Shown in pieces: positions 1 to 64,000 of a stretch of DNA of 64,000 bases. The notes beneath the pieces were generated by a model. It was not told the DNA's origin and did not search any database. It saw only the letters and a list, made by a program, of their open reading frames with translations. The stretch comes from Candidatus Cloacimonadales bacterium (GTDB lineage Bacteria; Cloacimonadota; Cloacimonadia; Cloacimonadales; JAFGVF01): positions 2,112,001 to 2,176,000 of the forward strand of contig OY762964.1 in the NCBI GenBank assembly GCA_963667035.1. Reading direction: 5' to 3'. How positions within the stretch are numbered: the first letter of the stretch is position 1; every line of letters starts with the position of its first letter. The translations under genes and the position numbers were made by a program.

Positions 1-10
1 GAGTAAGTTA

Positions 11-1351
11 ATGGTTAGTGTATCGGGGATTAGAGGTATTTTCGGAGATACACTTACTCCTGACGTTGTAATGAAGTATGCAGCAAAGTTCGGGATTCTT
101 TGTAATAGAGGTAAGATACTTGTAGGTAGAGATTCCAGAACAACCGGACCAATAGTCTATCACTCTGTTGTTGCAGGACTTCTAAGTGTAGGTTGTGAAG
201 TTGTTAATTTAGGAATAGTATCAACTCCAACTACTTTGTTAGCTGTAGAAGAATCAGATGCTGATGGAGGTCTATCGATAACCGCCTCACATAATCCTGC
301 TCAATGGAATGCTTTGAAATTGGTTGGCGGAAACGGAATGTTTCTATTCCCCGAAAATGCTCAACAGTTTATAAAAGATATTGATACTCCTATAGATTAC
401 TGTAATTGGGATGAAGTTCGTGGCGTTAGCGAAGACTTCGAAGCAACTCAAAGACATATCCACAAAATACTCAGCATTCCTTATCTTGACCTTGAGAAGA
501 TAAGAGCAAGAAAGTTTAAGGTTGTATTGGATTCTGTTAATGGTGCAGGTGGAGTGATTTCACCAACACTGTTAAAAGAACTTGATTGCGAAGTGATTGA
601 ATTGAATACGGAACCAACAGGTCATTTTGCCCACACTCCTGAACCTTTGACAAAGAATCTTACTCAAATTGCGGAAGCTGTTAGAGAACATGGAGCAGAC
701 ATCGGTTTTGCAACAGATCCTGATGTTGATAGACTTGCCATTGTAAATGAAAAAGGCGAATGTATAGGTGAAGAGTTCTCAATTCTATTAGCAGAAAAAT
801 ATATTCTGGCAAAGAATAAAGGTGATATTGTTATTAACTTATCATCTTCCATGGCTTCTGAAGATATTGCTAAAGACTTTGGAGTAACTGTTCATAGAAC
901 CAAAGTAGGAGAAATCAACGTCGGCAAGAAAATGAAAGAGATTAAAAGCCCTGTCGGTGGAGAAGGCAACGGTGGAGTAATTGTACCTAAAGTTCACTAT
1001 ACAAGAGATGCTCCTGCCGGAATGGCTGTAATTCTTGGGTTACTGGCTGAAGACGGAAGAAAACTATCAGAGATTGTTTCCGAGATTCCTCATTATTACT
1101 TTGCTAAAGGTAAGATTGAGATTCCTGCTGACAAACTTGATCCGGTTATGCAGAATGCGGAAAAAGTCTATGCGGAATATGAAAAAGATACTCAAGACGG
1201 ACTGAAAATTATCGGTGATAAGTTCTGGATTCACATAAGAAAATCCGGTACTGAACCTATCATCAGAGTTTATGTCGAGAGCGAGACAGAGGAGAAATCA
1301 AACCTTATCTGCAAAGAAGCAATTGATAAAATTACTAATGGTATAGTATAG
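11..1351 (+). CDS. glmM: Phosphohexomutase (phosphoglucosamine mutase/PMM-PGM family)
   Basis: Phosphoserine motif TASHNP, metal loop DPDVDR, sugar-binding GGEGNG and RKSGTEP. Exact substrate is not resolvable; the start may lie at or just before the window edge. Confidence 0.8.
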   Translation: MVSVSGIRGIFGDTLTPDVVMKYAAKFGILCNRGKILVGRDSRTTGPIVYHSVVAGLLSVGCEVVNLGIVSTPTTLLAVEESDADGGLSITASHNPAQWNALKLVGGNGMFLFPENAQQFIKDIDTPIDYCNWDEVRGVSEDFEATQRHIHKILSIPYLDLEKIRARKFKVVLDSVNGAGGVISPTLLKELDCEVIELNTEPTGHFAHTPEPLTKNLTQIAEAVREHGADIGFATDPDVDRLAIVNEKGECIGEEFSILLAEKYILAKNKGDIVINLSSSMASEDIAKDFGVTVHRTKVGEINVGKKMKEIKSPVGGEGNGGVIVPKVHYTRDAPAGMAVILGLLAEDGRKLSEIVSEIPHYYFAKGKIEIPADKLDPVMQNAEKVYAEYEKDTQDGLKIIGDKFWIHIRKSGTEPIIRVYVESETEEKSNLICKEAIDKITNGIV

Positions 1352-1362
1352 ATTGTTCATAG

Positions 1363-1398
1363 AGCTACCTGAACCGGATGGTTTCAGGTAGCCTTTTA
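1363..1398 (+). terminator. Intrinsic terminator after the mutase gene
   Basis: Stem GCTACCTGAA / TTCAGGTAGC followed by CTTTT. Confidence 0.8.
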
Positions 1399-1544
1399 TT
1401 GTCATACTGAGCAAGTGAATCCAAGCATCATTTGTAAGTTTCGCTTTGCGTCGTACTTGTGGAATCATATTGATGCAAGCTTAGGAGCTCCTCCCAAGGA
1501 TCGTCGATTCAGTCACCCGTCCAAAGAAATTGCAAGAGGTAAAC

Positions 1545-2618
1545 ATGCATATATTTAGATCCGATCTCAAGGATAAGAAACCTGTTAATGTGAACGTACC
1601 ACATAAAGAAATAATGATGTGCTTGAATGAGAGTACATTTAATCCCTTCAAAGAGCTAAAAGATGAGTTTATTAGGAATCTTGAGCAAGTTGAACTGAAC
1701 AGATACTATCAACCTGTTACCGAATCATTAACAAATGAGTTAGTTAGTTATGTCGGTCATGATTTGAAAGCCGAGAATCTTTTCTGGGGCAACGGTGCCG
1801 ATGAGATGCTTTACTATATATTTGTGGCGGTTAGAGAAGATAAAGAGTCGTTTGCATTATCCTTGTCTCCCTCCTATTTCGACTATAAAAGCTATTCGGG
1901 AGCAGTAGGACTAGATATTAAGTTTCTGACTCTTACTAAAACTTTTGACTTTGATGAAAATGCTTTTATTGAAACAATGAGAGATGATAATTGTAAATTA
2001 GGTATTTTGTGTAATCCGAACAACCCGACAGGGAATACTTTCTCCCTTGATAAGATTCATAGAGTTATCCAGTCAACAGATAAACCTATAATCGTAGATG
2101 AAACGTACTTTGAGTTTTCTAATATCACACTAGCCGATTATATCAACAAATATCCTAATCTGTTAATAGTAAGATCTTTCTCCAAAGCCTTTTCAGGAGC
2201 AGGATTAAGATTTGGTTATATGCTTTCAAATAAATACAATATAGAACAGATACGAAAAGTCCAGACTGTGTTTAATAGTAGTCTACTTATACAGACTATG
2301 GTCTTAACAATGCTTGAGAACAAAGAGATTATGCTTGGACATACTGAGAATGTGATTAAGCAAAGGAACTCAATGCTAGAGGTGATGAGCTCAATAGAAG
2401 GTGTAATCGTTTATAAATCTGCAACAAACTTTCTAACCTTTACACTGGGAGAACTCACTCAAGAATTCTTCCTTTATCTACAGGATAGAGAGATTGCAAT
2501 ACGTGATGTTGGTGCTCATCCGGTACTCAAGAACTGTTTGAGAGTTACCGTTAGCTCTGAAGAACACAATAAACTGTTTATTGATTACTTGAAAGAATAT
2601 ATGGAGTTAATGAAATGA
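1545..2618 (+). CDS. hisC: Histidinol-phosphate aminotransferase family PLP enzyme
   Basis: LNES, GNGADE, NPNNPTG, DETY and RSFSKAFSGAGLRFGY motifs. Start moved to ATG 1545, behind a GAGGT RBS. Confidence 0.8.
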   Translation: MHIFRSDLKDKKPVNVNVPHKEIMMCLNESTFNPFKELKDEFIRNLEQVELNRYYQPVTESLTNELVSYVGHDLKAENLFWGNGADEMLYYIFVAVREDKESFALSLSPSYFDYKSYSGAVGLDIKFLTLTKTFDFDENAFIETMRDDNCKLGILCNPNNPTGNTFSLDKIHRVIQSTDKPIIVDETYFEFSNITLADYINKYPNLLIVRSFSKAFSGAGLRFGYMLSNKYNIEQIRKVQTVFNSSLLIQTMVLTMLENKEIMLGHTENVIKQRNSMLEVMSSIEGVIVYKSATNFLTFTLGELTQEFFLYLQDREIAIRDVGAHPVLKNCLRVTVSSEEHNKLFIDYLKEYMELMK

Positions 2619-3379
2619 AAGAAAGAATAGAGAAGATAATACTCGATGCCGGAGAGATAATAAAAGATAACTTTTATCTTGAAAAGAATGTGACAACTAA
2701 ATCAACCGGGATTGACCTTGTTACCGATATTGATAAGAAAGTTGAATTATATTTAAAAGATAAACTCTCGGAAGTAATTCCCGACTCTGCTTTTTGGGCT
2801 GAAGAGACTGACAATAAATTCACGGAAGCCAAGTATCTTTGGATAATCGACCCGATCGACGGTACAACAAACTTTGTGCATAAATTCCCGTTTGTTGCCA
2901 TATCTGTTGCTCTCCGGATAGATAACATTACTCGAATGGGTTTTGTCTATAATCCTATCATGAATGAGTTTTTCTATGCGGAAAAAGGTGGAGGAGCTTT
3001 CCTTAATGGTAGTAGAATCCATGTTGCAAAAGAAACAAGTTTAAAAGCTTCATTAATGGCAACAGGATTCCCTTATGATTATGATGCCACACCTAACAAT
3101 ATGAGACACTTCGATGCTATGATGGAACAAGTACAAGGAATAAGAAGACCAGGATCAGCTGCTCTTGATTTGTGTCATACTGCTAACGGAGTCTTTAATG
3201 GATATTGGGAATTTCATTTGCAACCTTGGGATATGGCAGCAGGTATTTTAATAGTGGAAGAAGCAGGTGGTATAGTTCTTAATACGGAAGGTAAAAACCA
3301 TACTCTTACAGATAAAGGATTAATCTGTGGTAACAAACAAATAGTAGATAATATGCTCTCAGTATTCTCAGGAATATAG
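2615..3379 (+). CDS. suhB: Inositol monophosphatase family protein
   Basis: DLVTxxD, WIIDPIDGT, GSAALDLC and WDMAAG motifs. 4-nt ATGA overlap with hisC. Confidence 0.85.
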   Translation: MKERIEKIILDAGEIIKDNFYLEKNVTTKSTGIDLVTDIDKKVELYLKDKLSEVIPDSAFWAEETDNKFTEAKYLWIIDPIDGTTNFVHKFPFVAISVALRIDNITRMGFVYNPIMNEFFYAEKGGGAFLNGSRIHVAKETSLKASLMATGFPYDYDATPNNMRHFDAMMEQVQGIRRPGSAALDLCHTANGVFNGYWEFHLQPWDMAAGILIVEEAGGIVLNTEGKNHTLTDKGLICGNKQIVDNMLSVFSGI

Positions 3380-3433
3380 AACGATAAGAAACAAAAAGAC
3401 AATAGGGATTATACTCAAATTGTTTCTGAGAAA

Positions 3434-4336
3434 CTACCATTCCCCTACTAGTCGTAGTTCTCTTTCCAAAGTTACACCAAATTGCTTTAGAACTGTAGCT
3501 TGTGTAAACTTTATTAGGTTTACCACGTCTTCTGCTGTCGCATTATCCTGATTAACAATGAAACCACAATGTTTATCCGATACTCTTGCTCCACCAATCT
3601 GATGCCCTCTTAAACCACAATCATCAACAAGCTTGCCAGTGAAAAAACCTTCAGGACGTTTAAAAACACTTCCTGCACTTGGTAACACCATTGGCTGTTT
3701 AAGCCAACGTTGCTCTTTTAGCTGCTCCATCTGATTGGATATGTCTTCAAAATTACCTTTAGCCAACTTGAAAGTAGCACTTAAAACTATGTAGTTATCA
3801 GTCTGAATGAGACTATGTCTATAATCGAATTGCATCTCATGAAGTGATTTTTCTATCAAGATACCTTGTAAATTCATAAGCAAAGCTTTCTCAAAGCAGT
3901 CCTTTATTTCTCCACCATAGGCACCCGCATTCATTGTCACTGCACCTCCGACTGAACCCGGTATACCGTAAGCAAATTCAAGTCCGGTTAAGCTTAACTG
4001 CTTTGCTCTTATAGTTAAATCCTCTAGCAATACTCCACTTTCTGCAGTAAGTCTGTTGTCTTCATAACTTATACTATTAAGCTTCGTCATATCCAGAACA
4101 ATACCTCTAATTCCTTTATCACTAACAAGAATGTTAGAGCCGTTCCCAAGAATGAAGTAGGGTAGTTCATTTTGCTGAATAAAGCGAAATAGTTTAGTGA
4201 ACTCCTCAATAGATTGGGGAATTATAAAAAGGTCAGCCGGGCCACCTATTTTAAAGGATGTATGATTCTTTAACAATTCGTTTTCAATGATTGTGGAGTC
4301 AGGGAATTCGGAAATTAGTTTTAGGTAATTATTCAT
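3434..4336 (-). CDS. murB: UDP-N-acetylenolpyruvoylglucosamine reductase
   Basis: HTSFKIGGPA, LGNGSN, MNAGAYG, SAGSVFKRP and KHCGFIVN motifs. Likely ATG at 4336 overlaps the dinG stop. Confidence 0.93.
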   Translation of the reverse strand: MNNYLKLISEFPDSTIIENELLKNHTSFKIGGPADLFIIPQSIEEFTKLFRFIQQNELPYFILGNGSNILVSDKGIRGIVLDMTKLNSISYEDNRLTAESGVLLEDLTIRAKQLSLTGLEFAYGIPGSVGGAVTMNAGAYGGEIKDCFEKALLMNLQGILIEKSLHEMQFDYRHSLIQTDNYIVLSATFKLAKGNFEDISNQMEQLKEQRWLKQPMVLPSAGSVFKRPEGFFTGKLVDDCGLRGHQIGGARVSDKHCGFIVNQDNATAEDVVNLIKFTQATVLKQFGVTLERELRLVGEW

Positions 4337-7184
4337 CTTCGTATAGTGGTTTTTTAAGAAAAGGTAGAACCTGAGCTTGTAATTCTCCAATTGAATGAGT
4401 ATCTACAGCGGGAATCGGAAGTACTTCCTTAAAATACTTTCCGTATCTCTTCGTATTTACTCGGTTATCAAGAATGATAATAACACCTCTATCCCTTTTT
4501 GAACGTATAAGACGACCAAATCCCTGTCTTAGCTTAAGAAGAGCATTGGGGACCATGTAGTGCATAAACGAGTTTTTACCTTCAGCTTCCAGCATCTCAA
4601 TATATGCTTCTACAATCGGATCAGAAGGCACCTGGAAAGGTAATTTGTTCAGTATTAACAGTTCAAGTGATTTACCGGGAACATCCACTCCTTCCCAGAA
4701 AGAGCTTGTCCCTAAAAGAATAGCTTGCCCATGCTTTTTAAATTCATTAAGTAAAACTGTTCTGTTGCCACTCTTTCCTTGAGCCAGAATGCTTAATCCT
4801 TGCTTGGCAAAATCTTCTGCAATGGCTTCATAAGTATTATTCAAATCCTTGAATGAAGTGTATAAAATAAGAGTTCCTACTTTTGCAGTAGGGAGTAAAT
4901 CCTCTAATAATCTAAGTGTTTGATTATGGAACAGGTTATCCTGAGGAGCAGGAAGAAAACCTGTTGTTATTAACTTTGCTTGTTTATTATAATCAAAAGG
5001 AGATTCTACAACTGTCTCGATAGCTTTTTCATCAGGTAACAGGTTTATTCCCATTCGATTGCGGAAATACTTAAAACTCCCTCTTAAAGCTAATGTTGCA
5101 GATGTAAAGACAATAGTATCGACTCTGTTGTATAGAATTTCGTTAAGTACTGAGCTAACATTCAAAGGAGCGTAATTGAGTGTCACCTGATAAGCTTTAT
5201 TCTCAATTCCCGGTTTTCCTTCCAACCATAGAGCATGATTTTCAAGACCTTTATCAATCAACTCATCAATTTCTTTCCTAACTTCAGATATTCTCTTATC
5301 CATACCTTCAAGTTGATTCATGTGCTCTTCAAGATTTGCCATTATCTTTTCGCTAATGGTCGATAGCGTATGATGAATTGAACCAAGCTTTTGGCTGACA
5401 GCAGTCCAGAATTTAGAAATCTCACTTAGACCTGAGACAAGCTTCTCAATATCATCATCCGTTTTTAGACGTAGCTTATTCCAATCTCCTCTTTCTTCCA
5501 GTTCCTTAGCTAAATCCTCAAAGAAGTCGGTTGTAAAATCCAATTTTAACTTTAGCTCGGTTGTTAAAGCTGAAATGGCTTTGGTCAGTACCTCTTTATA
5601 GGATTTATCCATATTACTGTTTTCAATATCTTTATGCAGTCCGGTTAGAATCCCTGATTCATGCTTCTGACTCTTAAAATAGAGAGCATTGTTTAATCCC
5701 GTGAAATCAGAATAGTTTAACTGGAATCCCATGTGCTTCGACGCAATATCAGGAAGATTATGTGCTTCATCACAAATCAGGCAGTTATAGTCACCTAACG
5801 TAGCACTTTCATTACTTAAATCCGCTAACATTAGAGAGTGGTTAATTATAATCAGATTTGCGTCTTTCAGCTTCTCTCTTACCTGCATATAGTGGCAATT
5901 CTTATAATGGGAGCAACGCTTACCTGAACATATATATCTATCAGCTAATAGTTTCTTCCACAATCCACTAAACCTATTCTTATCAAATGAACTGTTCTCA
6001 GATACATCACCGGTAGTTGTGAACTCTTTCCAGATCACTAGATAGAGTAAACCTTGTAATTCATAAGGACTACTGATATCAGCAAGATTAAAAGTAACAT
6101 TATCCCAATAACGATTACAAATATAATTATCTCTTCCTTTGACTAGTCCTGCTGTAAAAGGTATTGGTAATATCTCTTTCAGGACCGGAATGTCTTTGAA
6201 GAAAAGCTGCTCCTGTAGGTTCTTAGTATTTGTAGAAATGACTACTCTTTCTTTATTCTCATAGCTATACTTAATTGCAGGTATAAGATATGCAATGGAT
6301 TTTCCAACTCCGGTTCCCGCTTCAACAAGAAGATGCTTCTTGTCCTGTAAAGACTTCTCGACCGCAACCGACATTGCAATCTGTCCGTTTCTCTTTTCAT
6401 AATTTGGAAACTTCTTGCTGAAGAAAGAGTCCTCTTCAAAAAGTCTCTCAATATCATAAGAATTAGGAGCTTGTGTATTATGTTCAATGAAATTACCAAT
6501 CCCTTTCATGGGAGGAAGTGGTCTCTTCGTTTGTAGTAGGGCATACTTTCTTTGATAACTAACTACTTTTTCAAGAAATACAGCCAGAGAAGTGTCTATA
6601 TCAATGCTTCGAGCAATTGTAAGAAGATTGCTGTTGAGACGAATATCAATGTATCTATCAATATACTCTAAGAGCTTAATGAAAACCTTAGCTGTAGTAT
6701 CCGCATCATGAATGGCTCTATGAGCCAAAGGATTAACAACATTAAAATACTCTGCTACGGTACCAAGCTTATGATTGGGCTCGAACGGAAGATAAATCCT
6801 TGTTAACTCAAGTGTATCAAACACATGATTTGTAGGTGGTATTATAGCGTTAAGCATCATGTGATGAGTAACAAAAGGCAGGTCAAAATTTGAGTTATGA
6901 GCAATAAGATAATCATCACCAATAAACTCTCTAAATGCTTCCAATACTTCTGCAACAGGTTTTCCTGATTCTATCTCTTCATCAGTTATATGTGTTAACT
7001 GTTTTATAAAAAAGGGTACTTTTTCTTTTGGCTTGATAAACTCTGAAAATCTTCCTACTTCTATTCCGGCAGAGTATTTAACTGCTCCAATTTCAATAAT
7101 CTCACATGTTTCTTTGTTTAAACCTGTTGTTTCAATATCAAAAGATACGAAATCTATATTAGTAATTTTTGTGTCTTCTTTCAA
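4329..7184 (-). CDS. dinG: DnaQ-like 3'-5' exonuclease fused to DinG family helicase
   Basis: DEDDh motifs DIETTG, AHNSNFD and HRAIHD. Helicase motifs EAGTGVGKS, DEAH, FWEGVD and QGFGRLIR. Four Cys compatible with an Fe-S cluster. Confidence 0.92.
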   Translation of the reverse strand: MKEDTKITNIDFVSFDIETTGLNKETCEIIEIGAVKYSAGIEVGRFSEFIKPKEKVPFFIKQLTHITDEEIESGKPVAEVLEAFREFIGDDYLIAHNSNFDLPFVTHHMMLNAIIPPTNHVFDTLELTRIYLPFEPNHKLGTVAEYFNVVNPLAHRAIHDADTTAKVFIKLLEYIDRYIDIRLNSNLLTIARSIDIDTSLAVFLEKVVSYQRKYALLQTKRPLPPMKGIGNFIEHNTQAPNSYDIERLFEEDSFFSKKFPNYEKRNGQIAMSVAVEKSLQDKKHLLVEAGTGVGKSIAYLIPAIKYSYENKERVVISTNTKNLQEQLFFKDIPVLKEILPIPFTAGLVKGRDNYICNRYWDNVTFNLADISSPYELQGLLYLVIWKEFTTTGDVSENSSFDKNRFSGLWKKLLADRYICSGKRCSHYKNCHYMQVREKLKDANLIIINHSLMLADLSNESATLGDYNCLICDEAHNLPDIASKHMGFQLNYSDFTGLNNALYFKSQKHESGILTGLHKDIENSNMDKSYKEVLTKAISALTTELKLKLDFTTDFFEDLAKELEERGDWNKLRLKTDDDIEKLVSGLSEISKFWTAVSQKLGSIHHTLSTISEKIMANLEEHMNQLEGMDKRISEVRKEIDELIDKGLENHALWLEGKPGIENKAYQVTLNYAPLNVSSVLNEILYNRVDTIVFTSATLALRGSFKYFRNRMGINLLPDEKAIETVVESPFDYNKQAKLITTGFLPAPQDNLFHNQTLRLLEDLLPTAKVGTLILYTSFKDLNNTYEAIAEDFAKQGLSILAQGKSGNRTVLLNEFKKHGQAILLGTSSFWEGVDVPGKSLELLILNKLPFQVPSDPIVEAYIEMLEAEGKNSFMHYMVPNALLKLRQGFGRLIRSKRDRGVIIILDNRVNTKRYGKYFKEVLPIPAVDTHSIGELQAQVLPFLKKPLYEDE

Positions 7185-7196
7185 ATTCTTCCTCTT

Positions 7197-10100
7197 CTAT
7201 TCCCCATCATCTTCGATGCCATCTTTGAAGAGTTCATATCTTCTCATTTTCTTTATCAAACCTTGTCTACTTAGACCAAGATGTTTTGCAGCTTTTGTCT
7301 GATTCCATTCCGTCACCTCAAGAGCTTCCATAATCATGTTCTTTTCCAGTCTCTCTACAGCTTCTTTAAGACTAACATTTTGAGTTAACATATTTACAGC
7401 TTGAGTGTTTTCTGCAAATCTGAAGATCTCTTCCGAGAAGTCTGACGGTTTGATATAGGATTCATCATCAGCTAAAGTAACAGCTCTTTCTATTTCATTT
7501 TCCAGCTGTCTGACATTACCGGGGAAACTGTAGCTCATAAGATATTTAAGAGCTTCGTCGGTAAATCCCTTTATCTGCTTGTTGATTCTCTTATTGAATT
7601 TATCCAGGAAGTGGATAGCAAGAAGAGGTATATCTGTTGCTCTTTCGCTTAATGCCGGGACTTCAATTTTAATAACATTCAGTCGGTAATACAAATCAAG
7701 TCTGAATTCGCCTTGTTCAACTTTCTTCTTCAAAGATACATTAGTAGCACAAACAACTCTTACATTGACTTTCTCGGTTTTTGTTGAACCGACCCTTTTT
7801 ACTTCTCCTTCTTGGAGAAATCTTAAGAGCTTAGCTTGGGTAGAAAGACTTATATCAGCAATTTCATCAAGGAAAAATGTTCCTCCGTCTGCAATCTCAA
7901 AAAGTCCTTTCTTGTCGTATGCAGCTCCTGTGAAAGAACCTTTAACATGTCCGAATAACTCACTTTCAAGCAAGGTTTCAGGTAGTGCACCGCAATATTG
8001 GGCAACAAAAGCTTTGTTCTTTCTGTTTGAACTATAATGAATAGCTCTGGCAATCAATTCTTTACCTGTACCACTCGGACCTTCCAAAAATACGGTAGTT
8101 GGTGTATCTTTAATTTTTCGAATTATATCGAAGATTGCCATCATCTTCTCATGCTTGCCAATAATGTTAGCAAAAATATTAGAAGAGTTCAGCTCTTCAC
8201 GTATAATCTCATGAGTCTTTTCTAAGTTTGTTGCTCTTATGTTTTCAACACTAACGATAATCTGATTTGTCAAAGCATTTAAGAGATTGTTTATCTGGTC
8301 ATTAAAGTAATAACTTTCATGATTTGAGAAGAGCAAAATCACACCTAGAGATTGGTTTCTCATGTTCATAGGGAAAGTTATAACATGATTGTATTTCTTT
8401 CCTTCCTGTGGTTGTTTAAGACTCAAGCGTTTCTTTTGATTGTATGTTTCAAGAATTAATCGCATAAAGTAATCATACGCTTGGTCCTTGAATGTAAAGT
8501 TTCTGAATAGCTTGTATTCCCAACTCTCAGGCATATTCTCAGCATTATACAAGCAGAGTATACCACCATCGGCTTCTGAGATGTTAATAATCTCATCAAT
8601 AGCTGTGTTAAGGAGAAGGTCAAAGTCGTGAATTTCGTTGAGCATTTCAGAGATTGCATAGAATTTATCTAATATACTCTCCTGATACTTAGCTTCATCA
8701 ACTTTCTTCTTGTATTCTTTATTTATCTTCTCGTATAGTAGGTCATTTTGCTCAAGTATCTTTATTGAACCGAAATTTTTAATTACATTTTTGTTTCTTT
8801 TAAGTATATTTAAGGCTTCTTCAGCTTCGCCCGTCTCTGCCACGATATTAGCTAATTCATAGTTGGCTTCGGCTAATTCATAAATTTTGTTGTGTCTTTC
8901 AAATATCTCGACAGCTTTCTCAAGATGTCCCTTAGCCTTATTCAGATCTTTTCTATCAAGTTTAGCTCTTAGGAACCAAGTATTCCCTATCTCGTATTCA
9001 TTATTAAGCTCTTTTGCTAAATTATAAGACATTTTTAAATAGTAATCCGCACTTTCATGGTTCATTGTAACTATAAAATAAACTGCTTGTTTCTGACATC
9101 CCTCAATGATTTCGTTCTTTGCTTCCAAGGCCTTAAAGTAGTCAAAACTCTCTACCAAATATCTATATGCTTCTTTAAATTTATGCATTTTTGTTAAGGT
9201 CGAGCCAAGGTTACCATAAATTTGAGCTTTAATATACTGATCATTTATCTGTGGAAGAAGTTCAAGTCCCTTAAAGTATAAATCATAGGCGATGTTTAAT
9301 TCACCTCGTTTCTCATAGAGTTCACCGAGGTTTATATAGGAGCGAATCAAACCGTCTACGAAGTCAGTCTCTTCCGATTTACCTATAGCTCTTTCATAAG
9401 TATCGATTGCTTCATTCCATTTACCTTGTTGGAAATAAAGAGCACCAATGTTATTCAGAGTTGCAATAGTATTCCTATGGAAGCTGAAATTGATGGCAGT
9501 CTGTAATGACTTATTATATGCCTCTTCTGCTTTATCAAACTCACTGTTATCCATGTGCGTAACACCAATATTATTATAAATATTGGTTATATTGTACGGA
9601 TCACTAAGAAGTTTCTGAATATTCAAGCCTTGGTATAAGTAATAGATTGATTTTTCTTTATCACCTTTATCGTCCATTAATCCGCCAAGATTGTTATAGC
9701 ATATTGACATTCCGTTAAGGTTGTATCTTGATTTTTCAATTTCCAAACTCTTCAGGAATAAAGCTTCACTCTCTTCCCAGTTTCCGCTTAGCATGGGTAT
9801 AACAGCTAAATTGTTATATATAGCTGCAAGACCGCTTATTACATTTCCTTGCTCAAAATATGACTTTGCATCATTGAAACAATTCTCTGCATGATCCCAG
9901 TCATTCGAGTAGTAATATATCTTACCTCTGGCTTTGTGGCAGTTACCAAGTACGGTATTTCTTATTTTTTCACCTTCTATTTTAAACGCTGCCTGAAGGG
10001 CTTTATCCAATTGAGGCATTGCATTCCCAAAATCTTCTTTCTCAGTGAGAATTTCTGCCTTTAATATCAGCAAATTAGCTTTAAAAGTATTTTCCAATTC

Positions 10101-11501
10101 ATCATAAGAATATTTCTTGATAATCTCTAAAGCGAAATTGGAAGAGTTTATCAAATAGAGGTTTTGAGCTAGTAGATAAACTGTTTCTTGATTAGCCAAG
10201 TCCTTTTCAGTACTTAACTGCAAGCAATTTCTGAAAGTATTAGCAGCTTCCTGGTATTTCTTTAAACTCTGATAAGTCTTACCAATAGCAACCATAAGTG
10301 TAAGTTTTTGTTCAGCTTTTTTGGTTTTGCTTAATGAATATTCCAGAATCTCAAGCAGATTCTCAAAATTACATATATTTCTTAATTCTCTTAAAGTTTC
10401 TTCAAAGACTTTAGTATCGAATCTATCCAATAATCTATGGTAATCTGAAAGCTGAGAAAGAGGTGTATTAGTACTTTTAAGGAAGTCAAGAACCATTGAT
10501 GTATAGTTTACCCTTAATTCCTTATCTAAGTTAAGAAACCATCTTTGGAAATGGTCGGGGCTTATAACACACAATCTTTCCTTATGAGCTCTAACGAAAC
10601 TCTTTATTTTTAGAACTTCCAGACTCTTGCTAAACTTAGTTTTACCAATTAAAGTTTGTAACTCTTCAGCTTTTATTCTTCCGTCAGATAAGAAGACAAG
10701 ACTCATAAGTAGTCGATCTGTATCTGTGAGCTGATTAAGGAACATCGCATAAAAATCAGTATTTTGAGTTTTCTCTTCAACATACTTTAATATATCGAAC
10801 TTGTTACCCTTTTTATACTCATCAGAGTTCATAATATCTATAAGTAACAACTCAAGAGTTAGCATATTACCCTGTGTAATATTCCAAAGAATTTCACTCT
10901 CAAACACAAAATCTGAGTTCTTAGATGGGAACACATCCTGTATTATTGAAGTAATGCCTTGTATAGATAGTTCATGTAAACGCTCTACATGAGAGATATG
11001 AAAGTCATGGTCTTTCGTGAAGGCAAAAACTTTGATACCAATATCCTCTGCATATTGGACAAGGAATTGAATGAACTTACGTGAATGTTCAGTTAGAAAA
11101 TCTCCTTCCATAACAATTAAAGTAATAGACCGGAAGTAATAATCCCTATTTATTACTTCGGTGAGATAGAAAAAGAAGTCATAGTCGCAGGTAAACTCAT
11201 AGTCAGAGCTTTTTCTTATAATCTCATCATATTCGGATTCTTTAAGATTAGTTACAGCCAGTACAAGATCTTTTAATTGATTCCAAGACAAGACTCTAGG
11301 ATGATAGCAGAAATAATCCATTTTTCTGCTTTTTAACTCATTCTCAAGATGCTCCAATAAAAGATACTTACCTGTTCCGGTATAACCAATAATCTCAATG
11401 ATTTCGCTTTTTGAATCACCCTCTGTGAAGGTTTTACTATAACTTTTAAAATCTTCAGCTAAATAACTGCTTAAAATGCTTTCCAAGCTTTTGCTCATCA
11501 T
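7197..11501 (-). CDS. Large sigma54-dependent enhancer-binding protein: degenerate NTPase, TPR repeats, GAF, AAA+ and Fis-HTH
   Basis: C-terminal GPSGTGKEL, ESELFGHVKGSFTGA, FFLDEI, FRLDLYYRL, PGNVRQL and NQTKAAKHLGLSR. Central YNNLG TPRs. N-terminal GYTGTGK and TQGN motifs. Confidence 0.88.
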   Translation of the reverse strand: MMSKSLESILSSYLAEDFKSYSKTFTEGDSKSEIIEIIGYTGTGKYLLLEHLENELKSRKMDYFCYHPRVLSWNQLKDLVLAVTNLKESEYDEIIRKSSDYEFTCDYDFFFYLTEVINRDYYFRSITLIVMEGDFLTEHSRKFIQFLVQYAEDIGIKVFAFTKDHDFHISHVERLHELSIQGITSIIQDVFPSKNSDFVFESEILWNITQGNMLTLELLLIDIMNSDEYKKGNKFDILKYVEEKTQNTDFYAMFLNQLTDTDRLLMSLVFLSDGRIKAEELQTLIGKTKFSKSLEVLKIKSFVRAHKERLCVISPDHFQRWFLNLDKELRVNYTSMVLDFLKSTNTPLSQLSDYHRLLDRFDTKVFEETLRELRNICNFENLLEILEYSLSKTKKAEQKLTLMVAIGKTYQSLKKYQEAANTFRNCLQLSTEKDLANQETVYLLAQNLYLINSSNFALEIIKKYSYDELENTFKANLLILKAEILTEKEDFGNAMPQLDKALQAAFKIEGEKIRNTVLGNCHKARGKIYYYSNDWDHAENCFNDAKSYFEQGNVISGLAAIYNNLAVIPMLSGNWEESEALFLKSLEIEKSRYNLNGMSICYNNLGGLMDDKGDKEKSIYYLYQGLNIQKLLSDPYNITNIYNNIGVTHMDNSEFDKAEEAYNKSLQTAINFSFHRNTIATLNNIGALYFQQGKWNEAIDTYERAIGKSEETDFVDGLIRSYINLGELYEKRGELNIAYDLYFKGLELLPQINDQYIKAQIYGNLGSTLTKMHKFKEAYRYLVESFDYFKALEAKNEIIEGCQKQAVYFIVTMNHESADYYLKMSYNLAKELNNEYEIGNTWFLRAKLDRKDLNKAKGHLEKAVEIFERHNKIYELAEANYELANIVAETGEAEEALNILKRNKNVIKNFGSIKILEQNDLLYEKINKEYKKKVDEAKYQESILDKFYAISEMLNEIHDFDLLLNTAIDEIINISEADGGILCLYNAENMPESWEYKLFRNFTFKDQAYDYFMRLILETYNQKKRLSLKQPQEGKKYNHVITFPMNMRNQSLGVILLFSNHESYYFNDQINNLLNALTNQIIVSVENIRATNLEKTHEIIREELNSSNIFANIIGKHEKMMAIFDIIRKIKDTPTTVFLEGPSGTGKELIARAIHYSSNRKNKAFVAQYCGALPETLLESELFGHVKGSFTGAAYDKKGLFEIADGGTFFLDEIADISLSTQAKLLRFLQEGEVKRVGSTKTEKVNVRVVCATNVSLKKKVEQGEFRLDLYYRLNVIKIEVPALSERATDIPLLAIHFLDKFNKRINKQIKGFTDEALKYLMSYSFPGNVRQLENEIERAVTLADDESYIKPSDFSEEIFRFAENTQAVNMLTQNVSLKEAVERLEKNMIMEALEVTEWNQTKAAKHLGLSRQGLIKKMRRYELFKDGIEDDGE

Positions 11502-11792
11502 AACCTGCTTTTATTTTTTGCTCTCCGGTCTCCTAACTGTTAACAAAGTAACCAATACACTTTTTTAATTTCATAAGTCAAGCGTAAATTTGTATATCTT
11601 GTTTAATATTGAGAATACCCATCACATATCTTATTGTAGATTAAACCCTTAAATAGGTGTAAACAAACTTCACAATTAATCATTGTTAAGAGATTCTCAG
11701 ATATGGTTGCAGTAAAATATTGATATTTTAAGTATGGGATCTATAAAATAGTAGACTTTAGAGACAGTAGAAAATTAGGGATGATATATCGG

Positions 11793-12128
11793 TTATCTAT
11801 TTCTTCTTCTCAATTCCTTTCTATAGATTTTATAGTTGTTGTATACAACAAATCCAAATACAACATCTGTAATTGTAAACACTAGATTAAATCCCTTCTC
11901 GTCATCTCGAAGATAAAGTACCGTAAAGACAGTAAATGGAATTAGCAATCCTAACTTTAGCAAATATATTCCTCTCTTTACTCCCAACTTTTTCATAACC
12001 AATCTAGCAAGGGGATTTCTTTCTTGTCTATATTTATTGGGTTTCAATACTAACCAGGTGGAATGTGCATCCAGTATATTTAAGATTAAAAAGACTATTA
12101 GCAGTAGAACAGATGTTACACTTTTCAT
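11793..12128 (-). CDS. Small membrane protein (DUF5658-like)
   Basis: Hydrophobic helices with LDxxST and ExNP motifs. Coupled to the upstream gene. Confidence 0.55.
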   Translation of the reverse strand: MKSVTSVLLLIVFLILNILDAHSTWLVLKPNKYRQERNPLARLVMKKLGVKRGIYLLKLGLLIPFTVFTVLYLRDDEKGFNLVFTITDVVFGFVVYNNYKIYRKELRRRNR

Positions 12129-12676
12129 TATAACCCCAAGATATCTGCGTGAGCTATCATGGCTAACAAAGCTAGTTCCAAGAACTCAGTTAAATCCATA
12201 TTCAAGGTCTCACAATAACTTATTTGCTCCCTGGATACACCAGCAGCAAAACTCTTGGATTTAAACTTCTTCTTTAAAGACTTTAACTTTACCTGTTCGA
12301 GCTTTTTATCAGGTTGCATAAGTGCAGTTGCAGTTATAAGTCCGTTTACAGGATCGGAAATCCAAAGGGACTTTTCCATCAGGGAATCCAGATTTTTATG
12401 TTTATTGTGAGATTTGATGGCATCTAAAATATGTTTAGGGACATCATATTGAGAAAGTATCTCAATTGCTTTCAGAGCATGATGTTCCATATCATCACCA
12501 ATTACATCTAAATCTATATCATGTAAGAGTCCGGTAATATAGTACTCTTCTTTGTTCGAATCAAATCTCTCAGCCAGTGCTTCCATTACATACGCGGTAG
12601 CTAAACAATGTTTTATGGTATTCGTTGTCGTTACATACTTCTTCAATAACTCTAAAGCATATTCTCTGCTAATCAT
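12128..12676 (-). CDS. HDIG/HD-domain phosphohydrolase
   Basis: KHCLAT, GLLHDID and LKKKFKSKSFAAG motifs typical of small HDIG proteins. Confidence 0.85.
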   Translation of the reverse strand: MISREYALELLKKYVTTTNTIKHCLATAYVMEALAERFDSNKEEYYITGLLHDIDLDVIGDDMEHHALKAIEILSQYDVPKHILDAIKSHNKHKNLDSLMEKSLWISDPVNGLITATALMQPDKKLEQVKLKSLKKKFKSKSFAAGVSREQISYCETLNMDLTEFLELALLAMIAHADILGL

Positions 12677-13475
12677 CTGTCACTTCCTCAAATTTTCTTA
12701 ACATTTCATACGCTGCAACAGCATAGCTTACACCTACATTCAAAGAGTTCTTCCAACCTCTAACCGGAATTCGTATTACGCAATCACATTGATTCAGGAT
12801 CTCAGGGGTAAGTCCAAGAGCTTCGTTTCCCATAACCAAAGCTATAGCTTTGTGAGGGGTATATTCGTACAAGTCTATACTCGGTTCTGCAGTTTCTAAT
12901 GCTAAAATAGTATATCCTTTCTTCTTAAGCATCTCAATAACCATGGAAGTTTCAGCGTAGTACTCCCAATCTACATGTTCGGCAGTATTCATTGAAGTTT
13001 CCTGTACATCCTTCATCTCAGGTGTCGGAGTAATACCACAACAGAATATCTTTCTTGCTTTCACGCATTCTGTTGTCCGGAATATTGAGCCGACATTAAA
13101 AGTAGACCTTAAATTATCCAGAATAACAACCATTGGGATTTCTTTGTAGGAAGTATCGACTTTATCTTTAGTATAAATATGTAGTTCTTTTTCTTTAAAC
13201 CTATCATTTAACTTGTTTCTAAGATTAGCTAATGATAGAGAGAACTTTCTTTCATCATCTATCAAAGTTGAGATTATCCTGTAATCTTCCAGTTCGCCAG
13301 TCTCCTCGTCAATAAATCCAAGACAATTAGCGTAGGACACCTTCAACTCTTGAAAGCGGTTTTCATCTTTTCTGGATAACTCTATAGCTTTAAGAATCTC
13401 AAGCAGTATTCTAAACTGTTTATCAACAGTAAAACTTCTGAATTTACTTTCAGAATAAATCAGTTTCTTCTTCAC
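12669..13475 (-). CDS. TrmH/SpoU family RNA methyltransferase with N-terminal extension
   Basis: SPOUT motifs LDNLRSTFNVGSIFRT, MGNEALG and SLNV. Confidence 0.88.
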   Translation of the reverse strand: MKKKLIYSESKFRSFTVDKQFRILLEILKAIELSRKDENRFQELKVSYANCLGFIDEETGELEDYRIISTLIDDERKFSLSLANLRNKLNDRFKEKELHIYTKDKVDTSYKEIPMVVILDNLRSTFNVGSIFRTTECVKARKIFCCGITPTPEMKDVQETSMNTAEHVDWEYYAETSMVIEMLKKKGYTILALETAEPSIDLYEYTPHKAIALVMGNEALGLTPEILNQCDCVIRIPVRGWKNSLNVGVSYAVAAYEMLRKFEEVTDD

Positions 13476-13477
13476 TA

Positions 13478-14779
13478 TTAGCTCTTAAAGTCTACTTGAG
13501 AAGTCTTTATATGCAGATCTCTTTGTGGGAAAGGTATCTCAATGTTATTCTCTTTAAAAGCATCCCAGATTGCCAGTAATACTTCCGAGCGAATGTTAAC
13601 GATACCTTTTTGAGGATCTCTTATCCAGAACTGAAGTTCAAAGTTCACGGAACTATCTCCAAACTCTTTTAGAAAACTCTCAGGTTTTGGTCTTTTTAGG
13701 ACTCTTTCGAATTTTCCGGGAATCTGTTCAAGTATCTCTTTAACTTTATGTACATCCGAACTGTAAGAGACACCAATTGAGGCATCTACTCGGATAAGAC
13801 GATTACTATGAGACCAGTTTATAACAGGTTTTGAAATAAGGTCTTCATTGGGTATAAGTATCTCCTTCCCTTCGATAGTAACGAGGGAAGTATATCGGCT
13901 ACTCATCTGCTTCACGGAGCCGTAAGTATTACCCATTTCAATAACATCACCCGGTTTTATGGAATCATCTAATAAAAGGGTGAAACCGCTTAACAGATTG
14001 GAGAATATCTTTTGCAGACCAATACCAATACCAAGACCTATACCACCGGTAAAGATAGATAGAGTTGTCATGCTTATTCCAAGACTACCCATGAGCATAA
14101 ATCCTGCGAAGGCATAAATGAAATAGGTTATGGTTTTGCTTAGCAATACTTGCATTGTAGGACGTAAGGATTTACTGTTTCTCAGTTTTAAATCCAAGAA
14201 ATGCAAGATTTTTTTCATTACCCAGAACAAGAAGATAGCTAGCACAAATGAGGTAAGAATAGAGTACAGTTCTAAATTAACTTCACCAAAGTTAAGCTTT
14301 ATTGTTTGTAGCATTTCCTGAGTTTTGTCCCAAATACCGAGAATACTCAAAATTGCTCTAACCCAGAACCATATCTGGATTACTTTCTTCACAAATGAAT
14401 TGTCTATAATCAAGGTTGTGAGTTTTATCACAAGCCAGATTTGGTAAAAATTAGCAACAATTTTTATGAATGATACAGGTAAATGGGCAAAAATCAAGAT
14501 TTGACTTGCTACCCCAAGGAATATAACGGTTAGCATAGGGCTAACAAATCTGTAAACATACTCCATGAACTTCCTGGTTTTGGGGTGATTCTCATTAATC
14601 TTTATCTTTTTCAGACTTATGTTAATGATTTTTGTCAAAGGATATGAAGCAACTATGGAGCCTGCAACAACTCCAAGTTGGATTAGAATATTCCAACCGG
14701 TAAAATTATTCATCAAAAGCCGATAGAATTCTTTAAGATAATCAATTATTATAGCTTGAACTTCAGTGTAATCTGTCAT
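13478..14779 (-). CDS. MscS-family mechanosensitive channel with multiple TM helices
   Basis: GIGIGLQKIFSNLLSG, IKPGDVI, FGDSSVNFEL and IEIPFPQRDLH motifs. Confidence 0.9.
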   Translation of the reverse strand: MTDYTEVQAIIIDYLKEFYRLLMNNFTGWNILIQLGVVAGSIVASYPLTKIINISLKKIKINENHPKTRKFMEYVYRFVSPMLTVIFLGVASQILIFAHLPVSFIKIVANFYQIWLVIKLTTLIIDNSFVKKVIQIWFWVRAILSILGIWDKTQEMLQTIKLNFGEVNLELYSILTSFVLAIFLFWVMKKILHFLDLKLRNSKSLRPTMQVLLSKTITYFIYAFAGFMLMGSLGISMTTLSIFTGGIGLGIGIGLQKIFSNLLSGFTLLLDDSIKPGDVIEMGNTYGSVKQMSSRYTSLVTIEGKEILIPNEDLISKPVINWSHSNRLIRVDASIGVSYSSDVHKVKEILEQIPGKFERVLKRPKPESFLKEFGDSSVNFELQFWIRDPQKGIVNIRSEVLLAIWDAFKENNIEIPFPQRDLHIKTSQVDFKS

Positions 14780-15879
14780 TATTTAATTAAGTCCCTATAT
14801 AACTTCTCTATTTGTTCTCTTTTAACATCCAATGGATTAAGAGCCATATTTCTACTATCCATGACTTCAGGAGCTCTGTGTTTGATAAATTCCTCGGTTA
14901 TAATCATATCTACAGCTGAAAGGTTAAATTTGTCCAACCAGTCATAGAATTGCTCTTTTGAAATACTTATATTTTGAAACAACTCGTCAAGTTCAGCTTT
15001 CAAATACGGATAATACAATTCCATCATCGGTTTCATAAATATCCCGTTTGCCAGACCGTGAGAGACTCCATATACGGTAGTTATAGGATAACCAATGGAA
15101 TGTTGCAAAGTTGTACTCGAATGAGAGATAACCATGCCGCCATATAGAGAAGCTTGCATCATCGCTTCTCTTGCTTCCAAATTATCAGGTTCATTTATAG
15201 CAATCTCAAGATTATCTATTATAAGCTTAATTCCTTTATGAATTAAGGGATAAGTCAACTTCTCTCTTTTATTTGAGTACAATCCTTCCAAAAGATGACT
15301 TAAAGCATCTATACCGGTATCTCTTGTTACCTTAGGTGACATAGAGCTGGTATAAGAAGGATCACAAAACGAGAGGTCCGGGAAGTTAACCGGGGAACCG
15401 AATCCCGCTTTTTTCCCACTTGATTCATCAGTTATAACACTGTATGGAGTAGCTTCCGTTCCTGTTCCACTTGTTGTGGGTATTGCTACCAATGGAAGAG
15501 CTGAGTTATAGAATGAAGGATTAAATATGTCCCTAAGCCTGATATTGTTTTTTGCCAGAATTGCAATTGCTTTTGCTGCATCAATTGGGCTTCCTCCACC
15601 TATTGCAATTATAAAATCACATTTATTTTGCTTACAAATATAGCGACCTTCCTGAACGGATTCCAGTGTAGGATTCTCTCTTATTTTATCATAAATAACA
15701 AATTCCGTATTGTTTTCTTTGAGGATTGAAGTAATATGCTCTAAAGCTCCTGATTTAATTGCTGAACTTTTGCCGGTTACTATCAAAGCATTCGTCCCTA
15801 AACATCTTAGTAATTCTTTGTTCTCATTAACACAATTGTATCCGAATAAAACCTTTGTCGGCATGTAAAAGGAATTCAT
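14779..15879 (-). CDS. Iron-containing alcohol dehydrogenase
   Basis: GGGSPIDAAK, PTTSGTGTE, DALSH and H..HG metal ligands. Confidence 0.9.
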   Translation of the reverse strand: MNSFYMPTKVLFGYNCVNENKELLRCLGTNALIVTGKSSAIKSGALEHITSILKENNTEFVIYDKIRENPTLESVQEGRYICKQNKCDFIIAIGGGSPIDAAKAIAILAKNNIRLRDIFNPSFYNSALPLVAIPTTSGTGTEATPYSVITDESSGKKAGFGSPVNFPDLSFCDPSYTSSMSPKVTRDTGIDALSHLLEGLYSNKREKLTYPLIHKGIKLIIDNLEIAINEPDNLEAREAMMQASLYGGMVISHSSTTLQHSIGYPITTVYGVSHGLANGIFMKPMMELYYPYLKAELDELFQNISISKEQFYDWLDKFNLSAVDMIITEEFIKHRAPEVMDSRNMALNPLDVKREQIEKLYRDLIK

Positions 15880-16178
15880 TATAGCTCCACATAATATTTT
15901 TGTTATTACTATCAGAATAATTCACTTGCTGTCAAATGTTATTTAATATCACCTATTACATTTCAGGTCAAATGTTTTTGTTTTATATCGTTATATATGC
16001 TAGTGCCATCTCAAATCATAGTCTGAATTATGTTTAAATTTAATGGAGAATTGATACTATTGTATGAATTAATGGATTCAAACAATCCGAAAATCATATT
16101 CAGTGCAAATTGCAATAAGTTACGTTAATTTATTGTCCTAAGACACCCTTTTCTATTCACGTTCTTCGCAGTAAAAAG

Positions 16179-16278
16179 CAACGCACTGTGCTTGCAGTGT
16201 TCAGGCACTGTGAACGCACTATCAACCCACTGAAACACCGGGCTGGTAGTGCCTGCACAGTGGAATCACAGTGGGAAA
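16179..16278. repeat. Palindromic array of phased 11-bp units with core (G/C)CACTGT
   Basis: Five direct 11-mers at 16179-16233 followed by three inverted units at 16246-16278. Confidence 0.75.
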
Positions 16279-16412
16279 ATACCGTGTTAATGAAGTGTAT
16301 AGTTAATGAACAGTTAAATAGCAGAATTATCGTGAATGAATAAATCTGAATTGCATCAATACACGGATTATTGAAGCCGAGGTCTACTCTTAGTTTTGTG
16401 TACTAGTCTTTG

Positions 16413-16727
16413 TTAATCAAGATAATCTATCGCAACTCCTGACATATGATACTTATAGTTTGTTTTCCAGAATAGTATACTTTTGGTCTCATACTCATCA
16501 ATCACAATATTTACGGCATCATCAGCTTCCGGATATTTCTTGATAGCTTCTTCCAACAGTAGAGTAAAACCTGATTTATTAACTTTCTTCTTTAACTCAA
16601 CTCTACCTAATATTCTGTACTTAGATCCATCTGAGGGGAAATTTGTTGTTGTCATTAATGGACGATATTTAGAACAACCTAAAAGTAAAACAAACAGTAT
16701 TACAAAAGAAAATACATACTTCAACAT
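16413..16727 (-). CDS. Small lipoprotein of unknown function
   Basis: Lipobox LLGC, GAGG RBS and C-terminal GVAI. Confidence 0.7.
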   Translation of the reverse strand: MLKYVFSFVILFVLLLGCSKYRPLMTTTNFPSDGSKYRILGRVELKKKVNKSGFTLLLEEAIKKYPEADDAVNIVIDEYETKSILFWKTNYKYHMSGVAIDYLD

Positions 16728-16965
16728 AGTACAACCTCATTTTATATAGCTTGTTAAATATATATACAATGGCTTATCATTGTCAAGCCTATTTCTTATC
16801 TTTTACTTTTTTCTTAAGGATCCACTATTAGCTTTATACTTTTAAATCACATTTAGTCCCATCAATATTATTGAGATTCATCATATTATTCATTCTAAAT
16901 ATATTATACAATCCACTCAATATATTAGATTGACAGTTATCTTGACCAATCGCTTATTTGCAAGT

Positions 16966-19149
16966 ATGAAATACGTTAAGTTAACTCCTGATAATTTCAT
17001 CTCAGAAATGCAAAAGGTTTATCCTAATCTGAATCGGACCAAATTGAAAGATGTTTGGAATTATGCTTTGGAAGCTCATGGCGAGCAAAAAAGAGCATCA
17101 GGAGAGCATTATATAGTTCATCCTATGAACGTTGCCTATATCCTAGCCCAGATGGAAATGGATTGTACAACAATAACAGCAGGTATATTGCACGATGTTG
17201 TTGAAGATACAGGAATAACTGAAATAGAGTTGGAAAAAAGATTTGGTGAGCAAGTAGCTAAGCTTGTTGATGGAGTAACAAAAGTAGGCAAACTATCTTA
17301 TTCAATGCAGGCAAGCCCGTTTGAACAACAAGCAGAGAACTACCGAAAGCTTTTGTTTGCCGTTGTAGATGATGTTAGAGTAATATTCATAAAGCTTGCA
17401 GACCGAATACACAACATGAGAACTCTAAAGTATCTACCTCCGGAGAAGCAGAAAGCAATTGCAAGTGAGACTCTGGAAATATATGTTCCATTGGCTAACA
17501 GATTCGGAATAACCGCATTAAAATGGGAACTCGAAGATTTATGCTTAAAACACTTATATCCCGATCAATACAAAGAAATAAACTCTCATATCCACGAAAA
17601 AAAAGCTACTAGAGACAAATATGTAAAATATTTTGTGAAGAAAGTGGAAAGATTCTTGAGTGAATCCGGAATTGAGGCTAAGATATCAGGACGAAGCAAA
17701 CACTTCTTCAGTATATTTCGTAAAAAAATGAGACGAAAATTGTCTTATGAAGAAATCTATGATTACACAGCTATTAGAATAATTGTTAACAGTATTGATG
17801 ACTGTTATCATTGTCTTGATGTTATAAATTCAAAGTTTACACCACTACCGGAAAGATTTAAAGACTATATAGGCCAGCCTAAACCTAACGGATATAGATC
17901 GATTCATCATGTTGTGTTTAGTGAAGAGGGTTGGACTGTCGAGATTCAAATTAGAACCAATGAAATGCACATGGAAGCTGAAGAGGGAAGAGCAGCCCAT
18001 TGGCGTTATAAAGAGTTCTATGATGTCGGTAATAAGAACAACAAAAAACTTGCAGTGCAAACAGAAACAATTGCCAAGCAGGTGCAATGGCTGAGAACAT
18101 TCCTAAAAAATCACCCTGATGCAGACCCGACTAGCTTTATCCGCTCACTTAAATCAGATTTAAACATGGATAACATAATAGTAAAGACTCCAAAAGGAGA
18201 CTATTTGGAACTTCCTGCAGGTTCCACAGCTCTTGACTTTGCATTCTCTGTACATACCGATCTTGGCTTTAAGTGTAATGGAGCAAGAGTTAATGGGAAA
18301 ATAGCACCGTTGGATACTATTCTTAGTAATGGGGATCTGGTCGAAGTAATGAGAGGCAAAGAGATAAAGCCAAGTAAGGATTGGCTTCTATTCTTAAAAA
18401 CTACCAGAGCTAAGCAAAGAGTTAGAAGTTGGTTCAGACAAAAAGAATTGGAAGATGCCTACATACTTGGTCAGAAACTCTTTGATAGATTCTACAAAAA
18501 AACAACTAAAAAGACTAAAAGAGATGAACTTCTTAATCAAGCAATACAACTTTGTAAGTATGAAAGTGACAGAGAATTCCTAATTGCATTAGGTAGAGGT
18601 TCTCTAGATCCTATTAAAGTATGGGAACTTCTGTATCCTCCTGAAGTAGACGTTGATAATTCAACTGATGAAATCAACTTAAAACCTTATGACACAAACA
18701 AGAATGCTATTTCGCTTGATGGAATTGATAACTTGATGGTGCACTTTGCTAAATGTTGTAATCCGGTTAGAGGTGATGAAATCGTTGGCTATGTTACAAG
18801 AGGAAGAGGGCTAACAATCCATTTGAAGGATTGTAAGAATCCTGCCTTTAGAAACTTATTACAGACTGAGAGTGAACGAATTGTTAGTGTGGTATGGGAT
18901 AAACGAGGGAAAGGTAAAGACTTATTCCCTGTTAGAATGGTTGTAGAAGCTATGAATAAGCCACATATATTAGACAAGGTTCTGATAGTGATTGCTAAAG
19001 CGAAAGTAAAGATACACGATCAAAGATACGTTCCGGAAAAAGAAATGCTGAAACTTTTCCTAACAGTACTCGTTACCGATAAAAAGCAACTGGAAAGCCT
19101 TCAGACTAAAATTAGAAAAGTTAAAGGTATCTTATCGGTAAAAGCATAA
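16966..19149 (+). CDS. rel: Bifunctional (p)ppGpp synthetase/hydrolase (Rel/SpoT)
   Basis: Hydrolase motifs HDVVED and KLADRIHNMRT. Synthetase motifs RFKD, EIQIRT and AAHWRYK. TGS, CC and ACT domains. Start placed at the first ATG. Confidence 0.93.
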   Translation: MKYVKLTPDNFISEMQKVYPNLNRTKLKDVWNYALEAHGEQKRASGEHYIVHPMNVAYILAQMEMDCTTITAGILHDVVEDTGITEIELEKRFGEQVAKLVDGVTKVGKLSYSMQASPFEQQAENYRKLLFAVVDDVRVIFIKLADRIHNMRTLKYLPPEKQKAIASETLEIYVPLANRFGITALKWELEDLCLKHLYPDQYKEINSHIHEKKATRDKYVKYFVKKVERFLSESGIEAKISGRSKHFFSIFRKKMRRKLSYEEIYDYTAIRIIVNSIDDCYHCLDVINSKFTPLPERFKDYIGQPKPNGYRSIHHVVFSEEGWTVEIQIRTNEMHMEAEEGRAAHWRYKEFYDVGNKNNKKLAVQTETIAKQVQWLRTFLKNHPDADPTSFIRSLKSDLNMDNIIVKTPKGDYLELPAGSTALDFAFSVHTDLGFKCNGARVNGKIAPLDTILSNGDLVEVMRGKEIKPSKDWLLFLKTTRAKQRVRSWFRQKELEDAYILGQKLFDRFYKKTTKKTKRDELLNQAIQLCKYESDREFLIALGRGSLDPIKVWELLYPPEVDVDNSTDEINLKPYDTNKNAISLDGIDNLMVHFAKCCNPVRGDEIVGYVTRGRGLTIHLKDCKNPAFRNLLQTESERIVSVVWDKRGKGKDLFPVRMVVEAMNKPHILDKVLIVIAKAKVKIHDQRYVPEKEMLKLFLTVLVTDKKQLESLQTKIRKVKGILSVKA

Positions 19150-19171
19150 AGCCCCATATATATGGTAAGAT

Positions 19172-21127
19172 CTATATCTCAACTTGCATAGGATGGTAAT
19201 ATCTGTATCCATCATCCCAATATTCTTGTTTCATCTGCTCAAGTAAATAGGAATCGAATAAAGTAAAATCAGATAGCATGTCCCCTTTCTTGAGAAAATC
19301 AAAGATATAGGACTGAAGTTCACCTTTGAAGAATAAGCCAAATCCAGCTGACAAAAGCTGCTCTATATGTAGAGGTTCAAACTCTGTCACTATCAAGTAT
19401 ACTTCAGCATACTCACTTAATAGTACGAAGTTTCTATCAGTCATATATTTTTCAGGAAGAACAAGGGTAAGAATAGTTGATATTTGCCTGTCCTGTTCAG
19501 AGAAAGGTGAAGCATCAAGGTTAACATAGTGATTTAAGTTTATTTCAAGGGCTGAAGTTAGTTTTATTAGAAAGTCAGGATCAAAGAGCTCTTCTGCTTC
19601 CAAAATTATTTCAAAGCAATTGTTGGGTAAATTCGCAGTAAGCTTCTGCATTGATTTGATTATCTCTTCCATGTAATCATATACCGATTTGACTCGAAAA
19701 TGAATTGCACCACTTTCCGCAAGTTCAAAAATATGTTGCTCCAAAGGATGAGAAAAATTCTCAACAAGAAGTTTATGAACAGGATATACTTCACCATCAA
19801 AGAAGACATTATCCTCTTTTATTCCAATAAAATCGGTAGATAAAAAAGCCGGTGGAAGCGGATCAAAATTAATATCAAATCTATCTTCTGCATATTGAAA
19901 TGCCATTCTCATCTCTTTCTTAGAGAAATCCGGAGTTTTTTGAATATAATAGGGAGCTTTAGCCATATACTCAAGTCCTAATTCTCCGGCTCTGAAAGAA
20001 AAGTCTGTTCCTGATAGTACTGACATTTGAAACACCTGGATATTGGAATCTAATTCTGATTCGGTCACATAATCACATGATTTCATAAAATCATCCAAAG
20101 TATCCCCGGGTAAACCAACTATCAAATCGATCTTACAATCAATACCACCTTTTAGCATCTTACGTGTGTTCTCGGTTAGCATTTTAAGATTCTGGGTTCT
20201 ATTCATCAATTTTAAAGCCTTAGGATTAGTACTTTGAAGTCCTATTTCTATACCTCTGAAATTAAGCTCAATTAATCGTTCAATCTGATTATCAGTTAAT
20301 AAGTCGGCTCTAATCTCTGTATGTATTTCAAGTTTGTTATCCGGGTTTTCCTCTTGAATAATGTCCAAGATTCTATCAAAATCAGGTTGAACATTGAATG
20401 AAGGGTCAAGTAAAAAGACTTCTTGTAAATCAAGCTCTCTAGCCTTACGAATTAAAGCTCGGATGTAATTCTCGGGCATCTGGACTACATTATTATATAA
20501 CTTATTGTAATAGCAGAAACTACATCTGAAAGGACAACCTCGAACTGTTTCAAAGAAAAGAGTTATATCGGGCTTCGTTTCAATCAAATTCAGAATATAA
20601 GGATTCTCCTCAATAGTTAAAGGAGGTCGACAAGCAGTAATCTTGTTGATTATTGTCTTTCCTTCTCTCTTATAAATCAAACCTGAAATCTCTTTATAAT
20701 CCTTACCATTTAAGAAATCGACAAAGGGTATCTCCCCTTCTCCGCTAATTCCGACTTCAAATGATTCATGGTTGAGTAGATTAGTATTATCCGAGTTAAC
20801 TTCGGGACCACCAAACAAGAACTTCATTGATGGGAAAATCTTATGAATTTCTGATACAATATAGAGGGTTTTATCCACATTCCATAGATATGTAGAAAAG
20901 CATACCAAGTCAACATTAGATGAGCATATATAGCTAATAACTGCTCTATTGTTAAGACTATCCGTATACACTCTAGGCATAATTTCAAACTCCCAATCCA
21001 AGCAGCGCTTCTTTGCGTATGCAACAAGATAACCGGGAGCCAAGTGTATGTTTGCCTTAAACTCTAACGGATTAAGACGAGGTATTGCCAATTGTACCAT
21101 TAATGCTTTCTTCATAATCTTCTCCAT
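19172..21127 (-). CDS. B12-binding-domain radical SAM protein
   Basis: STYLWN and GGPEV B12-binding region, RGCPFRCSFC, GLQS and GLPGDT. Confidence 0.87.
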   Translation of the reverse strand: MEKIMKKALMVQLAIPRLNPLEFKANIHLAPGYLVAYAKKRCLDWEFEIMPRVYTDSLNNRAVISYICSSNVDLVCFSTYLWNVDKTLYIVSEIHKIFPSMKFLFGGPEVNSDNTNLLNHESFEVGISGEGEIPFVDFLNGKDYKEISGLIYKREGKTIINKITACRPPLTIEENPYILNLIETKPDITLFFETVRGCPFRCSFCYYNKLYNNVVQMPENYIRALIRKARELDLQEVFLLDPSFNVQPDFDRILDIIQEENPDNKLEIHTEIRADLLTDNQIERLIELNFRGIEIGLQSTNPKALKLMNRTQNLKMLTENTRKMLKGGIDCKIDLIVGLPGDTLDDFMKSCDYVTESELDSNIQVFQMSVLSGTDFSFRAGELGLEYMAKAPYYIQKTPDFSKKEMRMAFQYAEDRFDINFDPLPPAFLSTDFIGIKEDNVFFDGEVYPVHKLLVENFSHPLEQHIFELAESGAIHFRVKSVYDYMEEIIKSMQKLTANLPNNCFEIILEAEELFDPDFLIKLTSALEINLNHYVNLDASPFSEQDRQISTILTLVLPEKYMTDRNFVLLSEYAEVYLIVTEFEPLHIEQLLSAGFGLFFKGELQSYIFDFLKKGDMLSDFTLFDSYLLEQMKQEYWDDGYRYYHPMQVEI

Positions 21128-21268
21128 TCCATGATGACTCAGTTTCTCGTGATAAACCGATGGGTCAAGTATATTGTTAGCTTATATATTTAGTCTTAGT
21201 GGATTCTCCATATCCAATAGATAGTTATACTCTATATTGAGGTAGGTAAAGAAAAGCTAGTCGCTTTA

Positions 21269-21295
21269 TTAGCAGACTTTATTCATAACTGCTAA
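21269..21295 (+). promoter_or_regulatory. CIRCE-like (HrcA) operator upstream of htpG
   Basis: TTAGCAGAC-N9-AACTGCTAA compared with consensus TTAGCACTC-N9-GAGTGCTAA. Lies just upstream of sigma70-like elements at 21301-21329. Confidence 0.7.
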
Positions 21296-21364
21296 TTTTT
21301 TTGTTGACAAGATTTCCAGGTGCTATCATATAGGTACAGAATTCATTAAATAAGGAGTTTGAAG

Positions 21365-23368
21365 ATGGCTGAAAAGTTAGAAAAGGGTCAACTTTCGATC
21401 CATACTGAGAATATCTTTCCTATAATAAAGAAATGGCTCTATTCCGAGCATGATATTTTCCTTAGGGAACTTGTATCTAATGCAGTAGATGCAATGAACA
21501 AACGCAAATTAGAAGATGAATCTCTTGAAATTAATGATGATTACAAACTCGAAGTAGTACTTGATAAAAAGAAAAAGACTATTCAGGTCATTGATAAAGG
21601 TATTGGAATGACAGAGGAAGAGATTGAAAAATACATCAATCAAATTGCATTTTCCGGTGCTGAAGATTTCATTGAAAAGTATAAAGACAAGCAAAGCAAT
21701 ATAATTGGTCATTTCGGTCTAGGATTCTATTCTTCCTTTATGGTTGCCGAGAAAGTCACTATTGATTCACTTTCTTGGCAAAAAGATGCAAAACCTGCTT
21801 ATTGGGAATGTGATGGTTCGACCAACTATTCTGTTGGTGAAGGTAGTCGAACAAAAGTCGGTACGACTATAACAATCTATGTGAATAAAGATAATAAGCA
21901 CTATCTAGAAGAAGATAAGATAAAAGAAATCCTTAAAAAGTATTGCAATTTCATGCCATTTCCAATTCAGTTCGGGGAAGAAATTGTTAATCAAATGGAA
22001 GCAATTTGGAATCGTAAACCCAAAGACGTTACGGAAGAAGAATATAAGGAATTCTACAAACAATTCTTTGGAGAATGGACAGATCCTCTTTTCTGGATTC
22101 ATCTAAATGTAGACTACCCACATAGAGTAAAAGGTATACTTTACTTTCCACAAGTTAAGAATGAGTTTGATGTAAATAAGGGGCAGGTTAAACTATTCTG
22201 TAACAATGTCTTTGTTGCAGACAACCTAAAAGACCTCTTACCTGAGTTCTTGCTATTACTTAAAGGAGGTATTGATATACCGGATATACCTCTTAATGTC
22301 TCAAGAAGTTTCTTACAGAACGACCAGATGGTCCAAAAGATCTCTCAGTATATAGTCAAGAAAGTAGGAGATCATTTCAAGAAAACTTTCACAAAGGAAC
22401 GAGACAAGTATGAAGGCTATTGGGATGATATCAGTAACTTTATTAAATATGGCTTACTAACAAACGATAAATTTTATGATGCACTTAAAGACCAGATTAT
22501 CTACAAAACTATGAATGATGATCATGTTACAATTGAAGAGTATTTAAATCGATATCGTTCAGAAGAAAAGCCACACAAGATATACTACACTAATAGTAAG
22601 GACACTCAAGTAACATATCAAAAACTGTTAAAAGACCAAGGTATTGAAGTTATCATTGCTGACTCAGTAATTGATAGTCATCTATTCCAACAGATTGAAA
22701 TGAAGAATACTGAGGTCAGATTTGTTAGAGTAGACTCGGAGCTGAATGATACGCTTGTCGATGATGCCCAAGACGATGAAGTCGATGAGAATGGAATTGC
22801 TTTCTCTGATAAGATAAAAGAGATATTCAACAAAGCATTAAATTCTAACATTGAAGCAAGCTTTGGGAAAGAGCCATTTGAAGAACTTATCAAAAAATAC
22901 CCTCAAGCAACAGAAATCCTTTCAAAATACTCCAGAACAGAAGGAGATCAGACGTTGATTCGTCCTTATAACATCCCGGTAAAGGCAAGAAAGGAAATGG
23001 GTAATGATGCTTTTAATGAGATTTTTAGCCATATTTACACCGATACTAAAGTTGAAGTAAAGAATTTGAAATCTGAAGATATCCCGGCTATGGTAATGTT
23101 TGAAGAATTCATGCGTAGATTCCAAGAAATGAATGCTATGATGAGTCATGGTGATGCAGATATGTTGAAAATGCATACAATAGCTGTTAACAAGAATAAT
23201 TCGACTGTTAAGAAAGTCGTTAAATTCTATGATGAAGGCAAATATGATGAAGCTAAGTTGTTAGTTAATTTTGTGCATGAACTTGCCTTGTTAGAACAGA
23301 AGCGTTTCTCCGGTGCTGAATTGCAAAGCTTCGTTACTAAAGCTAACGACATACTCAAGCTGCTCTAA
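21365..23368 (+). CDS. htpG: Chaperone HtpG (Hsp90)
   Basis: IFLRELVSNAVDA, DKGIGM, IGHFGLGFYS and PLNVSRSFLQ motifs. AAGGAG RBS favours ATG 21365. Confidence 0.96.
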   Translation: MAEKLEKGQLSIHTENIFPIIKKWLYSEHDIFLRELVSNAVDAMNKRKLEDESLEINDDYKLEVVLDKKKKTIQVIDKGIGMTEEEIEKYINQIAFSGAEDFIEKYKDKQSNIIGHFGLGFYSSFMVAEKVTIDSLSWQKDAKPAYWECDGSTNYSVGEGSRTKVGTTITIYVNKDNKHYLEEDKIKEILKKYCNFMPFPIQFGEEIVNQMEAIWNRKPKDVTEEEYKEFYKQFFGEWTDPLFWIHLNVDYPHRVKGILYFPQVKNEFDVNKGQVKLFCNNVFVADNLKDLLPEFLLLLKGGIDIPDIPLNVSRSFLQNDQMVQKISQYIVKKVGDHFKKTFTKERDKYEGYWDDISNFIKYGLLTNDKFYDALKDQIIYKTMNDDHVTIEEYLNRYRSEEKPHKIYYTNSKDTQVTYQKLLKDQGIEVIIADSVIDSHLFQQIEMKNTEVRFVRVDSELNDTLVDDAQDDEVDENGIAFSDKIKEIFNKALNSNIEASFGKEPFEELIKKYPQATEILSKYSRTEGDQTLIRPYNIPVKARKEMGNDAFNEIFSHIYTDTKVEVKNLKSEDIPAMVMFEEFMRRFQEMNAMMSHGDADMLKMHTIAVNKNNSTVKKVVKFYDEGKYDEAKLLVNFVHELALLEQKRFSGAELQSFVTKANDILKLL

Positions 23369-23390
23369 GAAGCAGAGAATATAGATACTT

Positions 23391-23417
23391 GAGCCACAGG
23401 TGCACCTGTGGCTTTTT
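23391..23417 (+). terminator. Intrinsic terminator after htpG
   Basis: AGCCACAGG-TGCA-CCTGTGGCT followed by a T-run. Confidence 0.85.
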
Positions 23418-23427
23418 GCTTATGAAG

Positions 23428-23859
23428 TTATTTATCTTGAGTTTGAATCAATTGGTCATTTAAAGTAATAATGCCATTAGCTGCAATTGCAACAACCGGT
23501 AGAAATGTACATTCCTGATCAGAAACAGCATTCAGTGAGTCAGGCATGCATTGAAGATTCTTCTTTTCACTCATAACCCATTCATACATATCAAGAACAC
23601 TACTTATTCCAAAACTTCTACACCTTGATACAATTGGATGCTCATTGTGAAGGACCTTGTAACCCTTAGTTCGTAAGTATTCAATAAACTGTTTTCTTAA
23701 CTCCATTGGTTCATTCGAACTCTTGTAAAGCTGCTTATGAATCAATTCACTCTTATCAATGAAATAATCGCAAAACAAACGAGTTAGTCGTGGAACCAGT
23801 TCAGCCAAACCGCATTCTTTATCTACATCAACTATTGAATCAAGTCTATTGACTTTCAT
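23428..23859 (-). CDS. Hypothetical protein
   Basis: 143-aa ORF with a GAGG RBS, filling the gap; no recognised motif. Confidence 0.6.
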   Translation of the reverse strand: MKVNRLDSIVDVDKECGLAELVPRLTRLFCDYFIDKSELIHKQLYKSSNEPMELRKQFIEYLRTKGYKVLHNEHPIVSRCRSFGISSVLDMYEWVMSEKKNLQCMPDSLNAVSDQECTFLPVVAIAANGIITLNDQLIQTQDK

Positions 23860-24109
23860 AGAAAACCTCTCTTCTAATATTTCATATGCAAAAGTATAGG
23901 ATAATGTACAAATATATTAAAATAAAGGTTGACTAGCAAGAATATTTTATTTGACTCAATAATATCTACCCTTGATATTTATGTGGAGGTAATATTTATT
24001 CTGAAACTTAATTAGAGTTATGTCTGTGGATTTTTAAAGAATGCTAAGTCGATATTAACATATTGACAAATAAGTTATTATAAAATTTAGTTTTTATAAA
24101 GGAGAGGTT

Positions 24110-24712
24110 ATGAAGAGATTTTTTTTAATAATGCTAACAATACTTACAATGTTCCCACTTTTTTCTAAATCTATTTTAAATAGAGATGCAGTATTTGCTG
24201 ATGTAAGTGTAGGTTTCAGTAGATTAATTTATGGAGTAAATTATTTTGATAGTCATTACAGTGCTGTTGTACGAAGTACTGTTGCACAAAGTGCTTGGAC
24301 CGGTAGTATTAAAGTCGGGGAAAAAATTAGTGACGAGCTTGATGTATATTTATTCTATACTACAAATACATTCAGTGTTAAGAGAGCAAATAACAAAGAC
24401 AAGCGATTGAATAGCGATTTAACAGGGCTAGGAGCCAAATATTACATCACAACAAACAAGAATGATACATTCTTTATTAATCTTGGGATGGGATACTCTA
24501 CTTTCGATTCTTTATTTGATTCCAATACTGATAATTCCACAGGAGTTGGATATGAAATAGGTATTGGACATATTCTTAATGATAAGTTTAGTGTTTCACT
24601 TAACCACTTCTCTACTTCAAACAGTTTATACAATATTGAATATACAATAAACACCGTTACCTTTGTTGCATCATATCGTATATGTAAACAAAAAGCTACC
24701 TCACAGAGATAA
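24110..24712 (+). CDS. Outer-membrane beta-barrel protein (OmpA/OmpW-like, about 8 strands)
   Basis: Signal peptide, alternating aromatic/Gly strands (GLGAKYY, NLGMGYS, GYEIGIG) and strong RBS. Confidence 0.7.
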   Translation: MKRFFLIMLTILTMFPLFSKSILNRDAVFADVSVGFSRLIYGVNYFDSHYSAVVRSTVAQSAWTGSIKVGEKISDELDVYLFYTTNTFSVKRANNKDKRLNSDLTGLGAKYYITTNKNDTFFINLGMGYSTFDSLFDSNTDNSTGVGYEIGIGHILNDKFSVSLNHFSTSNSLYNIEYTINTVTFVASYRICKQKATSQR

Positions 24713-24730
24713 ATACTTAGTAAGGTAGCT
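24690..24730 (-). terminator. Terminator-like hairpin between convergent omp and gatD
   Basis: AGCTACCT / AGGTAGCT stem with an A-run on the left, which reads as a U-run on the minus strand. Confidence 0.55.
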
Positions 24731-24747
24731 AAAAAGGAGGCTATATA

Positions 24748-26130
24748 TTATAAGTGAATATTCTTGATGAACTGTTCAACTTCAGGAGTACCTCCTTGGA
24801 AAACTAAATATCCATTATAAGGTTCTCCCTCAGTAATTTCACCATTTACAGGTGTTAACATCAGTCTGCGAACTTCTTCCGGATCATCAGTTTGACCAAG
24901 TACCCAGCCAAGTTTAATATATGCAACTTCAGGAAGCATGTTCTCAGCAGGAATAATACCCTTTGCCATAAGATCGCGTCCGGTATCATAAACAAACATG
25001 TGCACATAACCCCATAGAGTTTGTACTGTCATAAAGATATGTACACCTTTCTTTACAGCTCTCTCAATTGCAGGATATAGAGGTTTATTAACATGACCTA
25101 GTCCTGTTCCTGCAATGATGATACCTTTATAGCCATTATCAACCATTGAGTCTATCATATCAGGTTGCATATTGGGATAGTAATAAATCATTCCGACTTT
25201 TTCTTCAAAGAATGGTTTAATAGTTACATTTCTATCACTTCTACGTTTATTGTACTTCTGTTTAATTGGTTTTATCTCTCTTCTATTTATTGTTGCAAGA
25301 GGGACATCTCCAATTGTACGAAAAGTAGATCTGAAAGATGAATGCATTTTGCGGACCCTTGTTCCTCTATGTAGAAGCCCATATTCATCAGAAGTCGGCC
25401 CGAACATACATATCATTACTTCCGCGATATCTGATTCTCCAGCGGCTTTTGCTGCATGAATAAGATTTAACGCGGCATCTGATGAAGGTCTATCAGAAGA
25501 ACGCTGAGAACCAACCAATACTATTGGTATCGGTGAATTCTGTACCATAAAAGTTATTGCAGCAGCTGTATGATGAAGAGTATCTGTTCCATGTCCAATC
25601 ATAATGCCGTCTACACCATTCTCAATCTCTTTACCAATTGCTATCGCCAATTCTTTGTATTGTTCAGGTCCCATATTCTCACTGAAAACAGCAAACAGTT
25701 TTTCAGTTTTTAAATTACAAACATCTGCTAACTCAGGAACGGCACCATACAATTCTCCCGGAGAAAAGGCAGGGATAACTGCTCCGGTTCTATAGTCCAA
25801 TCTGGAAGCAATTGTACCACCCGTTCCAAATAATTTTAGATTTGGCTTACCCTCAGTATATGGAAATTCCTTTTCCGGAATTTTGTAATTAGCTTTTTTA
25901 TAACCAATCTCTTTCATTTCAGTAATTGTGGATATATCAATACCTACATTGTAACCTGTAATAAGCTTTAAGACTATGTGTCTATCATCATCATTCTCTG
26001 CTCTTGGAAGTATGATACCTTTAAATGTACCGCGAGTAGTTAGAACTTCAGTATCACCCCAGACACGGACCTTAAACTTCTCAAGAAGCTCACGACTCTG
26101 GCCTTTATATCCTTGTGTATTTTCGTTCAT
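24748..26130 (-). CDS. gatD: Glu-tRNA(Gln) amidotransferase subunit D (asparaginase fold with GatD N-terminal domain)
   Basis: N-terminal GIILPR...VLKLITGYNVGI domain, then GTGGTIASRLDYRTG, HGTDT, VGSQRSSDRPSSD, HRGTRVRKMHS and MLPEVAYIKL. ATG 26130 overlaps the gatE stop (TAATG) and has an AGGAGG RBS. Confidence 0.93.
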   Translation of the reverse strand: MNENTQGYKGQSRELLEKFKVRVWGDTEVLTTRGTFKGIILPRAENDDDRHIVLKLITGYNVGIDISTITEMKEIGYKKANYKIPEKEFPYTEGKPNLKLFGTGGTIASRLDYRTGAVIPAFSPGELYGAVPELADVCNLKTEKLFAVFSENMGPEQYKELAIAIGKEIENGVDGIMIGHGTDTLHHTAAAITFMVQNSPIPIVLVGSQRSSDRPSSDAALNLIHAAKAAGESDIAEVMICMFGPTSDEYGLLHRGTRVRKMHSSFRSTFRTIGDVPLATINRREIKPIKQKYNKRRSDRNVTIKPFFEEKVGMIYYYPNMQPDMIDSMVDNGYKGIIIAGTGLGHVNKPLYPAIERAVKKGVHIFMTVQTLWGYVHMFVYDTGRDLMAKGIIPAENMLPEVAYIKLGWVLGQTDDPEEVRRLMLTPVNGEITEGEPYNGYLVFQGGTPEVEQFIKNIHL

Positions 26131-28109
26131 TATTCCTCCTCTCTTCCTGTGAGAATAGCTAGCACAGATTCTGAAACTGCTTCTAATGGTACACAACCTA
26201 TAACTTTTAGTCTAAGTTTCCCCATAATTACCTTAACTTTACTTTCCACATCATCATTTCTGATTGTATCTTTAAGCTTCTTAATCTCTTCTCTAATCAA
26301 CTCATCAACAGCATCAGGATGAACTATGTTTAAACCTGCACATACAGCACATGTCTCAATATCTGAATTGGGATTCAAATATACATGTTTCAATAACTCA
26401 TATGCATACTCAATATTAATACTATTTTTAGAGATAAACTCAAACATAGCTAAGATATTTTCGAGGTTGATTATACCATCATGCTTTCTTTCTAATTCCT
26501 TCAAACGATGTGAGAGGAGAACAATAATCTTAACCGGTTCAATATCATATCTTTCAGCAATAAGTTCTACCCAGCTAACAAGATTGTTTCTTAACAGATA
26601 ATCATAAGTATCTTCCGGTGCATTCCATTCTTGAAGAAGAGAGATTTGTTCTTGAAGGAATTTAGGCATCTTATCCTTAATACTATTAATAAGACTTTCT
26701 TCAATTGGAATTGGGGCAGAATCGGTATCAGGATACATTCTATCAGCACCAGGTAACACTCTTTCAAAGATTGTAGTTCCATCTTCGAATGACTTTCTGG
26801 TTTCTTTCGGTACACCTTCAAAAGCCATTAAGCATCTTTCTTTGATTGTTTCTAAGGCTGTCTGTACATCTTCTTCAGGAGCAAAGAATACTACTTGGGC
26901 ATCATTTTCTTTTGCTTTTAGTAGTTTTGCAATGTTAGCATAATCATTTACATTCATAATCTGATTTAAGTCCTCAGAATGAGTCATGTTGGGTTGATTC
27001 AAGCAAGCAACCACTCTAAGTCTTTGACTTATCTCATTTCCAAAACACTGTCCCGGTTGAGTAAACCAGCTAAGTAGTCCTTTGAAATTAGGAAGATTCA
27101 CGGCTACGATTTGCTTACCTTCTAAACAATAACAATCAGATAGCTTAGATTGAATAGTATCCGGAGATATAATCATTGATGATAAATCCCATTCATCGGC
27201 ATTCAATTCTCTTTTATGTAATTCTTCACTCAATAAAACTAGACTTCTTTGTCTAAAAGCTTCATTATGTGTAAGCTCCGGAATCCAACTGATATGTGCA
27301 ACACCTTTAATTTCTATTCTAGTACCACCGGTAGCACTTACATTAACATCTTCTCTACCGGCTCCTATACCTTTTCTTACTTTACCTGTACTTCTTGTAA
27401 GATAACGAATATACTCAGCAGTTTCCTTAACCTCATCAGGTTCTTTCATATCAGGATATGTTACTACTTCAATTAGTGGAACACCTAGCCTGTCAGTAGT
27501 ATAAATTCTTCTATGTCCAATATCTGAGACTTCTCTACAAGAATCTTCTTCTATACTTAACTGAATGATTCCAACTTTACGTCCTTTTGGGTAAATCTCA
27601 CCTTCAATACCGACAATTCCGGTTCTTTGAAAACCTGTAGGAATACTACCATCAAGATATTGCTTTCGGATTATATGGAACTCTCCCACGATGTTCTGTT
27701 TAAGTAGTAGAGATATCTCAAGGGCTATTGCCAGAGCTTCTCTATTAACAGGGAAAGGAGGAGTATCATCCAGCTCGTATGTACAAGTAGTAACATTTTT
27801 GATTCGATAAACTATTTCTTTTTTAGTTTTAAACTCCATTAACGCAGTTCCGTCGTATTCTCCCAATTCACTAAGGGTTGGGCGCATATGACGAACTATC
27901 TCTGTATCAAAATCTTCGAAATCCTGATATATACCAACAGGACAACGACAGAATAACTTCTTCTTTGAATCCAATTGTTGGTGTACTTCTAAACCACTCA
28001 TAAAACCAATATCTTCATATGTCTTACGAGTTGCTTGACTGCGTGGAACCCAACCACATAAGTCTCGGGTCCTCTGATAGTTTTCCTGAGGATTAAGGTT
28101 ATTTCTCAT
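26130..28109 (-). CDS. gatE: Glu-tRNA(Gln) amidotransferase subunit E
   Basis: GLEVHQQL, LFCRCP, RPTLSELGE, DGSIPTGFQRT, EEDSCR, DRLGVPLIE, RKGIGAGREDVNVS, RIEIKGV, an insertion domain, GVPKETR and LPGADRMYPDTD. These match GatE rather than GatB. Likely ATG at 28109. Confidence 0.93.
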   Translation of the reverse strand: MRNNLNPQENYQRTRDLCGWVPRSQATRKTYEDIGFMSGLEVHQQLDSKKKLFCRCPVGIYQDFEDFDTEIVRHMRPTLSELGEYDGTALMEFKTKKEIVYRIKNVTTCTYELDDTPPFPVNREALAIALEISLLLKQNIVGEFHIIRKQYLDGSIPTGFQRTGIVGIEGEIYPKGRKVGIIQLSIEEDSCREVSDIGHRRIYTTDRLGVPLIEVVTYPDMKEPDEVKETAEYIRYLTRSTGKVRKGIGAGREDVNVSATGGTRIEIKGVAHISWIPELTHNEAFRQRSLVLLSEELHKRELNADEWDLSSMIISPDTIQSKLSDCYCLEGKQIVAVNLPNFKGLLSWFTQPGQCFGNEISQRLRVVACLNQPNMTHSEDLNQIMNVNDYANIAKLLKAKENDAQVVFFAPEEDVQTALETIKERCLMAFEGVPKETRKSFEDGTTIFERVLPGADRMYPDTDSAPIPIEESLINSIKDKMPKFLQEQISLLQEWNAPEDTYDYLLRNNLVSWVELIAERYDIEPVKIIVLLSHRLKELERKHDGIINLENILAMFEFISKNSINIEYAYELLKHVYLNPNSDIETCAVCAGLNIVHPDAVDELIREEIKKLKDTIRNDDVESKVKVIMGKLRLKVIGCVPLEAVSESVLAILTGREEE

Positions 28110-28198
28110 TGCTTCCTCTATATATTTTTTATATTGTAATATCAAAAAGGAGAGATTCCCACTGAATCAATTTTACCTACCGAACAAAGCACTTTTAG

Positions 28199-30181
28199 TT
28201 AGTCAATCTTAAATTTTAAAATTCCTTTATCGGGTTCAATTTTCTCGATGCTTAATTCTACTTTATCACCTAGAGATAGTTCTTTCTCATTTATATTTAC
28301 TGTAGTTCTTTTCCCAAATGTATCTAATTCAAAGGTCACTCTACTTCTGTTCATATAAACTACAGTTGCTATAAAAGATGTTTCTAAACAAAATTTCTGT
28401 AAATATTTTAAGTACCAATAATTGGATGATTCCTGATACATTGCCCTATGTTTCTTAGTTATCTCTTCTACTTCAGCAATAATGCTAAACAATTCTTCAT
28501 TGGAATATGATAATTCATCATCCAAGAGAAATGCAGACACCTGTCTTTGAACAACTAAATCAGCATACCTTCTTATAGGACAACTCAACTGTGAATATGC
28601 ATCGATTCCTAGTCCACTATGCTCAGATGGAGCTGTAGAGATTCTTGAAGGACGAATAAATCTTATCAATCTATCAGTGACAACAGGGTCATAAGTTGAG
28701 TTATCACCTAGTTCAGGAATCGGATGTTCAGGTTTATCTTGAACACGATAAATACTGGGGATATTGTTATCTCTACAGAATTGGCCTGCAAGATTGTTAA
28801 TAAATATCATCAACTCACCTATTAATCTTCTACTACGAGACCAACGATTGATGTTATTTATTAATATATCATTCTCTTCCACTTTAAGCTGAACTTCAGG
28901 TCTAAGAATTTCTATTGCTCCATTCTCGAATCGTTTCTTTCTCATCATAATGCATAGTTCCTCAATCCTTAGTAAAGCTAGAGCTAACTCACCTTCTCCT
29001 GAATCAAGTAGTTCATCGGCATAATCATAAGTAAGCTTTTTGTTTACTATTACTTCCCCTCGGTATACATTCTTTGAAAGAATTTGCTTTGTAACCATAT
29101 CATATTCTATGATATATGATAGCACCGGTCTTGCTTCATTTTCGACCAAGCTTGTATGTAAAGAGGATAGTCTGGGAGGTAGCATTGGAACTGCTCCTGT
29201 TTCAAGATAGAGAGAAGAGCAACGATCCCTTGCCGTTTTATCAAGCACTGAGTTCTTTTTTACGAAATATTGTACATCAGCAATATGAATTCCAACTGTC
29301 AGTACATTCTCATTATAATCCAAAGAGATAGCATCATCAATCTCTGTAGTTCCTGCATCATCAATACTCATACAAAGCTTATGATTTATTACTAATCTGC
29401 TTTTATCATGCTTATAAGGCACAAGAAGATCAGCTTCGCTTATCTCCTGTTTTGAGAAAGTACTAGGTAATCCGGCTAAAGCAACAAATCTGTCAGTATC
29501 TGCAGAGATGAAACCTGAACCATATAGAATCTCAATAATAATCTCATTCTCATCTTTACTTCTGTTGAGTAGTTTTAATTCGTTGGAATAGAAGTAATCA
29601 CAACGTCTAAAATGATAATTATATATATCCTGTAGCATTGAATGCTCTACAGGATCAGGTTCAATAAAAGTGTTACCAGCTATCTTAAAATAGAGAGCTT
29701 TAAGCTTATTTACATACTCACTCTTTCTGTTTTCTATCTCTATAGAATTTGCTAACTCTTCTTTTTGTTCTTGAGTCCTAGGTGTAAAAAGAAGTCCCTT
29801 TAGACGAAAACAAAGTCTATTGTCCCTAATTGCTTTAATAAGAGCTGATTTTTGCTTTGAATCTGCTACATTGAAATATATATCAGAGAGGTCATCCAAA
29901 GTGTATGTGTCAGAGTTATCTTTAACCATCTCCCAAAGAAGCTCTACGTCTATCTCATTTCGAATAACAGATATAGAGCTTTCGTATTCTTCCATTGTAT
30001 GTTTGAACTCAGATTCGTTAATTTTCTTATGTACTACAACAATTCGATTGATTGGAAACTTCTGTTTTCTTCCTTTTAGGTTTAACACATGCACTTGATT
30101 TATGTTATGCTTAATGACATAACCATATTGAAGCCCATCTGCTTCAAAGTACTCTATCATTAACCCTTCAAGGTTTTCCAA
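28199..30181 (-). CDS. RNB-domain exoribonuclease (RNase II family)
   Basis: SIDDAGTTEIDDA, HIADV, HSGLG and PIRRYADL motifs, with an S1-like C-terminus. Confidence 0.88.
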   Translation of the reverse strand: MENLEGLMIEYFEADGLQYGYVIKHNINQVHVLNLKGRKQKFPINRIVVVHKKINESEFKHTMEEYESSISVIRNEIDVELLWEMVKDNSDTYTLDDLSDIYFNVADSKQKSALIKAIRDNRLCFRLKGLLFTPRTQEQKEELANSIEIENRKSEYVNKLKALYFKIAGNTFIEPDPVEHSMLQDIYNYHFRRCDYFYSNELKLLNRSKDENEIIIEILYGSGFISADTDRFVALAGLPSTFSKQEISEADLLVPYKHDKSRLVINHKLCMSIDDAGTTEIDDAISLDYNENVLTVGIHIADVQYFVKKNSVLDKTARDRCSSLYLETGAVPMLPPRLSSLHTSLVENEARPVLSYIIEYDMVTKQILSKNVYRGEVIVNKKLTYDYADELLDSGEGELALALLRIEELCIMMRKKRFENGAIEILRPEVQLKVEENDILINNINRWSRSRRLIGELMIFINNLAGQFCRDNNIPSIYRVQDKPEHPIPELGDNSTYDPVVTDRLIRFIRPSRISTAPSEHSGLGIDAYSQLSCPIRRYADLVVQRQVSAFLLDDELSYSNEELFSIIAEVEEITKKHRAMYQESSNYWYLKYLQKFCLETSFIATVVYMNRSRVTFELDTFGKRTTVNINEKELSLGDKVELSIEKIEPDKGILKFKID

Positions 30182-31453
30182 CTAAATCCCCCAATCAACA
30201 GATTTTCTTTTAATTGGCATTGTCATGCATCTGCAACCGCCACCGCCCCGGGCTAATTCCGCACCATCTATTGCAACAACGAACTTTTTATATTGGTTGT
30301 GATCGACTTTACCGGCAATAAGATCTTTAGCGTTTATTATCTCATATCCATGCTTGTTAAGTTCGTCAAGTGTATGTATGTTTCTGCTATATCCCAAAAC
30401 CTTTCCAGGTCCTACTGCAAAGAAGTTTGCTCCACTATGCCATTGTTCTCTTTCTTGGGTCCATTTACTTGCCGGACCACCGCAATGGATTGGTTCAAGA
30501 TCAAAGTTCAATTCTTTTAAAGCTTCAATTAGGTTCTTCTTCGATTCAATTTCTACCTTACCATTATCAATTCTGATACATACTGTTTCCAATCGATTAG
30601 GCTTAAGAATAACCGGTTCATAAACCATGCATTCATTTGTATTGAGGAAAGTAAAAACCATATCAAGATGAATAAACGATTCGGGTTGAAGCGGAAGCTC
30701 TTGAATCACAATATTGAATTTCTCTCTCTTATGTTTGAAATACTCTATTAAATAATCTATCCCTTGAGATGTCGTTCTTCCACCTATTCCGATTACAAGA
30801 GTATCTTCTCGTGCTATAAGTACATCTCCACCTTCAATTGTAATTTTGTTTGATGGTACCTTTTTGCTACTTAAGGGATTGAACGTTCTTGTTTGAATGT
30901 GGGGATGATAGTCAAAGACTGTTTCCATAATAATAGATTCTCTTTCTCTTACCTGATTAGCCATCTTTCCAATTAGAACTTCATCAAATACAGATATTGA
31001 AGCATCTCTCATAAAGAAGAAATTATGTAAAGGTTTCAAGCTATATTTCTCTTTGCTTAAGAATTCAGTTAAGTTATTCTTCTTCATTATAACACCTTCA
31101 AACAATTGACGGGTCAACTCTTCAGGTCCGAGCTTCATCAAATCATCAACTAGATTGAGTTGACATTCATAATTACATATTTTTTCAACAAGATTAAACT
31201 TAACTCTATCGTTTTTAAGTACTTGAGCAAGTAACTCTCTAATTTCGAAAGTATTGGTAAGAATATCCAATGCTCCTTTAAAATCGCTGTATTCATTATC
31301 AGCGACAGAAAGATTCAGTATGTCACTATATAATGCTCTTTCTGCATTCTGAGGAGTCATATTCTCAATCTCTCTTCCCGGACGATGAAGGATTACTCCT
31401 TCTAATTCACCTATTTCCGAGTTAACATTAACATTTATCTTTTCAGTCATCAC
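30182..31453 (-). CDS. arcA: Arginine deiminase
   Basis: SEIGEL..V.LHRPG, FFMRD, IEGGD, HLD, REQW and ELARGGGGCRCMTMP motifs. Confidence 0.93.
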   Translation of the reverse strand: MMTEKINVNVNSEIGELEGVILHRPGREIENMTPQNAERALYSDILNLSVADNEYSDFKGALDILTNTFEIRELLAQVLKNDRVKFNLVEKICNYECQLNLVDDLMKLGPEELTRQLFEGVIMKKNNLTEFLSKEKYSLKPLHNFFFMRDASISVFDEVLIGKMANQVRERESIIMETVFDYHPHIQTRTFNPLSSKKVPSNKITIEGGDVLIAREDTLVIGIGGRTTSQGIDYLIEYFKHKREKFNIVIQELPLQPESFIHLDMVFTFLNTNECMVYEPVILKPNRLETVCIRIDNGKVEIESKKNLIEALKELNFDLEPIHCGGPASKWTQEREQWHSGANFFAVGPGKVLGYSRNIHTLDELNKHGYEIINAKDLIAGKVDHNQYKKFVVAIDGAELARGGGGCRCMTMPIKRKSVDWGI

Positions 31454-31748
31454 TTCTCCAAGATTATTTATGATTTCAAACTTTCGTCAACGCTCCTTAT
31501 GTCAATGGTTTTATCCTGTTGAAATGCCACGGTTTCTCATACTAAGCTGCAATCATTACTTAATATGGTCTTGTTGCGTATAATATATGAAATCAATACA
31601 ATAGATATCCACATTATTTACTTCTATGAATTCTCCCACATCTGTGATGTATATCTGAGAAGGTGGATTTGTTAATTATGAAAGATGTGACTTATGGGTT
31701 TACTATATGTTTATAGAAGGTAACTGGTATAAAGGCATAGCTTTTTAA

Positions 31749-33923
31749 CTAATAATTGTATCCGATATTTATGAAGCCTGAATAGTCTGTATAAATATCA
31801 TTCTTTTGAAGCGATAAGTTTATTGCTCCCAGAATTGTTCTGACGCCTAGGTCAAGACTTCCACCCAAGAGACCATCTTTTCCTCTTAGTAGGTCATCAA
31901 CGTCATCTTTTACTTCAGCGTAATAACTGTTTGCACTTAAATACAAGAAGCTATTGAATCCGTATTGAATACCAAACTTACCCACATATACGTTATTTCC
32001 TCTCTTCTTTCTAATACTCATAGCAGGGAAAGGAAAAGTCGTATAATCAATCAATCTATTCCCCCCCAAAAAGAAGGAATTGTTATTCAATTTGTTATTT
32101 TCTGTCGATAAACCAAGATTGAGCCCTAAATGCAAACTAATATTCCTATTTATTGGCACAGCACTTCTATTATTAACAATTAACCGTTGCACTTGATTCT
32201 CGAAAGAACTGGTCATTCCTTCTATGAAACAATTCTCTAATCTTGTGTAAGTCCATCCACCTTTACGAGGGAAATATACATCATCTAAGAAATCCCTATG
32301 AAGAATAAGGCTAATTTTATCTGTCTCTTTTTGATAATCAAATTTCTTTAAACTCCTGTTACTCTCAAGAAAGTTAATTTCATGACTGTATGTTAAAAAA
32401 GCTGAAAACACATTACTTAATAATAATGTTGGACCACAATATAAGTACAGCTTCGATAAGTAATTGGAATCACCGACTCTTTTATAATCATTATAACTGT
32501 AAATCTCACTCACATTTAAAGATACCCCGGCTACTATCCCTACGCCTGAATTCCAACCACTAAGAAACATGTGATTAACATCAATTTCCGCCTTTGGATT
32601 TAATCTGGCAGAGAGGTTTAAGCTCGATCCTCTCTTCAATAAATTGTTGATGTTTATCTGTAGAAGAACTGATGCATAATCCTCTGAGTTAAAGTTACCT
32701 CCTAAAGAGACATAGTTGCTTTCTTTCTCTTTAAGTCTTATCTCAAGCTCATATCCATCTCCCTCCTCTCTTGAGAGTAATCTGTAATGTATCTGTTCAA
32801 AGCTCTTAGTTGAGACGAGTCGTTGTATTGAATCTTCAATTTTTTGTATTTGAACAACAGATGGAATACGAATATTCATCCATCCTCTAACGGCATAAGA
32901 AGGGATATTTTCCAAACCTACAACACGAATCCTCTTAATTAAAAACTCTTTCTTACCTCTGGGAGGAAATACGACATCTTCCCTATTGTAATCGTGCATT
33001 ATACATGAAAGAGCAGTTAACTCATCACTATGTTGGCGAGTTGCATACTCTCCAATATTATAAATATCTCGCAGTTTATCAAATGACATTATGGTATAAT
33101 CTGTTAGAGACGGAGTAATAAGAATATCACATGATTTTCTTTGTTCCTCAGTTGATGCATATCCACGATAAGATATTGCTTGGTTAATAACTGAGACCAT
33201 ATTATTAAGTTGATCTCTGGTAGCTATTGATGAAGAGATATCGACTCCAATGATTATTTCTGCTCCCATTTGTCTTACTTGATTAACAGGAAAATTATTT
33301 ACCAATCCCCCATCTAATAAGCGATAGTTCTCCCACTCTGATGGTGAAAAGACTGAAGGAATAGACATTGAACTTCTGATTGCTTCCGATAGAACTCCAT
33401 GATCCATAACGATTGGTTCTCCTGTTTCAATATCTGTTCCAATACAAGCAAATGGAATTGGAAGCTCACTAAAATCAGTAATATTGTGTACAGGTATTGT
33501 TAAAGATGATAGTAAAGTTATGATGTTCTGCCCATTGATAAATCCTGTTGGGAGTATTATCTTGCCATCTTTGAAAGGGAAGCTTAACTGATATTTATCT
33601 CCATTCTCCAACTCCATGAATGATTGATTCTGCCTATCGCGTTTATCTGTCATCAAAGATTGCCAGTCTTGAGAGAAAACTATTTCTTCAAGCTCTTGGG
33701 CTGTATAACCAATAGAATACAATGCACCTATAATAGCACCCATACTTGTTCCGGTTATGTAATCAGGTCTAATGCCGTGTTCTTCTAGAACTTTTAAAAC
33801 ACCAACATGTGCAATACCTTTAGCTCCTCCACCACTTAACACTAAACCTATCTTAGGTCTTTCATTAGCAAAAAGGCAAAAAACTAAAGTTATAAGGATT
33901 GTAATACCAATAAGCTTTTTCAA
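31749..33923 (-). CDS. Patatin-like phospholipase fused to POTRA and beta-barrel (PlpD/type Vd-like)
   Basis: Signal peptide, GGGAKG, GTSMG and DGG motifs, a POTRA-like segment, and a barrel ending GYNY. Probable TTG start at 33923. Confidence 0.85.
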   Translation of the reverse strand: MKKLIGITILITLVFCLFANERPKIGLVLSGGGAKGIAHVGVLKVLEEHGIRPDYITGTSMGAIIGALYSIGYTAQELEEIVFSQDWQSLMTDKRDRQNQSFMELENGDKYQLSFPFKDGKIILPTGFINGQNIITLLSSLTIPVHNITDFSELPIPFACIGTDIETGEPIVMDHGVLSEAIRSSMSIPSVFSPSEWENYRLLDGGLVNNFPVNQVRQMGAEIIIGVDISSSIATRDQLNNMVSVINQAISYRGYASTEEQRKSCDILITPSLTDYTIMSFDKLRDIYNIGEYATRQHSDELTALSCIMHDYNREDVVFPPRGKKEFLIKRIRVVGLENIPSYAVRGWMNIRIPSVVQIQKIEDSIQRLVSTKSFEQIHYRLLSREEGDGYELEIRLKEKESNYVSLGGNFNSEDYASVLLQININNLLKRGSSLNLSARLNPKAEIDVNHMFLSGWNSGVGIVAGVSLNVSEIYSYNDYKRVGDSNYLSKLYLYCGPTLLLSNVFSAFLTYSHEINFLESNRSLKKFDYQKETDKISLILHRDFLDDVYFPRKGGWTYTRLENCFIEGMTSSFENQVQRLIVNNRSAVPINRNISLHLGLNLGLSTENNKLNNNSFFLGGNRLIDYTTFPFPAMSIRKKRGNNVYVGKFGIQYGFNSFLYLSANSYYAEVKDDVDDLLRGKDGLLGGSLDLGVRTILGAINLSLQKNDIYTDYSGFINIGYNY

Positions 33924-33936
33924 TTCTTCTCCAGAC

Positions 33937-33970
33937 AAAAATATAGGGGAGGAGATATACCCTCCCCTAT
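33937..33970 (-). terminator. Intrinsic terminator after the RND operon
   Basis: ATAGGGGAGG / CCTCCCCTAT 10-bp stem with a U-run on the minus strand. Confidence 0.75.
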
Positions 33971-33979
33971 TGAATTCTA

Positions 33980-36900
33980 TTATTTCTCATGCCTTCTATG
34001 CATAATGTAGTACAATCCAGGAATCATAAATAGAGTCAGAACTGTAGATGTCATCATACCGCCAATCTGTATAATTGCCATTGGGATACGATACTCAGCA
34101 CCGGCAGTACCTATACCAAGAGCCATAGGCAACATACCTAATTGTATGGCGAGAGTTGTCATGATAACTGTTTTCATCTTGGTTGGAGCAGCAATAAGAA
34201 TAGCTTCTTTCAAAGATATCTTCTCTTTTTCTTGTACCTGATTAGTATAATCAAGAATAAGAATCGCATCATTCACAACCAAACCAATAAGCATGATAAT
34301 CGACATCATTGATATGATATTCATTGATTGTCCGCTTAAATACATTAATATAAACACACCGATAGTAGCTAACGGTAATGAAACAAGAATAATAAACGGT
34401 CTTGTAAAACTTTCAAGTAATGAAGCAAGCAACATATACACTAGAACAACAGCAATAATGAAGGCAAAAACAAAATCAAACATTGCCTCTTCCATCATTT
34501 CGGCTTGTCCACCCCATGTAATGGTTGTACCTCGAGGTAACTCAATTTCATCTAGTCTCTTGTTTAACTCGGAAACAATCTCTCCAAGTGGAACACCCGG
34601 AGCAGGTGAAGCAGTAAAAGCTACTGAGTTCACTTTATCTCTGTGACGTATCTGAGTAGGTCCTTCTTCAAAAGTTATATCTGCTAACTGAGAAACGGTA
34701 TATGTTCCTGTAGGAGTTAGAACTGTTAAGTTCTCCACTTCTTCGGGAGTATCAATAGCTTCATCTTTTAGCGATACCCTTATGTCATATTCCAAACCAT
34801 TGTCCCTATATACAGTAGGAGTTACACCTTCTGCTGCATTTCTAAGAAACATACCTAGCTCATAAGCAGTTAAACCGGCTTCAGCTAGTTCCTTCCTTTT
34901 CGGATGTAACACCAGTTCAGGCATACCTGATCTTAAACTTGTATCAAAGTTTATCATCCCCGGAACTGTTTCAATCTTCTCTTTTACTATTGGTCCAAGA
35001 GTTTCCACTACTTCACGAGAAGAGTGTTTAACGTAGATTTCAATAGGTGATCCACCCTCTTCGTCACCGGTAGAAACAGAGATGATAGCATTGGGAACAT
35101 CAGAGAGCTCTTTAATAATCAGCTTAATGAAATTATATGTCTTGATTTCTCTTTCTTGAGCATCAACCATAATCGCAGTTAATTTACTTATATGAGTTCC
35201 GGTATCATTTCCCAATGTTGTTAGCACCATCTCAACTTCCGGATGAGCAGTAATACGTTGTTCAATATCTTCCATGACATCAGCAGATTGTGTAAGAGAA
35301 TATCCTTGAGGTAACTCAACAGAAACATTGAAACTTCCTTCATCCATATCAGGGAAGAATGAGAACCCTATTTTAGGTGCAATTCCAAAGAGGACTATAA
35401 AGAATATTACAAAAACGGTTACTGTTAAAAGCAACGGATTTCTCTTTCTTGACAGCAATTTTGCCAACACTCCATGATACCAGTTTTGTATATTCTCAAG
35501 TACTCTTTCCATGAAGCTACCAAATTTAGTTCTCTTTTCTTCTTTAGGAATCATCACAGAAGCTAACATCGGTGTTAAAGTAAAAGACATTAATAGTGAG
35601 AATACAGTAGCTACAGAGACAGTTAAAGCAAATTCTCTAAAAAACATTCCAACCATTGAAGACATGTTAGCAATTGGCAAGAACACAACAAGATTCGTTG
35701 CCGTTGAGGCCATAACCGCAGCAGTTACTTCAGCTGCTCCCACTCGAGCCGCTTCAGCTCTGTGTCCTAACAGACGTTTATGTCTGAATATGTTTTCCAA
35801 CACCACAATTGAGTTGGAAACCAGCACACCCACAGCGGTTGACAATCCCATCAATGTCATCATGTTTATCGAAAATCCAAAGTAGCTCAAAACCATAAAG
35901 GATGAGATTATAGAAGTAGGCATTGAAAGAGCAATAATCAATGTAGATCTTATATCATGTAAGAATACATAGAGAATAATTCCGGTAAGAATAATACCAA
36001 GTAAAAGATTTACAAATGTGTCCTTAATTGAACTTTTAATAAACTCGGAATCATCAAAGAAGAGCTGAATGTTCACACCATCCGGTAACTCATCTTGAAG
36101 TACCGGAATCATCTCTTTAACATTTTTTGCAATTGAAACCGTGTTTCCGTCCGAAGACTTGATTATACCAAGCTTGATAACATTAGGATCTTTCACTTTT
36201 GTCTTTGAATTAAAATAGATGGAACGCTTTGTTACTTCTTTTATTGTATCATCTACTTCAGCGAGCTCTTTGACCTTCTTATTACCCATAGCTGTCGGAA
36301 TAATCAATTCTTTGATTTCTTCCACTTTACTAAATTCGGCATCTGTTCTTAAGGCATATTCTCTGATCTCTCTTGTAAAATGTCCTCCAGACAAATCCAA
36401 GTTACTAGCTGCCAAGTATGAAGCAAACTGGTCAAGTGTCAGATGATTCTGGAAAAGAATACGGTCGGTTGTCTTAACTTGAATCTCTCTTTCTTGTCCA
36501 CCGGATAACTCAACGGAGGCAACACCTTCTACTTGGTAGAACCTATCTTTAACATAATTTTCTGCTAGGTCATACAACTCGGTTTCAGAAACATCTCCAC
36601 TGAGAATAAGCTGAACAATAGGCTCTGCACCAAACTCAAACTTTTCTACTGTTGGAGATTCTGCTTCATCAGGTAACTGACTTAGAATCGTGTTAATCTT
36701 GTCCTTTACTTCCTGACTAGCTAGATCCACATCTTTATCCATATTAAATTTAAGCACAATCATGGATACACTATCCATAGAATATGACTCTACGAAATCA
36801 AGCCCACTAACAGTAGATAGAACCTCTTCTATCTTTTCCGACACTTGAGTCTCAATTTCAGAAGGACCTGCTCCCGGATATATTGTTCTAACCAATATAT

Positions 36901-37030
36901 ATGGGATGTTTACATCCGGCATTAATGATACGGGTAGATTAAGCATTGCTATTATACCAAAGAGTAAAAAAGCAACGATAATCATCGTAGTCATTACCGG
37001 TTTCTTTGTTGATAAATTAGATAAAAACAT
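33980..37030 (-). CDS. RND efflux permease (AcrB/AcrD/AcrF family)
   Basis: 1016 aa, two large periplasmic loops, YPGAGPSEIE, SFTLTPMLAS and LPMALG motifs. Confidence 0.93.
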   Translation of the reverse strand: MFLSNLSTKKPVMTTMIIVAFLLFGIIAMLNLPVSLMPDVNIPYILVRTIYPGAGPSEIETQVSEKIEEVLSTVSGLDFVESYSMDSVSMIVLKFNMDKDVDLASQEVKDKINTILSQLPDEAESPTVEKFEFGAEPIVQLILSGDVSETELYDLAENYVKDRFYQVEGVASVELSGGQEREIQVKTTDRILFQNHLTLDQFASYLAASNLDLSGGHFTREIREYALRTDAEFSKVEEIKELIIPTAMGNKKVKELAEVDDTIKEVTKRSIYFNSKTKVKDPNVIKLGIIKSSDGNTVSIAKNVKEMIPVLQDELPDGVNIQLFFDDSEFIKSSIKDTFVNLLLGIILTGIILYVFLHDIRSTLIIALSMPTSIISSFMVLSYFGFSINMMTLMGLSTAVGVLVSNSIVVLENIFRHKRLLGHRAEAARVGAAEVTAAVMASTATNLVVFLPIANMSSMVGMFFREFALTVSVATVFSLLMSFTLTPMLASVMIPKEEKRTKFGSFMERVLENIQNWYHGVLAKLLSRKRNPLLLTVTVFVIFFIVLFGIAPKIGFSFFPDMDEGSFNVSVELPQGYSLTQSADVMEDIEQRITAHPEVEMVLTTLGNDTGTHISKLTAIMVDAQEREIKTYNFIKLIIKELSDVPNAIISVSTGDEEGGSPIEIYVKHSSREVVETLGPIVKEKIETVPGMINFDTSLRSGMPELVLHPKRKELAEAGLTAYELGMFLRNAAEGVTPTVYRDNGLEYDIRVSLKDEAIDTPEEVENLTVLTPTGTYTVSQLADITFEEGPTQIRHRDKVNSVAFTASPAPGVPLGEIVSELNKRLDEIELPRGTTITWGGQAEMMEEAMFDFVFAFIIAVVLVYMLLASLLESFTRPFIILVSLPLATIGVFILMYLSGQSMNIISMMSIIMLIGLVVNDAILILDYTNQVQEKEKISLKEAILIAAPTKMKTVIMTTLAIQLGMLPMALGIGTAGAEYRIPMAIIQIGGMMTSTVLTLFMIPGLYYIMHRRHEK

Positions 37031-37039
37031 CTATATTCC

Positions 37040-38071
37040 TCAATTTAAAACTTTAAGCTTGCTACCTTCTTTTACTCGATTGTAGCCTTTAGTTATAAGC
37101 ATATCTCCGGCTTTTAAACCTTTAAGAACTTCTACTTTCAAATCATTAACAATACCGAGTTCCAGAGTTCTCTTTTCTGCAGTACCATTGTTATCTACCC
37201 AAGTTGTCACATTGTCACCTGTTCCTAATATGTATACCCTATCCAGAGCAATAATATTCTTTTTACTGGATAAAGTTAAACTAACATCAGTTGTTACTCC
37301 ACCCTTAATTTTGTATCCCGCATTATCAAATTCTATTTCAGTTCTGAATGCTTTATGACTAGGATTCATGTTCAATGCAACAGCTGTAACACTACCATTG
37401 ATTGTGTTACCTCTCCATTCAGCTTTTGCTCGAAGTCCTTTTTTTACTAAACTGATATCATCTTCATTCACCCACACTTCCGCTTTTAACCTTGATAATT
37501 CGGAAATAGTGAATAGATTATCATCTGGGAATACTCTATCGGATTCGTTTACAAAAATCTCTGTAATAACACCTGATATAGGAGCTTTTACTTCAACCAT
37601 ATCAGTAGCCATATCAAGAGTAGCTCTCAGTACATCTACTTGGGTTTCAAGTTGATTTACTTCTTGCTCTGAAACACCACCCTCTTCTAATACACTCCTC
37701 ATTCTATTCACAGTCTGTAGAGCATCATCGTATTGAGATTTGGTTTGTCTGTATTGTGCCATCGCAGTATCATTAGGGAAACTGAGAACAACAGTATCTT
37801 TTTCTACATAATCACCAATTTTATAGTGGATTCTTTCAACTTGGTCAGACACTTTGCTTATCTGAGTGATTTCTCTAACACCTTCCATAGTTGTGAAGAA
37901 AGTCCTGGTTTTAACTAAATCGCTCTTTTCAATAGTCTGCACTTCTACAGGAATACCCTCTTCTCTATATATATCTTCCATTGATTTTGTCTCTACCACT
38001 TCTTTCTTACCACAACCTAGAAACATGAGTGTGCTGATAAGAACCAGTGTAATCAATATATTTCTTTTCAT
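37040..38071 (-). CDS. RND periplasmic adaptor (MFP) lipoprotein
   Basis: Lipobox FLGC, KAPISGVI and GLKAGD motifs. Likely ATG at 38071. Confidence 0.9.
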   Translation of the reverse strand: MKRNILITLVLISTLMFLGCGKKEVVETKSMEDIYREEGIPVEVQTIEKSDLVKTRTFFTTMEGVREITQISKVSDQVERIHYKIGDYVEKDTVVLSFPNDTAMAQYRQTKSQYDDALQTVNRMRSVLEEGGVSEQEVNQLETQVDVLRATLDMATDMVEVKAPISGVITEIFVNESDRVFPDDNLFTISELSRLKAEVWVNEDDISLVKKGLRAKAEWRGNTINGSVTAVALNMNPSHKAFRTEIEFDNAGYKIKGGVTTDVSLTLSSKKNIIALDRVYILGTGDNVTTWVDNNGTAEKRTLELGIVNDLKVEVLKGLKAGDMLITKGYNRVKEGSKLKVLN

Positions 38072-38081
38072 TATTTCTCCT

Positions 38082-39362
38082 TTATAAATCTCTTCCAATA
38101 GCCTTCATAAGATTCAACCAGTTAATTTTAGCTTTATATACAGCATTCAAATAACTGATTTTTGTACTCTTCCATGTTAGTTGAGAGTCACTAACTTCCA
38201 ATTGCGTCCCCAAACTATTCTGATAACGTGTTTCAGCTATATTAAGTGCTTTCTGTGCCAGATTTACGTTCTTTTCCTCAGCCTTCAGTTTTTGTAAACT
38301 CGCCTGATAGCTCTTATAAGCACTAGTTATCTCTAGCTCTATCTTGTTTCTAGTATCATGTTCCGTTATAAGAGCATTCTTATATGCGTATCTGGCTGAT
38401 TTCTTCTCATAGTGATTGGTAAGACCTTTAAAAATTGGTAGCTGGAACGAAATCCCCCAATTGTAGGTGTCTCCGAAATCATCTCCTTCTACTCCATATT
38501 TATCTGATAACGCATAATGAGTGTATCCTGCAGAAGCCTGTATATTAGGCAGAAAGTATAAACTTTCATTCTTATAATTAATTTCCTGCATCTCCCGACT
38601 CAATGCTACAACCTTAAGTTCACCTCTACTATTTGCTCCTTCTTCAATAGCCGATTCAAGAGACAATAGACCTGATTGGGAAAAACTAATCTCACCCTCA
38701 AGCTCTAACTCCCCTTCATTCCAGCCAATGAAATCTTTTAAGCTCTCTTTAGCTAAGACTACATTTTTCTCAGCTTCTGTCACATCAGGCTCCAGTCTTG
38801 ATACTGATAACTCAGCATTTAATAGGTCATACTCGCTGACCAGCTTCTGTTCATACATCACTTGAACCTGATTGTAATGCTTCACGGCAACTTCAAGAGC
38901 TTCCCTTTGAATTGCAAGTAACTCTTCTGCTAACAAAACACTATCAAAAGCTTCATATGTATTGAATATTACATTATCTTCAGTAACTCCTACATTAGTA
39001 TTCTGCAAATCTGTATATACCCTAGCAGCTCTTAAACCTAAGAATACAGAAGATGAAAACAGAATTTGACTTGCTTGTACTCCTGCAGCCAAACTTGTTT
39101 CTTTTTGTTCATCCATCCCATACTGCACGGTTTGATTATCCGATAGCATAGTTGTTTTTTGTTTATACTCTCCGACAGCATCAATCTGAGGATACAATAT
39201 CCCCTTTGTTCCTCTATAATCCGCATAAGCCATCTCTTTGTCATTCAGAGAGGTTTGCATGTCAGGATTATTATCCAATGCCATTTTTATTGCATCTTCA
39301 ATTGTTAATGCCTCGAGTAATACAGGTAGTAGTATTACCCATATTATCAGAAAACGTCTCAT
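38082..39362 (-). CDS. TolC family outer membrane efflux protein
   Basis: Signal peptide, duplicated OEP repeats (YPQI, LPNI, LPIFKG, RYQNSLGTQLEV) and operon position. Confidence 0.9.
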   Translation of the reverse strand: MRRFLIIWVILLPVLLEALTIEDAIKMALDNNPDMQTSLNDKEMAYADYRGTKGILYPQIDAVGEYKQKTTMLSDNQTVQYGMDEQKETSLAAGVQASQILFSSSVFLGLRAARVYTDLQNTNVGVTEDNVIFNTYEAFDSVLLAEELLAIQREALEVAVKHYNQVQVMYEQKLVSEYDLLNAELSVSRLEPDVTEAEKNVVLAKESLKDFIGWNEGELELEGEISFSQSGLLSLESAIEEGANSRGELKVVALSREMQEINYKNESLYFLPNIQASAGYTHYALSDKYGVEGDDFGDTYNWGISFQLPIFKGLTNHYEKKSARYAYKNALITEHDTRNKIELEITSAYKSYQASLQKLKAEEKNVNLAQKALNIAETRYQNSLGTQLEVSDSQLTWKSTKISYLNAVYKAKINWLNLMKAIGRDL

Positions 39363-39420
39363 TTTTCCTCCAAATCCATTTCTATATTTATATTCTCTCA
39401 AAGTAGTCATTATTGTCATA

Positions 39421-40026
39421 TTACTCCTTAAACAGGATGTTCTTAAACGTTAAGTTGAGGAAAGTCTCTCCCCAATCAGCTATATTTACTATTGACGGTA
39501 GTTCGAATGATCCCCAAATTAAACCGGCCATAACATTATTCAGGTAGAAGTTATACTGTTTAGGAGTCATCTCATCTTTAAACTCTCCTAACTTTATGCC
39601 TTCTTCAATAATATCTGTGAAGTTCAGGAATTTCTTCTTTGTCTTTTTTTGCTCTTCGTTAAGGTGAATCTCTCGCATTTCTATCTTGCTAACCGCAATC
39701 TCAATAGCCATGTGTACATTCTTACTATTAAGAATCTTATCAAGCATCGCCAGATAAATTGTTTTAATCTTCTCCTTAGGTGACATTTGCTTGTTTCTAT
39801 AATAATCAATTAGCAAGATGACATCACCGATATTCTCTGTAAGCATTGCTCTAAACAGTGCTTCCTTACTCTCAAAGTGCCAATATAAAGCACCTTTAGT
39901 AACTCCTGCCTCATCGCAAATATCCTTGATTGAAGTAGCGTTATAACCTTGTTTGTAAAACACCTTCAAAGCAGAATCAAGAATAATCTGACGTGTTATC
40001 ATTGCTTCTTCTTTTGTTCTTCTCAT
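39421..40026 (-). CDS. TetR/AcrR family regulator
   Basis: MRRTKEEA...TSIKDICDEAGVTKGALYWHFESK. Confidence 0.93.
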   Translation of the reverse strand: MRRTKEEAMITRQIILDSALKVFYKQGYNATSIKDICDEAGVTKGALYWHFESKEALFRAMLTENIGDVILLIDYYRNKQMSPKEKIKTIYLAMLDKILNSKNVHMAIEIAVSKIEMREIHLNEEQKKTKKKFLNFTDIIEEGIKLGEFKDEMTPKQYNFYLNNVMAGLIWGSFELPSIVNIADWGETFLNLTFKNILFKE

Positions 40027-40037
40027 AGCACCTTCTA

Positions 40038-40247
40038 TACAAACCTTTCAGTATCTTTTTAATTAATATGCTAGCTTTTAGTTAATTAGCACAGCTTATT
40101 GTCACACTAAAAGCGAACAATTTGTGTTTTTGTTCGTCTTTAAACTCATATCCGGATTATCAATATCCCTTCTTAACATACTATTAATAAAGGATGTTAC
40201 AAACTATCCAATCATGTGTATTCAGCTTTTACAAACCGTTTGGTATG
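40038..40247. promoter_or_regulatory. Two candidate TetR operators upstream of the efflux operon
   Basis: TACAAACCTTTCAGTATC (from 40038) and TACAAACCGTTTGGTATG (40230-40247) match at 14/18 positions and are imperfectly palindromic. Confidence 0.55.
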
Positions 40248-40324
40248 CTTCAAATTGTCAACATTATTTATTAAATATACTCAAGAATTAATCGGTCACA
40301 ATATAGTTTATAGATATATTCCAT

Positions 40325-40348
40325 AAAAAAGAGCTCACTAATGAGCTC
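40325..40348 (-). terminator. Intrinsic terminator after mscS
   Basis: GAGCTCA-CTAA-TGAGCTC with six U on the minus strand. Confidence 0.75.
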
Positions 40349-40386
40349 ATATTAAATACTTTATGAATAACATTCAACTGTTAGCA

Positions 40387-41205
40387 CTATTGCTTTATTT
40401 TCAGTTCTTTTTCTCCTAACCAAATAACACTTTGAGGGAAAGCAATTTCAATCTCATTCTCCTCCAGAACTTTTTTTATCTCCCAGAGCATCTTCATCTT
40501 TAACTGATACCATTCGGACACAGGACCCCAAATCATAACTGTTATATCAACAGAACTGTCATTCAGTTCACTAACAAAGACTACCGGTTCCGGATTGTGC
40601 AAAGCAAAAGGCTCGTTATCAATCAATTCCTTGATAATTCTAATAGCTTTATCAGCATCATCCTGATATCTAATCCCTACTTTATAGTTAAATCTTCTTG
40701 CAACATTGCTAACATAATTAGTTATACTTGAAGTAAACACTTTTTCATTAGGAATTCTTATATCAAGCCCATCCCAAGTGCGTATTTTAGTAGATATTAT
40801 CTTAATATCTTCAACAATGCCCACCGTTCCGTTAACCTCTACAGCATTACCTATTTTCATAGGTCTCTCCATCATTAAGAACAAGCCTGACACCAAGTTG
40901 CCGACGATACTCTGACTTGCAAAACCTATAACAATACCTAAAATACCTCCTGCTACAAGCAATCCGGATAACTCAATCCCCAAAAGACCCAACAACCAAC
41001 TTGCAACTATTGTAAACAAGCTATATGTTACTATCTTTATTATCAGTTCCAGATGGTCTTTGTTCATCTTGGTTTTAAGACTCTTTCTAAGATAGAATGA
41101 TAACAGATTGGATATAATTCTCAAACCGAGAAGGATAGCCATCATTACCAGAAGCTTTTTTACAGTAACATTAGCAAAAAGCACTTTATCAAGAATATCA
41201 AGCAT
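40387..41205 (-). CDS. Small-conductance mechanosensitive channel (MscS family)
   Basis: GFASQSIVGNLVSG, IPNEKVF, LNDSSV and IEIAFPQ motifs. Confidence 0.9.
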   Translation of the reverse strand: MLDILDKVLFANVTVKKLLVMMAILLGLRIISNLLSFYLRKSLKTKMNKDHLELIIKIVTYSLFTIVASWLLGLLGIELSGLLVAGGILGIVIGFASQSIVGNLVSGLFLMMERPMKIGNAVEVNGTVGIVEDIKIISTKIRTWDGLDIRIPNEKVFTSSITNYVSNVARRFNYKVGIRYQDDADKAIRIIKELIDNEPFALHNPEPVVFVSELNDSSVDITVMIWGPVSEWYQLKMKMLWEIKKVLEENEIEIAFPQSVIWLGEKELKIKQ

Positions 41206-41933
41206 TAGAAACCTTCCATCATTACAGTCTTAGGGGATGTAACAGACAACTTTTTCATTGTTACCAGCTCTAGTGATTTTCTCATGTTTGCTTCCAAGGG
41301 TGATTTCTGAAATTCTGTTTCGGCAATTTCTTCTTCAGCCAGTTTCATTAAAGCTCTCATTGCAACAAGATTTTCATTATAATAAATCTTCATACCAAGG
41401 GCTTTAAACAGTGCCCTATTCATGGATACCCATGTAGTTGTATTGTTTCTAATTGTCAGTTCTATTACTCCTTCATAGAGTGGATTAACTTCCGGTCTAG
41501 ACATAAATATCTGACTCTTCCAATGTTTACAAATCGTTCCATTGCTAGGGTCCCCGTAAAGAGTAAACTTTTGCTTACTAAATGAAAATACATCGAGGAG
41601 TTCATAATCTCGTTTCTTTGAGACAAAGACACCAATCTCAACAGGGAATGTAATGAATATCTTATGATTCATTCCCGGTTTCACAGAGATTGTACGGTCA
41701 AACTCAATCAATAAAAAAGAAGTAATATTCTTAGGAGTGAATAATGGCTCTACCGGATTAATAACTACTTTAGATTGATCTGCTAAAAGGAGCTTACTTA
41801 CGGTTTCTCCTTCAGATTTCCTACAGTAGCTATAGCTATCCAACTCTTTAAGAACTTCTATCTGCACAAGTTCGTTCTCAATTTTCAAGGGTAACTTATA
41901 ATCACCAAACATTGTATCCTCATAATGTTGCAT
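41205..41933 (-). CDS. DUF432-family protein
   Basis: NPVEP, FPVEIGVF and KFTLYGDPSNGTICKHWKS motifs recalled for DUF432. Coupled to mscS. Confidence 0.75.
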   Translation of the reverse strand: MQHYEDTMFGDYKLPLKIENELVQIEVLKELDSYSYCRKSEGETVSKLLLADQSKVVINPVEPLFTPKNITSFLLIEFDRTISVKPGMNHKIFITFPVEIGVFVSKKRDYELLDVFSFSKQKFTLYGDPSNGTICKHWKSQIFMSRPEVNPLYEGVIELTIRNNTTTWVSMNRALFKALGMKIYYNENLVAMRALMKLAEEEIAETEFQKSPLEANMRKSLELVTMKKLSVTSPKTVMMEGF

Positions 41934-42113
41934 TTTGTATATATTATCTGATTATTGTTTTTATGCTAATTGAATATTGATTGTTATTATCTACAATCTA
42001 TCCTGAATAATAGTCTTCTGAACTCTTAAGAATGGTCAAGTTATTAAGGATATAAGAATTGATATGATTAAGATAACCTAATCATCTTGTATAATATGTA
42101 AATCGAATTTAAA

Positions 42114-42287
42114 CTACTTCATTAAAATAGTTTTAACAGGCTTAGCAACATTACCACTTTGAAGTTTTATGAAATAAATTCCTGTTGAGCTTAGACTTCC
42201 GCTCTTATCGGAACCATTCCAAATCACTGTGTGCTGTCCGCGTGTCAAGTCGTCATCTAACAGTGTATTCACTTTTTTCCCCTTATA
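42114..42287 (-). pseudogene. Orphan remnant of a FlgD-Ig/T9SS-like C-terminal sorting domain
   Basis: Translates as KGKKVNTLLDDDLTRGQHTVIWNGSDKSGSLSSTGIYFIKLQSGNVAKPVKTILMK*, with an in-frame stop directly upstream. Confidence 0.75.
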
Positions 42288-42459
42288 TTATCTCTAAACA
42301 ATCTTTGTCACAATCTTCTAACGAATAAGCAGATTTAGGTTACAGTATAATTTCATGAATGCTAAATCTTCACATTGTAACAGATTAGTTTGCCGGATAC
42401 AATATAATTGTCAAGTTTATTTCAGCTATATCCCCTTAAAGTTATAATTCAACTCGTTT

Positions 42460-43065
42460 CTATTTCAAACGGAGAGAATAGCTAAAAATTAATACTTTAG
42501 TTTCCACGTCCATTTCAACTCCTAAGAAATCTCTATCTGTCCATGTTAAAAAGTAGTTTACTTTGAACAAATGATTCTTCTTTACTCTAAATCCTATTCC
42601 AAGGTCGCATCCATATCCTATTAGATTATTATCATCATCTCCGTCTGCAGTCCACGTGCTATAACCACCCCCTAACTCAACAAAAGGGCTATTCCACATA
42701 TCCTTATTAATATAAAGCCTTGAACCTACTCCTAAAAGAGAATTGCTAATTGAGACTACATCCCCTTCTATATTCTCCATAGAATGAATATTAAACTTGA
42801 GCATAAAATACATATCTGCTTTTTTTTCTTCAAAATTGTTTCCTAGACGTACATCAAAGACTATCCCCGTTTCATTTAAATCAGGGGTTGTAATAGATTC
42901 ATAACCATCAGAGATTGTTTGTTTATATTCTGTTTTACTGAATCCGGCTCCAAATTCCAAAAAAAATCTACTAGTCATTTGGGGTTTTACTTCTTCTGTA
43001 TTCTTCTCAGAAAACAATTGTATCGATATTATCAACAGTGTTATTATTATAGCTATCCTCTTCAT
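42460..43065 (-). CDS. Outer-membrane beta-barrel protein, paralog of 24110-24712
   Basis: Signal peptide and strands FGAGFS, LGVGSRLY, ELGGGYS and GCDLGIG. GGAGG RBS precedes ATG 43065. Confidence 0.7.
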   Translation of the reverse strand: MKRIAIIITLLIISIQLFSEKNTEEVKPQMTSRFFLEFGAGFSKTEYKQTISDGYESITTPDLNETGIVFDVRLGNNFEEKKADMYFMLKFNIHSMENIEGDVVSISNSLLGVGSRLYINKDMWNSPFVELGGGYSTWTADGDDDNNLIGYGCDLGIGFRVKKNHLFKVNYFLTWTDRDFLGVEMDVETKVLIFSYSLRLK

Positions 43066-43144
43066 AAACCCTCCTTTTATCAATAATCCTTATACTGAAA
43101 TATTTAGTCAAGCAACATATTTCTATTTTTTATCTCCATAAACC

Positions 43145-43400
43145 TTATTCATTCTTATGTAAAGTCCTTCCTATGCAATCATTTATTCCGTATTCATTAA
43201 TCCAACATTTCAAAGTAGAGGAGCCACCTATGTTGTAAATAGTTCTTGCTTGGAAAATAGTTAGGACTCCATCCTCGATCTCTTTAACTACTTTGCGTTT
43301 AAATACTTCACTATAACATAATGCTGTTTTCTGTTTCATTTTCTGTAAACCTTTAATTTCTCTCAGTTATATATGTGTCTACTTTATTTAGGACGCTGTA
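43145..43400 (-). mobile_element. Truncated IS3-family-like element (left end plus partial OrfA HTH)
   Basis: YSEVFKRKVVKEIEDG..TI.QARTIYNIGGSSTLKCWINEYG resembles a transposase OrfA HTH. The minus-strand sequence CGTCCTAAATAAAGTAGACAC upstream resembles an IR. No OrfB. Confidence 0.7.
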
Positions 43401-43565
43401 ATTGGTTCCTTCCGGGTTCCTTTTACTCGTCCACCAACCACGGGTTTCTCTCGGGTTAGTCTCCCGTTGCTCTCCCGTTGGTCTCCCGTTGCTCGCAACG
43501 GGATAGAAACGAGAGAAAAATGAGAGAAAAACTGGTAAAAAATCTGTGGTTGGTGGACACCCGGA
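43401..43565. repeat. Palindromic 11-bp-unit dispersed repeat, copy 1
   Basis: TTnnTCTCCCG units, centre CCCGTTGC-TC-GCAACGGG, inverted units, and outer IR GTCCACCAACCAC / GTGGTTGGTGGAC. Confidence 0.85.
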
Positions 43566-43826
43566 AAGATGCTACTCAGATTGCTTAAATTATCAATGGC
43601 AGTGAAAACAGGACCATTTTTAACTGCCGTGACAGCTTAAATGAAACAAAAAAAGTAACAAATCAAAACTTATTGCAGTTTAGGATGCCCCCACTCCTTG
43701 ATTTATACTATAGATTATTAACTAATTAAGACACAAGCTTATATTATCAGTCATAAATTTTATTTGGGAATTTGTTAGTCTAATCTAAATTATATACAAA
43801 TCAAAATATCTTTGGAGGTATATGTG

Positions 43827-44912
43827 ATGTTTAAACAATATGATCCCCTGAAAGGGAAGATTGTAAAAATAATAGATGAAAACGGAAAACTCTTGAAAGG
43901 AAAGGAGATTCCGAATGATAATGATGCATTCTGGGTAAAGGCAATGGAGAAAATGCTTTTTGCCAGACAAGCAGACTTAATGGCAGTCAGTTTCCAAAGA
44001 CAAGGCAGAATGTTCACTTATCCCCCTAATCTTGGTCAGGAAGCTATTGCAACAGCCGTTGGGCTTGTAAATAAAGAAGAGGACTGGGTTGTTCCGGCCT
44101 TTAGAGAGCTAGCCGCTTGGTTGGCAAAAGGTGCTGAATTACACGAAATATTCCTATATTTCAAAGGCGATGAAAGAGGTTCTGTTATGGAGAAAGCTCC
44201 CCATATACTACCGTCCTCTGTTCCTATTGCCTCACAACTTCTACATGCGGCAGGAATAGGTTATTCTTTGAAGCATAACAAAAAGAACGGAGTAGTTTAT
44301 ACATTTGTTGGCGATGGTGGGACCTCAGAAGGAGACTTCCATGAAGCTCTTAACTTCGCAGGTGTATGGAAAGCTCCCGTAATCTTCATAGTACAAAACA
44401 ATCAATTTGCAATATCTGTTCCGAGAAAACAGCAGAGTGCAGCCGAATCATTAGCTAATAAAGGGATCGGCTATGGTATACCTGCTCTTCATGTGGATGG
44501 TAATGATATATTTGCAATGTATGCTGCTCTTGACTATGCAAGAAACTACGCTCTTGAAGGTAACGGTCCCGTACTTATAGAAGCAGAGACATTCAGAATG
44601 GGTGCTCACACAACTTCTGATGACCCAACCAGATACAGAACTTCTGAGATGGAAGAAGAATGGGCTAAGAAAGATCCGGTAAAGAGATTGAGAATGTTCC
44701 TTGAAAGTAAGGGACTCTGGGATGAGAAGAAAGAGAATGCCTTAATTGAAGAGTATAAGCAGAAAGTGGAAAAAGAATTCGTGAAAGCGGAAGAGTTATA
44801 TAAGAAAAACTTAAACAATGTCTTTGAATATATGTTTGAAGAGATGCCTGAACATCTGAAAAGACAGAAAGTAGAGTATGAAAACTACCTTCACTGGAAG
44901 GAGGGAAAATGA
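43827..44912 (+). CDS. pdhA: 2-oxoacid (pyruvate) dehydrogenase E1 alpha
   Basis: QRQGR, GQEA, TPP motif GDGGTSEGDFHE...NNQFAIS and HTTSDDP. GGAGG RBS. Confidence 0.9.
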   Translation: MFKQYDPLKGKIVKIIDENGKLLKGKEIPNDNDAFWVKAMEKMLFARQADLMAVSFQRQGRMFTYPPNLGQEAIATAVGLVNKEEDWVVPAFRELAAWLAKGAELHEIFLYFKGDERGSVMEKAPHILPSSVPIASQLLHAAGIGYSLKHNKKNGVVYTFVGDGGTSEGDFHEALNFAGVWKAPVIFIVQNNQFAISVPRKQQSAAESLANKGIGYGIPALHVDGNDIFAMYAALDYARNYALEGNGPVLIEAETFRMGAHTTSDDPTRYRTSEMEEEWAKKDPVKRLRMFLESKGLWDEKKENALIEEYKQKVEKEFVKAEELYKKNLNNVFEYMFEEMPEHLKRQKVEYENYLHWKEGK

Positions 44913-45889
44913 AGAAAGTAATGAACATGGTTCAAGCTATAAATAATGCAATGGATATGATGCTGACAGAGCATCCCGAAGTTATCATATACGGCGAAGA
45001 TGCCGGACTTGAAGGCGGTGTTTTCAGAGTAACTGAAGGTCTTCAAAAGAAACATGGTGTTGATAGGGTTTTCGACTCACCTCTCGCAGAATCGGGAATT
45101 GTCGGAACCGCCCTAGGTATGGCAATAACAGGTATGAGACCGATTGTGGAATTACAGTTTGACGGCTTCACATATCCTGCTTTTAATCAGATTGTATCAC
45201 ATGTATCTCGTTTTAGAAACAGGACACGTGGTAAATTCTCTGTACCAATGGTAATAAGATTCCCATACGGAGGAGGTATCAACGCCCTTGAACACCACTC
45301 AGAAAGTCCGGAAGCTTACTACTCCCATACACCCGGCTTAAAAGTCGTGATACCTTCAACTCCTTATGATGCAAAAGGGCTTCTTATTAGTGCAATAGAG
45401 TCTAATGATCCGGTAATCTTTATGGAACCCAAAAAGATTTACAGAGCTATCAAACAGGAAGTACCGGAAGAGAAATACTCAATACCTCTTGGAAAAGCCA
45501 AAGTAGTAGCCGAGGGAACCGATATTACTGTAGTAACATACGGTGCTATGGTAAGAGAGGTTCAAAGAGCAATGGTTATGGCTAAGAAAGAAGGAATCTC
45601 TGTCGAATTGATAGACTTGAGAACTATTTCTCCTATCGATAGAGCTACGATAAAGGAATCCGTTGCAAAAACTGGCCGACTACTGACCGTAATAGAAGCA
45701 CAAAGAAGTTATAGCGTAGCTTCTGAGCTAATGGCTATAACAGTTGAAGAGAACTTCCTTAATCTAGAAGCTCCACCTACAAGAATGGGTGGATTTGACA
45801 CAATAATTCCATTACCTCTGAATGAGGATTTCTATAGAATTGAACCTGAACAGATATTCTATAACATTCAGAAATTGGTTAAATATTAG
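44909..45889 (+). CDS. pdhB: 2-oxoacid dehydrogenase E1 beta
   Basis: GEDAG..GGVFR, DSPLAESG, EHHSES and IDLRTISP motifs. Confidence 0.92.
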   Translation: MKKVMNMVQAINNAMDMMLTEHPEVIIYGEDAGLEGGVFRVTEGLQKKHGVDRVFDSPLAESGIVGTALGMAITGMRPIVELQFDGFTYPAFNQIVSHVSRFRNRTRGKFSVPMVIRFPYGGGINALEHHSESPEAYYSHTPGLKVVIPSTPYDAKGLLISAIESNDPVIFMEPKKIYRAIKQEVPEEKYSIPLGKAKVVAEGTDITVVTYGAMVREVQRAMVMAKKEGISVELIDLRTISPIDRATIKESVAKTGRLLTVIEAQRSYSVASELMAITVEENFLNLEAPPTRMGGFDTIIPLPLNEDFYRIEPEQIFYNIQKLVKY

Positions 45890-45897
45890 GAGGTACG

Positions 45898-47163
45898 ATG
45901 CGTTATATTTTCAATTTCCCCGATATAGGTGAAGGACTGGAGGAAGGACGTATCGTTGAATGGTACGTTAAGAAAGGTCAGGAAGTAAAGATGGGCGATT
46001 CGCTCGTAAAAATGGAGACAGATAAAGTTGTCACTGACATACCTTCTCCCAAAGAAGGTACAATCGTTACCCTCTATGGTGCCGAAGGAGAAGTAGTAAA
46101 TGTCGGTAATCCCTTAGCTGAAATAGAAATTAGCGGTAATGCCGAAGAAGCTCCTCAAACAGACTCTTCCGAATCTGTAGATGAAGAAGGATTCGCAGGA
46201 GTTGTCGGAACTATTGAAGTTGCAAAAGAAGGCTCTTTCCTTCCCGCTTCGGATGAAGGTATGGAAGAGAAGAAAGAGGAATCGGTTTCTATAAAACACA
46301 AAGTACTTGCAACTCCCGTAGCCCGAGCTATGGCTAAAGATCTTGGAATAGACATCAATCAAGTCAAAGGTTCCGGACCTGCAGGTCGCGTTACAAAATC
46401 AGATATAAAAAGGGCAGCTTCAAAACCGGCTTCGACTATTGTTACTCAAGAAACCGATAACTCGGAAAGAGTTGTGATAAGTCCTATTAGCCAGATTCGA
46501 AAAGCTATTGCCCGGAATATGGCTAAGTCAAAGCATACAGCGGCCCACATGACTGTATTTGACGAAGTGGAAGTTAGTTCTCTTGTTGATATTCGCAAAA
46601 AATATAAAGAGACATTTGCTGAAGATGGTGTGAAATTAACCTTCATCCCATTCATTATAAAAGCACTTGTACTTACTCTTAAAAAGCATCCTACAATGAA
46701 CTCCGAACTTGATTTGGATAACGGTCAGATTATTGTTAAAAAATATTACAATATAGGTATCGCAATGGATACAGAAGACGGACTTGTTGTACCTGTTATC
46801 AAAGATGCAGATAAGAAAAGTATTAAGCAACTTGCTATTGAACTTGCAGAGCTTACTGAAAAAGCATTACAAAGGAAGCTTAGCTTGTCTGAAATGCAAA
46901 ACGGTACATTCACAATTACAAACTACGGTTCACTGGGCGGTTGGTTCGGAGTTCCGGTTATAAACCATCCCGAAGTCGGTATAATGGGAATCGGTAGAAT
47001 AGCAAAACGACCCATCGTTGTTAATGACGAAATAGTTGTTGGTCAGATGCTTCCTCTTTCTCTCTCGGTAGACCATAGAATACTTGATGGCGGAGAAACT
47101 ACCAGATTCATTCGTGATTTCATCAGTTATCTGGATGACCCGATTTCCATGATGATGGATTAA
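45898..47163 (+). CDS. pdhC: Dihydrolipoamide acyltransferase E2 with a single lipoyl domain
   Basis: Lipoyl site ETDKV, E3-binding ATPVAR...GSGPAGRV and catalytic DHRILDG. Confidence 0.92.
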   Translation: MRYIFNFPDIGEGLEEGRIVEWYVKKGQEVKMGDSLVKMETDKVVTDIPSPKEGTIVTLYGAEGEVVNVGNPLAEIEISGNAEEAPQTDSSESVDEEGFAGVVGTIEVAKEGSFLPASDEGMEEKKEESVSIKHKVLATPVARAMAKDLGIDINQVKGSGPAGRVTKSDIKRAASKPASTIVTQETDNSERVVISPISQIRKAIARNMAKSKHTAAHMTVFDEVEVSSLVDIRKKYKETFAEDGVKLTFIPFIIKALVLTLKKHPTMNSELDLDNGQIIVKKYYNIGIAMDTEDGLVVPVIKDADKKSIKQLAIELAELTEKALQRKLSLSEMQNGTFTITNYGSLGGWFGVPVINHPEVGIMGIGRIAKRPIVVNDEIVVGQMLPLSLSVDHRILDGGETTRFIRDFISYLDDPISMMMD

Positions 47164-47318
47164 GATATAGCTGTGAAGAAGACATTGGAAATACTTTTAG
47201 TTTGTTTAACGAAAACAAGCATAAATATAAATATAGATATGATACTTCTTAAAATCACATGAAAGATATGATAATCTTTTAGGAAACAATGTATGTTTAG
47301 TACATATTAGGAGTTTAT

Positions 47319-48656
47319 ATGCAATATGATATAGCAATTATCGGTGCAGGTCCCGGAGGATATGTTTCCGCTATTCGTGCCGGACAATTGGGACTGAAAA
47401 CTGTTATCATTGATAAAAAGTATGTAGGTGGAATGTGCCTTAACTGGGGCTGTATTCCAACAAAAGCGTTACTAGAAAGTGGTAAGCTTTACGATAAGAT
47501 AACAAGAGCGGAGCAATTCGGAATTAGTGGAATAGATCCTAAAACCGTTATATTCGATTGGGATAAGGCTCGAACTCGTGCCGGTTCAATAGTTAATAAA
47601 CTTACAAAGGGAATTGAGTATCTTTGGAAAAAGAATAATGTCGAATTCATTGAAGGTTCGGCAAAGATACTTAATGAACATGAAATTGAAGTAGAAAATA
47701 GAGTAATACAAGCTGAAAATATTATCATAGCTACAGGATCGAAACCTGCTAAGCTAGAGAATGTAGATCAAGCTTTAGTAATTGAATTGGAAACTCTACT
47801 CAGTGAACCTACCTTACCCGTAAAACCTCTTATAATAGGTGTTGGCCCGGTTGCTTTGGAAACTGCTGAGTTCTATAGATTGATTGGTGTTAAACCTACT
47901 CTACTGGTTCCCGGTGATGAACTACTACCGGGAGTAGACGAGTATGTGCAGAAGTATGTTACAAGAAAGCTTAAAAAAGCTAAAGTTAATCTTATCCTTG
48001 ATAAAGAGTTTAAGATTGAAGGTAACAATCTGATATCCGGTTCAAAAACAATTGAATTCGATAAGATAGTAAATGCAAGTTGGCGTAAAGCGATATTACC
48101 TGAATCAAACATAAATTTCGAAATGAATGAGGCTTTCTTGAAAACAGATGATGAACATCATACCTCCATATCAAACATCTTTGCTGTAGGTGATGTAAAC
48201 GGTAAGAGCTATCTTGCCCATGCAGCATCTGCTCAGGGATTGAAAGCCATCAATTCGATTAAAGGAGTAAAATCCGATAATGAGGATATTATTCCGATTA
48301 ATATCTACTCAGTACCTGAAATTGCTCAGGTAGGTAAAACCGAAGCTGAGTTGAAAGCTGATAATATTGATTATAAAGTTAGTGAGTTCTCCCTTAATGT
48401 AAACGGAAAGGCCTTAGCTTCCGGAGATGCCGAAGGATTTGTAAGAATCATTTCAGAGACTAAATATGGTGAAGTATTGGGTGTACAAATAGTTGCAGTT
48501 GATGCTACCGATATGATTAGTGAAGCAACAGCTCTCATGAAAATGGAAGGCACGGTATACGAACTGGCACAAACAATACATGCTCACCCAACAATTTCAG
48601 AAGCACTCATGGAAGCAGGTTATGACTGGCTGGGAGAGCCTATCCATAAAGCTTAA
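47319..48656 (+). CDS. lpdA: Dihydrolipoamide dehydrogenase E3
   Basis: GAGPGG, GGMCLNWGCIPTK and HAHPTISE motifs. Confidence 0.92.
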   Translation: MQYDIAIIGAGPGGYVSAIRAGQLGLKTVIIDKKYVGGMCLNWGCIPTKALLESGKLYDKITRAEQFGISGIDPKTVIFDWDKARTRAGSIVNKLTKGIEYLWKKNNVEFIEGSAKILNEHEIEVENRVIQAENIIIATGSKPAKLENVDQALVIELETLLSEPTLPVKPLIIGVGPVALETAEFYRLIGVKPTLLVPGDELLPGVDEYVQKYVTRKLKKAKVNLILDKEFKIEGNNLISGSKTIEFDKIVNASWRKAILPESNINFEMNEAFLKTDDEHHTSISNIFAVGDVNGKSYLAHAASAQGLKAINSIKGVKSDNEDIIPINIYSVPEIAQVGKTEAELKADNIDYKVSEFSLNVNGKALASGDAEGFVRIISETKYGEVLGVQIVAVDATDMISEATALMKMEGTVYELAQTIHAHPTISEALMEAGYDWLGEPIHKA

Positions 48657-48673
48657 ATATCAATAAAACAGAT

Positions 48674-48704
48674 AAAGGTCCTGTATAAACAGGGCCTTTT
48701 CTTT
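48674..48704 (+). terminator. Intrinsic terminator after lpdA
   Basis: AAAGGTCCTGT-ATAA-ACAGGGCCTTTT. Confidence 0.8.
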
Positions 48705-49024
48705 TGGGGATTTACTAGAAAGTTGATAGTAGTATAACTCATTCTCGATAAACTTCATGTTTGAAGAAAGTCAAAAGTAAAGCTAATAGAAACAATGTCT
48801 ATACTTGCTTATAACTTCTTATAATAAAAAAACTTTACAAAGTAATAGAAATGTTTAAAGAAACGATAAATTACATTTTCTGCATAATTATATTGTAACT
48901 TACACCCTGATTGTAGTATTATAAAATGAGGGTAGAGACAATTTGTTTAAAATCTTAATTGGAAAATGGTTGCCATTTAAGATACTAATAAAATAGTGGT
49001 ATAAAATTTACATGAGGTAATGTT

Positions 49025-49345
49025 ATGAATGATATAGAGAAAGGTCGAGATGCTTTAATCGAAGACGCAAAACCAATTGAACTGGAAATGGAGGACGGAA
49101 GAATCCTTAAAGTGACACCTATTGCCATGACTGAAATGAATGGGAAGCAGTACCTTGCAGTATTACCGGAAGACGAAGAAGAATTTTGGGTATATATCAG
49201 TGAAGATCATGGAGATACAATAGATTTGATTAGCATTGAGGATGAAGAGGAATTTAATCTGGTTTGTGAATATTTTGAAAACATGATTAATGATGCGTAT
49301 GACGAAGAAGAAGACGAATACGAAGACGAAGAAGATGATGAATAA
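49025..49345 (+). CDS. DUF1292-like acidic protein
   Basis: GKQYLAVLP...IEDEEEFNLV followed by an acidic tail. Confidence 0.7.
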   Translation: MNDIEKGRDALIEDAKPIELEMEDGRILKVTPIAMTEMNGKQYLAVLPEDEEEFWVYISEDHGDTIDLISIEDEEEFNLVCEYFENMINDAYDEEEDEYEDEEDDE

Positions 49346-49363
49346 TTATAAATAGGAGATAAA

Positions 49364-52291
49364 ATGACATTGGTAAAAGGAAAAACACTCCATGGTTTTA
49401 AATGCGAATGGGTGAAAGAAGTTCAAGAAGTTAATTCTACTGTATACTTCCTTATCCATGAGAAAACCAAAGCACAAGTATGCTATCTTAAAAATGATGA
49501 CCCTAACAAAGTATTCATGGTTGGATTCAAGACTCCTCCCGAAGACAGTTTTGGTACACCTCACATTCTTGAACATTCTGTACTTAACGGCTCAAAGAAT
49601 TTCCCTGCTAAAGATACTTTTACCGAACTGATTAAAGGTTCGATGAAGACATTCATTAATGCTTTCACAGCGTCTGATCATACAATGTATCCTATTGCAA
49701 GTACAAATGATAAAGATTTTGTCAACCTAATGACTGTTTATCTTGATGCTGTTTTTAATCCAATGATATACGATCGCCCTGAAATATTCTGGCAAGAAGG
49801 TTGGCACCATGAGCTTGAGAACATGGAAGCTCCTTTAACTTACAAAGGGGTTGTTTATAATGAAATGCTAGGTGCATTCAGTTCTCCCGAGTCAATATTA
49901 TACCGTTCTATCCAATCAACTCAGAATCCGGATAATGCTTATCAGCATGAGTCAGGAGGTGATCCTGAAGTTATTCCTGAACTCAGTTATGAGAAATTCC
50001 TTAATTTCCACAAGAAATACTACCACCCTGGCAACTCATATATCTATCTCTTCGGAGATATGAATATTGATGATACTCTTAAGATAATGAATGATCAGTA
50101 TCTTGCTAACTTTGAGTATCAGGAATTCCAAGTTGTTATTGATGAGCAGAAGCCATTTGAAAGTATTGTTGAGAAAGAACTTGTATATCCTGTCTCCAGA
50201 GATGAATCCACTGATAATAAAGACTACTTTGCTTTAACATACACAATTGGACATATTGAGGATGAAAAATTATCAATTGCAATGAATATTGTTACCGATA
50301 TTCTTATCAACTCTGATGCTGCCATTCTCAAGACAGCTCTCCTTGAAGCAGGAATCGGAAAAGATATTATGGGTTCCTATGATGATGGTATTCTTCAACC
50401 GGAACTTTCAATAATAGTTAAAAATACTTCAGCCGACAAAAAAGCTAAGTTCTTGGAGATTGTTGACAATACTCTTAGGAAGCTTGTTGAAGATGGTATC
50501 AATAAAGAGCTGATTGAAGCTTGTATAAACAAACGTGAGTTTATCTACCGTGAAGCAGACTTGAGAGGATTCCCTATAGGCTTATTCTATGCTCTCATGG
50601 CAACAAAAGGCTGGATGCATGGCTATAGTCCTCTGAAATATCTCGCATTTGATGAAGCTCTTCAAGATGTAAAGAAAGCTCTTACTGAGCCTTATCTTGA
50701 GAATATCATTAAAGAGTACATTCTTGCTAACGGTAACAAGAGTTTTATTCACATGAAACCGGAACAAGGTTTAGCAGATAAGAAAGCTGCTGATTTAACA
50801 AAGAAGCTTGCTGAAGTTAAAGCATCAATGAGTGAAAAAGAACTTAAGACAATAATAGAAAGAACCGAGAAGCTTAAGGTCCATCAGACCACTCCTGATA
50901 ATCCTGCTGATCTTGAGAAGATTCCTATGCTCTCACTTGAAGATTTAGATAGAAACTCTAAACCTCTTCCTATGGTAGAGAAAGAAATTTCAGGAATTAG
51001 AGTAATCGAGCATCCGACTTTCTCAAATGGCATAGTTTATCTTAACGGTTATTTTAATCTTGCTCGTCTTGACGAAGAAGAGATTCGCTACTTCAGTTTA
51101 TTGACTAATTTCCTTGGTAAACTTGACACTAAAGAAATGAGCTATGCAGATTTATCAAACCAAGTTAACATTCACACAGGTGGAATCTATACTGATGCTC
51201 AATTCATAAGAAATGTACAAGACCATAATTGCTTTAGTCATTGGGCTACTCTCAATGCAAAAGCAAGCAAGGATAAACTTCCTGAAATGCTCAAGCTTAT
51301 AAAAGCTATCTTGAAGGAAACTCTCTTCAACAATAAAGAAAGACTCTCACAACTCCTCATGGAATCTCAATCCAGAAAAGAGATGATTATGATGTCTTCA
51401 GGTCATGTAGTTGCTATCAGTAGAGCAGGAAGCTATATCAGTCCTCTTGGAAAGTTGCATGAGATGTATTCAGGTCTTGATTATTACAGATTTATCTGTA
51501 AAGTTGGAGCTGACTTTGAGAAAACTCCTGAAGTACTCATTGAGAAGATGCAAAGTCTTATGGCTAAGATATTCAATATTGAGAATCTTATTCTCAGTGT
51601 TACTTGTGATGAAGCAGATGTCAAAAACGTTGAAGCAATCCTTCCACAATTTATTGAAGCTCTTTACACGGATTCATTTCCGGTTCAGGAATTCAAATTT
51701 GAAGAAAACCTTAAGAACGAAGGATTAATGGCTCCAAGTAATGTTCAATACGCTGCTTTAGTAGGCAATGTTAAGAATAATGGATTCAAGTATCACGGTT
51801 CAGCAAAAGTGATGAGCAATGTTCTTAGAAACGAATATCTCTATAATCAGATTCGTGTTCAAGGCGGTGCATATGGTGCAATGTTTAATTACAGTATGGA
51901 CGGTCAAATGTACTTCTCATCTTACAGAGATCCAAACCTTGGAAGAACGTATGACGTATATAAAGGTGCCGGAGATTTCTTAAGAAACTTCAAATGCTCA
52001 GAAAGAGATTTGACCAAATATATCATAGGTGCTATCAGTCCATTGGATAATCCTGTGACTCCTGCCCAGATAAGTGATATTGTTATGCGTAGATTCCTTT
52101 CAGGAACTACTGATGAGATGATTCAGAAAGACAGAGAAGAAGTAATTGACACAAAACTCGAAGATATTAACAAACACGGTGACCTCATAGATTCTGTTGT
52201 TAAAGACAATGTAATCTGTGCATTTGGTAACGGTGCTAAGATTGAAGCAGAGAAAGATTTGTTTAATAATCTTGTGAATATCTTTGAATAA
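49364..52291 (+). CDS. M16C metalloprotease (presequence protease/insulinase family)
   Basis: Inverted zincin motif HILEH, NAFT, GVVYNEM, IRVQGGAYG and SYRDP. Confidence 0.93.
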   Translation: MTLVKGKTLHGFKCEWVKEVQEVNSTVYFLIHEKTKAQVCYLKNDDPNKVFMVGFKTPPEDSFGTPHILEHSVLNGSKNFPAKDTFTELIKGSMKTFINAFTASDHTMYPIASTNDKDFVNLMTVYLDAVFNPMIYDRPEIFWQEGWHHELENMEAPLTYKGVVYNEMLGAFSSPESILYRSIQSTQNPDNAYQHESGGDPEVIPELSYEKFLNFHKKYYHPGNSYIYLFGDMNIDDTLKIMNDQYLANFEYQEFQVVIDEQKPFESIVEKELVYPVSRDESTDNKDYFALTYTIGHIEDEKLSIAMNIVTDILINSDAAILKTALLEAGIGKDIMGSYDDGILQPELSIIVKNTSADKKAKFLEIVDNTLRKLVEDGINKELIEACINKREFIYREADLRGFPIGLFYALMATKGWMHGYSPLKYLAFDEALQDVKKALTEPYLENIIKEYILANGNKSFIHMKPEQGLADKKAADLTKKLAEVKASMSEKELKTIIERTEKLKVHQTTPDNPADLEKIPMLSLEDLDRNSKPLPMVEKEISGIRVIEHPTFSNGIVYLNGYFNLARLDEEEIRYFSLLTNFLGKLDTKEMSYADLSNQVNIHTGGIYTDAQFIRNVQDHNCFSHWATLNAKASKDKLPEMLKLIKAILKETLFNNKERLSQLLMESQSRKEMIMMSSGHVVAISRAGSYISPLGKLHEMYSGLDYYRFICKVGADFEKTPEVLIEKMQSLMAKIFNIENLILSVTCDEADVKNVEAILPQFIEALYTDSFPVQEFKFEENLKNEGLMAPSNVQYAALVGNVKNNGFKYHGSAKVMSNVLRNEYLYNQIRVQGGAYGAMFNYSMDGQMYFSSYRDPNLGRTYDVYKGAGDFLRNFKCSERDLTKYIIGAISPLDNPVTPAQISDIVMRRFLSGTTDEMIQKDREEVIDTKLEDINKHGDLIDSVVKDNVICAFGNGAKIEAEKDLFNNLVNIFE

Positions 52292-52304
52292 ATAAACTTA
52301 CTAT

Positions 52305-52333
52305 AAAGGCAAATCCGATCGGATTTGCCTTTT
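52305..52333 (+). terminator. Intrinsic terminator
   Basis: AAAGGCAAATCC-GATC-GGATTTGCCTTTT. Confidence 0.85.
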
Positions 52334-52360
52334 CTTCTATATACAAAGATTCTATTAGAA

Positions 52361-52942
52361 ATGCAATTTGCTTTAAAACCAATTCAAGAATGTCTCATAA
52401 ATCCTTATATAAGAACTCTATTACCTGCATTCAAACTCAATCAGATAGATAAATATAAGTTTAAAGAGCATAGAGATATGCACCTCAAAGCATGGTCTTT
52501 GTTACTAGAATTTTTGGAAATAAATAACTATCCGATAGACAACATAAAAAAAATGCATTGTAATCAATATGGTAAACCATATATTGATGGAATTTACTTC
52601 AGTATTTCGTATTCAAAACCTTATATACTTGTTGCTATTAGTAAGGAAGAAATTGGAGCCGATATTGAAGTAGTTAACGAATTATACCTCACAGATATAA
52701 AGCCTTTCTTACATCCTGATGAATTAGAAATAGTTGATAAAAGCACAACCACTGAAAAGTTATACAATATATGGGTGAAGAAAGAAGCTGTTCTCAAGCT
52801 CTTAGGTACAGGTTTTCAAAGAATTCCTTCCGAAATCAATGTGTTACAAAAGAACATTGCTATTGATAAAGAAGTCATTGTTTTACAATCAATCTCAAGT
52901 GATAGCAATCTCATTGCATATATTGCGAGATACACTTATTAG
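52361..52942 (+). CDS. Sfp-type 4'-phosphopantetheinyl transferase
   Basis: YGKPY, FSIS, IGADIE and WVKKEAVLK..G.G motifs. Start uncertain; the track start lies inside the terminator. Confidence 0.8.
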   Translation: MQFALKPIQECLINPYIRTLLPAFKLNQIDKYKFKEHRDMHLKAWSLLLEFLEINNYPIDNIKKMHCNQYGKPYIDGIYFSISYSKPYILVAISKEEIGADIEVVNELYLTDIKPFLHPDELEIVDKSTTTEKLYNIWVKKEAVLKLLGTGFQRIPSEINVLQKNIAIDKEVIVLQSISSDSNLIAYIARYTY

Positions 52943-53088
52943 TTCCCTCTTTAATTACCAAACATGATTTACTAAAGAGACTTACAAATAAAGACTTGTT
53001 TCTCTCTGTTATTGTAATAGAGTAATGATAGGTAGCTAATATGATATATCTTGACCCATACACAAAAGTTAATATGCTTGTAATAATT

Positions 53089-53480
53089 AAGGAGAGGGTG
53101 CAATATCTGCCTGGTGCAGGAGGAAAGTCCGAACACCGCAGAACAGGATACTTTCTAACGGAAAGTCTCGGTAACGGGAAGCTAGCTCCACAGAAACAAA
53201 CCGCCGGTTATAATCGGTAAGGGTGAAATGGTGGTGTAAGAGACCACCGGAGATTCAGGTGACTGAATCTGCCGGGAAAGCCTTATCCGGTGCAATGCCA
53301 AATAGGGGAGAAATTCGCTTGCGAATACGGGGTTGTTCGTCCCGTTGTACTCTCGGGTAGGCAGCTAGAGTCGGTCCCTTAAAAGGAGCTCATTTGAGCG
53401 TCGTGAGACCCGAATTAGATGAATAGATATTCCTGCTGTTTTTAGCAGCAGTACAGAATTCGGCTTATGACCTTCTCCTT
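53089..53480 (+). ncRNA. rnpB: RNase P RNA (type A-like)
   Basis: GAGGAAAGTCC, ACAGAAACAAACCGCC, GGTAAGGGTGAAATGGTGGTGTAAGAGACCACC and ACAGAATTCGGCTTAT. P1 formed by AAGGAGAGGGT / ACCTTCTCCTT. Promoter TTGACC...TATGCT upstream. Confidence 0.96.
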
Positions 53481-53523
53481 AGTTGTTTATATTATAATAC
53501 TTCGATTTCACTCAAGGGGAATT

Positions 53524-54336
53524 ATGAAAAAGATACTATATGTATTTCTGATTATTTTGACAATGTTCGGTTGTGCCGGAAACAAAAAATGCCATAAAAC
53601 AAGCTCTTCAAAACCGAGAAAGATTCTAACCGCAGACATACCGGTGTGGTTTTATGATATCCCTCAACATTCAACAACCGGAATAGGAATAGGCATTAAT
53701 GAACAAAATGCCAAAGAGAATGCAGCACGTCAAATAGCTCTATTTGAGAAAGGACATGTTGTTTGTAAGTTCTGTGAATATGACAATGAGAGAGATAAGC
53801 TAGGATTGCAACTAAAGAAAATGGAATTTAAATTCAGTGAGATTATTGATTCCACAAGACATCAAGAGATTTTAAATAGTCTCACTCTAGTAGATGGAGT
53901 TAACATACGAGGTGATTACATCGGATTATTCTCAAATAGTGAGTTTGAAGTTTCACCCGGCAATAGAACTGTAAGCGAGAATGATATTCCCGAATGGTAT
54001 GAAGACGGTCAGGAAGTAAAAGTAGACGGTAGCCTAATCTCCGGCTTTGGTAAGGGAAGTTCTCACACAATAGGTAGGGCTTTTGAAAAAGCTTACAATG
54101 ATGCCCTTTATAAATTTAGCAGATACATATCAACCAATGTTGAATCATACATCTATGAAAAGACAGATATTCAAATACGCAATGCTACAGCAATTGAATC
54201 AGATATAATCATTAAGAATGTAAATCTTGTTAAACTGTTTGTTATCCCTTCCTCAGACTCAGTGGGTTTACAGCAATACAAAGTGTTTTGTCAGATTAGT
54301 TGGGATCAACAACAAGAGATTATTGACCTAAAATAA
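53524..54336 (+). CDS. Lipoprotein with two LPP20-like repeats
   Basis: Lipobox MFGC and repeated IPxW...G.G...A...A segments. Real start is ATG 53524; the track start lies inside rnpB. Confidence 0.65.
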   Translation: MKKILYVFLIILTMFGCAGNKKCHKTSSSKPRKILTADIPVWFYDIPQHSTTGIGIGINEQNAKENAARQIALFEKGHVVCKFCEYDNERDKLGLQLKKMEFKFSEIIDSTRHQEILNSLTLVDGVNIRGDYIGLFSNSEFEVSPGNRTVSENDIPEWYEDGQEVKVDGSLISGFGKGSSHTIGRAFEKAYNDALYKFSRYISTNVESYIYEKTDIQIRNATAIESDIIIKNVNLVKLFVIPSSDSVGLQQYKVFCQISWDQQQEIIDLK

Positions 54337-54337
54337 T

Positions 54338-54742
54338 CTAGTCCTTCAAAGTTTTTAGAATAGCCCTCGGAATACTATATTGCACGAAGGCTATATTTTT
54401 ATCCGTACTTTCATCATAGTACAATTCCGAGTTAGTTCTTATCAGTTTGGAAACTATGAATTTTGAGGAATAGCTTTCCTCTGCCACTTCATCATTCAGA
54501 TAATCAATTAAAGCTTGCTTAGCTCTATTCCCGGCTCTAAACAAAGCAATATCTTCTGATTCTGCGGATGAGCTCCCGTAGAAATACATTGAGTTATCCG
54601 CTTCTGCTTGATACTCCCACCAGGAAGGAGTAACTTGTTGTTGATTAGTTATGCTTGATTTATTCCCTATATTAAACCCGATTACAAAGCTTATAAGCAT
54701 CAATATGAAAACAACAAGATAGTTGAATAATCTGTTAGCCAC
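54338..54742 (-). CDS. Membrane-anchored LPP20-like protein
   Basis: N-terminal TM helix, PSWW...MYFYGSS. Similar to the upstream lipoprotein. GGAGG RBS. Confidence 0.6.
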   Translation of the reverse strand: MANRLFNYLVVFILMLISFVIGFNIGNKSSITNQQQVTPSWWEYQAEADNSMYFYGSSSAESEDIALFRAGNRAKQALIDYLNDEVAEESYSSKFIVSKLIRTNSELYYDESTDKNIAFVQYSIPRAILKTLKD

Positions 54743-54762
54743 TTACATTCCTCCTTTAAATA

Positions 54763-54790
54763 GAAAAGCCCTTTCCGGTCGGAAAGGGCC
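54763..54790 (-). terminator. Intrinsic terminator after the 54815-55381 lipoprotein
   Basis: GCCCTTTCC / GGAAAGGGC stem with a U-run on the minus strand. Confidence 0.75.
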
Positions 54791-54814
54791 TGGATTGTTA
54801 TCCGACTCTAAAAT

Positions 54815-55381
54815 TTATTTTCCTGAAAGTTCAGCTTCAAGTTTTTGGAAAGCTTGTGTAGCTTTGAACTCATTATACATAGCTTCTTCGTTATGCATAG
54901 CATCAGACATTTCCTGATTTACTGTATCTTTCGGAATAGCTAACTGAGCAAAAACTTTAAAACGTTCTTGTCCATTTACATCAACAGCTATAACTTCTGA
55001 TTTAGTAGGAATTGCATTAGAGAATTTAGCTTCTGAAACAACCTTTGTTACTCTTTCTGTAAATTCTAAGACACGAGGATTATCATGACCTGATTCCTGG
55101 ATGAAATCACTCATCATATCTTTAACATAAGCTTTAACATACTGAGCTGCATTACTGAAAGCTTCAGTTTTAGCAGATGAACGAGCTGTTTTTTCGCTTA
55201 CTTTAGTTGCTGAACCGTAGAAATAAAGGTATTCAGCACCCGGGTCTTGTGATTCCCACCAATCAGGAGAATACACTTTCTTAACACTGCTTTTTTCAAC
55301 AGTACCCTTAGCTCCACCACACCCTACTAGCATTAAAGCTAATAAGATAAGACCAATTAATAGAATTTTAGTTCCTTTCAT
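54815..55381 (-). CDS. LPP20-like lipoprotein
   Basis: Lipobox LVGC, PDWW...LYFYGSA and C-terminal EFKATQAFQKLE. Confidence 0.7.
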   Translation of the reverse strand: MKGTKILLIGLILLALMLVGCGGAKGTVEKSSVKKVYSPDWWESQDPGAEYLYFYGSATKVSEKTARSSAKTEAFSNAAQYVKAYVKDMMSDFIQESGHDNPRVLEFTERVTKVVSEAKFSNAIPTKSEVIAVDVNGQERFKVFAQLAIPKDTVNQEMSDAMHNEEAMYNEFKATQAFQKLEAELSGK

Positions 55382-55519
55382 TATTTATCCTCCTCTTTGA
55401 GTTTCGAATAACAATACTCAATAAAAGTGACTTTTACAAAAGTTGTCAATCAAAATATTGAGCTCAAGTCCCGCTCCTAAAGCGGTTTCTTTTTTAAACT
55501 TTTTTTAGACAGTAATAAC

Positions 55520-55552
55520 AAAAAAAGAGCGGAGACATAACATCTCCGCTTT
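55520..55552 (-). terminator. Intrinsic terminator
   Basis: AGCGGAGA / TCTCCGCT stem with an A-run on the left. Confidence 0.75.
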
Positions 55553-55572
55553 ATATTTCTTTCGATTGATTA

Positions 55573-58299
55573 CTATTCGAAGATTTTGAGAACCACGAAT
55601 CCATTATCTCCATTCGATATGAATATATGGTTATTATCAAATCTTACATCCTTAACTGATGTTAATCCATCGTCATTTGTCTGCTGGACAACAGCAACAT
55701 TACTTGTATTAGTTACATTTACAATTGAAACACCACCTTCATCGGCAGCTATCACAGCAAAGTTATCTTTAACATAGCATGACATTGGGGTTCCTACTAT
55801 TGAGCAGTTACTTAACTCAGATAATTGTGAAGGTGAAGAGATACTATATGCATAGAATCCGTCACTAGTACAAGCATAGAGAACGTCATCGAAACTGTAA
55901 ACATCTGTTGCAGGAGATGATGTTGCGGTTGTACTTGCAATACTAGGATTAGTTGGATCTGTTACGTCAACAATAACAATACCGTTGGTCATATCTGCAA
56001 CATAAGCATAGTTACCAACAACACAAACTTGATGAGCTGATCCGTCAGTATCAATGTTTCCAACTATTGTTGGAGTAGTTGGGTCAGTTAAATCAAATAT
56101 CTGAAGTCCTGCTTCTGCATCTGCAACATAAGCATAGTTACCTTCTACCCATATACCTTCGGCATTTCCCGGAGTTGTTCCATATCCGACATATTGTGGA
56201 AGAACAGGATTAGTAACGCTGTTAATCTGCATACCCCATTCAAGGTCTACTGAATAAGCTGTGTTGTTGTAGTAGAATACATCGTAGCAATAATTAGGAG
56301 TATTTATCAATCCATTAACAGTTGGACTATTAGGATTTGTTGCATTAATAACTAACATTCCGGCTCCTCTATCAGCAGCATAGATATAGCCTTCATTGTA
56401 ATCAAATCCATAGATGCCATTCATAACATTGCAAGAACCGACTTCTTCCATACTCCAACTTCCTGCCATAATTCCTGTTGTAAACGACCATACAGGACTA
56501 CTAGTCTCAAGGGCATTATCAGAAGCAACAACTTTCCAGTAGTATGTTGTTGAAGTTTCTAATTGCTCAACTGTATATGTTGTGTCGGTTAAGCCTTCAG
56601 CATAAACCGGAGGATTACTGTCTGTTCCTATATAGAAAGAATAAGTTAATGGCTGACCGGTATTAGGATCTGAGCAAGCCCATTGGAAGTCTAATGAAGT
56701 ATGAGTATCTGTTGCCATATCTTCAGGATATGGAGAAGATGGCTCAAGCGGTGCAACATTTGGAGCATCAATTGTATCGAACAACCAAGTAGTACCTGTT
56801 CTCCAAACGCTACCATCAAAGGCAAGAACTCTCCAGTAGTAAGTTTCATCATACTGTAAGCCTGTTGGAGCAAAGCTCTTCTCTGTAAGACCTTCAGCTA
56901 TAGTTTCGAAATTAGAGCCTGTTCCCATCTGAACATTATATGTTAAATCATCACCGTCTAAATCTGAACATTCCCAAGAGAGAACAACATCTAAGAAGAT
57001 GAAATCAGCGCCATTTTCAGGATATGGATTGGTTATAGGTTCAGGTCTTGTATTTGTTCTAAAATGCCAAGTAGGACTTGTGGAAGCAGATGTTCCATCA
57101 TTAGCTTCTATCTTCCAGTAATATGTTGTAGCTGAAAGTAAGCTAGTAGCTTCATAGCTATTTGCTGTTTGACTATAACTCATAACAACAGGATTCGGTT
57201 GTGTTCCAAAATATACTTTATAGCTAACTTCATCATTTTCATCCTGATCTTCACAATCCCATGTAAGAGTTACGCTATTTGCTACACCAATTGCATCATC
57301 TGCAGGGAATGGGTTTGACGGTACAGGTGGTGTAAAGTTTGTTGAAAATGACCAAACAGGACCGGTTACTTGATTATAACCGTCAGTAACAACTATTTTC
57401 CAATAGTAAGTAGTTGATAATTGTAACTGATTAAGTGTATATTCGCTATATGATAAGTCTTCGCCAATTAGCACGGGATCTGCATCTGTACCAAAGTATA
57501 AATCATAGAACATTGAAGAGTTCTCAGGATCTTGACTGGACCAATTAAGAACTAGAGATGGTGATAGACCTGTTTCTCCATCAGCAGGATATTGACCTTC
57601 AAGTATTACAGGTGGTAAATTCTCTCCCATAGTTGTCTTGAAATGCCATACATCTCCGACTTTTTTTGCAGTTCCATCGTAAACATCTATTCTCCAATAA
57701 TATGTTGTTTCAAAAGCAAGCTCTTGAGCAAATGTAAAGCTTGTTTCAGTTTGATTGTCTGAAATTGGAGTATCAGGTAATGTACTTGAAGTTCCATAAT
57801 ATACATCGTAGACTAATTCATCACCGTCAGCATCTGAACTTTCCCAAGACAAGGTTGGGAGTACAGGAATGGTTTCTGCTCCGTTTGCAGGATTTGGGTT
57901 ACTTGCTTTTTCAGGTACTGTGTTAGGTCTTCTCAATTGGATTTCTACAGGAGTACTATTTGTACTGTTTCCACTTTTATCAACAGCTTTTGCAACCAAA
58001 GAGCAATCTCCGGCTTCCATATTTGAAGTAACCCATTGATATGTATAAGGAGAGGTTGTAAGTGTTGTTATCAACTCTCCGTTTGCCATAAACTCTACTC
58101 TGCGAACTTGTTCGTTATCATCTGCATTAATGGTAACATTAACTGTGTTACCGATAGTATAAGTTGCACCTTGAACAGGTTGAGCAATACTCACAGTCGG
58201 GGGAGTTTTATCTGAACTCGTTGAATCACCGCATCCGGCAAATATTGCTAAACCAAGGCATAAAAGACCAATAATTAAATATTTAGTCCCTTTCATCAT
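55573..58299 (-). CDS. Surface lipoprotein: Ig-like domain, five FN3-like repeats and an LVIVD-repeat propeller
   Basis: Lipobox FAGC and a DKTPPTVSI Ig-like domain. Five repeats of P.P...L.W..D...Y....GT...TYYW...W.F.T. GNYAYVAD...GL.I.D..DP..P repeats at the C-terminus. Confidence 0.85.
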   Translation of the reverse strand: MMKGTKYLIIGLLCLGLAIFAGCGDSTSSDKTPPTVSIAQPVQGATYTIGNTVNVTINADDNEQVRRVEFMANGELITTLTTSPYTYQWVTSNMEAGDCSLVAKAVDKSGNSTNSTPVEIQLRRPNTVPEKASNPNPANGAETIPVLPTLSWESSDADGDELVYDVYYGTSSTLPDTPISDNQTETSFTFAQELAFETTYYWRIDVYDGTAKKVGDVWHFKTTMGENLPPVILEGQYPADGETGLSPSLVLNWSSQDPENSSMFYDLYFGTDADPVLIGEDLSYSEYTLNQLQLSTTYYWKIVVTDGYNQVTGPVWSFSTNFTPPVPSNPFPADDAIGVANSVTLTWDCEDQDENDEVSYKVYFGTQPNPVVMSYSQTANSYEATSLLSATTYYWKIEANDGTSASTSPTWHFRTNTRPEPITNPYPENGADFIFLDVVLSWECSDLDGDDLTYNVQMGTGSNFETIAEGLTEKSFAPTGLQYDETYYWRVLAFDGSVWRTGTTWLFDTIDAPNVAPLEPSSPYPEDMATDTHTSLDFQWACSDPNTGQPLTYSFYIGTDSNPPVYAEGLTDTTYTVEQLETSTTYYWKVVASDNALETSSPVWSFTTGIMAGSWSMEEVGSCNVMNGIYGFDYNEGYIYAADRGAGMLVINATNPNSPTVNGLINTPNYCYDVFYYNNTAYSVDLEWGMQINSVTNPVLPQYVGYGTTPGNAEGIWVEGNYAYVADAEAGLQIFDLTDPTTPTIVGNIDTDGSAHQVCVVGNYAYVADMTNGIVIVDVTDPTNPSIASTTATSSPATDVYSFDDVLYACTSDGFYAYSISSPSQLSELSNCSIVGTPMSCYVKDNFAVIAADEGGVSIVNVTNTSNVAVVQQTNDDGLTSVKDVRFDNNHIFISNGDNGFVVLKIFE

Positions 58300-58383
58300 T
58301 CTAACCTCCAGTGGATTGTTATTTACTTTATTTATGTTAGATAATACATCTTCTGTCAATTAAAAACTGAAATCTCCTATATT

Positions 58384-59118
58384 TTATTCCCAAGTATATC
58401 TCACATTGTTCTTCTTTAGAGCATTTACAAGCCTGAATTCAATTCGGTTTTCTCCGAAAATTTTATCAAGACTTTTTACTTTTTGTCTATACTCATCTCG
58501 GATATTATTCTCTTCGTAAGGGCATTTATAATCCAATATGGATAACTCCAAATTAGTAAAAATATTTTGAATCGCTCTCTCCCCTATTGTTAACATGGGG
58601 CGAATTACTTTTAACGGATATTTATCGTACTTCACCACAGGTCTGAGAGTTTCAATCCTACTGTGTTCCATCAAGTTCATGACAAATGTTTCAGTGAGGT
58701 CTCCTGCATGGTGTCCTAAAGCCATCTTTTGAATTCCATGATTCTCCATATACTCCCACATTGCAACTCTTTTGAATCTGGAACATGAATAGCAAACACT
58801 TTTCTCTGAAATACTTCTTTCCATGTTAATTGAAAGTTCTCGATACTCAATTCCCAATGCTGAACAGTAATCACTGATTATTCCGGTATCATATTTATCA
58901 GTTCTCACATGGAGAGCTATAACACTGTAATTTAGATAGGAGTATTTGTTAACATACCAAAGAAGATAGAGTAGAATTAGGCTATCCTTTCCACCGGATA
59001 CCGCTACAGCAATTGTCTCATTGTTATCAATAAGCTCATACTTTCTTATAGCTCGGATAATCTCTGAACTTATCGGCTCTAATGATTTCCTATATTCTTT
59101 TACTATCCTCAATCTCAC
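58384..59118 (-). CDS. TtcA-family PP-loop ATPase (tRNA thiolation-like)
   Basis: SGGKDS, CYSCSRFKR, ALGHH and IRPM motifs. Start may be TTG at 59112. Confidence 0.82.
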   Translation of the reverse strand: MRLRIVKEYRKSLEPISSEIIRAIRKYELIDNNETIAVAVSGGKDSLILLYLLWYVNKYSYLNYSVIALHVRTDKYDTGIISDYCSALGIEYRELSINMERSISEKSVCYSCSRFKRVAMWEYMENHGIQKMALGHHAGDLTETFVMNLMEHSRIETLRPVVKYDKYPLKVIRPMLTIGERAIQNIFTNLELSILDYKCPYEENNIRDEYRQKVKSLDKIFGENRIEFRLVNALKKNNVRYTWE

Positions 59119-59146
59119 TCCTTAGTTATCCCATGTAAAAACACTT

Positions 59147-59165
59147 ATGCAGTTTTTCTGCCAAA
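59147..59165 (-). promoter_or_regulatory. Candidate sigma54 (-24/-12) promoter
   Basis: Minus strand reads TTTGGCAGAAAAACTGCAT (GG-N10-GC), about 30 bp upstream of the ttcA-like start. Confidence 0.55.
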
Positions 59166-59381
59166 CTTATATTTATTTGCTTTATAGTATAATTTTGTTG
59201 TTAAGGTAGAGAATACATAATCAAAAATTCCAATATTCTTTTATAATCTCCCTTCTTAGAATAGTCTTCAGTATCATGCTCCTGAATGACAATAAAAGAA
59301 TTCATACTTGCCATTATGATTTCTTCTTGCTAAATTTATAGTCAATACTTTTACTCAAACACCTCCTAATCTCTTCTTTTT

Positions 59382-59527
59382 TTGGTTCCTTCTACCCTAC
59401 TTCTACCCTGTGGTTTCTCTCGGGTTAGTCTCCCGTTGCTCTCCCGTTGCTCGCAACGAGATAGAAACGGGAGAAAAATGAGACAGAAACTAGTGAAAAT
59501 TATCCGGTTGGTGGACGAGCAGAAGGA
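59382..59527. repeat. Palindromic 11-bp-unit dispersed repeat, copy 2
   Basis: Shares GGTTTCTCTCGGGTTAGTCTCCCGTTGCTCTCCCGTTG and the right arm with copy 1, and has one fewer unit. Confidence 0.85.
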
Positions 59528-59718
59528 TGCAAAAAAGATTGTGAGGAGTATTCTTAAAACTGTGTAAATTGATAAAATCAGATTCATAGAGGCCATGTAT
59601 TATTTTGCACAAGACACAAAAAAATAAGATTAGCATAATCTCATTGACAATGAATGAATTTAATAACCTATTGTCTTATAGTGAGTAAGAAAGATGTTAA
59701 AAGCTGTTAAATTCTTAC

Positions 59719-59746
59719 TTGACACAGTATTGCCTCAAAATAATGT
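59719..59746 (+). promoter_or_regulatory. Sigma70-type promoter for tRNA-Leu-tig-clpPX
   Basis: TTGACA-N16-TAATGT, ending 8 bp before the tRNA. Confidence 0.6.
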
Positions 59747-59754
59747 GACGCAGT

Positions 59755-59840
59755 GCGAAAGTGGCGGAATTGGCAGACGCGCTGGACTTAGAATCCAGTG
59801 AGCATAGCTCGTAGGGGTTCAAGTCCCCTCTTTCGCACCA
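59755..59840 (+). tRNA. tRNA-Leu (anticodon TAG)
   Basis: Acceptor stem GCGAAAG / CTTTCGC, anticodon arm CTGGA-CTTAGAA-TCCAG, long variable arm, GTTCAAG T-loop and encoded CCA. Confidence 0.97.
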
Positions 59841-59881
59841 TTTTTTTGTAAACAAATTAAGATAACATAAAGGAGACTGTT

Positions 59882-61147
59882 GTGAAAATTGAAATCAATA
59901 ACAAGAGTCAGGTATTACAGGAAGCTGTGATCACAGTTGATGCGGAAACAGCATTGAAAGATTATAACAAAGCACTTAAAAGAGTGGCTAACAAAGTTGT
60001 TATACCCGGATTCAGAAAGGGTAAAGCACCTCTCACACGTGTAGAAAAAGACTATGAACCACAGATAGTTAATGAATATTACAATACTTTCATAGACAAG
60101 TACTACCAACAGGCACTCGAAGAAGGTGATTTCCACCCAATGACAGAACCAACTCCTACAAATATCGATTGGGAAAAAGGTAAAGATTTCGTACTTACAT
60201 TGTCCTATGAAATTGAACCTACCATAGAATTAAAGAAATATGAAGGCTTGGAGATTCCTTTCAAACCAATGCCTATAGATGCTCAACTTGATAACTATCT
60301 TGAAGAGCTTAGACAAAGAGGTTCAACTCAGATAGATGTCGATGAACCTGTTATGGAAGGAGATATCATAGATGTAACAGTTACTGTTGGTGAAGATAGC
60401 ATTCAAAGAGAGCTGTTAGTAGACCCAAGTCTTGGTGAAGAACTTTTTAATTCATTACTTGAAAAGAAAATCGGCGACGAATTCGATAGCAAAATGAGAG
60501 CTCGTTTATTTGATAAAGATGCAAAAGACCCTGAAGAAGAAATTGAGGTTAAAATTAGCCTTGATGCTGTCAGAAGAGTTAAAGTACCTGAGCTTGATGA
60601 TGAATTTGCCAAAGATTATGAATATGAAACTCTTGCAGAGATGAGAGAAAAACTTGCTGAAGAACTTCAAGTTGATAACGATAAAGCAAATCGTGAAGCA
60701 AAACGTTCAAACACACTCGTAAAGATTGCCGAAGAGAATGAGTTTGAAGTACCGCAGGTGATGGTTGATAATTATACATATCATTTGGCAAAGCCTTATG
60801 TTGAAGCTTATAATATTGAAGCTGAAAAGATTATGCCTATGTTTAAACCTGAAGCTGAACGTGAAGTTAAACATTATTTCGTAATCAAAGCTCTCAAAGA
60901 AATGCTTGAGACAGACTATGACGAAGACTTCAAAAACGAAATGATTGAAAGATTCGCTCTTGAAGCTAAGAAAACTGTTGAAGAATATAAAGAAACTCAG
61001 AAAAGCTTTATTGAATCAGAAGATTTTGACGATGTACTCAAAACAGAAAAGCTCTATCGCTGGTTAGAAGAAAAGAATACCTATGTTGAACCGGTAGTAG
61101 AAGAACCTAAGAATGAAGAGGAGCCGGAAATAGCTCCTGAAGCTTAA
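59882..61147 (+). CDS. tig: Trigger factor
   Basis: [10 protein letters not shown] ribosome-binding motif, PELDDEFAK and synteny with clpPX. Confidence 0.93.
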
Positions 61148-61164
61148 AAAATCAGGGAGAAGAT

Positions 61165-61749
61165 GTGAGTTTTATTCCTTTTGTAATTGAGCAGTCCGGA
61201 AGAGCGGAACGTTCTTATGATATTTTTTCGAGACTCCTTAAAGATAGAATTATCTTTATTGGCGGTGCTATAAATGATGCAGTAGCAAATCTGGTTGTTG
61301 CTCAATTGTTACACCTTGAAGCTGAAGCTCCTGAAAAAGATATTTATATGTACATAAACAGTCCCGGCGGTGTGATAACTTCCGGATTGGCTATTTATGA
61401 TACGATGCAATACATAAAACCGGATGTAAGCACTATATGTATAGGACAAGCTGCCAGTATGGGTGCAGTTCTGTTAGCTGCCGGTGCTGAAGGGAAAAGA
61501 ATCGCCCTTCCAAGTAGCAGAATAATGATTCACCAACCTTTAGGTGGAGCTCAAGGACAAGCTACTGATATAGAGATTCAAGCTAAAGAAATCTCATACA
61601 TGAAAGATCAGCTAGCCGAAATCTTACGCAAACACACAGGAAAAACGGTTAAAAGAATTAAGACAGATTCAGATAGAAACTTCTTTATGAGTGCTCAGGA
61701 AGCTCTTGAGTACGGAATAATTGATACAGTTATTGAGAAAAGGAAATAG
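61165..61749 (+). CDS. clpP: ATP-dependent Clp protease proteolytic subunit
   Basis: YINSPGG, catalytic Ser in QAASMG and MIHQP. Confidence 0.97.
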
Positions 61750-61751
61750 CT

Positions 61752-62972
61752 TTGAGTGATATTTTAGAAGAAAGCTGTTCGATATGCGGTAGACCACAAT
61801 CAGAAGTTAAAGCCATGATTCATGGCGTAACCGGTAATATCTGTAACGAGTGCATTGACTTATGTCATGACATGGTTCACAGTAAAAATGATTTGGAACA
61901 AATGGATGAGGAATTTAAACTTCCCACTCCTTCCGAATTAAAGAAACACCTTGATAGTTACGTTATCGATCAGGATAAAGCAAAGATTGCCATATCCGTG
62001 GCTGTTTACAATCACTATAAACGTATTTTCAAACAACAGCATACAGATGAAGAAATCGACATTGAAAAAAGTAATATCCTGCTGCTGGGACCAACAGGTT
62101 CAGGTAAGACCTTATTAGCTCAAACTCTTGCCCGGTTCCTCAAAGTCCCTTTTGCTATAGCCGACGCTACAACTCTTACCGAAGCAGGCTATGTGGGAGA
62201 TGATGTTGAGAATATACTCACAAGACTTCTTCAAGCAGCTAACTTTGATGTTGATAAAGCCCAACGAGGCATTATATATGTGGACGAGCTTGATAAAATA
62301 GCTAGAAAATCAGAGACTCCTTCCATTACACGAGATGTGTCAGGGGAAGGTGTACAGCAAGCTCTCCTGAAAATATTGGAAGGTTCTGTTGTTAATGTAC
62401 CACCAAAAGGTGGAAGAAAACATCCTTACCAAGACTTCATTCATCTCGATACAAAGAACATTCTCTTCATTTGCGGAGGAGCTTTCTTTGGTTTGGATAA
62501 ACTGATTAAAAGCAGAACCAATAAAAAGACCGTCGGGTTTGATGCAGAACTTCAATCAGATAAGATTGATAAAGACATACTTAATAAAGTAAGCTACGAA
62601 GATTTGCTAAAGTTTGGTATAATACCTGAGTTGATTGGTCGTTTACCGGTTGTTACAGCTCTACATGAGCTTAATGAAGAAGCTTTGGTTAAGATTCTCA
62701 CAGAACCTAAGAACTCATTGGTAAAACAATATCAGAAGCTCCTCAAACTGGATGGAGTTGAACTTTCTTTCGATAAAAAAGCCTTGAAAGCTATGGCTGA
62801 GCAAGCACAAAAACAACAAACGGGAGCCAGAAGTCTTCGTTCTATCATGGAAAGGACTATGCAAGACATTATGTTCGAGCTTCCCGATAAAAAGAATGTT
62901 GTTGAGTGCGTGATAACGGAAGATGTTGTCCGCAAAGGTGCTCAACCAAAGTATAAAACCAAGAAGATATAG
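61752..62972 (+). CDS. clpX: Clp protease ATP-binding subunit
   Basis: C4 zinc finger, [12 protein letters not shown] pore loop, RKH and VGF loop. Confidence 0.97.
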
Positions 62973-62991
62973 CTAAGAATAAACAAATACT

Positions 62992-63016
62992 GAGCCCGTT
63001 TCAAAACGGGCTCTTT
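62992..63016 (+). terminator. Intrinsic terminator after clpX
   Basis: GAGCCCGTTT-CA-AAACGGGCTC followed by TTT. Confidence 0.8.
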
Positions 63017-63036
63017 ATCTTATACTTCCATAATGT

Positions 63037-63071
63037 AAAAAAAGAGCCTGTTAAATTAACAGACTCCTTTT
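63037..63071. terminator. Bidirectional terminator-like hairpin
   Basis: A-run, GAGCCTGTTAA / TTAACAGACTC, T-run. Confidence 0.65.
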
Positions 63072-63092
63072 GTCGAAGGACACATGCAATAG

Positions 63093-63824
63093 TTATTCTT
63101 CAATAAATCCTTTTACTTCCCCTCCGGGGATTTTCTTTAGTTTAAAGTCATCATTTACATCCCTCATGACTCCGGGCTCTATCTCAGCTTTATCAGTATA
63201 GCCTCGCTTTTCCCAAAAACCGGGAATGTAATACTCCATTATTTCAATCTTAACAACGCTTTTAGCAGATTTATAACCCCATAAGTAAGGGACAAAAGCT
63301 CTTACCGGTCCACCGTAGTCCTCAGAAAGAAGATTACCGTTGAACTCCCATGCCAAGAGTGTATTCTCTTTCATAGCAATATCAATTGGGATAGAAGTAT
63401 CGTAAATCATTCCATGTGACCAAAAGCGTATGTATTTTGCTTTATCATTAACTTGAACTGCATCCAGTATATCAGATAGTTTGACTCCCGACCAATCACC
63501 CTTTACAGACCATCGGGTAACACTTGTTAGCCTTGAATCCGCAGTAGATTTGTCCATTGCCATTAAATCGGACCAAGAGAAAGTCTTTGGGTTATCACAC
63601 GCACCCGTAACTTCAATTGTCCAATTCTCTCTATCCAGTTCACCCGGATGTCCTTCAGCCCAAAAGATAGGAGCTTCATACTCCTCTAACGATTTATGTG
63701 ATTTCTCATTTGTCTCTACTAAGTTCATATCTTTGTCTTTATCAATCCCTTTACAACTAAAAGTGATAAGTATTAAAATTATAGTTAATATTTTAGAATT
63801 CGTCGAAATGATTGAATTCTGCAT
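63093..63824 (-). CDS. Sulfite-oxidase/MsrP-like molybdopterin-binding domain protein
   Basis: W.IEV.G, VTRWS..WSGV, GGPVRAFVPYLWGYKSAK and GFWEKRGY motifs. Possible lipobox TFSC. Confidence 0.8.
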   Translation of the reverse strand: MQNSIISTNSKILTIILILITFSCKGIDKDKDMNLVETNEKSHKSLEEYEAPIFWAEGHPGELDRENWTIEVTGACDNPKTFSWSDLMAMDKSTADSRLTSVTRWSVKGDWSGVKLSDILDAVQVNDKAKYIRFWSHGMIYDTSIPIDIAMKENTLLAWEFNGNLLSEDYGGPVRAFVPYLWGYKSAKSVVKIEIMEYYIPGFWEKRGYTDKAEIEPGVMRDVNDDFKLKKIPGGEVKGFIEE

Positions 63825-64000
63825 TTTCTATCCATTGCTCGGTATTTAGAAGCATCTCTACTAGATTCTCAAGTATAAGTATATGTTTCTCTTTTTCTTT
63901 AACTATCTTCTTAAGAACTTGCTTTCTTTCGTCATCATCACTACCGAGATGCTCCTCTTTTGAGAGTCTTAAGATTTCTCTTTGCTTCTCCAAGGCACTC
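63793..64000 (-). CDS. Ferritin-like/rubrerythrin protein, C-terminal part (continues beyond the window)
   Basis: KEKEKH di-iron-like motif and C-terminal WIENAEFNH. Confidence 0.6.
   Translation of the reverse strand, partial: SALEKQREILRLSKEEHLGSDDDERKQVLKKIVKEKEKHILILENLVEMLLNTEQWIENAEFNHFDEF

Follow-up and report, generated by a model that had tools for sequence, protein, structure and literature searches.

A gatE-gatD gene pair in a Cloacimonadales genome belongs to a large bacterial clade and may serve tRNA-dependent asparagine synthesis

The stretch of 64,000 nt analysed here (hereafter the window), from the genome of a Candidatus Cloacimonadales bacterium, carries a gatE-gatD pair (Table 1) that, judged by its sequence, is a true GatDE, neither GatB nor a type I asparaginase (AnsA), and is an ordinary member of a large bacterial clade. 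We favour an account in which this pair encodes a working amidotransferase of old archaeal origin, acting as an accessory enzyme that mainly forms Asn-tRNA(Asn), and we give this account as a whole a probability of about 0.5. That the genes encode a functional amidotransferase is very probable, whereas asparagine synthesis as its main role is a closer call, at a little under even odds. Between 2009 and 2022, reviews and primary papers described GatDE, in their passages on this enzyme, as confined to archaea, and our search of Creative Commons PMC papers and bioRxiv found no paper describing a bacterial GatDE. The archaea-only view is used in arguments on LUCA and on the failure of archaea to adopt GlnRS, and a bacterial clade of thousands of members bears on both.

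The genes are full length and are coupled as the earlier note had described: a strong ribosome-binding site, GAGGAGG (26141-26135), stands ahead of a TAATG in which the gatE stop codon (26132-26130) and the gatD ATG (26130-26128) have one base in common. The gatE ATG at 28109 gives a protein of 659 aa, and an alternative TTG start at 28145 would yield 671 aa. A scan for promoters and terminators returned 25 promoter-like sites, with 30.6 expected, and no terminators. The distance from the end of the upstream RNase II/R-family gene to the gatE start is 89 nt, and two genomes of the genus share this junction. Comparison with a genome of that genus gave dN/dS values of 0.079 for gatE and 0.026 for gatD; such strong purifying selection indicates that both genes are in use.

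Table 1. Positions of the gatE-gatD locus, its parts and its bacterial neighbours in the window.
Feature	Position	Strand	Description
gatD	24748..26130	minus	460 aa: GatD N-terminal domain and asparaginase-type amidase
gatE	26130..28109	minus	659 aa: cradle domain, AspRS-like insertion, helical domain, divergent YqeY-like tail
Translational coupling site	26128..26141	minus	GAGGAGG ribosome-binding site, then TAATG
GatE remodelled tail, residues 606-659	26133..26294	minus	hMGxLRxxxhGxhxL, not archaeal LMGxxMxxxRG+xDG
GatE loop, residues 243-252	27354..27383	minus	KVRKGIGAGR; short, positively charged
RNase II/R-family gene	28199..30181	minus	upstream of gatE; context only
murB	3437-4390		bacterial neighbour
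sigma-54 activator	7200-11501		bacterial neighbour
RND pump with TolC	33983-39419		bacterial neighbour
Class A RNase P RNA	53090-53483		bacterial neighbour

Both proteins exceed the cut-offs of their NCBIfam models. GatE scored 507.3 bits with NF003107 (cut-off 456) and 435.5 bits with TIGR00134 (cut-off 319.55), and the best of the GatB models, TIGR00133, reached 126.1 bits, below its cut-off of 314.8, as for a GatB paralogue. GatD scored 508.7 bits with NF003217 (cut-off 310) and 507.6 bits with TIGR02153 (cut-off 324), and the GatD models beat the asparaginase subfamily model (508 vs 383 bits). A free-standing AnsA is ruled out by the GatD N-terminal domain (PF18195, residues 34-71, 46.5 bits) and by the coupling of gatD to gatE; GatCAB is ruled out by the absence of GatB and GatA from the genome. 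The domain content claimed in the earlier note stood for GatD and for the GatE insertion. In GatD, Pfam detected both asparaginase domains, residues 7-442 align with 1zq1_A and 2d6f_A, and the catalytic residues are kept in GGTIAS (T106), HGTDT (T182 and D183) and RKMH (K261). In GatE, the Pfam GatB_N model, of 277 positions, is matched over residues 38-474, which implies a large insertion; this is the AspRS-like domain absent from GatB, and the alignment with 2d6f_C runs unbroken over residues 3-577 of that chain. GatE residues 29-649 align with residues 8-623 of the 633 in 1zq1_C, and the match to 2d6f_C is also near full length. GatE typically ends in a YqeY-like tail by which the D-loop of the tRNA is read. 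Here the tail is alignable up to residue 623 of 1zq1_C, although its motif is remodelled and Pfam GatB_Yqey (PF02637) was not detected in the GatE of the window.

The closest known systems are the archaeal GatDE of P. abyssi (1ZQ1) and M. thermautotrophicus (2D6F, with tRNA-Gln), which have the same two subunits in the same domain order; against these solved chains the GatD of the window scored 404 bits and its GatE 316 bits, with the catalytic motifs kept. The window's GatE is longer than the archaeal chains by about 28 aa at its N terminus, and differs from them in the tail and in the loop near the first tRNA base pair. The setting also differs: archaeal tRNA-Gln has A1-U72 and archaea lack GlnRS, whereas the present host is bacterial, its tRNA-Gln has U1-A72 and GlnRS is present. 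A host with A1-U72 tRNA-Gln and without GlnRS is a feature of the distribution of GatDE, not of the enzyme mechanism.

Bacterial copies of GatDE number in the thousands in the databases. The clade they form is very large, with members in at least 13 phyla, and cultured Bacteroidales belong to it; among the cultured carriers are Marinifilum flexuosum DSM 21950, Labilibaculum sp. K2S and Perlabentimonas gracilis. Within the order of the host, 17 of 41 genomes carry GatE, and the AsnRS tree calls for at least 10 gains or losses. In GatE trees with archaeal sequences, all named bacterial GatE rows formed one clade, sister to archaeal GatE labelled Thermoplasmatota (P0294, P0336, P0351, P0353, P0359, P0375, P0383, P0386, P0389 and P0395), labels that the submitters gave to metagenome bins. 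The joint clade had an SH-aLRT support of 100. Its position is less firm: the LG+G4 tree of 71 rows placed the GatB root within the bacterial side, the base of a 99-row GatE tree was unresolved, and the joint clade was nested within archaea under the C20 mixture model only. In the most likely history, a Thermoplasmatota-like archaeon passed GatDE to bacteria once, long ago, after which it spread and was frequently lost. The earlier note had proposed an old, settled transfer, and the synteny of gatDE kept within the genus, the low dN/dS and the single bacterial clade beside the Thermoplasmatota-labelled sequences agree with it.

Altered tRNA recognition, also proposed in the earlier note, is indicated by the U1-A72 pair of the host tRNA-Gln, and the clade-specific changes in the GatE loop and tail are consistent with it. 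The GatE loop has been described as replacing a 3-10 turn of GatB and as adjoining the first tRNA base pair (PMC2811023). On the non-bacterial side, the loop motif was found in 86 rows, and 84 of these have R ahead of the loop glycine; of the 104 such rows on the bacterial side, 70 have T at this position and 26 have R, and the GatE of the window has K. The motif that follows reads GT in 70 of those 86 rows and GA in 86 of those 104. In the tail, the strict GxxAxGx motif was found in 1 of 106 bacterial-side rows vs 26 of 87 other rows. We rejected the loss of this motif as evidence of a new substrate, since the Thermoplasmatota-labelled archaeal rows lack it too and the loss is therefore not specific to bacteria. 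Unlike the bacterial clade, these archaeal rows have R before the loop glycine, the tail RG+xDG and a YqeY-type tail that Pfam recognises: when the 120 best relatives are taken for each, PF02637 is listed for 119 of those of the Thermoplasmatota-like P0152 and for 9 of those of the window's GatE.

The genome is complete (3.10 Mb, single contig, 98.2% completeness). It encodes GlnRS (792 bits), AsnRS (449 bits), one GluRS, one bacterial-type AspRS of 595 aa and GlnA, while neither GatA nor GatB was found. The idea that GatDE is the cell's pathway to Gln-tRNA(Gln) is consequently not supported, because GlnRS makes the enzyme unnecessary for that product; as the sole amidotransferase beside GlnRS and AsnRS, GatDE has an accessory part and does not provide the main route of charging. 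The earlier note had held that GlnRS together with GatCAB would speak against an essential role. GlnRS is present but GatCAB is not, and by that reasoning the full GlnRS and AsnRS argue against GatDE being essential. The 49 tRNAs were also compared at the first base pair, and U1-A72 occurs only in tRNA-Gln (two genes) and tRNA-Asn. This pair is given in PMC2811023 as a known identity mark for bacterial amidotransferases. Members of the clade that stand beside GlnRS and AsnRS must read U1-A72 tRNAs, which indicates that GatDE is able to function away from the tRNA-Gln of archaea.

A surplus amidotransferase of this kind has a parallel. GatCAB is found beside GlnRS and AsnRS in Bdellovibrio, Legionella, Thermus and Deinococcus, where it likely serves tRNA-dependent asparagine synthesis (PMC4206432). 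As in those hosts, the amidotransferase here exceeds the needs of charging and tRNA-Asn has U1-A72; AsnA is absent from the genome, and no AsnB was found in it above cut-off (best match 64 bits). The ammonia-releasing subunits are unrelated, GatD having an asparaginase fold and the GatA of GatCAB being an amidase, and GatDE works without GatC. In the account we favour, the bacterial clade would have adapted to bacterial U1-A72 tRNAs after the transfer. GatD would release ammonia from Gln or Asn, and GatE would phosphorylate and then amidate the acidic aminoacyl-tRNA. The single AspRS would make Asp-tRNA(Asn), on the assumption that it accepts tRNA(Asn), and GatDE would convert this presumed substrate to Asn-tRNA(Asn). 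Asparagine would thus arise without AsnA or AsnB, as with GatCAB in Bdellovibrio, whose AspRS was shown to be non-discriminating (PMC4206432); repair of Glu-tRNA(Gln) may be an extra task. A bolder version, in which bacterial GatDE was re-tuned to U1-A72, displaced GatCAB in many phyla and is now an Asp-tRNA(Asn) or dual Asp/Glu amidotransferase and the sole source of asparagine here, seems to us possible but somewhat doubtful. In that version, GatDE would not be an archaeal signature.

The Asp-tRNA(Asn) substrate, suggested in the earlier note, thus fits the gene inventory of the host, but the comparative counts of AsnB do not follow it. Among the 41 genomes of the order, the 17 with GatE divide into 8 with and 9 without AsnB, and those lacking GatE into 19 with and 5 without, a raw table that leans toward the expected anticorrelation. 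However, no link was seen in five independent pairs on the AsnRS tree (0.9 the same way, 1.0 opposite, 3.0 with no difference, p = 1), and of 31 further bacterial genomes with GatDE, 24 had AsnB above cut-off; we therefore rejected the anticorrelation as a general rule. The report that archaeal GatDE converts only Glu-tRNA(Gln) (PMC2811023) also counts against this role. In addition, a divergent AsnB-like protein of 543 aa (GATase_7 27 bits, SGGLDS PP-loop, no Cys2) is encoded just beyond the window and could still make asparagine, a further point against this role.

Whether bacterial GatDE serves Asn, Gln or both is the question that its existence raises, and it is testable now, since cultured carriers exist. 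A role in amidating Glu-tRNA(Gln), either as a second route to Gln-tRNA(Gln) under glutamine scarcity or in clearing the product of a relaxed GluRS, is in our view rather unlikely, although GatE and GatD both exceed the equivalog cut-offs for Glu-tRNA(Gln) amidotransferase and the host tRNA-Gln bears the U1-A72 pair. GlnRS is present in the host, in 39 of the 41 genomes of the order and in 27 of the 31 other carriers, and the literature knows no bacterium with both routes to glutamine. The two genomes of the order without GlnRS are both GatE-positive, and two of the four such carriers elsewhere also lack GatB; yet the GlnRS-less genomes are drafts, in two of which GluRS is also unregistered, and G019, G023, G055 and G062 were for this reason set aside as evidence. 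A relaxed GluRS might be read from the Tyr that the host enzyme aligns with Arg358 of T. thermophilus GluRS, a residue that serves as a mark of discrimination. This test cannot be relied on: a non-Arg residue is also aligned there in the best PDB match, 6brl_A, which we take to be the Elizabethkingia GluRS structure.

It is improbable that GatDE acts outside translation, on another substrate or through a retained asparaginase or glutaminase activity, with the change in the tail marking the loss of standard tRNA reading. The Pfam YqeY-type model does fail to recognise the tail, the distribution in the order is patchy and the presence of GatDE is independent of missing synthetases. Nevertheless, the GatE of the window keeps the cradle invariants (66 invariant columns in an alignment of 16 diverse GatE sequences including it) and the positively charged loop, and archaeal GatD activity depends on GatE and tRNA. 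Moreover, 73 of 80 bacterial loci have gatD after gatE, and no other neighbour is conserved across the 80; frequent clusters of small ORFs were discarded as neighbours, since their members run antisense within one of the two genes (176 of 189, 76 of 85 and 30 of 30) or, for the remainder, overlap one of them on the opposite strand. Still far less probable, and already largely refuted, is that the pair is a neutral remnant nearing loss or a recent island, or that it stems from contamination or a chimeric assembly. Frequent loss of GatE among relatives and the apparent redundancy with GlnRS and AsnRS would suit a remnant, but the reading frames and motifs are intact, dN/dS is 0.03-0.08 and the same junction occurs in the two other genomes of the genus. 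In each of three runs, a single contig (24-43 kb) spanned positions 23500-30500 without differences, all three runs coming from one sample that is possibly the source of the assembly. Transposase or integrase matches were found for none of the 43 window ORFs of at least 110 aa that were scanned, 36 of them at E <= 1e-25; 13 of the 43 had no family match. The bacterial surroundings named in the earlier note (murB, the sigma-54 activator, TolC and the class A RNase P RNA) were all matched, together with htpG, relA/spoT, tig, clpP and clpX, and the GC content of the locus (0.346-0.358) is typical of the window (0.316-0.409).

The gatE and gatD open reading frames lie head to tail on the same strand and meet at a TAATG junction, where the stop codon of gatE and the start codon of gatD have one base in common, with GAGGAGG 7 bases upstream. 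The NCBIfam equivalog models scored 507.3 for GatE (cut-off 456) and 508.7 for GatD (cut-off 310), bearing out the full-length, coupled gene pair of the earlier note. A GatB identity was checked with the GatB models, which scored at most 126 against the window GatE, far under the cut-off of 314.8 (NCBIfam); the GatE assignment held. The Pfam match to the GatB/GatE catalytic domain was stretched over GatE residues 38–474, and the insertion domain is therefore present. Pfam also detected the N-terminal domain of GatD along with its two asparaginase domains. GatD aligned over nearly its full length with the solved structures from P. abyssi (404 bits) and M. thermautotrophicus (401 bits), retaining the catalytic motifs GGTIAS (T106), HGTDT (T182, D183) and RKMH (K261), and the GatE alignment to 1zq1_C covered residues 8–623 of its 633; the GatD motifs, the GatD N-terminal domain and the GatE insertion noticed previously are confirmed. 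The window GatE also matched all 66 columns that are invariant in 16 diverse GatE sequences. The operon is real, and it belongs as an ordinary member to a clade of bacterial GatDE that is very large and has been overlooked by the literature.

Features of the window, of the rest of its genome (single contig G000:C1; L017 is a stretch cut from it) and of a relative's draft genome (G015)
Feature	Location	Strand	Description
gatE	window 26130–28109	minus	ORF, 659 aa counted from the ATG at 28109
gatD	window 24748–26130	minus	ORF, 460 aa
Phosphoglucosamine mutase gene	window 11–1348	plus	
Sigma-54-dependent activator gene	window 7200–11501	minus	unusually long; only the last ~500 residues match known regulators
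Arginine deiminase-like gene	window 30182–31453	minus	272.6 bits, under the family cut-off of 414
Long ORF	window 49364–52288	plus	975 aa; no NCBIfam match at E <= 1e-25
Long ORF	window 55576–58359	minus	928 aa; no NCBIfam match at E <= 1e-25
AsnB-like protein P0408	G000:C1 about 2098055–2099683 (L017:661–2289)	minus	543 aa; ~13 kb upstream of the window
tRNA-Sec	G000:C1:1779700–1779794		A1-U72; outside the window
tRNA-Trp	G000:C1:2359597–2359672		A1-U72; outside the window
Second AsnRS match	G015:C137:1655–2935		7 in-frame TGA codons

The genome is a single contig of 3.10 Mb (98.2% complete), and the GC content of the locus is typical for the window. The bacterial neighbourhood that had been described was recovered: the window carries murB, a 1434-aa sigma-54 activator, relA/spoT, htpG, an RND pump with TolC, the pyruvate dehydrogenase complex, tig, clpP, clpX and a bacterial class A RNase P RNA, and no transposase or integrase match was found among the 43 ORFs scanned. 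Two other genomes of the genus share the arrangement RNase II-like gene–gatE–gatD. Three public runs, all from a single sample that is possibly the genome's source, each yielded one contig (24–43 kb) that covers positions 23500–30500 with zero differences. Chimeric assembly at the locus is therefore very unlikely. In the comparison with the same-genus genome G001, dN/dS was 0.079 for gatE (amino-acid identity 81%) and 0.026 for gatD (94%), ratios that are rough because dS, at about 1.8, nears saturation. Judged from these sequences, both genes are in use.

The word-indexed search returned at least 8000 protein matches to the window GatE; the best 120 of these had 53–81% identity, and every named one was bacterial (Bacteroidales, Lentimicrobium, Cloacimonetes and Zixibacteria), the closest named GatE among the matches listed being that of Candidatus Zophobacter franzmannii (72%). 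The host is taken to belong to Cloacimonadota. At least 599 stretches matched in species-representative genomes, the best 80 all coming from bacterial records, including the cultured Perlabentimonas gracilis, Marinifilum flexuosum DSM 21950 and Labilibaculum sp. K2S and bins labelled Ignavibacteria, Aminicenantes, Omnitrophota, Lentisphaeria, WOR-3, Planctomycetota, Gemmatimonadota, Acidobacteriota, Krumholzibacteria and Fermentibacteria. A gatD ORF was present at 73 of these 80 loci, its distance from the end of gatE lying between −150 and +130 nt at 61 of them, and no other neighbour family recurred in more than 8 of the 80. Within the order, GatE was above the cut-off in 17 of 41 genomes, from many families. 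A full-text literature search among Creative Commons PMC papers and bioRxiv found no paper on bacterial GatDE, and passages of papers from 2009, 2021 and 2022 describe GatDE as exclusive to archaea.

Four GatE trees were inferred with six bacterial GatB sequences as the outgroup (FastTree, 199 rows; IQ-TREE LG+G4, 71 and 99 rows; IQ-TREE LG+C20 PMSF, 63 rows), all with a single support measure and a short search. The named bacterial sequences formed one clade (SH-aLRT 96 with LG+G4, 99 rows, and 91 with LG+C20 PMSF), with one exception: P0308, a partial protein named 'Bacteroidetes bacterium', was placed within a Thermoplasmatota-labelled subclade (LG+G4, 99 rows), which reflects either wrong binning or another, independent transfer. 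Sister to the bacterial clade were ten proteins labelled Thermoplasmatota, Thermoplasmata or Thermoplasmatales in NCBI records, and the joint clade had a support of 100 in both the 99-row LG+G4 and the LG+C20 PMSF trees. With LG+C20 PMSF, this joint clade was nested in the remaining GatE rows, beside a Heimdallarchaeota sequence (support 97); most of these rows lack names, and the three names obtained were all archaeal (Heimdallarchaeota, Thorarchaeota and Thermoprotei). Transfer from an archaeon to a bacterium is likely, not proven, because the root was unstable under LG+G4 (71 and 99 rows). The old, domesticated transfer proposed in the earlier note agrees with the single bacterial clade, the synteny and the low dN/dS, its archaeal source being only likely. 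Phyla were intermixed in the bacterial clade and Cloacimonadota appeared at two places, indicating later transfers between bacteria. The window GatE fell in a crown group on a long branch (~0.5, support 100), together with Bacteroidota, Cloacimonas, Aminicenantes, Omnitrophota and WOR-3.

GatE is described in part of PMC2811023 as having a short, conserved, positively charged loop at the place of the GatB 3-10 turn that senses U1-A72, and a D-loop pocket in its tail. On the non-bacterial side of our GatE alignment the sequence of this loop is V[KR]RG-[LI]GT[IV]RQD, with R before the loop glycine in 84 and GT after it in 70 of the 86 rows in which the motif was found. For most rows on the bacterial side it is VRTG-[IM]GA[GA]R[EQ]D (T before the glycine in 70 and R in 26 of 104 such rows, followed by GA in 86), and the window GatE has KVRKG-IGAGRED. 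The crown-group tail carries NW-IMGQLRxxAIGNIxL in place of LMGxxMxxxRG+xDG, a pattern that the window version fits. Among the 120 closest relatives of the window GatE, the Pfam YqeY-type tail model is listed for 9; among the 120 closest to the Thermoplasmatota-like protein P0152, it is listed for 119. These changes fit an adaptation to bacterial tRNAs whose identity they do not specify; the altered tRNA recognition anticipated in the earlier note is consistent with the changed first-pair loop, the remodelled tail and a tRNA-Gln with U1-A72. The GxxAxGx motif, linked second hand to the rejection of Asp-tRNA(Asn), is absent in bacterial GatE; it is degenerate also in the Thermoplasmatota rows, so we dropped it as a substrate indicator and drew nothing from it.

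Among the 49 tRNA genes, U1-A72 is the first pair only in the two for tRNA-Gln and the one for tRNA-Asn, which answers the check on the 1–72 pair. Only tRNA-Sec and tRNA-Trp start with A1-U72, and we know of no link between either and GatDE. According to parts of PMC2811023 and PMC9499178, U1-A72 is the mark read by bacterial GatCAB, and the archaeal GatDE enzyme recognises A1-U72 together with the D-loop. The genome encodes GlnRS (792 bits; 865 on the cut-out protein), AsnRS (449 and 522 bits, respectively), one GluRS, one bacterial-type AspRS (595 aa), LysRS and a type I glutamine synthetase; neither GatB nor GatA was found in this 98.2%-complete genome. The inventory thus speaks against an essential role as regards GlnRS and AsnRS, the GatCAB subunits GatB and GatA being absent. 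With a GlnRS present, GatDE is not required for Gln-tRNA(Gln) in this genome, and the idea that it is the cell's route to this product is not supported. No AsnA and no AsnB above the cut-off were found in the genome, the weak AsnB matches being PurF, GlmS and the like. As a caveat, P0408, which resembles an AsnB-like paralogue, could make asparagine; it has a weak class-II amidotransferase domain (GATase_7, 27 bits) and an SGGLDS PP-loop, lacks the N-terminal Cys and has no NCBIfam match.

GlnRS was found in 39 and AsnRS in all 41 genomes of the order. Among 31 other bacterial carriers, chosen from 80 named ones to span phyla, GlnRS was found in 27, AsnRS in 31 (29 above the cut-off) and GatB in 9. 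Bacterial GatDE therefore typically occurs beside GlnRS and AsnRS, mostly without GatCAB. The closest situation, as described in part of PMC4206432, is that of bacteria that possess GlnRS, AsnRS and also GatCAB, where the amidotransferase makes asparagine on tRNA-Asn via a non-discriminating AspRS; Bdellovibrio resembles the present genome in having one AspRS and neither asparagine synthetase. By analogy, we favour asparagine synthesis on tRNA-Asn as the role of GatDE here, for which the comparative support is weak; GatDE would make asparagine on tRNA-Asn as GatCAB does in those bacteria. Action on Glu-tRNA(Gln) is a serious rival. The survey in that source found an asparagine synthetase in 49 of 67 genera with GlnRS, AsnRS and GatCAB, a proportion similar to that of AsnB in our GatDE carriers (24/31). 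Within the order, GatE was present in 9 of 14 AsnB-negative and 8 of 27 AsnB-positive genomes, a raw table that leans the way expected for asparagine synthesis, with AsnB matches that include paralogues; five independent contrasts on the AsnRS tree of the 41 genomes showed no GatE–AsnB association. On the same tree GatE must have been gained or lost at least 10 times, so over short time scales its function can be dispensed with. GatDE is an accessory enzyme in this cell, and its substrate is testable.

The contig of the second AsnRS match in the relative's draft genome is probably a contaminant from an organism reading TGA as a residue. Within the window, the arginine deiminase-like gene lies upstream of, and is codirectional with, the RNase II-like gene and the gatE–gatD pair. 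Another gene of archaeal type in the window, the second one, is that for phosphoglucosamine mutase, scoring 506.8 bits with the archaeal-type GlmM model TIGR03990 (cut-off 439) and 219.6 bits with the bacterial glmM model, under its cut-off of 447.55.
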